A DNA stretch of 64,000 nt from Deltaproteobacteria bacterium (GTDB lineage Bacteria; Bdellovibrionota_B; Oligoflexia; Oligoflexales; Bog-1112). The stretch is taken from the NCBI GenBank assembly GCA_020635195.1, contig JACKAG010000002.1, positions 120,671-184,670 on the forward strand. The letters run 5' to 3'. The position numbers and the translations under genes were made by a program. Below are positions 1-64,000 of the stretch, piece by piece (the stretch's first letter is position 1; each line of letters begins with the position of its first letter). Below the pieces are notes generated by a model that was given only the letters and a program-made list of their open reading frames with translations, was not told where the DNA came from and made no database searches.

Positions 1-772
1 CGGAGTGTCCTTCGTTATCGTAGATTGTCCCTTCCTGGGTGGAGGAATCAGGGCGCTGCTCATCTGCTGTGTGGCCTTCGTGTAGCCTTCGCTCTTTTCC
101 ATGAAGGACAGCATCAGCCATAACGCGGATAAACAACTGGAGTGACTTCAGACTGTCGTCGTTTCCGGGGATCACATAGTCAATACCATCCGGATCAGCA
201 TTGGTGTCTGTGATTGCAATGATCGGAATCCCTAGTTTTCTGGCTTCCTGAATCGCGATGTGCTCTTTATGAGCATCTGCAATGAAAATAGCCTTGGGCA
301 TGCCGGGCATGTCCTTGATTCCGCCAAGGTTTCTTTCCAGCTTAAAGCGAACCCTTTCCAGGTTCAGGGCTTCTTTCTTTGTTAGTTTGTCGTAAGTTCC
401 ATCCTCTGCCATTTTTTCAAGGCGCTTCAGGCGATGAATGCTCTGGCGGATGGTAGGATAGTTTGTCAGAGTTCCTCCAAGCCAGCGGTGGTTGATGTAG
501 TACATTCCACAGCGGCTGGCTTCATCAGCGATTACATCTCTGGCCTGTCGTTTAGTTCCGACAAACAGGATATGTCCACCTTTCAGAGAAACATTCTCTA
601 CGAATTCACAGGCTTTTTTGAAATGACGAACGGTCTTTTGCAGGTCGATAATATGAATGCCATTTCTGCTTCCAAAAATGAATTTTCGCATTTTCGGATT
701 CCAGCGACGGCACTGGTGTCCATAATGCACACCTGCTTCAAGAAATTCCCGCATGTTGATTGAGACAGTCAT
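1..772 (-). CDS. rpsB: 30S ribosomal protein S2 (N-terminal ~257 codons; C-terminus runs off the left edge)
   Basis: Own translation of the minus strand from ATG at 772-770: [47 protein letters not shown]..., the S2 N-terminal signature. The frame stays open to base 1, so it is absent from the ORF track. The + ORF 434-763 is its antisense shadow. Confidence 0.9.
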
Positions 773-1004
773 TGATTTTCCTTAATTAAAGAAGGTTTCT
801 ACGCCGCCCTCCCGAACACGAAGCGGTCTTGTCTGAGCTAAAGGACCGTTTCGTACAACTTTCTCTGGGAGGGTTGAGACATCGTTTGTCCTGTGGGCTT
901 TCCGGACTGATGGCCCTTTCAGGCAGATTGCAGATTCCGGATAAGCTGCGACATGGACTTCAGGCCACCCTTGTTAGCACAGATCTCGCCGTATGGGAAG
1001 TGCT

Positions 1005-1607
1005 TTAGTTTTTTAACGGACCCTGGGGATCTTTAAGTTTTGCAAGAACAGAGAAAGGGCCTTCGGCTTTTTCTGTATCGTCAGGCGTGGTTCCCCAGAC
1101 GCAGAGTCCATCTGGCAGTTCAGAGGCATTAAGGCAGTCAGGGTCTCCTGGCTGATGACGGATCGCAGAGGGGAGTTCCAGCTGGATCAGTTCGTTGACC
1201 AGCTCTGCCAGGTCCAGGCTTCCATCCTTTTCAAGATACAGTTCTTCGAGTTCAGCAGAACTCAGATCCAGCTCTCGTCCGGGGATATCCGGCGCATGGG
1301 AGTAGAAAAAGTAATTTCTTGTTATATCGACAGACAAGGGGACCTGGATGGCTTCCTGGCAACGGTCGCAGGGGATATAAGGAGCATAAGAGATTGCAGC
1401 CTGGACCGAGAGGGTTTCGGCTTCTTCGTATAAATCAAAGGATAGGCTCCCTGAAAGGATCGGGCGCTGTCCCTCTTTTGGCGCTGGGAACCAGCTGTAG
1501 GCAAGGTCCAGCCATGTCTCTGTCCCGTCTATCATCAGATGAAGGGGGCTATCTTTCAGGTCTTTTATGTAAATTTTCATTTTAATATAAAGGCTTTCAC
1601 GCAACAC
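1005..1607 (-). CDS. yceD: DUF177/YceD-family protein
   Basis: CDRCQEAI, LDLAELVNELIQLELPSAIRH and C-terminal GPFSVLAKLK parallel E. coli YceD (CQRCGKPF, IDLLAMVEDEIILALP, NPFAVLASLK). Start is ambiguous: GTG 1607 or ATG 1580. Confidence 0.7.
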   Translation of the reverse strand: MLRESLYIKMKIYIKDLKDSPLHLMIDGTETWLDLAYSWFPAPKEGQRPILSGSLSFDLYEEAETLSVQAAISYAPYIPCDRCQEAIQVPLSVDITRNYFFYSHAPDIPGRELDLSSAELEELYLEKDGSLDLAELVNELIQLELPSAIRHQPGDPDCLNASELPDGLCVWGTTPDDTEKAEGPFSVLAKLKDPQGPLKN

Positions 1608-1659
1608 ATGCCTGTGTCATCACGATATACAATCAGGCGAAACAAAGTCCGATTTTGCT

Positions 1660-1689
1660 TTGTTTATCTGAAAACTTCAAGGGTATAAT
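1660..1689 (+). promoter_or_regulatory. candidate sigma70 promoter for rpmF-fabD (TTGTTT-N18-TATAAT)
   Basis: Perfect TATAAT at 1684-1689 with a TTGTTT -35-like hexamer 18 nt upstream. It would give a ~180-nt leader before rpmF. Confidence 0.3.
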
Positions 1690-1874
1690 ATTGTTTTTTT
1701 GATATATCATGCGGTTACTATAGGCATTTGTGACTTCTCTTGGGTTGCAAAGATTCCGGAATGGACGCTGTCCAGCGCTTTTCGGTTGACCGGCGGCTCT
1801 GAAAACGTTATCTGATGTGATTCCGGTGAGTGACGTACATCACCGTTGTGTTCTGTTAAGGAGATCAGGATAAG

Positions 1875-2111
1875 ATGCCAGTACCCAAGTATCGGACCTC
1901 TGCGTCGAAACGAGATATGCGCCGTTCGCACCATGCCCTCAAATCACCAGGGCTTTCATTGTGCAGCAATTGTCAGGAAGTCAGACAACCTCATGTAGCC
2001 TGTGCTGCCTGTGGTCATTATGGTGGTCGTCAGGTGATTATGCCACGGAAGATGTCAGAAATGTCTCTGGATGGTCTGGATACGCAAGATCTTCCATCTG
2101 ACGACAACTGA
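1875..2111 (+). CDS. rpmF: 50S ribosomal protein L32
   Basis: MPVPKYRTSASKRDMRRSHHAL... L32 signature with CxxC...CxxC zinc-ribbon cysteines. AAGGAG lies upstream. Confidence 0.9.
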   Translation: MPVPKYRTSASKRDMRRSHHALKSPGLSLCSNCQEVRQPHVACAACGHYGGRQVIMPRKMSEMSLDGLDTQDLPSDDN

Positions 2112-2113
2112 AC

Positions 2114-3049
2114 ATGGCAAAAATATTAGCCATGTTCCCCGGCCAGGGTTCGCAACAGGTCGGGATGGGACGACAATTACTAAATGACTTTCCTTCCGCC
2201 AGACTCGTCTTTGAAGAAGCGGAAGATGCCATCCGTGTGTCTGTCAGAAATCTGTGCATTAACGGCCCCGAGGACGAACTTCAGAAAACAATCAATCAGC
2301 AGCCCTGTATTCTGACTCTGAGTGTCGCTATCTGGCGGGTACTCAGGGAAGAAGCCGGGTTGTCTCCGCATTTTTTTGCAGGTCACAGTCTCGGAGAGTA
2401 TTCTGCGCTGGTTGCTTCTGGCAGACTGGACTTTGTCCATGCGGTCAGGCTGGTCCGGAGTCGCGGGCAGTTTATGCAGGAAGCAGCCCCTGCGGGCAGC
2501 GGCTCTATGGCTGCCATCATAGGTTATGATGCAGAGCGCCTGACACATCTTTGTGCTGGTCGTAGTGAAGAGCTTGGACTCTGTGTTGAGGTTGTGAACT
2601 ATAATAGCCCGTCGCAGCAGATTATTTCGGGACAGCGTGCTGCTGTCGAAGATGTCTGTCTCCTCTTGTCTGAGCAAGGCATCCGTGCGGTCCGCTTACC
2701 TGTCAGTGCTCCCTTTCACTCCTCTCTGATGACTCCTGCCAGAGATGCTATGGCACCATTGCTCAGCAGTCTGGATGTTTCAGAAGGTGAGGGGATGATG
2801 ATCGCGAACCTGACAGGATGTATTGAAGAGCGTTATCATGCCGGGCTATTGACCGATCAGATTAATCATCCTGTACTCTGGGCGAAAAGTGTTCATGCTG
2901 CATATGAGGCAGGATGTCGCATGTTTGCTGAAATCGGGCCGGGAACGGTTCTGACGGGGCTTGCGAGAAAAATCTTACCTTCTGTTTCTGAGTGCTCTCT
3001 GATCAGTACAGGTCGGGATATCGGAAAGGCGATGGCAGCACTCCGCTAG
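2114..3049 (+). CDS. fabD: malonyl-CoA:ACP transacylase
   Basis: FPGQGSQ oxyanion motif and GHSLGEYSAL active-site serine motif. 311 aa. Starts 2 nt after rpmF. Confidence 0.9.
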   Translation: MAKILAMFPGQGSQQVGMGRQLLNDFPSARLVFEEAEDAIRVSVRNLCINGPEDELQKTINQQPCILTLSVAIWRVLREEAGLSPHFFAGHSLGEYSALVASGRLDFVHAVRLVRSRGQFMQEAAPAGSGSMAAIIGYDAERLTHLCAGRSEELGLCVEVVNYNSPSQQIISGQRAAVEDVCLLLSEQGIRAVRLPVSAPFHSSLMTPARDAMAPLLSSLDVSEGEGMMIANLTGCIEERYHAGLLTDQINHPVLWAKSVHAAYEAGCRMFAEIGPGTVLTGLARKILPSVSECSLISTGRDIGKAMAALR

Positions 3050-3089
3050 AGCTTCCTGCGGATCTTTTCTGGTTGCTGCCACGCTTCTT

Positions 3090-5108
3090 TTATGGAACCC
3101 TTTCCGGCAGGGATTCAGCCACAACTTCTGCAATATCCATAATACGGACATCGTCTCCTTTGTTGCAGCTTTTGACACCATCAGCGAGCATAGTCAGGCA
3201 AAAAGGGCAGGCCGTTGCGATGGTCTCGGCCCCTGTTTCGAGAGCTTCTCTGGCCCGTCGGACATTGATCCGGCTGCCTTCGTTTTCCTCCATCCACATC
3301 CTTGCCCCCCCGGCGCCGCAGCAGAAACCTTTCTCCCGGTTGGCGGGCATTTCCCGCAGTGAGAGTCCGCTTTCTTTCAGAAGATGCCTTGGTTCATCAA
3401 AAATCTGGTTGTGTCTGCCAAGATAGCAGGAGTCGTGATAAGTGGCAGCTGTTGCCTGCTGCTGTTCCGGGCGTGCCTGGATTCGTCCTTCACGGAGCAG
3501 TTGTCCGATCAGTTCGCTATGGTGGATCACTTCTGTTTTATAGCCAAAATCTTCGTATTCGTTTTTGATGGTGTTGAAGCAGTGAGGGCAGCCGGTTACG
3601 ACTTTTCGGACTTTGTAACGTTTGAATGTTTCGATATTTGCCTGTATCTGCATGTCTGCAAGATATTCGTTGCCGGCTCTTCTTGCGGTATCCCCGTTGC
3701 AGGATTCTTCCCGGCCAAGGATTGAAAAACTGATCCCTGCTTCCTGCAAAATCCGGACGATAGAGCGGGATACCTGCTTATAGCGTTCGTCAAAAGATCC
3801 TGCACAGCCCACCCAGAACAGATATTCGACATCACTTTTTTCTGACATGCTGGTGACTCCGAGCCCCTGTGCCCAGTCTGCCCGGCTTTCATTACTGAAG
3901 CCCCATGGGTTGTTGCTGGCCTCAAGCTTTTCCAACGTCCCCTGTAGTTCCTGGGGCATCTCTCCCTGTGTCATGGTCAGATACCTTCGCATGTCGACAA
4001 TGGCAGGGATGTGAGCAATGTGAAGAGGGCAGGCATCCATACAGGCTCCGCAGGTTGTGCAGGCCCAGATTTCCTCCTGAGAGACGATCCCGTTGATCAG
4101 ATCCCGGCGCTGTGTCGGATCAGGCTGATCATAGGCTTCATTCATAGCGTCCCGGAGGTGGTGAATCATGTTTCTGGGGTCGAGGGCTTTGCCGCTGACA
4201 GAGGCGGGGCAGACACTACTGCAACGGCCACATTCGACACAGGCCATGCTGTCCAGCAGCTGTTTCCATGTGAAATCTTCCGCTTTCCCGGCTCCAAAGG
4301 ATTCGGCATCTTCATCGAAGTTCATGGGGCTAAGATATGCAGAGTTCTTTCTGCTTTTATAAAAGATATTTGGCCATACCCAGATAAGGTGCTGATGCTT
4401 GGAAAATGGCAGAAATGAGGTAAAGGCAAACAGAGCCCCTACGTGAATCCACCAGAACAGTTCTGTGAAAAGCTCTGATCCGGGTCCGGCAGGGTTTCCC
4501 GGAAATGCTTCGAGAGGAGAAATGAGCCACCTTGCCAGAGGGGTTGCGATGACTTTATTGTGGGCGGTGGCTGCGAGGGATTTGGACCCCATGGTGAGTA
4601 GCGCTGTAGTCACCAGAAGCCAGATCATCCCGAGGACAATAAAAGCGTCTTTTCTGGCAGCGGGATTCAGAGAACGGAAGCGCTCCGGAGGGAAAAAACA
4701 CCTCCGGAGGATGGCGAAGCTGATTGCGAGAAAGACCATAAAATTAGCCAGATCCTGACTGCGGTAAAAGAGTGAGGACAGGGCTCCATCTCCAAGGAAG
4801 TCATCAAAGGAGAGTGGTCTGAAAATTCCATAGAAAATGGTTTCTAGGGTTCCGAGGCAGATCACCATGAAGCCGGAAAATATGATGATGTGCATGATGC
4901 CGGGGACGGGATTGCTGAGCATCCGTTTCTGACCGAAGCTTTCTCTGAGCATCAGCTGTAGACGCTGTCGGAATTCACCCTTTTTCCAGATCTCAGCCTT
5001 CTGTCCTGTGTTCCGTATCTTTCGCCAGGTCTTTCTGATATTAAAGATGAAGCATGTAAACACAGCGATCGTCAGAGAGAGAAAAAACAGATTGAGTGCA
5101 ATGTTCAT
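3090..5108 (-). CDS. membrane-anchored Fe-S oxidoreductase, HdrD/GlpC/DsrK-like (2x[4Fe-4S] plus two CCG-type Cys-rich domains)
   Basis: The N-terminal half has about six hydrophobic helices. It is followed by CVECGRCSSVCP and CTTCGACMDACP ferredoxin motifs, then Cys-rich segments (WVGCAGSF, CPHC, HDSCYLGRH, FCCGAGG, CPFC). Confidence 0.75.
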   Translation of the reverse strand: MNIALNLFFLSLTIAVFTCFIFNIRKTWRKIRNTGQKAEIWKKGEFRQRLQLMLRESFGQKRMLSNPVPGIMHIIIFSGFMVICLGTLETIFYGIFRPLSFDDFLGDGALSSLFYRSQDLANFMVFLAISFAILRRCFFPPERFRSLNPAARKDAFIVLGMIWLLVTTALLTMGSKSLAATAHNKVIATPLARWLISPLEAFPGNPAGPGSELFTELFWWIHVGALFAFTSFLPFSKHQHLIWVWPNIFYKSRKNSAYLSPMNFDEDAESFGAGKAEDFTWKQLLDSMACVECGRCSSVCPASVSGKALDPRNMIHHLRDAMNEAYDQPDPTQRRDLINGIVSQEEIWACTTCGACMDACPLHIAHIPAIVDMRRYLTMTQGEMPQELQGTLEKLEASNNPWGFSNESRADWAQGLGVTSMSEKSDVEYLFWVGCAGSFDERYKQVSRSIVRILQEAGISFSILGREESCNGDTARRAGNEYLADMQIQANIETFKRYKVRKVVTGCPHCFNTIKNEYEDFGYKTEVIHHSELIGQLLREGRIQARPEQQQATAATYHDSCYLGRHNQIFDEPRHLLKESGLSLREMPANREKGFCCGAGGARMWMEENEGSRINVRRAREALETGAETIATACPFCLTMLADGVKSCNKGDDVRIMDIAEVVAESLPERVP

Positions 5109-5527
5109 CTTTGTGCTTTCCCGGATGTGTGTTCTGCCGGGCTACCATCTTTCCCGGCCGGATATGGTGTGGGAAACCTTCTGCTCTGAGTAGCCGCAGA
5201 GTGGGGAGGGAGTCCGGAGCTTTTACGGGCGTCCCAGAGCATGCGGAGGTGTTCCCACCTGATGCGTGTTTTCAGGGCTTCAGAGCTGAGCTCTGCCAGC
5301 TCGTCCAGCCATTTCAGGTAACGGGGGTCCTTGAGTGCCATCCGGGTGGCTTTACCTGCCGGGTGGCGCTGACGACGATATTCTGCGGTCAGCTGCTTTA
5401 ATCTGTCAGGTAAGAGTTCTTTGTAGCGACATGCGAGCTGGCGAATATCCGCCTGACGCTGAGCGGCTGCTGATATTTCATGTTGCAGCCGCTCAGACCA
5501 GGATTCCTGAAAGAAAGGGCTTTTCAT
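5105..5527 (-). CDS. hypothetical small protein (141 aa), translationally coupled to the Fe-S oxidoreductase
   Basis: The ORF-track ORF 5105-5686 overlaps the fadE 3' end. The internal ATG at 5527 (MKSPFFQESW...) sits 16 nt after the fadE stop. Its TGA overlaps the downstream ATG (ATGA at 5105-5108). No family recognised. Confidence 0.45.
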   Translation of the reverse strand: MKSPFFQESWSERLQHEISAAAQRQADIRQLACRYKELLPDRLKQLTAEYRRQRHPAGKATRMALKDPRYLKWLDELAELSSEALKTRIRWEHLRMLWDARKSSGLPPHSAATQSRRFPTPYPAGKDGSPAEHTSGKAQR

Positions 5528-5543
5528 GATATCCCCATGGTGA

Positions 5544-8057
5544 TCATGCACCGGAAACTGAGGCCAATGGCCCTTTTCTATTGTCTTTTCCTTGTGTAAA
5601 TGCGTTGACCACACCTTTTTTGTACTCGTCCAGTGCGAAAGAGTCGACTTCGACGGCTTTCCGGCATGCCTCCGTAGCGGACTCAACGACTTTTCGTTCT
5701 TCTTCTGTAATCAGACCTTTTTCCCGTGCAGAAAGCAGAATCTCTTCGGGGCGGCCTTTTGGTATTTCGCGTTTTCTGACAGCCCGGTTCACTCGTCTCA
5801 TGATCTGATCGGCTTCAACAGACAGAAGGAAGGCATGTTCAAGTCGTCCCATAGGCTCTTTCACATCTTCCGGCATATACACTCCTCTGGCTGTCAGAGC
5901 GTCACGGACATCTCCGGGAGTCATCATTGCCTGTGCAATCTTTGTTCCTGTCTGATCATCTGCCGGAACAGCAAGTGTATTGAAACGGGACCAGAGAGCA
6001 AAGAGAGCGGTGATCTGTTTGCCCGGAAATGGCAGTTCCATGTTCTCATAGAGTCCGTCAAAAGCTTTCTGTATTTCTGAGAAACCGTAGCGAATGGCGT
6101 AATCGGCAAAGGCCCGGTGCTCACTCTGACGGCCTTCTGCTTCAAATCGTCGCAGGACTGCTGTGATCAGGTACATCCAGGAAAGGATATCCGCAAATCT
6201 TCCGGTGATTTTCTCACGAAACTTAAGGCGACTCCCCATACTTCCCATGGCGATGTCCGCCAGGAAGGCAAAGGAAGCAGAGGTCCAGCTGAGTTTCTGA
6301 TAGTAGCGTCGCATCGGTCCGGACGGAACTTTTGCAAGATGGCCGCGGCTGAGTGACAGAATCAGTGCCCGGCAGCCGTTGCGGACGATATGGCCGATGT
6401 GAGAGGCAAAAGCTTTGTCAAAGACAGTCAGGTCTCCTGCTTCAAGGGCTTTCATCTCCTGATAGGCAAAAGGATGGCAGCGGATGGCTCCCTGACCAAA
6501 GATAATCATCGTCCTGGTGAGGATGTTGGCGCCTTCGACGGTGACACCGATGGGGGCTGCAATATAGCTGTGGGCCAGCATATTGGCAGGCCCCAGGGAA
6601 ATTCCGGAGCCGCCGCTGATATCCATGGCATGGTTGATCAGGTTGCGCGAAATTTCAGTTGAATTGAATTTGGCGATTGCAGAAACAACCGCAGGCTTTA
6701 TCCCTTTGTCCAGGGCTCCTGCGGTATAAATCCGGCAGGCTTCCAGCAGGTAGGTCATGCCACCGATTTTAGCCAGGGCTTCCCCGACTCCCTCAAACTG
6801 ACCGATGGAGATTCCGAACTGCTTCCGGACCTGTGCATAAGCTCCGATAATTCTGGCGGTTCGCTTGGCTCCGCCAGTGCTCTGAGCAGGCAGGGAAATG
6901 GAGCGGCCTGCTGCCAGACATTCCATCAGCATTTTCCAGCCCTGGCCAGCTCCGGCAGCTCCGCCAATGATCTGATCGACGGACAGGACCACGTCCTTAC
7001 CGCTGATAGGGCAGTTGTAAAAAGGGACTCCAAGAGGATCGTGACGTCGTCCCAGAGTGACTCCCGGAGTCGATGCAGGGACCAGCACGCAGGTGATTCC
7101 TGGCTCGCTGCTTCCCCCCAGCAGTTTTTCCGGGTCAGAGAGTTTTACAGCAAGACCTATGAGGGTGGAAATAGCTCCGAGGGTGATATAGCGTTTTTCC
7201 CAGTTTAGCCGGACACAAAGCTTGCCATTTTCATCTTTAAAAATAACCCCTGTCGAAGTCATGGCTCCTGCATCAGAGCCGGCACCTGGTTCTGTCAGGC
7301 CAAAACAGGGGATTTCCTCGCCGCTTGCCAGTCTTGGCAGATAATAGTCTTTCTGTTTTTCTGTTCCGTAATGAATCAGTAATTCGGCAGGCCCCAGTGA
7401 GTTGGGCACCATAGCAGAGATGGCAAGGGGGATGGACCGGGTTCCCAGCTTGCTGACGACCTCGCTATGTCCCAGGTTGGAAAATCCAAGGCCGCCGTAT
7501 TTTTTGGGAATGATCAGACCCAGAAATTTTTCTTTTTTAAGGTAAGCCCAGACTTCCGGAGCCAGGTCTCCGTCCTGATAGGTCTGGTAGTCATTGGTCA
7601 TCTGACAAATGGTTTCGACCTGATGATCGAGAAAGGACTGCTCTTCTGCTTTTAGTTTTTGATAGGGTTCCTGCATCAGATGATTCAGGTCCGGACGGCC
7701 CGAGAACAGCTCTCCGTCTGCCCAGACGCTTCCTGCTTCCAGAGCGACTTTTTCTGTTTCTGAAATTTTAGGCAGAAGTTTCATGGCTTTCAGAAGGCGC
7801 ATCACATTTGATGAGAAAAGGACTTTTCTGAGAGGAGGAATGGCCATGATCACCAGAATGGCCGTGATGGTCAGGGTCAGAGTCTTTGGTAGCCCGAAGA
7901 GCCAGAACAGGGCAAAAACGGCAAGAGCCCAGACCCGGATTGATGCGCCTGCCGCACCGAGGCTTAAAAGGGCTCCTGACAATAACAAAATACTTAACCA
8001 AAGTGGAATAAATGACAGCAAACCGTGCAGTGAGCCCATGATAAATCCTCCGGACAT
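5544..8057 (-). CDS. fadE: long-form acyl-CoA dehydrogenase (FadE type)
   Basis: 837 aa. N-terminal TM helices, an acyl-CoA dehydrogenase core (GLTEPGAGSDA...), and a long C-terminal extension, as in the ~800-aa E. coli FadE. Confidence 0.85.
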   Translation of the reverse strand: MSGGFIMGSLHGLLSFIPLWLSILLLSGALLSLGAAGASIRVWALAVFALFWLFGLPKTLTLTITAILVIMAIPPLRKVLFSSNVMRLLKAMKLLPKISETEKVALEAGSVWADGELFSGRPDLNHLMQEPYQKLKAEEQSFLDHQVETICQMTNDYQTYQDGDLAPEVWAYLKKEKFLGLIIPKKYGGLGFSNLGHSEVVSKLGTRSIPLAISAMVPNSLGPAELLIHYGTEKQKDYYLPRLASGEEIPCFGLTEPGAGSDAGAMTSTGVIFKDENGKLCVRLNWEKRYITLGAISTLIGLAVKLSDPEKLLGGSSEPGITCVLVPASTPGVTLGRRHDPLGVPFYNCPISGKDVVLSVDQIIGGAAGAGQGWKMLMECLAAGRSISLPAQSTGGAKRTARIIGAYAQVRKQFGISIGQFEGVGEALAKIGGMTYLLEACRIYTAGALDKGIKPAVVSAIAKFNSTEISRNLINHAMDISGGSGISLGPANMLAHSYIAAPIGVTVEGANILTRTMIIFGQGAIRCHPFAYQEMKALEAGDLTVFDKAFASHIGHIVRNGCRALILSLSRGHLAKVPSGPMRRYYQKLSWTSASFAFLADIAMGSMGSRLKFREKITGRFADILSWMYLITAVLRRFEAEGRQSEHRAFADYAIRYGFSEIQKAFDGLYENMELPFPGKQITALFALWSRFNTLAVPADDQTGTKIAQAMMTPGDVRDALTARGVYMPEDVKEPMGRLEHAFLLSVEADQIMRRVNRAVRKREIPKGRPEEILLSAREKGLITEEERKVVESATEACRKAVEVDSFALDEYKKGVVNAFTQGKDNRKGPLASVSGA

Positions 8058-8350
8058 GAGTTTTTCGTGTTTATGGGCCTGTCTATGGTATAGACCTTAC
8101 GAAAAACCCGGGTTACGAGCTTTGTATACTCTCTGATCTTTCAGGAAGTCCCCTGAACGAAATAACACCCTCTGCAAGACCCGGCAGAAAGAAACTGTGA
8201 AACGCTTCCCATGCCATCATATACTAATCACAGCAGCCATTTCTGTCCAAGTGTTAATCTGACTTAATTTTGCCCGCCTCATGCCGTGCTCTGCTGACAG
8301 CAGATGAAGCTTTCCTCTGTCCTCCGCTCTGAGCTGGTTAAGAATGGTGG

Positions 8351-8375
8351 CGGCGGGATATTTTTTTCCGCCGCA
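8351..8375 (+). terminator. GC-rich hairpin (gcggcgg-N11-ccgccgc) followed by a T-run; no annotated gene upstream
   Basis: 7-bp all-GC stem read directly from the sequence. The T-rich tract atttgtttttttt starts 6 nt downstream. Only the + strand orientation has the T-run. Confidence 0.3.
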
Positions 8376-8608
8376 CAGGATTTGTTTTTTTTGTGATGGA
8401 ATTTTTTCATATTCTATGATTGCAGTTGCTTCTGTCTGGACTTGCAGTGAAGATCCTTTCCTTTCCTTCTTTCTGACGTAGAGACTTCTGAACCATGGTT
8501 TTTCAGAGAGCTGTTTGCTTCTTTTCTATTGCAGACAGAACTGTAAATTTATATGCTGCGGATTTTAGGGGGAAGCCCCGCTGTATGATCTTTTTTCAGG
8601 AGAAAAAA

Positions 8609-9064
8609 ATGAAGATTGTGAATGTGCTTGTCTGTCTTTCTCTGGGTCTTGCCTCCTTTTTTTCTGTAAACGCCAGCAATGGAGAAGACGCGATAAAAGA
8701 GGAGAATGCTGTAAATGAAGAAGCTCCGGCTACTGAGGAAGAAGATGCTGTAAATGAAGAAGCCTCTGCTGCTGAGGGAGAAGGTACGATGAGTATCGAA
8801 AAAGCGGCGAAGGTCATGCAGAAGGCTATGGAGACAAGCAGGACGGCTCCTGAAGCTCAGGCAATGAAAGAAGAGCTCAGAGAAGCCAGAGATGTTCTGA
8901 AAAAAGAAAATTTTAAAATGACGGCGAATGATGAGTGCTGTGGTAAAGGTGAAGGTTATACGCGGGCTCTTGATAAATGCAGATCTGAGTCCGGAAAATT
9001 CTGCAGTATTGTTCGGACAACAGGGAATTGCAGTATTGCGTCAGAGGACTGTAGCTCTAAATAA
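8609..9064 (+). CDS. secreted acidic, C-terminally Cys-rich protein (hypothetical)
   Basis: CAGGAG lies 6 nt before ATG 8609. Signal peptide MKIVNVLVCLSLGLASFFSVNA. Acidic repeats AVNEEA(P/S)A x2. The last 55 aa contain 6 Cys. The ORF-track start 8495 is probably too early. Confidence 0.5.
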   Translation: MKIVNVLVCLSLGLASFFSVNASNGEDAIKEENAVNEEAPATEEEDAVNEEASAAEGEGTMSIEKAAKVMQKAMETSRTAPEAQAMKEELREARDVLKKENFKMTANDECCGKGEGYTRALDKCRSESGKFCSIVRTTGNCSIASEDCSSK

Positions 9065-9190
9065 GAGCAGGACTAAATGTAAAAATATTTTGCCTTTTTC
9101 TGAATATCTTAATTCTGAAATACAGAATTTTGATGAAGGGGCTGATGTTTCAGGATCTTCATCAGAGAGTCTTGTTGTGCGGGGAGTGCT

Positions 9191-9787
9191 GTGAAAAAAA
9201 TTCTGTTGCCTTGTTTCTTTGTGCTCTGTCAGAGCGCTTGTGTCAGCTTCCAGGAGGAGGCTGTCCTGGAAAAAATGACTCCGATGGTTTCGGAAACAGA
9301 GGCCCAATCTGAGCCTGATTCTGAGCGTATCGATTATGCAGGGACCTGGCGTGGCTTTGTTAAAGATAAAGACGGTTCACAAAGTGAGGTGATCCTGAGC
9401 ATCGTCCAGCATGAAGTTCCTGAGCAAAGTCTGAGAACCCAGGCGGAGAGGGACAATTATTTGTCCGACTATGTTGCTGCAGTTTTTTCTATGAAGTTTG
9501 CATACACGAAAGAGCAGCTTGCGGTGAAGCCAAAAAATCCCTGTGAAGGCAGGATCAAACCATCGTATCATGAATCTTTTTATGGCCGCCTGGTCAGAGG
9601 GGGCGTGGTCGTCCTCGAAGGAAGGACCTTAGATGATATTGGCTTTTTCTACACGGTATCCCTTATAAAACTCAGGGAATTCAGAAAGACAGCGGATGGT
9701 AAAATTCTGGCGGATCTGTGGCTGTCCAGTCATCCTACAGCGACGAACAGGATCGATTCGTACCGGACGACATTAACGAAAGTATAA
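9191..9787 (+). CDS. lipoprotein, paralogue 1 of a tandem triplet (hypothetical)
   Basis: GTG start. Signal peptide ending in Cys (LCQSAC). The mature region is nearly identical to ORF 9848-10438. Confidence 0.6.
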   Translation: MKKILLPCFFVLCQSACVSFQEEAVLEKMTPMVSETEAQSEPDSERIDYAGTWRGFVKDKDGSQSEVILSIVQHEVPEQSLRTQAERDNYLSDYVAAVFSMKFAYTKEQLAVKPKNPCEGRIKPSYHESFYGRLVRGGVVVLEGRTLDDIGFFYTVSLIKLREFRKTADGKILADLWLSSHPTATNRIDSYRTTLTKV

Positions 9788-9810
9788 ATATTCAGATGTC
9801 TCTGAATATT
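9787..9810. other. 10-bp perfect palindrome (aatattcaga-tgtc-tctgaatatt) at the stop codon of paralogue 1
   Basis: Read directly from the sequence. AT-rich stem with no T-run, so it is a weak terminator or an operator. Confidence 0.6.
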
Positions 9811-9847
9811 GTCTGCCCTGCTCAGGATTGCTTTGTGAGGATTCCCT

Positions 9848-10438
9848 GTGAACGTTGCGTCGTCCTGTTTTTTGCTGCTCTTTCTGGTCGCTTGTGTCAG
9901 CAGCCAGGAGGCCGCCCTGGAAAAAATGACTCCGGTGGTTTTGGAAACAGAAGCCCAATCTGATGCGGAGTCTGAGCGTATCGATTATTCAGGGACCTGG
10001 CGTGGCTTTGTTAAAGATAAAAACGGCTCACAAAGTGAGGTGATCCTGAGCATCGTCCAGCATGAAGTTCCTGAGCAAAGTCTGAGAATCCAGGCGGAGA
10101 GGGACAATTATTTGTCCGACTATGTTGCCGCAGTTTTTTCTATGAAGTTTGCATACACGAAAGAGGAACTTGCAGAGAAGCCAAAAAATCCCTGCGAAGG
10201 CATTAAAAATCCCTCATACCACGAATCTTTCTATGGTCGTCTGGTCAGAGGGAGCGTGGTCGTCCTCGAAGGAAGGACCTTAGATGATATTGGCTTTTTC
10301 TACACGGTATCCCTTATAAAACTCAGGGAATTCAGAAAGACAGCGGATGGTAAAATTTTGGCAGATCTGTGGCTGTCCAGTCATCCTACGGCGACGAACA
10401 GGATCGATTCGTACCGGACGACATTAACGAAAGTATAA
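9848..10438 (+). CDS. lipoprotein, paralogue 2 of a tandem triplet (hypothetical)
   Basis: GTG start. Canonical lipobox LVAC. 196 aa, differing from paralogue 1 at scattered positions only. Confidence 0.6.
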   Translation: MNVASSCFLLLFLVACVSSQEAALEKMTPVVLETEAQSDAESERIDYSGTWRGFVKDKNGSQSEVILSIVQHEVPEQSLRIQAERDNYLSDYVAAVFSMKFAYTKEELAEKPKNPCEGIKNPSYHESFYGRLVRGSVVVLEGRTLDDIGFFYTVSLIKLREFRKTADGKILADLWLSSHPTATNRIDSYRTTLTKV

Positions 10439-10461
10439 ATATTCAGATGCCTCTGAATATT
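10438..10461. other. same 10-bp palindrome at the stop codon of paralogue 2
   Basis: aatattcaga-tgcc-tctgaatatt. Part of the repeat unit. Confidence 0.6.
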
Positions 10462-10498
10462 GTCTGCCCTGCTCAGGATTGCTTTGTGAGGATTCCCT

Positions 10499-10822
10499 GT
10501 GAACGTTGCGTCGTCCTGTCTTTTGCTGCTCTTTCTGGTCGCCTGTGTCAGCAGCCAGGAGGCAGCCCTGGAAAAAATGACTCCGGTGGTTTCGGAAACA
10601 GAGGCCCAATCTGAGGCTGAGGCGGAGTTTGAGCGTATCGATGACTCGCGGACCTGGCAGGCTTTTAGTAAAAAAGAAGATGGTTTTGTTTATTACCTGT
10701 CCGGAGCAAATATCAGGCTTTTCCGGAAAACTGCTGAAAGAACTATTCTGGCTGGCCTGTCGTATTCAAATCATCTTACAGGGACAGAAAGAGTGGATAC
10801 GATCGGGATAACAAGGCTGTAA
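10499..10822 (+). CDS. lipoprotein, paralogue 3, internally deleted and diverged (possibly decaying)
   Basis: Same leader and first ~40 aa as paralogue 2. ERIDDSRTWQAF aligns to ERIDYSGTWRGF, and the C-terminal LFRKTAERTILAGL aligns to EFRKTADGKILADL, with ~90 aa missing in between. Confidence 0.45.
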   Translation: MNVASSCLLLLFLVACVSSQEAALEKMTPVVSETEAQSEAEAEFERIDDSRTWQAFSKKEDGFVYYLSGANIRLFRKTAERTILAGLSYSNHLTGTERVDTIGITRL

Positions 10823-10838
10823 AGGAAAACAGAGAGCT

Positions 10839-11687
10839 GTGAGATTTTCTGTCGTGAGCTGTTCTGTCTTATGGATAATATACTGCATTTTCTCTGTACT
10901 GCACGCTGCGATTTACTCTGAGGATTCAAGAAAAGACTACAGAGATGTCGAAAGCTCTGCGCTCAGAGAATTATTTGCATCTGTTGCGATGATTGCATCA
11001 GAAGATGCTCTAACGAATTATCGTCAGCTCAGATCTCTTGCCCGATCTTATAGATTATCAGAGGCGGTCCCTTTTGGAGAGCAGACCGTTTTTGGTTTTT
11101 GCAGTGCCTTTCTGATATCGGCGGACATTGTGATGACAGCGGGGCACTGTGTTCTTTTAACTCCCTATTTTTGCTCAGATTCTGTTTTTGTCTTCGCTTA
11201 CCATAATGGGATATCTTTTTCACCTGAGATAAAAGGCAATGATGTCGTTTATCGCTGTAAAGAAGTGCTCGATGTTCAGCTTGATGATGAACGTGACTTT
11301 GCTCTGATCCGTCTTGACAGAAAGACTCAGAGAAAAAGCCTGAAACTGTCGACTACGGATCATGAGGAAGGCGGAGATATTTTTTCGGTATCTCATCCTC
11401 ATGGCATTCTGGCAAAATATTCTTCCGGGACTATCCTGGGGAGGCATGGGCAGACTATCTATGCAGCACTGGATGTCTTTCGTGGTTCCAGCGGAGCTCC
11501 TGTCTTTAATTCAGAACATCATGTTATTGGTCTGGTGCGATCGGGCGGACATGATTTTGAAAAGGATGAGGATGGGGAGTCTTATCGCCTGCGGATCACA
11601 GAAGATTTGGAAGATATCACTTCGTATGAAAAAATATCGGATATAAGGGCTGTCTCTGCACGATGGGCTAATCAGCTTATTTTGTAA
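10839..11687 (+). CDS. secreted trypsin-fold (S1 family) serine protease
   Basis: Signal peptide, then the catalytic triad motifs in order: TAGHCV (His), DFALIRLD (Asp), GSSGAPVF (Ser). GTG start. Confidence 0.7.
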   Translation: MRFSVVSCSVLWIIYCIFSVLHAAIYSEDSRKDYRDVESSALRELFASVAMIASEDALTNYRQLRSLARSYRLSEAVPFGEQTVFGFCSAFLISADIVMTAGHCVLLTPYFCSDSVFVFAYHNGISFSPEIKGNDVVYRCKEVLDVQLDDERDFALIRLDRKTQRKSLKLSTTDHEEGGDIFSVSHPHGILAKYSSGTILGRHGQTIYAALDVFRGSSGAPVFNSEHHVIGLVRSGGHDFEKDEDGESYRLRITEDLEDITSYEKISDIRAVSARWANQLIL

Positions 11688-11736
11688 AACAGATGCTTTT
11701 TGAGAGTAGCCGGAATCTGTCCGGTTTCAGCAGACT

Positions 11737-12207
11737 TCAGAGCTCTATGACCTGAGAATCAATCTGGAGCTTTTGTTTCAGGCTACTCTGCACCTGACTG
11801 GCGGCCTGCCTGTTTTTAAAAATTCCGCTTCTGACTTTAAACCAGATGCGATTTCCCTGATGCACAGGGGTGTAAAATCCACTGACTCCGGACTCTTTCA
11901 GGCGGTCAAGCCAGACTTCAGCCTTATCCGGGCTTGCCACTCTGGCAAATTCCAGAGTGAAGCGTTTTGTCGCGCTATCCTGTTCTTCTTTGTCCTTGCT
12001 TTCTGTCAGGCTGATGTTGCTTTTGGGGCCGGGGTGTCTGCCCAGGGTACGGTAAAAGAGTTCCTGTGTTGATGCTGTTTCCGGGGAGTTTGGTCTGGCT
12101 GCTTTTGGGGTCTCTTCGGGTGATAGTGTAATCCTGTCAAAAATGGTCATGAGGCTGGTGAGGACCGCAAAAAAACAAAGACTGGCAATGATCAGGGAAG
12201 GTTTCAG
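11737..12207 (-). CDS. SPOR-domain protein with N-terminal membrane anchor (probable CTG start at 12207; first ATG at 12150)
   Basis: The C-terminal ~75 aa (FTLEFARVASPDKAEVWLDRLKESGVSGFYTP...IWFKVRSGIF) look like a SPOR fold. The frame upstream of ATG 12150 encodes KPSLIIASLCFFAVLTSL, a TM helix. See the finding. Confidence 0.55.
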   Translation of the reverse strand: MKPSLIIASLCFFAVLTSLMTIFDRITLSPEETPKAARPNSPETASTQELFYRTLGRHPGPKSNISLTESKDKEEQDSATKRFTLEFARVASPDKAEVWLDRLKESGVSGFYTPVHQGNRIWFKVRSGIFKNRQAASQVQSSLKQKLQIDSQVIEL

Positions 12208-12341
12208 ACTCTGACTCCTGAAGGATCTGCCCGGGAACAGGGCTTTTTACAGGCACAGGCCTCATCTGTTGATTTCTCTGCAATCGCTGTCATTTTAACA
12301 CCGGATCTCATGTGCCGACAAGCGTGTCCTTACAGGAGCTT

Positions 12342-13325
12342 TCAGCTCTCAGTCCGGGGTATCTGGTGGAGCAGTGCTGTGGCAGCTTCTCCCGGAGATA
12401 TCTGAGAGGCAAGAATCGCCTCCAGCTGTTCTTTATACGCTGGAGAATCTTGTGTTGTTCTCTGAAAGTTGTCCCAGAACTGATCGCGGATTTCATCATG
12501 AAGCCATTGAATCAGCTGATGATTTCGCTTTTCCTGAAGTTCTCCACTTTGCTCTCTGTCCCGGATCAGCCTTTCCATGCTTTCCAGGAGTTCCTTCAGT
12601 CCACGGCCTTCCTCTGAGCTGACCAGCAGTACGGGCCTCTCCTGTGATCCCTTCTGAGGGGAATGTTTTGTGCTGGAAAAGTCAGAGGCCATCTCCTGAG
12701 CTGCGCTTCTGAGCATCCCGTCTGCTTTATGGATCAGGATGATGTCAGCAAGTTCCAGGGCTCCTTTTTTCATTCCCTGTAATGCATCACCGGTACAGGG
12801 GACCTGCATCAGAATAAAAAGATCGGTGACAGCAGCGACCTGATATTCAGCCTGTCCTGCTCCGATGGTTTCAACGAAGATGAGCTGGTAGCCTGCTGCA
12901 TCGAGAATGGCCAGACTTTCCCGGCAGTAGCGGCTGACTCCGCCTCTCCCACCTCCTCCTGGAGATGGGCGGATAAAGGCGCGGGGGTGGACGGAGAGAG
13001 TTTCCATCCTGGTTTTGTCACCAAGCAGGCTTCCACCATGGACGGGAGAGCTGGGATCAATGGCAAGTACGGCGATTTTCATTTCGGGCTTCCGCTTCAG
13101 AAGCCAGGAGCCGAAGCATTCGATCAGACTGCTCTTTCCTGCGCCCGGGATACCGCTGATTCCGATCCGGATAGCGCGGCCATTTTTGTGACGAATCAGG
13201 CTTTGCAGCTCTCTGGATTGCTGCTGGTCTTCTGAACGCTGGCTTTCTGCCAGGGTGATTCCTTTTGCAATTGCCCGTCTTTTCCCGGAACAAATATGTT
13301 CTGCCAGCAGCTTCAGATTGTGCAT
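12342..13325 (-). CDS. meaB: methylmalonyl-CoA mutase-associated GTPase (MeaB/ArgK)
   Basis: P-loop GIPGAGKSS, VETIGAGQ and HKADG G-motifs. Abuts the mutase stop (TAAATG). Confidence 0.85.
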   Translation of the reverse strand: MHNLKLLAEHICSGKRRAIAKGITLAESQRSEDQQQSRELQSLIRHKNGRAIRIGISGIPGAGKSSLIECFGSWLLKRKPEMKIAVLAIDPSSPVHGGSLLGDKTRMETLSVHPRAFIRPSPGGGGRGGVSRYCRESLAILDAAGYQLIFVETIGAGQAEYQVAAVTDLFILMQVPCTGDALQGMKKGALELADIILIHKADGMLRSAAQEMASDFSSTKHSPQKGSQERPVLLVSSEEGRGLKELLESMERLIRDREQSGELQEKRNHQLIQWLHDEIRDQFWDNFQRTTQDSPAYKEQLEAILASQISPGEAATALLHQIPRTES

Positions 13326-15539
13326 TTAACAATCCTCCTGAGCTTTCAGGAGGGTTAACATAGACAGAGCGCAGTCAGGAATTGCAGATCCCGGACCGTA
13401 AATGGCCCGGACTCCCTGATCTTTCAGGATGCCGTAATCCTGTTCCGGGATGACGCCTCCGGCAACCACGATGATGTCTGTGGCGTCTTCTGCTGCGAGA
13501 GCCCGGATCAGTGCCGGGATGAGGGTTTTGTGACCAGCCGCCTGAGAGGACACACCGATGATATGAACGTCGTTTTCCACAGCCTGTCTGGCGGCTTCTT
13601 CCGGAGTCTGGAAGAGAGGTCCTATATCTACGTCGAAGCCGATATCCGAAAGCCCACTGGCAGTAACGTTGGCACCCCGGTCGTGTCCGTCCTGGCCGAG
13701 CTTGGCGATCAGAATACGAGGGCGGCGGCCATGGGCTTTGGCGAATGCTTCACTTTCCCGGACAGCCTGATCAAATCTGTCGCTATGATTCATTGCGGCT
13801 CCATAAATAGAATGAACTCCTTTAGTTGCGGTTCTGAAGCGACCAAAGACTTCTTCCAGTGCCAGGGAGACTTCGCCGACGGTTGCCCGGTTGCGCATAG
13901 CATCGATGCAGCAGGCCAGCATCCCTGATCCTTTATCGGAAGAGGCAATTTCTTTAAGGTGTCGAAGGCTACTCAGAACTTTGTCTTCATTCCTTTGTTC
14001 CCGTAGCTTCCTGAGTTTATTCATCTGTGCTTTCTGTACGGCACTGTTATCTATATCGCGGATGTCCACCTGATGTGTTTCTTCTTCATCCTTCAGCTTC
14101 AGATAGTTGACTCCAACGACGAGATCTTCCCCCCTGTCGATTCTGGCTTGTTTTCGGGTCGCGGCTTCTTCTATCCGGAGTTTCGGTAACCCTGATAAAA
14201 TCGCCCGTGTCATACCACCGTGTTCTTCTGTTTCTTTTATAATGGCCCTTGCTCTGTTGCACAGATCCAGGGTCAGGGATTCCATAAAATAAGAGCCTCC
14301 GAAAGGATCTACGGTTCGGCACAGGTCACTTTCTTTCTGAAGAATGATTTGTGTATTTCTTGCGATCCGCGCAGAAAAATCACCGGGCAGTGCCATCGCT
14401 TCATCAAGGGCATTGGTATGCAGAGACTGTGTTCCTCCAAGGCCCGCAGCCATCGCCTCGATTGTGGTTCTGATGATATTGTTGTAGGGGTCCTGTGCTG
14501 TCAGGGAATAGCCTGAGGTCTGACAGTGGGTTCTGAGCATCGAGGAACGTGGGTCAGACGGAGAAAATGGTTTCAGGAATTCTGCCCATAGAGTTCTGGC
14601 TGCCCGTAACTTTGCGATTTCCATAAAAAAATTCATGCCGATCGCGAAAAAAAACGAAAGCCGTGGAGCAAACTGATCGACGCTGAGTCCCTGTTCAAGA
14701 GCTGCCCTGACATATTCAATCCCGTCCGCTATGGTGTATGCCAGTTCCAGCGCTGAGTCAGCCCCGGCTTCCTGCATATGATAACCACTGATACTGATGC
14801 TGTTATAGTGAGGCATGTGGCGGGATGTGTATCCGATAATATCAGAAACAATCTGCATGGAAGCATGTGGCGGATAGATATAAGTATTCCGGACCATGTA
14901 TTCTTTCAGGATATCATTCTGAATGGTTCCGGATAAAGCTTCCTGTGCAACACCCTGTTCTTCTGCGGCAACAATGTAGGCAGCAAGAACAGGAAGAACA
15001 GCTCCGTTCATAGTCATGGACACACTCATTTTATCGAGTGGAATTCCGTCGAACAGAATTTTCATATCTTCAACACTATCGATGGCAACACCTGCTTTGC
15101 CCACATCTCCTGTGACCCGGGGGTGATCCGAATCATAGCCACGGTGAGTGGGAAGGTCGAAAGCGACACTTAATCCTTTCTGACCTGCGGCCAGATTTTT
15201 TTTATAGAAAAGATTGGATTCTTCTGCGGTGGAAAATCCAGCATATTGTCGGATGGTCCATGGATGTCCGGTATACATAGTGGCTCTGGGGCCTCTGGTA
15301 AAAGGAGAGACACCCGGAAAGGATTCCTGATAGCCCCTCTGGCTGAGATCGGCGGATGTATAAAGATTCTGGATGGGGATTCCTTCTGGTGACATCCAGC
15401 TGTCTGCTTGTTGATTTGATTTTTTCCGCTCTTTTCTGGCCAATTCCTGCCACTGCCGGAATGAGTCAGCCACGTGATACCTCCTCAGGGCTCTGTTTCG
15501 GGAATATGATGTTTCTTCTGATTCGCCGTTCGTTGCCAA
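13326..15539 (-). CDS. methylmalonyl-CoA mutase, single-chain (substrate barrel plus B12-binding domain)
   Basis: [30 protein letters not shown] and [20 protein letters not shown]. The Tyr in ATMY and the Arg in MVRN are the residues that distinguish MCM from isobutyryl-CoA mutase. C-terminal DGHDRG cobalamin motif. Confidence 0.9.
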
Positions 15540-15700
15540 ATCATGAGAGATGTCCGGAGTTCTTTAAAAATGATAACCAGAAAGCTGTGTGTTCTGCCAG
15601 TCCGAAAACATTCTCAGGAAAAGTCCGGATGATCCTGTCATCATACGGTATGGAGGTCCGGTAATGATGGGTTTCATTCCGGAAACAAGGGGGAAAGTGA

Positions 15701-16642
15701 TTGATGATCAGCAATTGTCTGACAAACCTGCGTCTGTTGATTCTTTTTTCTGTGATATGTAGCATTCTGACCTGTTTTCCGCAGTATATCCTGGCATCCT
15801 CTGCAACAGGTTCGCGGAGTCATGATAGCAAAATTTTCCGGAAATTTCTGAGCCAGCTCTTCGAAGTAGAAAGCAGCTTCAACCGGACAGGGGGGAGTAT
15901 GCTTGAGCCTTTATCTCCGGAAATATGGCAGAATATGGATATCGGTTTTGCTGCGATATCAGATCGCCTCCCTTCGGCACTGAAAGATCCTCTAAAACAA
16001 AAGTTTTTGTCGGTGCAGAATTATCGCCTTATGAAACACAGTGGGGCCGGGATTGAGGAGGCCAGAGCCTTCCGGCATGCTCTGCTGGAGATGTTTGCTG
16101 TCGAAGATGCTCCTGCTTTATCTCCTGATTTTCAGACAGGGAAACGTCTGTATCAGCGGGACTGTCAGTCCTGTCATGGGTCTGTTGGTGCGGGAGATGG
16201 TCCTTTGTCTCCTCGTCTTCCATACAAAATCATGGATTTCAGACATCCTGAGAGCCTCAGAAGTCAGAGTCCTTTGATGGTGTTAAATCTTCTGCTTGAG
16301 GGCAGCGAAAATCGCAGAATGCCCTCTTTTGCCTCGGTTTATTCACATGATGAAATGCGCAGTCTTAGTTTTTATGTTCCCTGTCTGCGGCTTCAGGGCG
16401 AGGCTGCTTCCGGGAGTGAGCTGACAGCGTGGAAGAAGCTGCCTTCACTTGTCCGGGATCGCCTGGCTCAGGAGGGGCTCAGCTTATCTTTCTTATCACG
16501 GCGAACAGATCAGGAGTTGTTGCTGTGGAGGAAAAAATTACGGAAAGAGTCGCAAGAAGAAGATTTTCCGGATTATCTCAGCCTGCTTCCGGCCTTGCGC
16601 TGCGGCGCTGCTTTTTCAGGAGAGTTGCTCAGAAAGCAGTAG
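15701..16642 (+). CDS. periplasmic mono-haem c-type cytochrome family protein
   Basis: Signal peptide. Single CQSCH haem-binding motif with a downstream Met (RRMPSF). TTG 15701 or ATG 15704 start. Confidence 0.6.
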   Translation: MMISNCLTNLRLLILFSVICSILTCFPQYILASSATGSRSHDSKIFRKFLSQLFEVESSFNRTGGSMLEPLSPEIWQNMDIGFAAISDRLPSALKDPLKQKFLSVQNYRLMKHSGAGIEEARAFRHALLEMFAVEDAPALSPDFQTGKRLYQRDCQSCHGSVGAGDGPLSPRLPYKIMDFRHPESLRSQSPLMVLNLLLEGSENRRMPSFASVYSHDEMRSLSFYVPCLRLQGEAASGSELTAWKKLPSLVRDRLAQEGLSLSFLSRRTDQELLLWRKKLRKESQEEDFPDYLSLLPALRCGAAFSGELLRKQ

Positions 16643-16802
16643 GGCAGATGTGTTTTGTCTGCTTCATCTGTTGATCGTAAGTGAAATACTTCTGACCTTT
16701 TACTTGTGATTACGGATCACAGTCTTGCCGTGAGGCTGGGTGGATGCGAACGGTAGGACTGGAATTTTTGTTGTGGGTTTGTAAGTATATTCACGTCCTG
16801 GT

Positions 16803-18248
16803 ATGACTGGAAATTCAGATTTGTATAATAATATGATGAGGCGGTTTATGGTCCTGTACCTGAAGCGCATGGTCGTTTCTGTTCTCTCGTTTGCCTGCTT
16901 TATTTCCTGTGGAGTGGATAACGGCCCTCAGGAATCACAGGAATCACAGGAAAAGGTCTGGAAATATGAGTATGAACACCCCACGGGTCATCCTCTTATT
17001 CTGCATCTGGCAGATCCTGACTGTGCAGAGAACGGAGATGTTCTTGCTGATATGGAAGATGTCAGCGTGTGGATGGCTGTCAGTGACGAAGATTCTCTGA
17101 AGATCGCACCTCTTCATTATTCACTGCACGGTTTTTCCGGAAATGGGTTGTCGGATCATAAGACGGGGGTCACTGCTTTTTATCATCATGCCCGGGTGAT
17201 TAATAGTTCATATCAGGGAATTCAGGAGCAGTCGGCGCGGACTCCGATGAAATTCTGCCGACGATCTTATCCCAGAGACAGCGCAGAAAATGCTGCATTA
17301 GCGGTTGCTGTTGCTCTGAAAGTGGGTTCGGATTTTTATCGCGCCCTTGCTCCTGAGAGGAGTCCGGGTCCATTTCGGGTGCTGATGCAACCCGATTACT
17401 TTTATGAGACAAAGAAAAATCAGAGCACACTTTTCCGGAGCAGAAAGCCACACAATGCTTACTGGATGAAAAATATCAGGACAGGAGAAGAAAGCCTGCT
17501 GTTTATGCCGCTGACATCTGCAGAGCCTGATGCAAACCGTTTCTGGGAGCAGCCTGCAGTTGCGATTCATGAACAGGGGCATAGTCTTTTTTATCGGATT
17601 CGTTCTGCGGCTCCTTTCTGGAGGGACAGGAATGATGAGGAAGGTACAGGGATACGATATGACAAAGGACTTGAGGAAGGATTCTCGGATATATTCGCAT
17701 GGTTGGCAGTGAGATATGCTGCGATGTCAGAGAAGATGTTTGAGGGCGAAGAAAGGCTCTATCTGTCCGCTTCTGATTGGAAGACGGCTGCCAATCGTCT
17801 GATGTCAGTTTATTGGCACTATACAAGGAATGGAGCTCGTCAGAAATCTTTCAGTCACGCCTTCTTTTCAGAGGAAGGGGCTGATGGACTGTTCGGGGAT
17901 GATCCTCATGCGATTGGTGCGGTCTTTGCTCATCTGTTTTATAAATATTTGATTTTTAAGGAAGAGGAGTCTCTGTTGCGATATCGCTATCTTGGCAGGT
18001 TCTTGCTGGACTGGGCAGAACGCAGCTTCTCTGATCCTGTCATGATTCATGAAGGAGAGGACCCTTATTTTCTTCTGATGCAGAAAGCGATGACGATATT
18101 TGCTGAAAAAGTTCTGCGGTTTTATCATTCGCGTCTTTCTGAGACAGGAAGAGAGATTCTCTGTCAATCTCTGGCACAGGATCTTGATCACTTTGTTCAT
18201 ATCGATTCTTTGTCGGATTGTCGCAGGGTGGATGCCGGAGAACTCTGA
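16803..18248 (+). CDS. lipoprotein with thermolysin/fungalysin-type zinc metallopeptidase motifs
   Basis: Lipobox FISC. HEQGH (HExxH), followed 32 aa later by GLEEGFSDIFAW, which resembles the gluzincin third-ligand motif (thermolysin NEAISDIF, fungalysin GEGWSDF). Confidence 0.55.
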   Translation: MTGNSDLYNNMMRRFMVLYLKRMVVSVLSFACFISCGVDNGPQESQESQEKVWKYEYEHPTGHPLILHLADPDCAENGDVLADMEDVSVWMAVSDEDSLKIAPLHYSLHGFSGNGLSDHKTGVTAFYHHARVINSSYQGIQEQSARTPMKFCRRSYPRDSAENAALAVAVALKVGSDFYRALAPERSPGPFRVLMQPDYFYETKKNQSTLFRSRKPHNAYWMKNIRTGEESLLFMPLTSAEPDANRFWEQPAVAIHEQGHSLFYRIRSAAPFWRDRNDEEGTGIRYDKGLEEGFSDIFAWLAVRYAAMSEKMFEGEERLYLSASDWKTAANRLMSVYWHYTRNGARQKSFSHAFFSEEGADGLFGDDPHAIGAVFAHLFYKYLIFKEEESLLRYRYLGRFLLDWAERSFSDPVMIHEGEDPYFLLMQKAMTIFAEKVLRFYHSRLSETGREILCQSLAQDLDHFVHIDSLSDCRRVDAGEL

Positions 18249-18509
18249 GCCGGATTTTTTTTAGCGCAAAGATCAGGACCTGCTGGGGCACAGATATGGG
18301 AAAAAAGCAGGACTTGTATCTTTGAGCGGGGCTTAGTGTGGAATGAGTTTGCAACTGTAGTAAAAAATAAGAGGGATAGCATGGAAACTCAAAACCGTTC
18401 CGTAGCAGGCATCCGGGTGAAGCGGCTGAATCAGAAGAGTCGGGATCAGAGCAGGCAGAGCCCGATTCATGCGGATTCGACCTGTGTTCGGGAAGATGGG
18501 TAGGGAGGC

Positions 18510-19526
18510 TTATCGGCTGTCTGGCAGCTCTTTTTCTGATATTTTTCTGATAATCCGGTATAGCTCATAAGGTTCGGCAGAAGAGGCAGGTGCTGGATCA
18601 GAGTACTTTGGAAATAATATTTTTCCTGAAGCTTCAGCGAGCATAGGCTTGCCTCCGATCTGACCGAGAGTATCGCCTTTGCTAACCTCCCGAAAGTTAT
18701 ACCAGCCATGATCTAATCGTGCCTGATCTTTCAGGTGGACCCGCCGGACAGCACTCCATGTATACAGCGGGGCTCTGGCTTTTGCAGGTGGTGTCAGATT
18801 TGCGGTATACGGGATGAGGTCGTGCCTGCGCCGGATCAGGCCAAGGGCTCTTGTGATCAGAAAAAACCCAAAACTGCTCTGGTATGGATCGATCCCTTTC
18901 AGCCCCATTTCAATGGTAATGCCGGTTCCGCCATTCTGATTATGAAATTCATCAGAGCAGCAGCCTTCACTGGAAAAACTTTCTTTCCAGTGTGTGACAA
19001 TTGGGATTCCTGGTAGCAACTCTCTGGCAAACTGATAGCTTTCTGCTGTATAGGGAAAAATAAAAAACGGGCTGCTACTTTTCTGGCTGGTCTGATGCAG
19101 ATCTATATAATACTGAGATATTCTAAGAAGTTTCTCTAGCTGAGCAGCCCTTATGGGTTCATGCAGTTTTTTTTCAGGAAAGGCAAAACTGCGGTTAAGG
19201 TCTCTTTCAAGATAGCGGCTGTTTTTCAGGGCAGCTTCGGGGTTGCCCAGGGCCAGGCCGATGGGGATTTCGAGGAAGTGGGGCGAAGAGATCAGAAGAT
19301 TCAGAAAGTCGTTAATGCTGGCAAGCCCGCCGGTTTCATCTCCGTGAATCAGAGCACTTATTGTCAGAGGCAGAGTTCTGTCATGGACCTGATGAAGAAT
19401 CGGATTTTCCGGGCTGATGGTATAAACATAAGGGGCCAGTTCTTTGACCGTGAGCACTTTTGCCAGATTGTTCATCTGGAGGGTAAATCGTTCGAGTTCC
19501 TGATGAATGCTGTCAGAACTCCACAT
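18510..19526 (-). CDS. succinylglutamate desuccinylase/aspartoacylase-family (M14-like) zinc hydrolase
   Basis: 338 aa. HGDETGG near the N-terminus resembles the AstE/AspA HGNE zinc motif. Overall length fits. Family-level call only. Confidence 0.5.
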   Translation of the reverse strand: MWSSDSIHQELERFTLQMNNLAKVLTVKELAPYVYTISPENPILHQVHDRTLPLTISALIHGDETGGLASINDFLNLLISSPHFLEIPIGLALGNPEAALKNSRYLERDLNRSFAFPEKKLHEPIRAAQLEKLLRISQYYIDLHQTSQKSSSPFFIFPYTAESYQFARELLPGIPIVTHWKESFSSEGCCSDEFHNQNGGTGITIEMGLKGIDPYQSSFGFFLITRALGLIRRRHDLIPYTANLTPPAKARAPLYTWSAVRRVHLKDQARLDHGWYNFREVSKGDTLGQIGGKPMLAEASGKILFPKYSDPAPASSAEPYELYRIIRKISEKELPDSR

Positions 19527-19598
19527 GTGTAATTTCCTTCTTATATAGTCTTTTCAGAGACAGAGTGATGTGCATGACATAACAAAGACTCTTTTTGT

Positions 19599-19619
19599 CA
19601 TGCTATCATGTATAGCATG
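19599..19619. promoter_or_regulatory. 8-bp palindrome catgctat-N5-atagcatg in a divergent intergenic region
   Basis: Read directly from the sequence. Lies between the minus-strand gene starting at 19526 and the plus-strand gene at 19679. Confidence 0.4.
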
Positions 19620-19678
19620 GAGCTGTAATTTTGAATCGTAGCTCCTGACAAACAGAAGATTTTTTCCGGGAGATAATA

Positions 19679-19975
19679 GTGAGGAGGCTTTTCTTTTTTG
19701 TATGGTTGTCCTTGCTTCTTCTCTCCTGTGATCCGGAAGGTCGGAAAGACTGTGCCTGGGTTCTTGAACCTGAGCCTGATCTGAAGGGGAAAGTTCAGGA
19801 GGGTTATATTCCTGTCTGCGCCAGAAATCGCCGAACGATGAAACAGGACTGTCGTCTGCAGCTGCGCCCAGAGCAGATCAGCGAGTATACGGGTAAAAAA
19901 TTCCGATATTCGGACCTTCAGGTTGTTTCCGTTGCGCTACCACGGACCATTCGCTCTCTGAAGTTTTGTGAGTGA
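19679..19975 (+). CDS. small lipoprotein (hypothetical)
   Basis: GTG start. MRRLFFFVWLSLLLLSC lipobox. 98 aa. Confidence 0.4.
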   Translation: MRRLFFFVWLSLLLLSCDPEGRKDCAWVLEPEPDLKGKVQEGYIPVCARNRRTMKQDCRLQLRPEQISEYTGKKFRYSDLQVVSVALPRTIRSLKFCE

Positions 19976-19976
19976 T

Positions 19977-21041
19977 CTATCGTCCAAGGCAGATGCCGAG
20001 TCCTTCTGCAGCTTTCAGAAGCTGATCATCAGAGCTGATTTTTCTCCTGGAGTTTGCGCTGATATCAGAAAAAGGAATATGGGTGATACGGTCGCCTTTT
20101 TTGATGACCATCTGATTGTGCAGACCCTGCGCCAGCAAGTCGATGGCGTGAATCCCCATCTGACTGGCCAGAAGCCGATCCTGCGGGTTGGGCTGTCCTC
20201 CTCTTTGCAGATGTCCAAGGACAGTGACCCGGGTTTCCATTCCGGTCTCCTTCTGAAGCCGGATACCCACTATCTGGCCAATACCTCCCAGAACCTGACG
20301 GCCATCTGGTGTCGTCTGAAATTGCTGTGTCTGCTCTCCTGCGGGAACAGCTCCTTCTGAGACTACGATCAGAGAGAAGTTGCGCCCCAGTTTTTTGCGA
20401 AAATTAATTTTGCTGATGATGGAATCCCATGAGAAAGGGATCTCGGGGATAAGGACAACATTGCAGCCTCCGGCAACCCCTCCATGTAGTGCGATATAGC
20501 CTGAATCTCTGCCCATGACTTCCAGAATCATGATTCTGTCATGGGATTCTGCCGTGGAACGCAGGCGATGGACAGAATCTGCGACGAGATCAACGCAGCT
20601 GGAAAAGCCTATCGTCGTATCTGTCCCCGGCAGATCATTGTCAATGGTTTTTGGAATTCCGATGACTGGGATTCCAGCCTGGATCAGCTGAGAAGACATC
20701 CCCTGGGTCCCCTCACCTCCGATGACAATCAGGGCATCGAGTTTCAGCTCGTCAAATCCTTCTTTGGTCAGCTGAAGTTTATGGTCTCCGTCAGCTCCTG
20801 AAAAGCAGCACCCTCTGTTAAAGGTCCCGAGGATGGTTCCTCCCCGATGGAGGATATCCATCACATCAGTATTTTTCAGAGGGATGGTGCGCATGGGACG
20901 ATCCTGAAGGCCATTAAAACTGTCAAGAATTCCAGTGAATTCCATTTGGTGATTCCGGATTCCGTGTTTGACAGCAGCCCGGATAGCGGCATTGAGTCCC
21001 GGGCAGTCACCTCCACCTGTACAAATACCAATTTTCATCAC
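19977..21041 (-). CDS. pfkA: 6-phosphofructokinase
   Basis: MMKIGICTGGGDCPGLNAAIRA, IGGEGT and VMGRDSG, the PfkA-family motifs. Confidence 0.85.
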   Translation of the reverse strand: MMKIGICTGGGDCPGLNAAIRAAVKHGIRNHQMEFTGILDSFNGLQDRPMRTIPLKNTDVMDILHRGGTILGTFNRGCCFSGADGDHKLQLTKEGFDELKLDALIVIGGEGTQGMSSQLIQAGIPVIGIPKTIDNDLPGTDTTIGFSSCVDLVADSVHRLRSTAESHDRIMILEVMGRDSGYIALHGGVAGGCNVVLIPEIPFSWDSIISKINFRKKLGRNFSLIVVSEGAVPAGEQTQQFQTTPDGRQVLGGIGQIVGIRLQKETGMETRVTVLGHLQRGGQPNPQDRLLASQMGIHAIDLLAQGLHNQMVIKKGDRITHIPFSDISANSRRKISSDDQLLKAAEGLGICLGR

Positions 21042-21150
21042 AAAATTTATCTCCGAAAGATCAGGTGTCTTTGTTTTCTCTCTCTGTTTGGCTGTATTTC
21101 TTTATATTATGATCCGGCACAGGAGCTCTGACCAGAGCAGGATAAAAATA

Positions 21151-21864
21151 TCAGGGCTGCTCTTGCTGCTGCTGTGCAGGTATCTTTTTCCTGGTCAGGT
21201 TTCTGAAGGCAGAAATGAGCTTATGGTGCTGTTCTGTTTTCAGTTCTCTGTCTTTGTCTTTTTTTTCTGCATGTTGATTAGGTTCTTCTGTTTCAAAACT
21301 GAGAAGCTGTTGAAAACCTGTTGAGGATTTTTTCAGGTGAATGTAGTGGTAGCGATATCCGTCCATAAGAGGAATTGTATTCTGGAACTCTTCTTCGGGA
21401 AAGTGCTCACTTGCTTCAAGAAACATCTTTATCTGCTCTTTGTTGACCTCTTTCTGAGGCAATATGACACTACTGCTGCTTTCTGGCCAGCGAATGTCGG
21501 GAGCAATATAAAAAACCCGGATCGTTTGTTTGTCTTCATATTCTGTGCCTGAGGTGATCAGCCAATGTCCCTGACCAGCTCCGGCAAAGCCGCCACTGGA
21601 AAACAGGCACCAGATTTCTCCGGTCCAGCCTTCCTTATGCTGGCTCAGGAGCCATTTTTGTAACCATGCCTCATAGGGATAGGCGGGCTGTTGTTTTTTT
21701 TCCGAAGGCTCTTCGGACTTCAGTTTAACGGAGGATTTGCCTGAGGTAAAACCCTGGCTGATACAAGAGACGAGCAGGAGCGGGAAGAGCCTCAGGCCAA
21801 GGTTCTTCGCAAGTCCGATGAGCCCTGTCTTATGACTGTATACTGATCTGATGCGACACATCAT
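21151..21864 (-). CDS. hypothetical lipoprotein
   Basis: Lipobox LLLVSC. Lys/Glu/Gln-rich C-terminus. No family recognised. Confidence 0.4.
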   Translation of the reverse strand: MMCRIRSVYSHKTGLIGLAKNLGLRLFPLLLVSCISQGFTSGKSSVKLKSEEPSEKKQQPAYPYEAWLQKWLLSQHKEGWTGEIWCLFSSGGFAGAGQGHWLITSGTEYEDKQTIRVFYIAPDIRWPESSSSVILPQKEVNKEQIKMFLEASEHFPEEEFQNTIPLMDGYRYHYIHLKKSSTGFQQLLSFETEEPNQHAEKKDKDRELKTEQHHKLISAFRNLTRKKIPAQQQQEQP

Positions 21865-21929
21865 AATCTGGCCTCAGATAAATGTTGAGATGAAAGACGA
21901 AGATAATAAAGTTGCCGTTTTATTGTATA

Positions 21930-22586
21930 TTAGAATCGCATTCCGACACTAATGAGAAAATCTTTGAGAATGCCCTGGCTCTGGAGAGCCAACTCCTGAC
22001 GATTTTTGCTCGATTTTTCCCTTTGGATCTGACCATTGATCATTGTTGTATGCACAGAGTTTTGGCGTGCGATCAATGCGCTTTCGAAGAGTGGAGTCTC
22101 TATATCCAGGAAAAAGTCGCTTGAAAGATTCAGCCGGAGTCCAAGGGTGCCTCCATAGTAAATTCCTGATTCAGAAAGAGAGAGAATGGAGTTGCCCAAA
22201 GTGCTGACCTGAGAGGTTTTCTGAAAGCGGCTATGAGCTGAAGCAAAAGGAACCATGTGCTCAGACCATCGCTCCAGATACATCCGGGCTCCTCCACCGA
22301 TTCTGATGTCCTGGTTGTTACCCGGGGTGAGTTTTCCGGCTCCTGAATAAGTTTTGAAGGTGAGAGATCCATCTGCAAACCAGAACATGTTGCGGTTAAA
22401 TTGTTCCGCGTAGCGGGCTCCGAAGCCAAATTCTGAACCTGAAAGCTGATGATCCATGTTTGCATGTCTGTATAAGCCCTGAAGGACACTCAGTTCTGAA
22501 GCCAGGACTACAGAGTGTAAGTGTGCCCATAAGGTGAATATTGTGATCAGCAATGATGTTGCAAAAGTGTGGCGCATGAGCCTCAT
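21930..22586 (-). CDS. probable outer-membrane beta-barrel protein
   Basis: Signal peptide. Alternating amphipathic beta-strand pattern with frequent G/Y/F. C-terminal ...VGMRF (terminal Phe). Confidence 0.5.
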   Translation of the reverse strand: MRLMRHTFATSLLITIFTLWAHLHSVVLASELSVLQGLYRHANMDHQLSGSEFGFGARYAEQFNRNMFWFADGSLTFKTYSGAGKLTPGNNQDIRIGGGARMYLERWSEHMVPFASAHSRFQKTSQVSTLGNSILSLSESGIYYGGTLGLRLNLSSDFFLDIETPLFESALIARQNSVHTTMINGQIQREKSSKNRQELALQSQGILKDFLISVGMRF

Positions 22587-22717
22587 AAAGATCCTCCTTA
22601 AACGACCCTCATGGTCTCCGGATATTCTTCTGCTCGCTTAATCTAAGGTTATGCCCCGGAGATCATTGCTTTGCAAGAAAATAGCTTTGCTGATCACAGG
22701 AGGTTAAGTTGTCAGTC

Positions 22718-22747
22718 TTGAGTTAAGATCTCGAAGTTCGTTACAAT
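22718..22747 (+). promoter_or_regulatory. candidate sigma70 promoter (TTGAGT-N18-TACAAT) upstream of the GNAT gene
   Basis: Hexamers read directly from the sequence. Implies a ~140-nt leader. Confidence 0.25.
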
Positions 22748-22896
22748 AGCCGCAGACCTCACCGGGCATATACTGGGTATTGGGCGCTTGAACAATTGAA
22801 AGAGACGGGCGGATGTCCGGATCTTGCCCGCACGAAAAGACATTGTGAAGGTTTGATGGGGCTCTTTCATTCAGTAACGCCATATCAGGAACAAAA

Positions 22897-23463
22897 ATGG
22901 ATGAAAACAATACAGAGTTCATGGAGTTCATGAAAGACAGGATACCGGGAATGGTGGACAATATCAAAATCGAAAGATTTAGGGAGACTGATACTCTGCT
23001 TGTTTCGGAACTGATCCGGCGGAACATGGGGCGTTTTGATCAGACTGAGGCTGTTCTGGTTGCGACGTTCCGGCGTTTGAGCGCTCTGACACACAGTTAT
23101 TTACGTGAGGGTTGCGCTTTGTTTGTTGCGAAAATGCTGGATCACAGCAGGGGAGTAGACGCTCTGGTCGCCTGTGCAGGCCTGGGGCCTCTGCATGGGC
23201 TTCCTGTCAGTGAAGGGATTGGCGAGATAAGGGATCTGGTCGTGAATGAAAGCCTGAGAGGGCGTGGCATCGGTTCTCGCCTTTTATATCGATGTATTGA
23301 CGAAGCGAAGGAGCTGGGCTACAGGAGGCTTTATCTTGAAACCAGCCAGAATATGGTGAAAGCCAAAAAATTGTTTGTGAGATCCGGTTTTCGTCCGGTT
23401 GCAGAAGTGCCCGGTCAGGACCTTCCCTGCTACTTTCTGATGGAAAATCTTCAGGAACATTAA
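22897..23463 (+). CDS. GNAT-family N-acetyltransferase
   Basis: RGRGIGSRLL acetyl-CoA-binding loop in the expected position of a 188-aa protein. Confidence 0.75.
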   Translation: MDENNTEFMEFMKDRIPGMVDNIKIERFRETDTLLVSELIRRNMGRFDQTEAVLVATFRRLSALTHSYLREGCALFVAKMLDHSRGVDALVACAGLGPLHGLPVSEGIGEIRDLVVNESLRGRGIGSRLLYRCIDEAKELGYRRLYLETSQNMVKAKKLFVRSGFRPVAEVPGQDLPCYFLMENLQEH

Positions 23464-23471
23464 TGAAAAAA

Positions 23472-23508
23472 AGAGCTTATGCCTGCTTTTCGAGCAGATA
23501 TAAGCTCT
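23472..23508 (+). terminator. long hairpin 9 nt after the GNAT stop
   Basis: agagcttat-gc-ctgct-tttcg-agcag-at-ataagctct: 9 bp plus 5 bp of stem around a 2x2 internal loop. The T-run is weak (ctgttttt 14 nt later). Confidence 0.4.
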
Positions 23509-23726
23509 GTTAAGAGGGCTGTTTTTGATTCCTGCTGTCGCTTTCCAGGTTTTTTAAGAACTTCACCTTGCATTTTATTGTTATCTGGCCTAGGATGCCC
23601 GCTTGTTTCGGAGAAGCCTAGGGCGGGCTGCGTCTGTGATATGGATTCAGCGTCAAAGAACGCCATCAGGCACGATAAAAGAGCCTCTGCTTAGCAGAAA
23701 AAAACAGTATTCAGGAGAAGGCGGAC

Positions 23727-23903
23727 ATGGCTTCACCAACTAAAAAGTTAAAAGTTCGACGGGCACTTAAAAAAGCCTCTCGTGCAAGCCGAAGAAAAAA
23801 CAGAAATAAGAACCACGGGTCAACAGCTCCAAATCTTCCTCTTAACATGCCGAATGCTTATGAGAAGGCAGTAAAGGCTGCCCGGGCGACTTCTGAGAAG
23901 TAG
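23727..23903 (+). CDS. unannotated 58-aa highly basic small protein
   Basis: AGGAGAAGG lies 6-7 nt before the ATG. MASPTKKLKVRRALKKASRASRRKNRNKNHGSTAPNLPLNMPNAYEKAVKAARATSEK. Below the 60-aa ORF-track cutoff. Confidence 0.4.
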   Translation: MASPTKKLKVRRALKKASRASRRKNRNKNHGSTAPNLPLNMPNAYEKAVKAARATSEK

Positions 23904-24022
23904 TCTTAAATACAGACTTTGCTCTGTTTCCCGCCAGAAAGATCTGATCAGCAGATCAGATCAGTAGCAAACAACTTTGTTTGTTGAATCATGTGTGTGC
24001 TGAATGAAAGGAGAGTCTCTGT

Positions 24023-24862
24023 TTGGAGAGCTCTCCTCTTACATGGATGGAGGCTTTAGCCTTGCTTCTCAGGTTCATGAAGAGCACGATCTTCTTTTTT
24101 TGGGTTTTAATTATTACATTCTGGCATTTCTCGTTTCTGGCTATGCTTCGTCTGAAGGCGAGAGTCGAGGGAAGGGCTCCCTCCCAGACGGAGGCCCATA
24201 AAATCGCGACATTATGGGGCCAGAGGCTTCTGAAATCTGTTCCGGGCTGGGATATTCAGGTTCGGGGTGTGGAGTATCTTCCGCCAGAAGGGAGCCCCTG
24301 CGTTCTGGTTGCGAATCACGAGAGCTCAACAGATATTCTGGCAATCTATTTTCTGGGTATACAGTTTCGCTGGCTGTCCAAGAAGAGTATGTTTCAGGTT
24401 CCTTTAGTTGGAATGGCAATGCGATGGGCTGGTTATGTCCCTATTGTCAGAGGGAACAAGGGAAGTCACCAACAGGCGCTCAGTCAGAGTGAGGCGTACG
24501 TCCGTCAGGGGATTCCTATGCTTTTCTTTCCGGAAGGAACCAGATCTGTGAAGGGGACTCCTGGCGAATTTAAGACAGGAGCCTTCCGGCTGGCTCAGGC
24601 CTGTGCTGCACCGGTGTTGCCTGTTGTCTTGTGTGGTGCGGGCCGTCTTTTGCGGAAGAAAAGCCTGTATCCGGAAAAGGCTACGGTCAAAATTCAGATT
24701 CTTCCTCTGATGGAGGCTCTTCCGGGAGAATCAGCGCAAAATTTTACACAGAGGGTGCGTGATAAGATCTGTGAGGCACATGCTCTTTTGCTCGCAGAAG
24801 AGCGCCCTGTGTCCGGCCACTCTCTGACGGGTGAATGTCATGAAGCAGAGCCTGTTTGTTGA
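24023..24862 (+). CDS. plsC: 1-acyl-sn-glycerol-3-phosphate acyltransferase
   Basis: NHESSTD (HX4D) and FPEGTRS motifs. TTG 24023 is preceded by AAGGAG; an alternative ATG is at 24047. Confidence 0.8.
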   Translation: MESSPLTWMEALALLLRFMKSTIFFFWVLIITFWHFSFLAMLRLKARVEGRAPSQTEAHKIATLWGQRLLKSVPGWDIQVRGVEYLPPEGSPCVLVANHESSTDILAIYFLGIQFRWLSKKSMFQVPLVGMAMRWAGYVPIVRGNKGSHQQALSQSEAYVRQGIPMLFFPEGTRSVKGTPGEFKTGAFRLAQACAAPVLPVVLCGAGRLLRKKSLYPEKATVKIQILPLMEALPGESAQNFTQRVRDKICEAHALLLAEERPVSGHSLTGECHEAEPVC

Positions 24863-25619
24863 AGCGATTCATGCTTTCAATGATAATTATATCTGGGCGA
24901 TCCGCTGGAATCAGCGGGATTTTTGTATACTGATCGATCCTGGCGATGCTCAGGCAGCTCTTCGTTATCTCAGCGACAATAAGCTCCGTCTTCTTGCTAT
25001 CTGGAATACACATCACCACCAGGATCACACAGGTGGAAACTCCGAACTGAAGCATCGTTACGCTTGCCCTGTCCTGGGTTCTCAGGAAGATAAGCGCCGT
25101 ATTTCTGGTCTTGACCAGGGGCTGGTGCATGGGGACAGCTTTATGATCCCCGGAGATGAGGTTCTGGTGATCTCCACCCCCGGGCATACGATGGGGGCTG
25201 TTTGCTTTCTGCTCAGGGGATCTTCCGCTCTTTTCTGTGGGGACACTCTCTTTTCTATGGGTTGCGGGCGAATGTTTGAAGGAACGCCTGAAGTGTACTG
25301 GAAGAGCTTGAAAACTCTAAGAAATCTTCCTTCAGCGACAGAGCTCTTTTGTGCTCATGAGTATACTCTGGATAATGGAGCTTTTGCTCTGAACCTGACT
25401 CCGGGCGACAGGGAGCTTGCCGCTTACATTGAGAGGCTTCGGGATCGCAGCTGCCAAAAGGGGCGGACCCTTCCCGTATTGCTTCGCGACGAGCTGCGAT
25501 TCAATCCTTTTCTGAGGGTGGATCAGCCAGATTTTGTGGCTTCATTACCCTTTGAGACGAGAGGCTTAGGGGAAGGCGATGTCTTTGCCCAGATCCGCCT
25601 GATGAAAGATCATATGTGA
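24840..25619 (+). CDS. gloB: hydroxyacylglutathione hydrolase (glyoxalase II)
   Basis: MKQSLFVEAIHAFNDNYIW parallels the E. coli GloB N-terminus. THHHQDHTGG metal motif. Overlaps the plsC 3' end. Confidence 0.85.
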   Translation: MKQSLFVEAIHAFNDNYIWAIRWNQRDFCILIDPGDAQAALRYLSDNKLRLLAIWNTHHHQDHTGGNSELKHRYACPVLGSQEDKRRISGLDQGLVHGDSFMIPGDEVLVISTPGHTMGAVCFLLRGSSALFCGDTLFSMGCGRMFEGTPEVYWKSLKTLRNLPSATELFCAHEYTLDNGAFALNLTPGDRELAAYIERLRDRSCQKGRTLPVLLRDELRFNPFLRVDQPDFVASLPFETRGLGEGDVFAQIRLMKDHM

Positions 25620-25631
25620 TGCCGTGTTTTA

Positions 25632-26129
25632 TCAGGGGTTGTGAGAAGGTTCTGAAACCCTGGCTTCCGCATCAATGATGATCTCTTCCTGCTGTTTCGC
25701 TCTCTTGTGTGTGGAGCTGCTTTTGTCGTGGCCAGATCCGGACATGTGAAAGATTCTGATCGTGGCTGCCTGACCCATATTGCTGAATCCAGAACTGAAG
25801 ATTTTCTGGCTTAGATGGCTTCGGAGGATAAGTCCAAGCAGATCTGTAAGCAGTCCCGGGAGAATCAAAAGGACCCCTGCTATCATGCCGGATAAACTCT
25901 GGCTCAGAAAGGCAAAGGGATCGCTTTCCTGTCTGATGGCTGTCAGGCTGCTCAGACCCTGCTGTCGCAGAATCCGGTATCCTGCCCATGTGCTGATGAG
26001 GAATTCTGCCAGCATGACCCATCCGGCTGTTCTGGCGCCCAGGGCATATTCGAGGCCGGAAGATATGAGCAGATATGTCAGGCTTTCCGCGATGATCAGT
26101 AAAATCACCAGAAGATATATGTATCGCAT
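25632..26129 (-). CDS. fxsA: FxsA-family membrane protein
   Basis: LLILPGLLTDLLGLILR matches the FxsA LLLLPGFFTDFLGLLLL motif. Two to three N-terminal TM helices and a charged tail. Confidence 0.7.
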   Translation of the reverse strand: MRYIYLLVILLIIAESLTYLLISSGLEYALGARTAGWVMLAEFLISTWAGYRILRQQGLSSLTAIRQESDPFAFLSQSLSGMIAGVLLILPGLLTDLLGLILRSHLSQKIFSSGFSNMGQAATIRIFHMSGSGHDKSSSTHKRAKQQEEIIIDAEARVSEPSHNP

Positions 26130-26296
26130 CTTTGTCTGTCCCTCCGGAATTGCGCAGGTACTTTTTTTAATGTAAGGCCGCTTCTGTATTCTGCAAGGGG
26201 GCTCTTTTTGTGGAGGGGATGCTTGTCGTTCCTGGAAGAATCCTGTTTTCGAAAGTGAATTATTTCTTTAAATATCAAGCTATTAAAATATGACTG

Positions 26297-26324
26297 TTGA
26301 CATCGCATGATCATTGTGTAATTA
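26297..26324 (+). promoter_or_regulatory. candidate sigma70 promoter (TTGACA-N16-TAATTA, TG immediately upstream of the -10)
   Basis: Perfect -35 hexamer at 26297-26302. About 55 nt upstream of ATG 26379. Confidence 0.35.
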
Positions 26325-26378
26325 CTTAATCCCTGTCTTAATTGAAACGAGCTGTTTCAGAGAATCGAGGACTTCCCG

Positions 26379-26615
26379 ATGGAAACTGCGTCCGAATTAA
26401 ACAGAAAATCATGTAAAGTTAAGCGATTACCTCCTTCGGTGGTGAAGGATATTGAGCTTAAAAATCAGGCAAGACGACTTGCTAATCTTGCTCCGATTAA
26501 GATTCGTGTGCGTATGTGTATTGCATGTGGGCAGTCGTTTGAATCTGCCGGTAACAGAACCTGCGGTTGTAACACGAGAAATACCGGATATATGGCTGGA
26601 AGAGAAATCATCTGA
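26379..26615 (+). CDS. small 4-Cys (CxxC...CxC) protein, hypothetical
   Basis: 78 aa. CIACGQSFESAGNRTCGC suggests a zinc ribbon/knuckle. No family recognised. Confidence 0.35.
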   Translation: METASELNRKSCKVKRLPPSVVKDIELKNQARRLANLAPIKIRVRMCIACGQSFESAGNRTCGCNTRNTGYMAGREII

Positions 26616-26789
26616 GGCTGTTTCGGCGCTCTCCTTCGCGAGGACTCATCTCTTTCTTATGATGTCAGTCTGTTAAATAATTTTTCTTAGCTATTAAAAA
26701 AATCTGACGATTTCCTGGAATAGATTTTGGGTTTTTCGGAAAATATTCCGTAATTCTCTTTCTGTTTATATTTCTGGGGGAGCCTGGAT

Positions 26790-27140
26790 ATGCTGGGATC
26801 TTTAGGGTTCAGAAGAAAGCCTTATACCGTGGTCTATAAGGATTTTCATTCAGGAGAGCTCAGGCAGATCAGGCGAAGGCCGCCGGAAAAGCAACACGAT
26901 ATTTTACCAACAGATATTGTCGAGTTAAAGACACAACGGGGAGATGACTGGCAGGAAGGAGACTCTGTCAGTGTAAAACATGTTAGCTACCGGGCTCCAA
27001 ATCTACTGCAGTTGAAAAATTCTGAGGGAGATACGACATTTACACCTTACTTTGATGTTGAGCTGGAAGAAGAAGTGGCTTACAGACCAGGGAAGGAGAA
27101 AGATGTTGAAAGGAGTAACCGTTATCTCAGGTGGCCATAG
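26790..27140 (+). CDS. hypothetical protein
   Basis: 116-aa ORF with ordinary composition. No motif recognised. Confidence 0.3.
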   Translation: MLGSLGFRRKPYTVVYKDFHSGELRQIRRRPPEKQHDILPTDIVELKTQRGDDWQEGDSVSVKHVSYRAPNLLQLKNSEGDTTFTPYFDVELEEEVAYRPGKEKDVERSNRYLRWP

Positions 27141-27164
27141 GAGCTCTGGGCTGTTGCCGGGGAT

Positions 27165-28757
27165 TCAGGGCCTGCTGAGACAGTCTCCGGGAAAGACAGG
27201 GTCGGGCCCGGGCTCATAATCTGTGATGTAGATATGTGCCTGATCCCATCCAAGCAACTGATTATCTTCATCAAATACTTTTGCTCTGAAATAGTGATTG
27301 CCATCCTGATTCGGTCCTGAGCCGAGGATTGTTTTTTCAAACATGAAGCTGTTTTGGGAGCGTATCATTTCCCGGTCAATGACAGACCAGTAAGCTCTTT
27401 CATTATCAGGGCAGCGGATGAGCCTTTCCAGCTCCAGGGATTTAGCCCGGAGTCCGAAAGTCAGGTTCAGGCGGACGGCATCACCGCTTTTGTAAATCCT
27501 TTTGTTGTCCGGGTGCTCAATTACGGTTTTTCCGCTGAGAGAGTGGCGGTTTCCAATATAAGAGTGGAAGATAATCGGATCAAAGTCAGGAATATCCCCC
27601 CAGGTCAGTGGGGTATTGGCCGGGTTTGTCTGAAAGTGGATTCCGTTTCCTGTTTCGAGGCAGCCGATCCTGGTGATCTGTGGATTGTCATATGCCAGAC
27701 GGTCGCAGATATAGTCTGTCAGAGCATTCAGGTTTCTGAGCTGAAACTCACTGAGCCATAAGGGGTTTGCTGATTTTCTCACGCCATCGCGGATTTTCCC
27801 TGACAAGCCTGTCAGTGCGATCACGACTTCGTCCTGACTGAAATTCATCCTTCCCTGAGAGTCTGTCACAGGAACCGCTTCATCATGGGGGTAGATCTGA
27901 AGGGGCATTTCGGAAATATTGGCAGAAGACGGGACCAGGTAGTGGGCTCCCATCCACATTTTTTTCTCAGACTGGCCATCCCATAGCTGCTCCTCAATGC
28001 ATCCTGAAAAAGAGAGGGGGCAGTGAACGATGCGTATTTTAGTGGGTGTCTGGCTCCGGTGATGGGTTCCCTGGTTGTGCAGGCGCAGAAATCGGGCTGC
28101 ATAGACCTGATTCGGGGAACTGGTGGTCAGGTTCGATAGCTGAAGATGATTGCTGGAAACGGTCCGTAAATTGTCCAGATTTATGGGCGGAGATTCTTCT
28201 CTGAAGGCAATAATGTTATTGTTTTCCGGATCTGTCCAGAGGAAGCCTTTGTTAAGAGCTTCTATCATTTCAATTGCATAGAGAGTTCTGGTGCTGTCGT
28301 CATTCCGGTGAGCTTCCGCCATTGCCCAGATCCAGTTGTATTTTTCTTCGTCTGTCTGAGGAGATGCTTTCAGACCCTGCGGCATTTTCCTGGATAGCCA
28401 GTCGGCATAGGCTGTGATCTGTGAATCAAGCCGGTCTCCGCGAGCTCCGTTATCCAGGCCCAGTGTCTGGCGTGAAAGGCCAAAGGCGCTCTGTAGGCTG
28501 GCAGGTTCCCACTGCCCTTCTGAGCCGGAAGCCAGCGGTTTGATGCCAGATTCAATGTAAGCGCTGGCAATCAGCAGGCGTACCGGAATTCCGGAATGTC
28601 CTGCGGCTTCATCAAAAACCCTCTCTGATACTGAACGGGGATCTTCCTTTTTATCTTCATGGCCATTATCTCCGCAATTTACAGATATGAAAGCAAAAAG
28701 ATACGGTATGAGTCTGAAGCAAAGCGGCTTTTGTTTGAGTGTCGCTGGGATGAACAT
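27165..28757 (-). CDS. secreted/lipid-anchored hypothetical protein (530 aa from ATG 28757)
   Basis: MFIPATLKQKPLCFRLIPYLFAFISVNC signal-like N-terminus. LIASAYIESGIKPLASGS faintly resembles the Glu-Ser motif of lytic transglycosylases. The ORF-track start 28874 adds a non-hydrophobic extension. Confidence 0.45.
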   Translation of the reverse strand: MFIPATLKQKPLCFRLIPYLFAFISVNCGDNGHEDKKEDPRSVSERVFDEAAGHSGIPVRLLIASAYIESGIKPLASGSEGQWEPASLQSAFGLSRQTLGLDNGARGDRLDSQITAYADWLSRKMPQGLKASPQTDEEKYNWIWAMAEAHRNDDSTRTLYAIEMIEALNKGFLWTDPENNNIIAFREESPPINLDNLRTVSSNHLQLSNLTTSSPNQVYAARFLRLHNQGTHHRSQTPTKIRIVHCPLSFSGCIEEQLWDGQSEKKMWMGAHYLVPSSANISEMPLQIYPHDEAVPVTDSQGRMNFSQDEVVIALTGLSGKIRDGVRKSANPLWLSEFQLRNLNALTDYICDRLAYDNPQITRIGCLETGNGIHFQTNPANTPLTWGDIPDFDPIIFHSYIGNRHSLSGKTVIEHPDNKRIYKSGDAVRLNLTFGLRAKSLELERLIRCPDNERAYWSVIDREMIRSQNSFMFEKTILGSGPNQDGNHYFRAKVFDEDNQLLGWDQAHIYITDYEPGPDPVFPGDCLSRP

Positions 28758-28890
28758 GTTCAGGCTCCTCAATATCAGAGATGGGATCGGATTTGTTTTT
28801 TCGCGGCTGTCCGGAAAGGGCGGCCGTGTTTTTTTTTCTGAAAGACTTGCATTTTTTTTCAGTCTGAGGCACATTGCTTTTCAGTCTCGT

Positions 28891-28966
28891 GGGGGTATAG
28901 CTCAGCTGGTAGAGCGTTGGATTTGCATTCCAAAGGTCAGGAGTTCGACTCTCCTTACCTCCACCA
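28891..28966 (+). tRNA. tRNA-Ala (anticodon UGC), CCA encoded
   Basis: Manual cloverleaf fold: acceptor GGGGGTA/TACCTCC with the G3:U70 Ala identity pair; D arm GCTC-AGCTGGTA-GAGC; anticodon arm TTGGA-TTTGCAT-TCCAA; T arm AGGAG-TTCGACT-CTCCT; A73. 76 nt. Confidence 0.92.
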
Positions 28967-29583
28967 GAATGACCTGATCTTTATTATATGATCTCTTCTA
29001 AAGATCTGAAAAGAACCAGATCCTCTTTCATTTTATCACGGCTTACCTGATACATCAGAATAATATAGCATTATCGTATATAACAGCGTGCTGAAGCTGA
29101 CTGTCTCCGATGCAGATATGGTTTTTTGTGATTTTTATCACTGCCAGAGAAAAGGACAGAAGGATTTTGCTGTCTGAAAAAAAAGACACAATCAGAAATA
29201 CTTTTGTGTAGATGGGGCCCGCTGACTCCGTATTTTTCAGCTATGTCTGCACCCAGATAGTGACAATCATTGACCTGGATGATTGAGAGATATCCTTGCC
29301 GGATATAGCAGCATTTTTATGTTTATCCATGACTTTTCCCTTCTCAAGTCCTGCCTGCGGACAGCCGAAGATTATTCTGATCTTTTTTATATGCAGATCG
29401 CCCTGGAATTGTTTTCAGGGGGCATTGTGTTGGCTTGTATCTGCACAGGGTGCGGACGGTCTTTGCTTCACAGGAAGGCTTTGTTTGTTGTCTCCCTTCC
29501 GGGAGGTTGGATTTTGGTGGTGGCACAGTAGATTTCAGACTCTTTTTTTCTGCTCCTGAATGACTGATAGAGGGTAGTGGATC

Positions 29584-31695
29584 GTGAAGACAAAATTTGC
29601 TCTTTTGATATGCATGATATCTGCACTGATTTTTGCGATGTACTCTCTGAATTTCTTCCCCCGTGACTCCTCTCATCCTGAGAACAGAATTCTTCGTTTC
29701 GGTCATGATATGCCTGAAAATTCTCCTCAGCATCAGGGGGCTCTGAAGTTTAAAGAGCTCGTAGAAAAAAAGACAGAAGGTCGTCTTCAGATCCGGATAT
29801 TCCCATCCCAGAAGCTGGGGACGGATGCTGAGATGGTTGATATGGTTCAACGTGGCGATCTGGCTTTTAGCCTTCCTCCGACATCAAAAATTTCTGCTCT
29901 GGACCCTCTTCTTGAAATTTTTGACATCCCATTTCTTTTTAAAAATTCTGAATCCTTATATGAAGAGCTGGACGGGAAAACAGGATCTTCTTTATTTCAG
30001 GGACTCAGGAATCAGCATATTGAAGCTCTGTCAATGTGGGAGTCGGGCTTTAAACATTTTACCGGAAATAAGCCCTTGCTGACACCTTCCGACTTTAATG
30101 GCTTAAGGTTCAGAGTTATGCGTAGTTCTGTCTTAAATGATCAGGCCATCAGTCTGAATGCTTTCCCGGAATTTGTTGATTTTCATAAGCTCAGAGATGC
30201 TCTGATTAGTGGAGTGATTGATTGTGAAGAAAATTCCATTTCATCGATCGTTTCAATGAAGCTATACAACGGACAGAAATATCTGACGATCAGCAATCAT
30301 GGCTATTTAGGTCAGTTATTGATTGCAAGTCAGAAAATTATGGAGACTCTCACAGAAAAAGATAAAGACATTATTTTTACGGCTGCACGTAGTGCTGCTT
30401 ATTATCAGAGGAGTCAGGTCAGAAAAAATGAGGAAATTTTTCTGGATGAGCTGAAACATCAGGGTATCAATATTGTGTCTTTATCTAAAGAGCAAAGATC
30501 AGAGTTTATAAAATCTTTTGCTCCTATCTATTTTGAAAACAGGACCACACTCAGAAAATTTTCAGCATTCATTAATCCTGATATTTTACCGTTTCTGGAA
30601 CCACATATTGTCGTTTTTCTTGATCTCAGCTTTACTTATGAGAACTATGCATCAGCCGTTTCTCTGAAGAGGGGAGCTGAATTAGCTGTTGAAGAAATCA
30701 ATCAAAATGGAGGTCTTTTTGGAAAAAAAATTCTTCTTATGGCAAAAAGCCATGATGGTTTCCCTGCAAGAGGAATTAAAAATATATCAGAGATAAGTAA
30801 AAATCACCATCCTGTTGCAATTCTTGGAGGAATGCATAGCCCCGTCATCCTTGCAGAACAGGAAACCATAAATCAGATAAAAGTGCCGTATCTTGTTCCA
30901 TGGGCTGCGGCAACATCGATTGTCTCGAAATTAAATCCATTTATATTCCGTTATTCTGTTCGTGATTCTGATGCTGGAGAAAAACTCTTACGGATGGCAT
31001 CAAAATCAGGTAAGCATGTTTATCTGCTCTTGGAAGAAACTCCATGGGGCAGGAGCAATGAAAAATCTATATACAAAGCATTAAAAAAAATCAAAGGTAC
31101 GTCTGTTTCAGGAGTCCGATGGTTTAAATGGGGAAAAACTAATTTTAATGATGTTGTTGAGGATATTGTTCAGTCAGAAAGTGATGTTGTTATTTACATT
31201 GGTAATGCACCTGAAGCCGTCCATTTTGTCAGAGGCTTTGTCAATCATCATCTGAATATACCAATTGTCTCACATTGGGGCCTGACTGGTGGAAGGTTCT
31301 GGAATGAAACAAAAGATATTCTGAATCGGGTAAAACTTAATTTTCTTGTCACAAAAGCTGGTCTTCAGAAAAATCCATCACAACGTTTTACTCATTTTAT
31401 GAATCTGTATCATAAGAAATATCATACAGACAGGACACAGCACATTCCCGCGATTTACGGAACGGTCCATGCGTATGAACTCATGAAAATATTGTTTTTT
31501 TCAATGAAGAAGTCTGTATCAGAAAATCCTGAACATATCATGAATGCCATGAGATCAATCAGAGAATATGATGGGATTTATCGAAAGCATACCAACCTTT
31601 TTAATAAAAAAAGTCGTGAGCAGGAGGCTCTGAAAGAATCTGATCTTGCTTTTGGTTATTATAATCATATAGGGAATCTGACTATAGATGAATGA
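29584..31695 (+). CDS. periplasmic fusion of a TRAP DctP-type and a LivJ/Peripla_BP_6-type solute-binding domain
   Basis: aa ~35-335: ILRFGHDMPENSPQHQGALKFKELVEKKTEGRLQIRIFPSQKLG...DIPFLF...GLRFRV...EEN (DctP pattern). aa ~345-700: ENYASAVSLKRGAELAVEEINQNGGLFGKKILLMAKSHDG...AILGGMHS (LivJ pattern). GTG start and signal peptide. Confidence 0.75.
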   Translation: MKTKFALLICMISALIFAMYSLNFFPRDSSHPENRILRFGHDMPENSPQHQGALKFKELVEKKTEGRLQIRIFPSQKLGTDAEMVDMVQRGDLAFSLPPTSKISALDPLLEIFDIPFLFKNSESLYEELDGKTGSSLFQGLRNQHIEALSMWESGFKHFTGNKPLLTPSDFNGLRFRVMRSSVLNDQAISLNAFPEFVDFHKLRDALISGVIDCEENSISSIVSMKLYNGQKYLTISNHGYLGQLLIASQKIMETLTEKDKDIIFTAARSAAYYQRSQVRKNEEIFLDELKHQGINIVSLSKEQRSEFIKSFAPIYFENRTTLRKFSAFINPDILPFLEPHIVVFLDLSFTYENYASAVSLKRGAELAVEEINQNGGLFGKKILLMAKSHDGFPARGIKNISEISKNHHPVAILGGMHSPVILAEQETINQIKVPYLVPWAAATSIVSKLNPFIFRYSVRDSDAGEKLLRMASKSGKHVYLLLEETPWGRSNEKSIYKALKKIKGTSVSGVRWFKWGKTNFNDVVEDIVQSESDVVIYIGNAPEAVHFVRGFVNHHLNIPIVSHWGLTGGRFWNETKDILNRVKLNFLVTKAGLQKNPSQRFTHFMNLYHKKYHTDRTQHIPAIYGTVHAYELMKILFFSMKKSVSENPEHIMNAMRSIREYDGIYRKHTNLFNKKSREQEALKESDLAFGYYNHIGNLTIDE

Positions 31696-33856
31696 ACTGT
31701 ATGATGAAACATCTAAAAAAAATCAGAGCTTTGAAAAAAGGCTCAGAAGAGTTATTTTTCTTCTCATGATAACGGTGTCCTTTTTTTTTACGGGAATCGT
31801 ATCAATTATTTCCGGCAAATATATTTATGATCTCTCGTTAAAATTAGATGATATGACGGTTCAGAATAGTGCAGATACAATATCAAAAATATTAAAAAGA
31901 GCTCTCGAAGATATCCGATTAAGTTCGCGGAATCCTGTTGTTATCAATAGTCTTATTTCTTATGATGAAGAGACATTGTCATTTGTTCTGTCCAGCCTTC
32001 AAAAGAGAATATTGGCAGAATTTGTATCGATTCGTGATTCAGATGGATTACTGATTTTTTCGGTAGATGCGACAGGGCGCAGAGCTTATCCTGAAATGCA
32101 TATGGGATATGAGCATAGATTTCGACTCATTAATGTTGAAAAGGATATTTTTGAAATCAGAGATTATATTGATATTGCTGTTCCTGTAAAATTTTATATG
32201 AAAAATCAAGGTTTTATTGAGGTCGTGATCAACCCAGAAAAACTGTTTTCTGCATATCTGGATACGGATTTTTTATATCAGTTTTCAGCTCAGAAAAAAT
32301 CTGCTCCGGATGGATATCTGATCGGCGCGGTTAATTTTCAGAATCCTGTTTCTGATATGACATCGGATATTATTTTTGAACAATACAGATCAGATCATCC
32401 CTATAAAAAATTAATTTCTGTCATAATTTATTCTCTTATTATTATAACATGTCTTGTTTTTCTTGTTTCTTTTATGATAGCAAAAAATATAGCTGATTAT
32501 TTTATCTCGCCAATCAGAAAGTTAGTCGCACTTATTTCAGGAAGCGATTTACGCCATTATACCAGATGTTCACCAACAGGAGCAGGGCTGGAAATTGAAT
32601 ATCTGGCAAAAGCTTTTGATCGTAGAACAGAGCAGTTGATTGAAAACAATAACTCACTCGAACAAAAAATTCTGGAGCGAACATATGAAATTCAGAAGGA
32701 AAAAGAGAGGGCAGAAAAAGCTCTTTCAATCCGTTCTGAGTTTATCGCGAATATGAGTCACGAAATCAGAACTCCCCTGAATGGAATCCTGGGTGTGGGT
32801 GATATTCTTGCGGAAGAACTGAAGAATTCAGATTCATCAGGAAAAGTAAAAATTTTGCAGCAAAGCGGTGAGCTTCTTCTTTCCATTATCAACGATATCC
32901 TGGATTTCTCTAAACTTGAATCAAAGCAGATGCTTGTTGAAAAAGTTTCTTTTAATCCTCGTTCTCTTATTAAGAACCTGATGGATGCGTTTGAAGATCA
33001 GGCAAACCAGAAAGGGCTTCATTTATCGTTATCTCTTCTTTCTCCTCTTCCGGAACAGTTTTATGGAGATCCAACCAGGATTTTACAGATACTTTTTAAT
33101 TTAACAGGCAATGCAGTCAAATTCACAAAGGAAGGGAGCATTTCTGTTATAGTCTCTGCTGAACAGATAAAATCGGAACGTTACTTTTTCAAAATAAGTG
33201 TAAAAGATACCGGTATTGGCATTCAGGATTCTATGATTCGAAGTTTGTTTAATCCTTTTTATCAGGCAGATGGCTCTATTACCCGCAGGTTCGGAGGGTC
33301 TGGTCTGGGCCTTACAATCTCAAAACAGCTGGCCGAGCTTATGGGTGGGCATATTGAGGTTGAGAGTATTTTTCAACAAGGAACCATCTTTACAGTGACA
33401 CTTCCTTTAGAGCTTTCACATGAGATTCTTTCAGATCAGGCTATGGGTTCTCATACAGCGTTTCATTTCAAAGAAGATATTAAAATTCTTCTTGCAGAAG
33501 ACAATGATGTGAATCGTGAATTGTTTAAGGCATATCTTTCTTCGATCGGACTATCGTGCGAGATTGCTGTTGACGGCTCAGAGGCCGTCAGGATGGCCAA
33601 AAATTATAGTTATGATTTTATTTTTATGGATATGCAGATGCCTGTTATGGATGGAATTACTGCAACCAGAGAGATCAGAAGTCTTCCTGAACATCAGAGG
33701 ACAAAAATTATTGCACTGACAGCAAATGCCTTTAATGAACACAGGCAACGCTGTCTGGATGCAGGTATGGATGATTACCTGAGTAAGCCATTAAAAAAGA
33801 AAAACCTGATTGCTCTTATACAAAAGATGTTTTCCGAATCTAAAGAAGAAAGTTAA
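31688..33856 (+). CDS. hybrid sensor histidine kinase (periplasmic sensor, HisKA, HATPase, receiver)
   Basis: Two TM segments flank a ~210-aa extracytoplasmic region. H-box SHEIRTPLNGI, G-box GSGLGLTIS, receiver DMQMPVMDG. Overlaps the upstream gene by 8 nt. Confidence 0.85.
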   Translation: MNELYDETSKKNQSFEKRLRRVIFLLMITVSFFFTGIVSIISGKYIYDLSLKLDDMTVQNSADTISKILKRALEDIRLSSRNPVVINSLISYDEETLSFVLSSLQKRILAEFVSIRDSDGLLIFSVDATGRRAYPEMHMGYEHRFRLINVEKDIFEIRDYIDIAVPVKFYMKNQGFIEVVINPEKLFSAYLDTDFLYQFSAQKKSAPDGYLIGAVNFQNPVSDMTSDIIFEQYRSDHPYKKLISVIIYSLIIITCLVFLVSFMIAKNIADYFISPIRKLVALISGSDLRHYTRCSPTGAGLEIEYLAKAFDRRTEQLIENNNSLEQKILERTYEIQKEKERAEKALSIRSEFIANMSHEIRTPLNGILGVGDILAEELKNSDSSGKVKILQQSGELLLSIINDILDFSKLESKQMLVEKVSFNPRSLIKNLMDAFEDQANQKGLHLSLSLLSPLPEQFYGDPTRILQILFNLTGNAVKFTKEGSISVIVSAEQIKSERYFFKISVKDTGIGIQDSMIRSLFNPFYQADGSITRRFGGSGLGLTISKQLAELMGGHIEVESIFQQGTIFTVTLPLELSHEILSDQAMGSHTAFHFKEDIKILLAEDNDVNRELFKAYLSSIGLSCEIAVDGSEAVRMAKNYSYDFIFMDMQMPVMDGITATREIRSLPEHQRTKIIALTANAFNEHRQRCLDAGMDDYLSKPLKKKNLIALIQKMFSESKEES

Positions 33857-33874
33857 CAGATATATTTTTGATTT

Positions 33875-34627
33875 TTAATCAAGTAATAATGTGCAGATCA
33901 GAGTGCTCCAGCTTTCAACAAAAAGGCCGGATTTATTTTTTCTTGGACGGTATTTTGCCTGATAGACGGAGTTTAGTACTTTCTGATCCATTCCAAAACC
34001 AATCTTTCTTCTGAGCTTTGCTTTGATGACGGAACCTTTTTTATCAATATAAACATCTACAGGGAATTTTCCTTCGATTTCAGCATCGAGAGCTGCTTCT
34101 GTATATGCAGGAGGTGTATATGATATAAGAATAGCAGGAGATGATAAATCTTCTGTGATTTGATCAACCTTCATCGTCCTGATACCCTGATCCGGGGCCA
34201 GCAATGTATTGCCATAAGGAGCTGAGATTCCCGAAGACTTTGAACTGAAAGATTCTGCTTTGAGCCCCTGTACTACCTTTATTTTTTTGTTTTTTTTAAC
34301 TTTTTCTTTTTTACTCTTTTTATGAGTTGATTTGATTTCAGAAGGCGGCTTTATTTTTTTTTTCACGGATGGCGGAGGTTCAGGGTCTGCCTCTATTTTT
34401 TTTATTTCGGACTCTTTCTGAGGAATGACTTCCGGTGATGTTTTTTTTATTTTTGAGACCGTAATCTTTACAGGCCTCTTATAAGAGGATTCCTTTTTTT
34501 GATGAAGATATCTGTGGTTAAGCAAAAAAAGAAAAGACAAATGAAGCGTTGTCGCGAGGGTGATATTAAAAGTCAGGCCAGAATAAAAAAATCTGCTTAA
34601 CATCTTAGAATGTTTCAGATTCTTCAT
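33875..34627 (-). CDS. TonB-family protein
   Basis: N-terminal TM helix, Lys/Pro-rich spacer (PEPPPSVKKKIKPPSE) and a TonB C-terminal-domain pattern (YTPPAYTEAALDAEIEGKFPVDVYIDKKGSV). Confidence 0.65.
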   Translation of the reverse strand: MKNLKHSKMLSRFFYSGLTFNITLATTLHLSFLFLLNHRYLHQKKESSYKRPVKITVSKIKKTSPEVIPQKESEIKKIEADPEPPPSVKKKIKPPSEIKSTHKKSKKEKVKKNKKIKVVQGLKAESFSSKSSGISAPYGNTLLAPDQGIRTMKVDQITEDLSSPAILISYTPPAYTEAALDAEIEGKFPVDVYIDKKGSVIKAKLRRKIGFGMDQKVLNSVYQAKYRPRKNKSGLFVESWSTLICTLLLD

Positions 34628-34698
34628 CAGTTTTTTATCCGTTTCTTCTGCTCTCCTTTGTCAGGAGTATTGTTCGGTATACTGAGTTTATTTTCTGT

Positions 34699-35667
34699 TT
34701 ATTTATGCTTGTCATCATCATGAAGACAGACACGATTTCTGCCGTTTTTTTTTGCTTTATATAAAGCGGCATCCGCACGGGATATTGCTTCGTTGCCTGA
34801 TTCATATCCGATTTTTATCTGTGACAGGCCAAGGCTCATGGTTACCGGTATGTTTGTTCCGTTAAAAATAAAAGTATCGGCTTCAATTGCCGAACGAAGC
34901 TTTTCTGCTGCCAGAAGAGCTCCTTTGATTTCTGTTGAAGGAAGAATCGCAAGAAACTCCTCTCCACCATATCTGCATAGAATATCAGATTTCCGGAAGT
35001 TCTGCCGGAATATGTGTGCGACCTTCTCAAGAATAAAATCACCAGCCTGATGTCCCCATGTATCATTGACAGATTTAAAATGATCAATATCCGCCATAAT
35101 AATCGATATTTTCTGCTCTGATCCTGGATTGTTGGAAAAATCTCTCAGAGCATTTGGAAGGTATTGTTCAAAATATACGCGGTTATATAATCCTGTTAAT
35201 TTATCTGTAATGGACTGCGTTGCTTTTACTTTATATTTATCCTGAAGATTTGTTTCTGCTGTTACATCACGGATCAGAATAAAGCTTCCGGGAGACTGAT
35301 CCTCGGAAGGGATAGATAAGGGATAGATACCAAGAATCAGATTAAGGCCGCTTCGGTCTTCTGTATCTCCTCTGACTTCATCTATTCTCGTGGGTGTCTG
35401 ATGTGAGAGAATCTGCTGTATACTGAGAGGCTTTCCGGCAATATTCATTGTGATAAGATGATCAAAACTATCTGCTTTGAGTATTTGTCGTGAGCTTTTT
35501 CCTGTCAGGGAAGAAAAAAGCTGATTGCATTTCAGTATCTGACCCGTCTTGTCAACAAGAGCATAGGCATCGAGCAAGGCTTTGCAGAAGTGCTCAAATG
35601 GACGGAAGGCTTCAAGTGCAGGCTTTTCCGATTTTTTTTCTTTTATTTTTCCTGTTGCTCCTGTCAC
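34699..35667 (-). CDS. PAS-GGDEF diguanylate cyclase
   Basis: RYGGEEFLAIL active-site motif, DHFKSVNDTWGH, and an N-terminal PAS-like region. Confidence 0.85.
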   Translation of the reverse strand: MTGATGKIKEKKSEKPALEAFRPFEHFCKALLDAYALVDKTGQILKCNQLFSSLTGKSSRQILKADSFDHLITMNIAGKPLSIQQILSHQTPTRIDEVRGDTEDRSGLNLILGIYPLSIPSEDQSPGSFILIRDVTAETNLQDKYKVKATQSITDKLTGLYNRVYFEQYLPNALRDFSNNPGSEQKISIIMADIDHFKSVNDTWGHQAGDFILEKVAHIFRQNFRKSDILCRYGGEEFLAILPSTEIKGALLAAEKLRSAIEADTFIFNGTNIPVTMSLGLSQIKIGYESGNEAISRADAALYKAKKNGRNRVCLHDDDKHK

Positions 35668-35695
35668 GACAGATACCCTTTTGCTTTAATGAAGA

Positions 35696-36178
35696 CTATT
35701 TAGCGTGATCAAGCCAGCTGAAAAATTCATTTTCAAGCTCTTCCATTTCCATGGTTTCACCACATTTCTGACATGTGATTTCCGGGACTTCTTCATCAGG
35801 ACTTGTCGGGAGGTTTTCTCCTTCGGTAAATAACTGAAGATGCTGAGAATCACAATTCTCACATACGTAGCTTGCAAAAACAGAACGAATATGAGATTTC
35901 CCTCGAAAATTCGGGATCATATTGATCTGGCTTACAATTTCCGGAGGACACTCTTCAAACGTGATATTTCGTGATTTTTCAGCTTCCCTTAGAAAATTAA
36001 TCCAGGCACGAACGCCACAGCTGTTGATAGATGTAACATGTTTCATGTTGAAAACACATGTACTTTCAAGATGTTTTGGAAGTTCGGCAAGAGATACTTC
36101 GGCATCTTCGTTGATCTCTCCGTTGAAGTATACGTACTCTCCGTCGTCTTGTTTTTTGGTCTGAAAGGTCAGGTCCAT
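35696..36178 (-). CDS. STAS-domain protein with C-terminal 4-Cys zinc ribbon
   Basis: VFNMKHVTSINSCGVRAWINFLRE is a STAS-like core. The C-terminus has CENC...(33 aa)...CQKC. Confidence 0.5.
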   Translation of the reverse strand: MDLTFQTKKQDDGEYVYFNGEINEDAEVSLAELPKHLESTCVFNMKHVTSINSCGVRAWINFLREAEKSRNITFEECPPEIVSQINMIPNFRGKSHIRSVFASYVCENCDSQHLQLFTEGENLPTSPDEEVPEITCQKCGETMEMEELENEFFSWLDHAK

Positions 36179-36305
36179 AGGCTTGTTTCATCCTTTGTCA
36201 GCTCAGTGAGGCAAACTTCCACGCGACTGATCGGAAACGATATGTGATTCTTAAGGTCAGACAGGAGATTTTCAGAAAAATTCCTTTGATAGCTATGGGA
36301 TAAAG

Positions 36306-36327
36306 ATTTAACAAAAGTTTGTTAAAT
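36306..36327. promoter_or_regulatory. perfect palindrome atttaacaaa-ag-tttgttaaat (10-bp arms)
   Basis: Read directly from the sequence, in the 212-bp gap upstream of the STAS gene. Confidence 0.45.
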
Positions 36328-36337
36328 AAATAAGGAA

Positions 36338-36349
36338 ATCTTATAAGAT
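36338..36349. promoter_or_regulatory. 12-bp perfect palindrome atcttataagat
   Basis: Read directly from the sequence, 10 nt from the previous palindrome. Confidence 0.4.
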
Positions 36350-36390
36350 CTGTCTGCGATGGAATAGGGGGGGGGTGTCTATTTTACGGT

Positions 36391-37653
36391 TCAGTCCGCC
36401 GGTGGGCGCAGATCTTGTCCTATAGCGTAAATTTCCGGACATGACTCTGCTTCTTTTAGCCAGGTATTCAGGTGCCCTGCTTTTCCTCTCTCCATTGAGA
36501 AGCCCTGTATGATCTGATCTTTCATAGGGATAAGAAGTCTGTCATGTAAGATGTTATGAATTCTGGAGCGATCTTTTCTTCCGTACCATGCCACAGGTGC
36601 AGGAACTTTAAATTCAACCGTCACACTATCCTTTGGATAGGCTGCAAAGGCGGTTCCCGAATCGTTTCGGAAATAGATATCAAGAGGAATGAAATCTGAC
36701 TTTTTATGCCAGACAGGTCTGTGAAAACGGACATTTTCATCCATTGTGATCTGATACTGAACGGAAAGGAATTTCTGATCCGGGGGAACAGGCCGTGTTT
36801 TTTTGAAAAATCTGGAAAATAAGCCGGATTTTTCTTTTTTATGAGTGACTGCTAAGGGATATTGCTTTTCATCAAAAGCAAGGGCCTTACGGTTATAGCT
36901 TATGACCCATAATGGTTTCAGAAAGGCAGGATTACGCTTTGCAAGGAAATGAATGGTATCCAGAAGCATTTTGTCTTGTCCGGGGGGATTGAGTTTCTTT
37001 TTTTCTGATTCTTCGAGAATTTCTGAGAATAATTTTTCAGCGTTTCGGCTGCCAGGTCGGACAGAAAAAAGCCGGATCAGCAGTGCATCAGGGACAGAAA
37101 TTCGGTATTTATGCACAGAATGTTCTTCTGACGGGCTTGGATTTTTTATTTTAAGCTCAAGGATTCCGGACGTTCTGCTGGCCTCAGAACGCATTATAGC
37201 CGAGATTTCTCCTGAGGGTGATTGCTGATATGTCATATAAAATCGTACCCTCATCCTTAATTTTGTCATGATGCCATGATTAAAAAATCTGGCTGATAAA
37301 CCGTAAAAAGTAACTGTTGCTCGTATTTTACCTGGGTCTTCATGCTCTCTGGAAACAAAGTGGATACCTGACTGCTCTTTGAGAAAATTCTGGATAGAAT
37401 TCCAGCTTTCTTGTCTGAGAACGGATTTTTTTTCCCTGCGGTTATTGGTTGTGTTTGTCTGACCGGATATTTTTCGCAGATCAGTGATGAGCTGTATCCC
37501 TTTATATGTCGGAATCGAGAATTTTTTACAGACTTGTTCTGATCTGAGATAGGACAGCCATTCCGCTCCATTTTCAGATAATGCGATCTCTGCTCCAGAA
37601 GATGTAAAAGACTCAAGGCTCAGAAACAGAAGAAAAATAATGGTGTACTTCAT
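36391..37653 (-). CDS. secreted VTC/CYTH-like (triphosphate-tunnel) domain protein
   Basis: Signal peptide. An ordered series of charged beta-strand motifs resembles bacterial VTC domains: LRMRVRFY, ILELKIKN..VHKYRISV, VISYNRKALAF, YQITMDENVRF, VTVEFKVP. The CDS is solid; the family call is tentative. Confidence 0.45.
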   Translation of the reverse strand: MKYTIIFLLFLSLESFTSSGAEIALSENGAEWLSYLRSEQVCKKFSIPTYKGIQLITDLRKISGQTNTTNNRREKKSVLRQESWNSIQNFLKEQSGIHFVSREHEDPGKIRATVTFYGLSARFFNHGIMTKLRMRVRFYMTYQQSPSGEISAIMRSEASRTSGILELKIKNPSPSEEHSVHKYRISVPDALLIRLFSVRPGSRNAEKLFSEILEESEKKKLNPPGQDKMLLDTIHFLAKRNPAFLKPLWVISYNRKALAFDEKQYPLAVTHKKEKSGLFSRFFKKTRPVPPDQKFLSVQYQITMDENVRFHRPVWHKKSDFIPLDIYFRNDSGTAFAAYPKDSVTVEFKVPAPVAWYGRKDRSRIHNILHDRLLIPMKDQIIQGFSMERGKAGHLNTWLKEAESCPEIYAIGQDLRPPAD

Positions 37654-37674
37654 ACAGACTCCTGTTCTGAAAGA

Positions 37675-40600
37675 TCATAGTCCGGTGAAGTTACCGGGAA
37701 GACCTGAGTAAAGTTCTCCGAGATAATCTGACTGTGAAACCGATGTTTTAACAAGTTCGGATGGGAGAAAAATTTTTTCGTATCGAAGGTAATGTTGTAC
37801 AGGGGGAAGGTGCTGCAGTTTTCCCCAGTGCTGAGCCATGTAGCGTCGTGCTGTCAGTTGCTGAAGATCCTGAAGATTAGAGTAAGATCTGTGAATTCCA
37901 TAAATCTCTCCGATAACGAGCATTCCATCAGATCCGAGGTATTGCTCAAGAGCTTTCGTTCCAATATTCGAATTATAGAAGGCATAGATAAAATCAAGAA
38001 GTGCAGAAGCCATTTTTCTATGATCTCGATGCTCCGCAGAAATCATATTCTGTATCTTTAAAAATTTTTTAAACAAGGTTCTTCTTCGAAAAAAAAGAGC
38101 TTTTTTCTGTATCTGATTCAGCTGGATGTTGCAGTGTGTTTGAATATTTTCTTTTGAAAAAAACGATCGTACAAACTCTTTAAACTCCTGGTAATCCTGA
38201 TCTCGTATACGTTCCAGTAAGGTTCCTCCATCGATGAGAATTCTTGTTTTTGCATAAATTTTTTTATATTTCGGGGCGAATATTTCATCAGGAAGCTGTC
38301 TTTCTTCATAAAAGATTCCCCCTTCTGGTGAATACCTTCGGTTAAGTTCATTGATCAGACGATACACTCCGTCTCTTTTCAGGCTTCTGTGGTAATCCGT
38401 TACATCGATGACTCCAACGCAGTTCATAGGATTATCTTCGTCCATTTCAATCCACAAACGCTTACTGTTTCCAAGAGGAACCAGAATATTTTTTTCGCCA
38501 AAGTCAGGCGTGATTTTTTCGATCCCGACCACGCTCTTTTTTGTTACCGACTGCCTGATAAAAGACTTTTTGTCTCCGTTGTTTCGCTCTATCATCACAG
38601 CGTCAGAACTTTTCTGACGAAAGTAATCAAAGATAAATCCGATGTGAAAATCCTTTATTTTTGTTTTATGATAGCCTGTTATCTGAAATTTTTTTATGAA
38701 TCCATCTTCTTCATTGAGGGACTGGTCGAACGGAAGGTGGCTGGGATGATGAATTAAGTTTTTTAACTTTTTATAATATTTTTTATAGTGATACTCACCA
38801 ATCGCTGTTGCAGAAAGATAACGATCAAAACCCGGAGGAGACAGGACGAAATCCTGTAAATTCTGTTTCTGTTTCTGTATTGATGCTGCTATATGGAGGA
38901 GTGAACGCCTTGTTGCAACAATATTAAGATCAAGAAGATTAAGGCGACCAGAGGCTCCGGAGGATTTTATGGCTTCCTGAATCAGGTGTATCGATCCATA
39001 CTGATCTTTTAATATATTTTTTGGATGACTCTGTATCCAGTGGATCGCTGCCCCGGCTCCGGAGCTGATGACAGGAACATCTTTGACGGGGAATCGTGCA
39101 TCTACGTCTGACGCAAGAGAAATACCCCATGCTGTTTCCTGCCGCCAGACCTCCAGGGGTTTCATGTCAACCAGAGCATATTTAGCAGGATTTTTCATAA
39201 GACGGAATAATCTGAATGGGCGCAGATAGGCTTTTTTAACTGTTTCTGCAAACTGAATCATCTGAAATTGCATTTTAAAAACTTCGAATGAGGCAGAGAC
39301 AGAAACGGGAAACCAGCTGAGTAATTTATTGAGTAGTCCGGAGGACACCCCAATATTAAAACTGAGTGTGTCCGTGATCATATAGGGATGTCCTTTCATG
39401 TTTCCTTTCTTATCCGGAGCTGATAAAAGCTGTGGTGAAATCCCGACAGAGCGACTCAGACTGACACTGATGCCGGTGCCAAGAGAGTGTTCGCCAAGAA
39501 TCTGATGATCTGCCGCGGAAGGAAGGTCGGCTTCTGCATGTGTGTGATTGTTCAGGATATGACTTTGATTATTTTTGACTTTTGTCTGGTAATGCAGATT
39601 GAGTCTTTGAGTGATGGTGTCCTGACTGATGATTGATCCAAGTAACCCGGTCAGAAATGTAATCCATGTTTGCTGAGTCAGGACAAAATCATTTTTCCCT
39701 TCAAATGCTGTCTGAACAACACGGCCTTTTTTTACGGCACCGTCGATATTAATGCTTTTAAGATCCGGAATTTCAAAAAGATCATATTCTTTTTCAAGCT
39801 GGAAAGATTTTATAATTTCATTACGCCTTTGCATGATCTTGATGCTATAAACCCTCTGTACAGCATCTGGCATTCCTGATAAATAAAGTGATTTTTTGAT
39901 TTCTTCTGAGCTAATACTGGCAATTTTTCTTGCCATCCATTTGAGATCATTCCAGTCTGAATATTTGTCGACACTTTTTTTTCTGTAAAAATCATTCCAT
40001 CGTATTTTTATATCTCCGGAAGAGTTTGTTTTTATCATACTCTTTTCAAACTCATTTACTTTGTATTTATCGCTGATATTGAGAATATGAGATGGTTTTC
40101 TCAATAGCATGCAGGGGCCAAGGGCGAACCCTGTATCCTGAAGTCGGATCAGGGGCTTCATACCTTCTTCTGTTTTTTTTAAGATAAATTTATAGTTTTC
40201 TGCCTTTGTATCATTGATGTTTAGCCATGCTTTCCAGAGTAAATGACCGCGAAACTCCCTCCGAAGCGGCAGGTCCCAGCTTCCCGGATCAGCAGAGGAA
40301 ACCCGTAGCTCATCGTCGGGGTGGATTTCAATCAGAGCGTCATTAAGAACAAACCATTCCTCACCCCCCGGATCTTTTCCGTGAGAAATGACCAGCCGGA
40401 TCAGGTCTTTTAATCCGTACTTTTGGATAAATCTTGATCGGAAATCTTCATAGCTAAGATCGCCAAGCCATATTTTCAGCATAGGTTCGTAGCGCATATG
40501 ATCGTGGTTAAAACCAGCATACTGACCCAACATACTGACTGCAATTTCGGTGTGGACTTCTGGACCGAATTTGATTTTGACTTTATAAAAGCGGTCTGAT

Positions 40601-41487
40601 TTTCTATATAACCCTGTAATTTTAGGTGAAAAGTTTCCTTTGAAGCGGACTCTCTTAAAGGTGATTTTTGTGGATTTGTCTGGATAGTCTTCACGATATT
40701 CCTGGCCGATATGTTTGCGATATTCAGGATCAGGGCTGGTCCAGAAAGGGCTGATTCCGGGATCAAGCAGGGAAAGATCAAAGTGGCATGCCGGGCTTTT
40801 GAGAATACGTAGTTCATCTGGGGTGAGAAATTTTCCTGCTTTTATATTATATCCGAGACAATGAGCGATCTGTTCTTTGTATGCATCTGATGTGACCAGA
40901 TTGATTGCATCAGGATTTTTTTCGTTATTTTTTTTACGAATGTAGTGAGAACGAAACATATTTTTAATAATTGGTGACATGTCTTTATCATAATTCCAGT
41001 AAGTTCTGTGAGCTTTTGGGGAAAAAAAACTAAGGTATCCACGGATAAAAGTATCGATGGCTGCCTGAATACGGTCAGATGAAGGATCATTTTCTCTGAT
41101 TCTTTCTGAGATGATCTTAGCCATGGGCAGTAGATACTCGTCAAAGACAAAAATGATAGGATGTGTATTTTTATTTTTTAAAGCGGATGTATGTGAGCTC
41201 AGATCAGTTTTGACATCGATGTTGACTTTTTCTGTAAATTTAGTCTCATAAAGATCTTTTTCAATAAAGTTTCGTTCCTGAATGAGCCGCTGAATGAATG
41301 CGTCAGCTTTTTCAGACGAAAAGAGGCCATTCTCTTTAAATGTTTCTTCGATAAAGTCGTCAGAGAGAGATTTTATTTCTGATGTACTGTGGTCGCGGCT
41401 GATGAGAAAAGGGTGAGCAAATATTTTTCCGTAAAAATAAACGGAGAAAAAAAATATCAGAGACCATCGCGCAACTATATTTTGCAA
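37675..41487 (-). CDS. 1270-aa secreted protein with a CotH-like / protein-kinase-like core (aa ~275-460)
   Basis: Signal peptide. VRFKGNFS...RFYKVKIKFG (Lys strand), EVHTEIAVS (acidic helix), NDTKAENY (D-x-K-x-x-N) and, 20 aa later, LQDTGFALG (DFG-like). The remaining ~800 aa are unrecognised. The CDS is very likely real; the function is inferred. Confidence 0.5.
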   Translation of the reverse strand: MQNIVARWSLIFFFSVYFYGKIFAHPFLISRDHSTSEIKSLSDDFIEETFKENGLFSSEKADAFIQRLIQERNFIEKDLYETKFTEKVNIDVKTDLSSHTSALKNKNTHPIIFVFDEYLLPMAKIISERIRENDPSSDRIQAAIDTFIRGYLSFFSPKAHRTYWNYDKDMSPIIKNMFRSHYIRKKNNEKNPDAINLVTSDAYKEQIAHCLGYNIKAGKFLTPDELRILKSPACHFDLSLLDPGISPFWTSPDPEYRKHIGQEYREDYPDKSTKITFKRVRFKGNFSPKITGLYRKSDRFYKVKIKFGPEVHTEIAVSMLGQYAGFNHDHMRYEPMLKIWLGDLSYEDFRSRFIQKYGLKDLIRLVISHGKDPGGEEWFVLNDALIEIHPDDELRVSSADPGSWDLPLRREFRGHLLWKAWLNINDTKAENYKFILKKTEEGMKPLIRLQDTGFALGPCMLLRKPSHILNISDKYKVNEFEKSMIKTNSSGDIKIRWNDFYRKKSVDKYSDWNDLKWMARKIASISSEEIKKSLYLSGMPDAVQRVYSIKIMQRRNEIIKSFQLEKEYDLFEIPDLKSINIDGAVKKGRVVQTAFEGKNDFVLTQQTWITFLTGLLGSIISQDTITQRLNLHYQTKVKNNQSHILNNHTHAEADLPSAADHQILGEHSLGTGISVSLSRSVGISPQLLSAPDKKGNMKGHPYMITDTLSFNIGVSSGLLNKLLSWFPVSVSASFEVFKMQFQMIQFAETVKKAYLRPFRLFRLMKNPAKYALVDMKPLEVWRQETAWGISLASDVDARFPVKDVPVISSGAGAAIHWIQSHPKNILKDQYGSIHLIQEAIKSSGASGRLNLLDLNIVATRRSLLHIAASIQKQKQNLQDFVLSPPGFDRYLSATAIGEYHYKKYYKKLKNLIHHPSHLPFDQSLNEEDGFIKKFQITGYHKTKIKDFHIGFIFDYFRQKSSDAVMIERNNGDKKSFIRQSVTKKSVVGIEKITPDFGEKNILVPLGNSKRLWIEMDEDNPMNCVGVIDVTDYHRSLKRDGVYRLINELNRRYSPEGGIFYEERQLPDEIFAPKYKKIYAKTRILIDGGTLLERIRDQDYQEFKEFVRSFFSKENIQTHCNIQLNQIQKKALFFRRRTLFKKFLKIQNMISAEHRDHRKMASALLDFIYAFYNSNIGTKALEQYLGSDGMLVIGEIYGIHRSYSNLQDLQQLTARRYMAQHWGKLQHLPPVQHYLRYEKIFLPSELVKTSVSQSDYLGELYSGLPGNFTGL

Positions 41488-41592
41488 CGTCAGAACTCCT
41501 TGTTTTTTATTAAAACTGAAGCACGGACTAAAGATATCAGTAAAGTGAGTTATGATGACAGAACAAAATAAAAGAGAGAGAACAAAATATAT

Positions 41593-42603
41593 TTAATTGA
41601 GGACGTAGCGGAACATTCCACGGATATTTATTTTTTTTCCGAAGGAATGAGGCAGGGGAGCAAAGGGAGCAGCCATCCGGACAGCTTCCATAATTGCAGA
41701 ATCAAGAATTTTATGTCCGGAAGAATCCAGCACCATAATTTTTGATACCTTTCCGTCATGATTGATTGTGAATTTCAGGAAAACATTGCCATATAATCTT
41801 TTTCTGACAGCGTTGGATGGATACACCCAGGCGAGTTCGATGGCTTTTCTCAGGCTGGTAAAGTATCCAATATACCTGTATTCTTGTGTATTCAGATCGA
41901 GAACCTGTCCTGCTTCGATGCTGTCATCTATATAGTCCTGGTAGCCGGCAGCGACCTCTTCTGCCATGACGGGAAGTGAGTTACCCAGTAATCTTTCGTA
42001 GTTGTTTTGTTCTTTTGCATCTTTTCCGGAGTGCAACTGAAGGCCAGCTCCTGTCTCGGAAATTTTCAAACCTGATTTTAAAAGAGATTTGTGGCTTTTC
42101 TGATTCTTTGCTGCCAGAGTCTTTTCTGGCTGTTTGTTCTGTCTTGGTGTTTTTTTTCTGGCTATTTGTTGCTGCTGTGGGGCGGTGACTGTTTGTTTGC
42201 TGGAGGGACCAGGGGTTCTGGCCCGACTTATTTTTTTTACTCTGGTTTCTTTCTCTGTCTGATGGGTCTGGTATCCCAGTCTTGCCTGCTTTGGGTCTGG
42301 TGCTTTCGTGGTTTTTTTCTGGATCACTTCTGCAATTTGTTTTGTGGGTTTTTCCTTTTCTCTGTTCTGATCATCTTTTTGTTCTGCTTTTTTTGCTTCA
42401 GCGGAGGGCTTTTGAAATGTAATCCGGACGAGAGTTGGTTTCTGTGGCGGATTTTCTGGAAAATAATTATGATATTCTGAAGATAGAAGAAGCAGGCTGA
42501 TCATATGAATGAGCCAGGAGATGCCCATAAAGCTCAGAATGAGCCATAAGCCCGATGATGGCATCCGGAGCCCTGATCTTGTGTGATCTCGCTGCTCTCC
42601 CAC
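41593..42603 (-). CDS. TonB C-terminal-domain protein with Lys/Gln/Pro-rich linker
   Basis: TM helix, a low-complexity basic linker, and a C-terminal GNVFLKFTINHDGKVSKIMVLDSSGHKILDSAIMEAVRMAAPFAPLP (TonB_C pattern). GTG 42603 or an internal ATG start. Confidence 0.6.
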   Translation of the reverse strand: MGEQRDHTRSGLRMPSSGLWLILSFMGISWLIHMISLLLLSSEYHNYFPENPPQKPTLVRITFQKPSAEAKKAEQKDDQNREKEKPTKQIAEVIQKKTTKAPDPKQARLGYQTHQTEKETRVKKISRARTPGPSSKQTVTAPQQQQIARKKTPRQNKQPEKTLAAKNQKSHKSLLKSGLKISETGAGLQLHSGKDAKEQNNYERLLGNSLPVMAEEVAAGYQDYIDDSIEAGQVLDLNTQEYRYIGYFTSLRKAIELAWVYPSNAVRKRLYGNVFLKFTINHDGKVSKIMVLDSSGHKILDSAIMEAVRMAAPFAPLPHSFGKKINIRGMFRYVLN

Positions 42604-42627
42604 CCTTTTTGCTCCTCAGATTCTGAC

Positions 42628-42675
42628 TATGCTATCCTGAAATAAAAAATCTTGTTTTTATTTCAGGATAGCATA
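42628..42675. other. perfect 21-bp inverted repeat with 6-nt loop
   Basis: tatgctatcctgaaataaaaa-atcttg-tttttatttcaggatagcata, with every position paired when checked base by base. Lies between divergent genes. Confidence 0.9.
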
Positions 42676-42844
42676 CAACCTAGTGGCTCCACTTCTTTTT
42701 CCTGTGGAATTTGTCGGCCCGGTAAGCTTCTCCTGCTTCAGGCTGGCTTTGCCGGCAGGGAGCTCTGCTCTCCCCATATGACACCCACTGTTATCGGTAG
42801 GAAGTGAGTGGATTTAAGAGATAATCCCAAATTCAGGAGGCTTC

Positions 42845-43630
42845 ATGCTCAGGATGGCTCTAACCTCGCTTATATGCGTGGGACTTCTGCTGGCTTGTAC
42901 TGCAAAAGATTTTGATCCGGAAAACCCCGGACGTTCGTATGTTATTGCCAAAGAACCGTATGATGATGGAAATTATGAGCTTGCCATCACGAAACTGGGA
43001 GAGTTTACATCGGTTTTTCCGTATAGCGAGTATGCGAAAGAGGCTGCTTTGCTGATAGCCGATGCACATTTTCAGATAAAACACTATCCGGAAGCAGCGG
43101 ATGCGTATCATCGCTTTGTCACCCTGCATCCGCAGCATTCGCAGTGTGCCTTTGCTCAGTTCAGAATAGGTCAGTGTTATTGGAACGATGCCTCAAAGGA
43201 TGCTGACCGGGATCTCGAATTTATCAGTAAAGCCATCAGGGCATGGGAATTGCTGATAAAGGAGTATCCGAAGTCCTCTTATGTTGATCAGGCAAGGAAG
43301 CTGATAGAGCAGGGACGAGAGCTTCATGTTCTGGGAGAAGAGTTCGTAGCAGATTTTTACTGTCGCCAGGAAATCTGGCATGCCTGTGCGTACAGGCATA
43401 TACAGCTGGCAGATACTGCTCCAGCCCGCTATCAGGAGCAGATTATCAATTCTCTGGAAAAAGCAGCAGAGGCTCTCCGGCGTTTGTCTGAGGCATGGAC
43501 AAAAGATCAGGAGGATAAGAACCTCTATTTTAAGAATATGTCGTCCGCTGAACTGCGTCAGCAGTCGGAAAAGATGAAACATAAAGCGGCTCAGCTTCGC
43601 AAATTACGGCGATCTTCTGAAACTACATAA
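42845..43630 (+). CDS. bamD: outer-membrane protein assembly factor BamD (TPR lipoprotein)
   Basis: Lipobox LLAC. TPR-like pattern YVIAKEPYDDGNYELAITKLGEFTSVFPYSEYAKEAALLIADAHF typical of BamD/YfiO. Confidence 0.8.
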   Translation: MLRMALTSLICVGLLLACTAKDFDPENPGRSYVIAKEPYDDGNYELAITKLGEFTSVFPYSEYAKEAALLIADAHFQIKHYPEAADAYHRFVTLHPQHSQCAFAQFRIGQCYWNDASKDADRDLEFISKAIRAWELLIKEYPKSSYVDQARKLIEQGRELHVLGEEFVADFYCRQEIWHACAYRHIQLADTAPARYQEQIINSLEKAAEALRRLSEAWTKDQEDKNLYFKNMSSAELRQQSEKMKHKAAQLRKLRRSSETT

Positions 43631-44357
43631 GAAATCTTCCAATACAAACAGGAGCCACCCCAGCGACCAGGATGCCGCAGCAGGAAAGAGGGAGACAGTA
43701 GGCCAGAGTTTTTGGATCCAGTATCCGGATCATGATTTCTCTGAAGCATGAGTTGTTTTGTGTCGATTCTGTGGATTCTGTCCCGTATGGCTGGCTGCTC
43801 CTGTTCTGTGGCTGAGTCATGCCAGTGCTGGCTGTGGCTGTGGCTGGGGAGGGATTTATGATCCGTGGACGGAGCAGCTGTTCTTTCTTAACGAATTCAT
43901 CTAACAGGTGTTTAAAATCATCATTAAGTTTGGGGTGGATTTTGGCAAGAAGGCATTTTGTCTCTTGCTCCGGATCATGTTGCTTGTCTGTGGTGATTGG
44001 AGCTCCGCTTTCCAGAAGGTGCTGGCACCGGGAGCAGATTTGGGTGCGGCACAGAGGGCAGCTTGGGGCAGGTGCGGAACTTGTTAGCAAACAGTGAAGC
44101 AGGCAGGATGGATGCAGCGTTTCAAAGTGCCTATGCACCTCCTCTGAAAAATATGGCATGAAAGGATCTGGAAAGACTTCTTCTTCTATGTATGTGAAGC
44201 AGATAACGCAAGTATTAGGCTGTTCAGCTTCTGCTATGTCTACCGTTGTATGGTCAGAATCGTAGGGGAGATTTTCTGTCGCCAACATGGGCAGGCATAT
44301 TCCTGACAGGAATGTCAGAGGCAGCAGTTTCAGGGACAAATACAGGGCTGTTTTCAT
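43623..44357 (-). CDS. signal-peptide / RING-H2-like Cys-His domain / tail-anchored protein, paralogue 1 of 4
   Basis: MKTALYLSLKLLPLTFLSGICLPMLATEN...CVIC...HFETLHPSC...SCPLCRTQICSRCQHLLE...hydrophobic C-terminus. The 3' end overlaps the bamD 3' end by 8 nt. The CDS is supported by four-fold paralogy; the function is inferred. Confidence 0.6.
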   Translation of the reverse strand: MKTALYLSLKLLPLTFLSGICLPMLATENLPYDSDHTTVDIAEAEQPNTCVICFTYIEEEVFPDPFMPYFSEEVHRHFETLHPSCLLHCLLTSSAPAPSCPLCRTQICSRCQHLLESGAPITTDKQHDPEQETKCLLAKIHPKLNDDFKHLLDEFVKKEQLLRPRIINPSPATATASTGMTQPQNRSSQPYGTESTESTQNNSCFREIMIRILDPKTLAYCLPLSCCGILVAGVAPVCIGRFLM

Positions 44358-44465
44358 AGTTCACCAGATGCTTATGGGGAAATTTCGGGGACTTCAGGCA
44401 GTGCCCCATTGAAACAACGGGCCATTGAAGCATAAAACAGCAGGCATAGCGAGCTTATGGGCGCA
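44358..44465 (-). promoter_or_regulatory. conserved upstream module of paralogue 1
   Basis: Contains the 22-nt box cattgaagcataaaacagcagg (44423-44444, + strand), a second ccattgaa (44406-44413), and the conserved ccagatgcttatg next to the start codon. Confidence 0.5.
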
Positions 44466-44522
44466 CTGGGCTTTGCCAGAGGAGCGCTCAGGGCATTGTA
44501 AGATGCATGTCACGACAAAAAA

Positions 44523-45191
44523 TTATATGGATGTAGATAAAACCGGGACCAAAATAAAGGGAGTCACGACCATTGTGAACATGAGGAGTCTGAACTTAAA
44601 ATCTTTGCAGACAGGGGAAGCTGTGGAGCTGTTGCGGACATCGGAAGCTCTGGAGCTGTCATGAAATCTGAAAGGGCCGGAACACCTCGATTGTACCGAT
44701 TTTTTAATATCATCAGGATTATAGTCATGGCTTGCTGCAAGAGGGCAGTCATCATTTTTAGGAAGAAAAGTTTGCTGGTTTGTTATTAACCGGTCGGAAC
44801 CTTCCAGAAGATGCTGGCACCAGGGGCAGATGGTGGCGCGGCATGCCGGGCAGGATGGGGCAGCTTGGGTGCTTTTTAGCCAGAGGAGCATGCAGGAGGG
44901 GTGCAGCGCTTTAAAACATGAATGTTTTTGCTGTAAATGCCAGGATGTGAGTGGATCGAAAAGATCCGGAGCTACTTGCATTTTTATTTCCTCCAGACAG
45001 ATACAGCACTCTGGAATCTCCTGGGATTCAGACTCTTTTGTCTCTTCAGACTCTGTCATATCTAGCTCGATGTGATCAGGAATATAGTCAGGATAGTGCC
45101 CGGGATTTTCTGTGGCTCGCATGGGCAGACATATTCCAGACAGGAGGATCATAGGCAGAAATTTCAGGTACAAATACAGGGATTTTTTCAT
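44523..45191 (-). CDS. signal-peptide / RING-H2-like Cys-His domain / tail-anchored protein, paralogue 2 of 4
   Basis: CCICLEEI...(26 aa)...CFKALHPSCMLLWLKSTQAAPSCPACRATICPWCQHLLE. This is RING-H2 spacing with 7 of 8 ligand positions filled. Signal peptide and C-terminal TM segment. Confidence 0.6.
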   Translation of the reverse strand: MKKSLYLYLKFLPMILLSGICLPMRATENPGHYPDYIPDHIELDMTESEETKESESQEIPECCICLEEIKMQVAPDLFDPLTSWHLQQKHSCFKALHPSCMLLWLKSTQAAPSCPACRATICPWCQHLLEGSDRLITNQQTFLPKNDDCPLAASHDYNPDDIKKSVQSRCSGPFRFHDSSRASDVRNSSTASPVCKDFKFRLLMFTMVVTPFILVPVLSTSI

Positions 45192-45295
45192 AGTTCACCA
45201 GATACTTATGTGGAAATCTTTGAGGGTTCAATGGCTCTCTGCTAAAATAACGAGCCCCATTGAAGCATAAAACAGCAGGCATGGCGATCCTGTCC
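45192..45295 (-). promoter_or_regulatory. conserved upstream module of paralogue 2
   Basis: 22-nt box at 45258-45279. Inverted pair ttcaatgg (45227-45234) / ccattgaa (45257-45264). Confidence 0.5.
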
Positions 45296-45332
45296 GGAGT
45301 CTTATCTGACTGTGTCTGCCAGACAGATTTTC

Positions 45333-64000: not shown

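What the first reader, a model, noticed from the sequence alone, without database searches (positions are those of the whole stretch)
36391..41487. Giant secreted protein with a CotH-like atypical-kinase core, paired with a signal-peptide VTC/CYTH-like protein
Seen in sequence: residues ~275-460 of the 1270-aa protein (nt 40108-40665) carry these motifs in order:
- VRFKGNFS...RFYKVKIKFG, a candidate nucleotide-binding Lys strand
- EVHTEIAVS, an acidic helix
- NDTKAENY, a D-x-K-x-x-N catalytic-loop pattern
- LQDTGFALG, 20 residues later, a DFG-like metal site

That order is the protein-kinase-like fold. The strings resemble what I recall of the CotH family (RGNSS...KKS[FY]K[IL]KF and D....NY..Y....D.D..FG).

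The gene 21 nt downstream encodes a signal-peptide protein with the ordered charged beta-strand motifs of a VTC/CYTH triphosphate-tunnel domain.

Knowledge recalled, to be verified: CotH kinases are atypical protein kinases, and bacterial cotH genes are frequently adjacent to VTC-domain genes.

Inference: this is an extracytoplasmic kinase / triphosphate-tunnel pair embedded in an unusually large protein (~800 further residues with no recognisable domain) and flanked by TonB-like proteins. I do not recognise this arrangement.
Basis: partly seen in the sequence, partly recalled or inferred. Interest (0 to 1): 0.65.

Follow-up and report, generated by a model that had tools for sequence, protein, structure and literature searches.

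The report
Exported kinase-like giant protein with VTC partner
Two neighbouring genes encode an exported 1,270-residue protein with a kinase-like core and an exported polyphosphate-polymerase-like (VTC) tunnel protein; the large one belongs to an unannotated family found in predatory bacteria (Bdellovibrionota), and it is not a CotH.

Summary

**The 420-aa protein is a VTC-type triphosphate-tunnel protein.**
- Its AlphaFold model has pLDDT 81.
- The top eight PDB matches are all Vtc4/Vtc2 tunnel domains (E 2e-7 to 4e-5).
- Pfam VTC hits are marginal. The tunnel's charged residues are invariant in ten homologues.

**The 1,270-aa protein has no Pfam, NCBIfam or PDB sequence match, and no CotH signal.**
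- An exhaustive search finds 475 related clusters.
- Nearly all 33 genome hits are Bdellovibrionota.
- The model (pLDDT 88, pTM 0.89) has a protein-kinase-like core at aa 272-561.
- K289, E310, D426-x4-N431, D451-x-G and D514 are conserved in 96-100% of 101 homologues.
- Foldseek ranks Ser/Thr kinases top in two libraries, but only weakly (E about 1e-3).
- The rest is family-specific: a helical N-region, a roughly 420-aa beta-rich domain that is probably not membrane-embedded, and a helical C-domain.

**Gene context.** The VTC-like gene is the only recurrent neighbour (9 of 47 loci, three arrangements). The TonB neighbours are not conserved.

**Verdict.** This is a new kinase-like family with an extracytoplasmic VTC-like partner. 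It resembles CotH-VTC clusters but is not a member of them. Function is inferred, not shown.

The parts
37675..41487 (-). Gene for the 1270-aa exported multidomain protein (BIG), equal to NCBI MCB9228447.1 'hypothetical protein'
   Evidence: ORF list and translation. Identical database protein. 475 homologous clusters.
41416..41487 (-). Signal-peptide-like N-terminus of BIG, aa 1-24 (MQNIVARWSLIFFFSVYFYGKIFA)
   Evidence: Read from the sequence. Most full-length homologues also start with a Sec-type signal sequence. No predictor was run.
40675..41415 (-). N-terminal, mostly helical, family-specific region, aa 25-271. It contains the invariant L197, D237 and P269.
   Evidence: Model secondary structure. 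Conservation.
39805..40674 (-). Protein-kinase-like core, aa 272-561
   Evidence: Model pLDDT is mostly above 90. The element order is b1-b2-b3-helixC-b4 ... helixE-loop-b7-b8-DxG-helixF. Foldseek top hits are Ser/Thr kinases in PDB and BFVD.
40546..40650 (-). N-lobe motifs, aa 280-314: GNFSPK (K289 invariant), KVKIKFG (K304, K306), and EVHTE (E310 invariant, E314)
   Evidence: Column counts in 101 sequences.
40117..40221 (-). Catalytic-loop-like D426-T-K-x-x-N431 followed by b7, b8 and D451-T-G453 (aa 423-457)
   Evidence: D426 96/101, N431 96/101, D451 100/101, G453 99/101. Position after helix 410-422 in the model.
39919..39957 (-). Helix-F-like segment DLKWMARKIA, aa 511-523, with invariant D514, W517 and R520
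   Evidence: The analogy to the kinase subdomain IX 'DxW' motif is inference.
39493..39804 (-). Connecting segment, aa 562-665, including the only low-confidence stretch (aa 621-669) and the most variable sequence
38230..39492 (-). Beta-rich domain, aa 666-1086, of about 16 long antiparallel strands
   Evidence: Model. Weak Foldseek matches to 22-strand TonB-dependent transporters. The strands carry 13-48% charged residues on both faces across the family, so a lipid-embedded barrel is unlikely.
37678..38229 (-). C-terminal helical domain, aa 1087-1270, conserved to the last residues (GEIxG, RRY..HWG, PPxQ)
36391..37653 (-). Gene for the 420-aa exported VTC-type triphosphate-tunnel protein (SMALL), equal to NCBI MCB9228446.1
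37591..37653 (-). Signal-peptide-like N-terminus of SMALL, aa 1-21
   Evidence: Read from the sequence. Homologues are similar.
36454..37446 (-). TTM tunnel domain of SMALL, aa ~70-400. Conserved tunnel residues: R72xE74xK76, R133xR135xR137xY139, E166xK168xK170, K182-Y-R184, Y253xR255, Q301xT303xD305, E347xK349.
   Evidence: Model pLDDT 81, pTM 0.81. The top 8 PDB matches are Vtc4/Vtc2/VTC complex. Pfam VTC gives 17.3 bits here, 24.0 in P0006 and 20.3 in L038. Invariant residues in 10 sequences.
41593..42603 (-). Context only: a TonB-like gene 105 nt upstream on the same strand. This neighbour is not conserved.
   Evidence: Pfam TonB_C E 4e-15. No TonB-like gene is a conserved neighbour in the other loci.

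Best explanation
This is a two-gene module of Bdellovibrionota. Both products leave the cytoplasm through Sec signal peptides.

The 1270-aa protein is built around a protein-kinase-like domain (aa ~272-561). That domain keeps a full set of catalytic-type residues:
- a Lys in b2/b3 (K289, K306);
- a Glu at the start of helix C (E310);
- D426-x4-N431;
- D451-x-G;
- a helix-F Asp (D514).

I therefore take it to be an active phosphotransferase, or a related nucleotide-dependent transferase, rather than a dead scaffold. The kinase-like domain is held in a rigid family-specific frame of helical N-region, beta-rich domain and helical C-domain. That frame presumably provides targeting or substrate binding.

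The 420-aa partner is a soluble, exported VTC-type triphosphate-tunnel enzyme with an intact charged tunnel. It should bind a triphosphate or polyphosphate chain. In the lineages that carry it next to the kinase gene, it most likely makes, trims or removes the tri-/polyphosphate compound that the kinase uses or produces. The working site would be the periplasm, the cell surface or the invaded prey.

What is shown:
- the folds;
- the conserved residues;
- the export signals (by eye);
- the phyletic range;
- the gene linkage.

What is inferred:
- catalytic activity;
- location;
- substrate;
- the functional coupling of the two proteins.
For: BIG (the 1270-aa protein):
- The model has pLDDT 88 and pTM 0.89 from a 61-sequence alignment.
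- The order of elements is typical of a kinase, and residue conservation fits.
- About 42 of the top 50 PDB matches are Ser/Thr or Tyr kinases, the best at E 1.7e-3 with probability up to 0.77.
- An independent viral library again puts kinases on top. It also gives a 273-aa phage 'transferase' at probability 1.00 and TM 0.57 normalised to the target.

SMALL (the 420-aa protein):
- The top 8 PDB matches are Vtc4/Vtc2 tunnel domains, E 2e-7 to 4e-5, probability 1.00.
- Pfam VTC hits occur in 3 of 9 members, one of them above the gathering score.
- Tunnel residues are invariant in 10 sequences at 28-50% identity.

Linkage:
- A VTC-like gene is adjacent in 9 of 47 loci.
- It lies downstream in 6, upstream on the same strand in 2, and upstream and divergent in 1.
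- The BIG homologues in these loci are only 24-56% identical.
- No other neighbour is conserved.
- Every VTC-like homologue found lies next to a BIG homologue.

Export: signal peptides are seen in most homologues of both proteins.

Phyletic range: 32 of 33 genome hits are labelled Oligoflexales, Bdellovibrio, Pseudobdellovibrio, Halobacteriovorax, Bacteriovoracaceae or similar.
Against: - No structural match for BIG reaches E<=1e-3. TM-scores to kinases are low (<=0.29 of the target).
- The kinase hits are not independent of one another.
- No sequence method links the core to any kinase family. Pfam, NCBIfam and PDB profile searches found nothing, and hhalign against recalled PKA/CDK2/PknB and against CotH failed.
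- One homologue (L005) has N in place of D426.
- Which Lys binds nucleotide is unclear, and the Lys-Glu spacing is much shorter than in canonical kinases.
- ATP is not expected in the periplasm.
- About 80% of the loci lack an adjacent VTC-like gene, so the kinase-like protein does not need it in cis.
- Export signals were judged by eye only.
Confidence: 0.6

Rival explanations
1. The large protein is a true, divergent member of the CotH kinase family. The pair would then be an orthologous copy of the CotH-VTC clusters of Firmicutes.
For: - The motifs look alike. The [KR]GNxS...K.YK[IV]K[IF] motif resembles CotH's RGSH...KKSYHISF.
- D-x4-N-Y followed about 20 residues later by an acidic metal site resembles CotH's D228 and D251. 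D228/D251 are described as catalytic in PMC7821199. The spacing can be seen in the CotH sequence validated.
- A CotH-VTC cluster is documented in PMC2879425.
Against: - No PF08757 hit at E<=10 in 42 family members.
- hhalign of a 101-sequence profile against CotH gives probability 4%, and the aligned regions are non-equivalent.
- 5JD9/5JDA are absent from the top 50 structural matches, which are canonical kinases.
- The architecture is entirely different: 1270 aa against about 360 aa.
Confidence: 0.1
2. The core is not an enzyme. It is either a pseudokinase or a fold that only resembles a kinase. On this reading the protein is a structural or adhesive envelope component of predatory bacteria, and the VTC-like neighbour acts independently.
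For: - Structural matches are weak (E about 1e-3, low TM).
- No sequence link to any kinase.
- About 75% of the protein is non-kinase scaffold.
- Most loci lack the partner.
Against: - Conservation falls exactly on the residues a kinase needs (K, E, D..N, DxG, helix-F D), at 96-100% across sequences as little as 15% identical.
- Pseudokinases usually lose some of these residues.
- Gene linkage survives three different rearrangements.
Confidence: 0.2
3. The protein is an outer-membrane beta-barrel (TonB-dependent-transporter-like or autotransporter-like). It would display or export the kinase-like domain and work with the adjacent TonB-like protein.
For: - About 16 long antiparallel strands in the model.
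- Foldseek matches to FemA, FoxA and FhuA at E 5e-3 to 1.4e-2, and to phage-encoded SusC and autotransporter beta-domains.
- TonB-like genes on both sides in the window.
Against: - Strands carry 13-48% charged residues on both faces across 52 homologues, and 24% of the domain is charged.
- No Plug, TonB_dep_Rec or autotransporter Pfam hit.
- TM-scores are only 0.10-0.17.
- TonB neighbours are absent from nearly all other loci.
Confidence: 0.08
4. The adjacency of the two genes is an accident of shared ancestry in a few related genomes. It would then say nothing about function.
For: - Only 9 of 47 loci have it.
- Three of those (window, L001, L002) are close relatives at 55-56% identity.
Against: - The other six loci have BIG homologues at 24-34% identity.
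- The partner appears in three different positions and orientations, which argues for selection rather than inheritance of one arrangement.
- No other neighbour is shared.
- All ten VTC-like homologues whose locus could be read lie next to a BIG gene.
Confidence: 0.1

Closest known systems
CotH atypical protein kinases (Pfam PF08757; B. cereus CotH structures 5JD9/5JDA), which sit next to VTC-domain genes in some Firmicutes
   Same: - Kinase-like fold that acts outside the cytoplasm.
- Similar-looking N-lobe Lys motif, and D-x4-N-Y plus a later acidic metal site.
- A VTC-domain gene as neighbour (C. perfringens NELoc-2, PMC2879425).
   Different: - No detectable sequence or profile similarity.
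- Canonical kinases, not CotH, are the best structural matches.
- 1270 aa with three extra domains, against about 360 aa.
- The VTC partner here is exported and soluble.
- No DUF4956 ('tubulin-like') membrane protein gene was seen among the neighbours that were scanned.
- Restricted to Bdellovibrionota.
Eukaryotic-type Ser/Thr protein kinases (Pkinase, PF00069)
   Same: - Best structural matches are GRK2, MK2, GAK, ERK5, RSK, CK2 and PKA, plus giant-virus kinases.
- Same order of b1-b3, helix C, catalytic loop D-x-K-x-x-N, DxG and a helix-F Asp.
   Different: - No HMM or hhalign signal.
- The Glu lies only 4-8 residues after the b3 Lys.
- The strictly invariant Lys is in b2 (K289).
- A long insertion lies between b4 and b5.
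- There is no HRD His and no APE motif.
- The protein is exported.
Yeast Vtc4/Vtc2 triphosphate-tunnel domains of the VTC polyphosphate polymerase (3G3Q, 3G3O, 7YTJ, 8I6V); Pfam VTC PF09359
   Same: - Tunnel fold (Foldseek E about 2e-7, probability 1.00).
- Rows of alternating Arg/Lys/Glu on the strands.
- Marginal Pfam VTC hits.
   Different: - 10-13% identity, with TM only 0.36-0.51.
- It has a signal peptide.
- It has no SPX domain and no membrane domain.
- It has extra helices at aa 29-63 and 203-240.
- No Vtc1-like channel partner is present, so synthesis coupled to translocation is not expected.
Soluble bacterial CYTH/TTM enzymes (triphosphatases such as YgiF; the CyaB-type cyclases)
   Same: Single-domain soluble tunnel enzyme with an R/E-x-E-x-K strand at the N-terminus of the tunnel.
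   Different: - Pfam and structure place it nearer to VTC than to CYTH.
- It is exported.
- It is about twice the size.

Membership tests
CotH (PF08757) | Match to the CotH profile HMM | tested here: not met
   No hit at E<=10 for the window protein, for 3 close homologues, or for 38 diverse members. The same library scores a genuine CotH at 332 bits.
CotH (PF08757) | Profile-level homology to a solved CotH | tested here: not met
   hhalign of the 101-sequence family profile against a CotH sequence gave probability 4% with an out-of-register alignment. That CotH sequence was validated against Pfam and against 5JD9.
CotH (PF08757) | Structure closest to CotH among kinase-like folds | tested here: inconclusive
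CotH (PF08757) | Catalytic Asp and metal-binding Asp about 23 residues apart (D228, D251) | tested here: met
   D426 and D451 are 25 residues apart and are conserved in 96 and 100 of 101 sequences. The CotH residues come from PMC7821199. This feature is shared by all kinase-like folds, so it is not specific to CotH.
Protein-kinase-like superfamily (fold level) | Bilobal fold with b1-b3, helix C, catalytic loop, DFG-like motif and helix F, in that order | tested here: met
   Model secondary structure. Kinases dominate the top matches in PDB and BFVD. The statistics are weak: best E 1.3e-3 to 1.7e-3.
Protein-kinase-like superfamily (fold level) | Conserved Lys, Glu, catalytic Asp, Asn and metal Asp | tested here: met
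   K289 101/101, K306 96/101, E310 101/101, D426 96/101, N431 96/101, D451 100/101.
Protein-kinase-like superfamily (fold level) | Nucleotide binding and phosphoryl transfer | not testable with these tools
   Needs biochemistry.
Pkinase (PF00069) | Match to the profile, or to canonical kinases | tested here: not met
   No Pfam hit. hhalign against recalled PKA/CDK2/PknB gave probability 0.65%.
VTC domain (PF09359) / triphosphate tunnel metalloenzymes | Match to the VTC profile HMM above the gathering score (23 bits) | tested here: inconclusive
   Window protein 17.3 bits (E 0.0036). Homologue P0006 24.0 bits, which passes. L038 20.3 bits. Six other homologues give no hit.
VTC domain (PF09359) / triphosphate tunnel metalloenzymes | Closed beta-barrel tunnel fold | tested here: met
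   Model pLDDT 81, pTM 0.81. The top 8 PDB matches are all Vtc4/Vtc2/VTC complex, E 2e-7 to 4e-5.
VTC domain (PF09359) / triphosphate tunnel metalloenzymes | Conserved basic and acidic residues lining the tunnel, including the N-terminal x-E-x-K strand | tested here: met
   R72, E74, K76, R135, R137, E166, K168, K170, K182, R184 and R255 are invariant in 10 sequences. E347 and K349 are conserved in at least 90%. The residue-by-residue match to Vtc4 catalytic residues was not checked.
VTC domain (PF09359) / triphosphate tunnel metalloenzymes | Polyphosphate polymerase or triphosphatase activity | not testable with these tools
   Needs biochemistry.
VTC complex (polyphosphate synthesis coupled to translocation) | Membrane channel partner (Vtc1-type or DUF4956) and SPX regulation | tested here: not met
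   The 420-aa protein has no TM segment. The window genes scanned from 25.6 to 48.9 kb include no such domain.
TonB-dependent transporter | Plug and TonB_dep_Rec domains, and a lipid-facing hydrophobic belt | tested here: not met
   No Pfam hits. The strands are charged on both faces. Foldseek matches are weak only.

The most novel reading that the evidence does not exclude
Predatory bacteria export a dedicated phosphorylation system that works where ATP is scarce, such as the periplasm, the cell surface or the invaded prey. In this reading a VTC-like tunnel enzyme supplies or recycles a tri-/polyphosphate phosphoryl donor for a new kind of scaffolded kinase. The recurring kinase-VTC pairing also seen with CotH would then reflect a general, so far unrecognised, polyphosphate-linked mode of extracytoplasmic protein or envelope phosphorylation.
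Probability: 0.12. Interest if true: 0.8.

Novelty: new variant of a known kind. Interest (0 to 1): 0.55.

Why it matters
- The large protein defines a family of hundreds of sequence clusters. The family has no Pfam or NCBIfam model and no described member that I could find. It is confined, as far as seen, to Bdellovibrionota, often with two or three copies per genome.
- A conserved, exported, apparently catalytically intact kinase-like protein is a concrete candidate for envelope or prey modification during predation.
- Its recurrent pairing with an exported VTC-type tunnel protein parallels the unexplained CotH-VTC adjacency in Firmicutes. This gives a second, independent system in which to ask what tunnel enzymes do for extracytoplasmic kinases.
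- If the activity were only structural, the finding would still add a new domain architecture to annotate in predatory bacteria.

Tried and rejected
Searches that found little or nothing:
- The word-indexed protein search found only 1 homologue of BIG and 3 of SMALL.
- A third search with a 52-sequence alignment again returned only the two known proteins, so it was wasted.
- The first genome scan, with a 4-sequence alignment, found nothing. The second, with a deeper alignment, worked.
- PDB sequence and profile searches with 4-, 10- and 101-sequence profiles found nothing relevant.
- hhalign against recalled PKA/CDK2/PknB, and against a validated CotH, found no signal.
- A Pfam scan of 38 members at E<=10 found no family hit by more than one member.

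Tools and papers that were unavailable:
- The 101-sequence alignment was too large for a structure job.
- The Nguyen et al. 2016 CotH paper is not held.
- A search for DUF4956 with VTC found no paper.

Uninformative results:
- The promoter and terminator scan gave counts equal to shuffled sequence.

Ideas considered and set aside:
- A TonB-dependent transporter or autotransporter reading of the beta-rich domain. The strands are charged on both faces and the TonB neighbours are not conserved.
- A PI3K/PI4K-like reading of the K-x-G-x-E and D-x-K-x-x-N motifs. This came from memory only. The structural matches were protein kinases, not lipid kinases.


Full report
**1. The observation**

The minus strand carries two genes 21 nt apart.
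- One ORF of 1270 aa at 37675-41487, with a TTG start.
- One ORF of 420 aa at 36391-37653.

NCBI calls the same two proteins 'hypothetical' in a MAG labelled Deltaproteobacteria bacterium: MCB9228447.1 and MCB9228446.1.

- GNFSPK, ending at K289.
- KVKIKFG, with K304 and K306.
- EVHTE, with E310 and E314.
- NDTKAENY, with D426 and N431.
- LQDTG, with D451 and G453.

Both proteins start with signal-peptide-like sequences and have no other hydrophobic segment (judged by eye). TonB_C-domain genes lie at 41593-42603 and 33875-34627.

**2. The small protein**

- Pfam gives a sub-threshold VTC hit: 17.3 bits against a cut-off of 23.
- Among nine homologues, one passes at 24.0 bits and another scores 20.3.
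- PDB sequence searches find nothing.
- An AlphaFold model from four sequences is good: pLDDT 81, pTM 0.81.
- Its eight best PDB matches are all tunnel domains of yeast Vtc4, Vtc2 or the VTC complex, at E 2e-7 to 4e-5 and probability 1.00. The ninth match falls to E 1e-2.
- In ten homologues at 28-50% identity, the charged residues on alternating positions of the strands are invariant or nearly so. These are R72xE74xK76, R133xR135xR137, E166xK168xK170, K182-Y-R184, Y253xR255, QxTxD305 and E347xK349.

So this is an exported, soluble, probably ligand-competent VTC-type triphosphate-tunnel protein. It has no SPX domain, no membrane domain, and no Vtc1-like or DUF4956-like gene nearby.

**3. The large protein by sequence**

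- There is no Pfam, NCBIfam or PDB match, and no CotH hit even at E<=10, in the window protein or in 41 relatives.
- The word-indexed search made it look nearly unique.
- An exhaustive HMMER search found 475 cluster representatives at E<=1e-3.
  - About 60 are full-length proteins of about 1250 aa at 24-34% identity.
  - A divergent group of about 1100 aa at 15-21% identity aligns over most of the length with a deeper profile.
- A scan of one genome per species found 33 loci.
  - All but one are labelled Oligoflexales, Bdellovibrio, Pseudobdellovibrio, Halobacteriovorax, Bacteriovoracaceae or a related taxon.
  - Several genomes have two or three copies.
- Most members have signal peptides.

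**4. The large protein by structure**

A model of aa 81-1270 from 61 sequences has pLDDT 88 and pTM 0.89. Only aa 621-669 are uncertain. Its parts are as follows.
- A helical N-region.
- A core at aa 272-561.
- A beta-rich domain of about 16 long strands at aa 666-1086.
- A helical C-domain.

In the core, the elements run in this order:
- strand 275-280;
- strand 289-296, starting at K289;
- strand 299-307, with K304 and K306;
- helix 311-323, preceded by E310;
- strand 330-340;
- an insertion;
- helix 410-422;
- loop D426-T-K-A-E-N431;
- strands 432-439 and 442-449;
- D451-T-G;
- later, helix 512-523 with D514, W517 and R520.

This is the order found in protein-kinase-like folds. The mapping onto kinase nomenclature is my inference.

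Conservation in 101 sequences:

| Residue | Conserved in |
|---|---|
| K289 | 101 |
| E310 | 101 |
| D514 | 101 |
| W517 | 101 |
| R520 | 101 |
| D451 | 100 |
| G453 | 99 |
| K306 | 96 (plus 5 R) |
| D426 | 96 |
| N431 | 96 |

Foldseek results:
- Against the PDB, no match reaches E<=1e-3.
  - About 42 of the top 50 are protein kinases, including GRK2 (1.7e-3), MK2, GAK, ERK5, RSK, CK2 and PKA.
  - The rest are TonB-dependent transporters.
- Against predicted viral structures, kinases dominate again.
  - The best hit is a 273-aa phage 'transferase' with probability 1.00 and TM 0.57 relative to the target.
- These kinase hits are not independent of one another, and their TM-scores are low.

I rate the kinase-like fold at about 0.75-0.8, not as proven.

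**5. Is it CotH?**

- A CotH sequence recalled from memory was validated by the tools. It scores 332 bits on PF08757 and matches 5JD9 at E 3.5e-141.
- hhalign of the 101-sequence family profile against it gives probability 4%, with non-equivalent regions aligned.
- CotH structures are not among the top 50 matches.
CotH's catalytic D228 and D251 (PMC7821199) are 23 residues apart, and D426 and D451 are 25 apart. This spacing is common to kinase-like folds in general.
- Canonical kinases are not detectable by sequence either.

The family is therefore a separate branch of the kinase-like fold.

**6. The beta-rich domain**

- The matches to FemA, FoxA and FhuA are weak: E 5e-3 to 1.4e-2, TM 0.10-0.17.
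- In the window protein, and averaged over 52 homologues, both faces of the strands carry 13-48% charged residues (only strand 780-798 has a face as low as 7%). The domain is 24% charged.
- There are no Plug, TonB_dep_Rec or autotransporter hits.

I infer a soluble sheet or barrel packed against the helical domains, not a membrane barrel. I could not inspect coordinates.

**7. Gene linkage**

Among 47 loci with a BIG homologue, a VTC-like gene is adjacent in nine.
- It lies downstream in the window, L001, L002, L003, L006 and L011.
- It lies upstream on the same strand in L012 and L017.
- It lies upstream and divergent in L038.

All ten VTC-like homologues whose locus could be read lie next to a BIG gene. 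Clustering all other neighbouring ORFs shows only local synteny among close Bdellovibrio and Pseudobdellovibrio genomes, and no other shared partner. TonB-like genes are not conserved neighbours.

So the VTC-like protein looks like an accessory of the kinase-like protein in some lineages.

**8. Mechanism**

Shown:
- two exported proteins;
- a kinase-like fold with intact catalytic-type residues;
- a VTC-type tunnel with intact charged lining;
- non-random linkage;
- restriction to a phylum of mostly predatory bacteria.

Inferred:
- The large protein is an active phosphotransferase, or a related transferase, working outside the cytoplasm.
- The tunnel protein handles the tri- or polyphosphate compound that the kinase uses or releases.

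The site (periplasm, surface or prey) and the substrate are unknown. The lack of ATP in the periplasm is the main conceptual difficulty. It is also the reason a polyphosphate-linked donor is worth testing.

**9. Comparison and novelty**

- It works like a secreted atypical kinase, and the pairing resembles CotH-VTC clusters (PMC2879425).
- It fails every CotH membership test that could be run.
- The small protein is a distant VTC-domain member.
- No paper describing the large family was found.

I class it as a new variant of a known kind: a new kinase-like family with a new architecture and an exported VTC-like partner.

Noticed in passing
window 43623-46901 (minus strand: 43623-44357, 44523-45191, 45333-45995, 46287-46901): A tandem array of four paralogous proteins of 204-244 aa at 31-46% identity. 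Each has a signal peptide. Each carries a conserved Cys/His pattern (CxIC ... H ... C ... CPxC ... CxxC) that gives weak RING-H2 hits (zf-ANAPC11 E 0.012, zf-RING_2 E 0.036). Each ends in a hydrophobic tail. Exported RING-like proteins in a bacterium could be effectors.
   Followed up: partly
window 29584-42603: A block of about 13 kb with lower G+C than its flanks: genes at 0.36-0.44 against 0.47-0.51. It holds the DctP-PBP fusion, a hybrid histidine kinase, both TonB-like genes, the GGDEF gene, the STAS-like gene and the kinase-like/VTC-like pair. It may have been acquired as a unit.
   Followed up: partly
window 29584-31695 and 31688-33856: A 703-aa protein fuses a TRAP-type DctP solute-binding domain to a type-1 periplasmic binding domain (Peripla_BP_6). 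It overlaps by 8 nt a hybrid histidine kinase with a receiver domain. This looks like an unusual two-receptor sensor pair.
   Followed up: no
window 35696-36178: A 160-aa protein with weak STAS / anti-sigma-antagonist similarity and a C-terminal pair of CxxC motifs (zinc-ribbon-like). It lies between the VTC-like gene and a PAS-GGDEF diguanylate cyclase at 34699-35667.
   Followed up: no
L001 1046-6363 and 15227-18092; L012 2457-7980; L013 351-5874: Mobile elements surround or disrupt the module. IS66-family and DDE_3 transposase genes flank the pair in L001. In L012 and L013 the BIG homologue is split by an integrase (rve) gene, with the N-terminal fragment left upstream.
   Followed up: partly
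L038 887-4693; L043 5806-9698; L021 2195-4318: In L038 and L043 the BIG homologue is broken into two or three ORFs, either by frameshifts or by assembly errors. L021 carries a second, partial copy on the opposite strand.
   Followed up: no
L026 (JBLHVN010000001.1): One full-length homologue sits on a 2.0-Mb contig of a MAG labelled Sulfitobacter sp. Every other genome hit is Bdellovibrionota. This could be a mislabelled bin or a transfer.
   Followed up: no
window 42845-43630 with 41593-42603; L001 21807-23810: A BamD/YfiO-like lipoprotein gene lies divergent from a TonB-like gene both in the window and in L001. In L001 this pair is about 8 kb away from the kinase-like/VTC-like pair, with IS elements in between. 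That suggests a rearranged shared neighbourhood.
   Followed up: no
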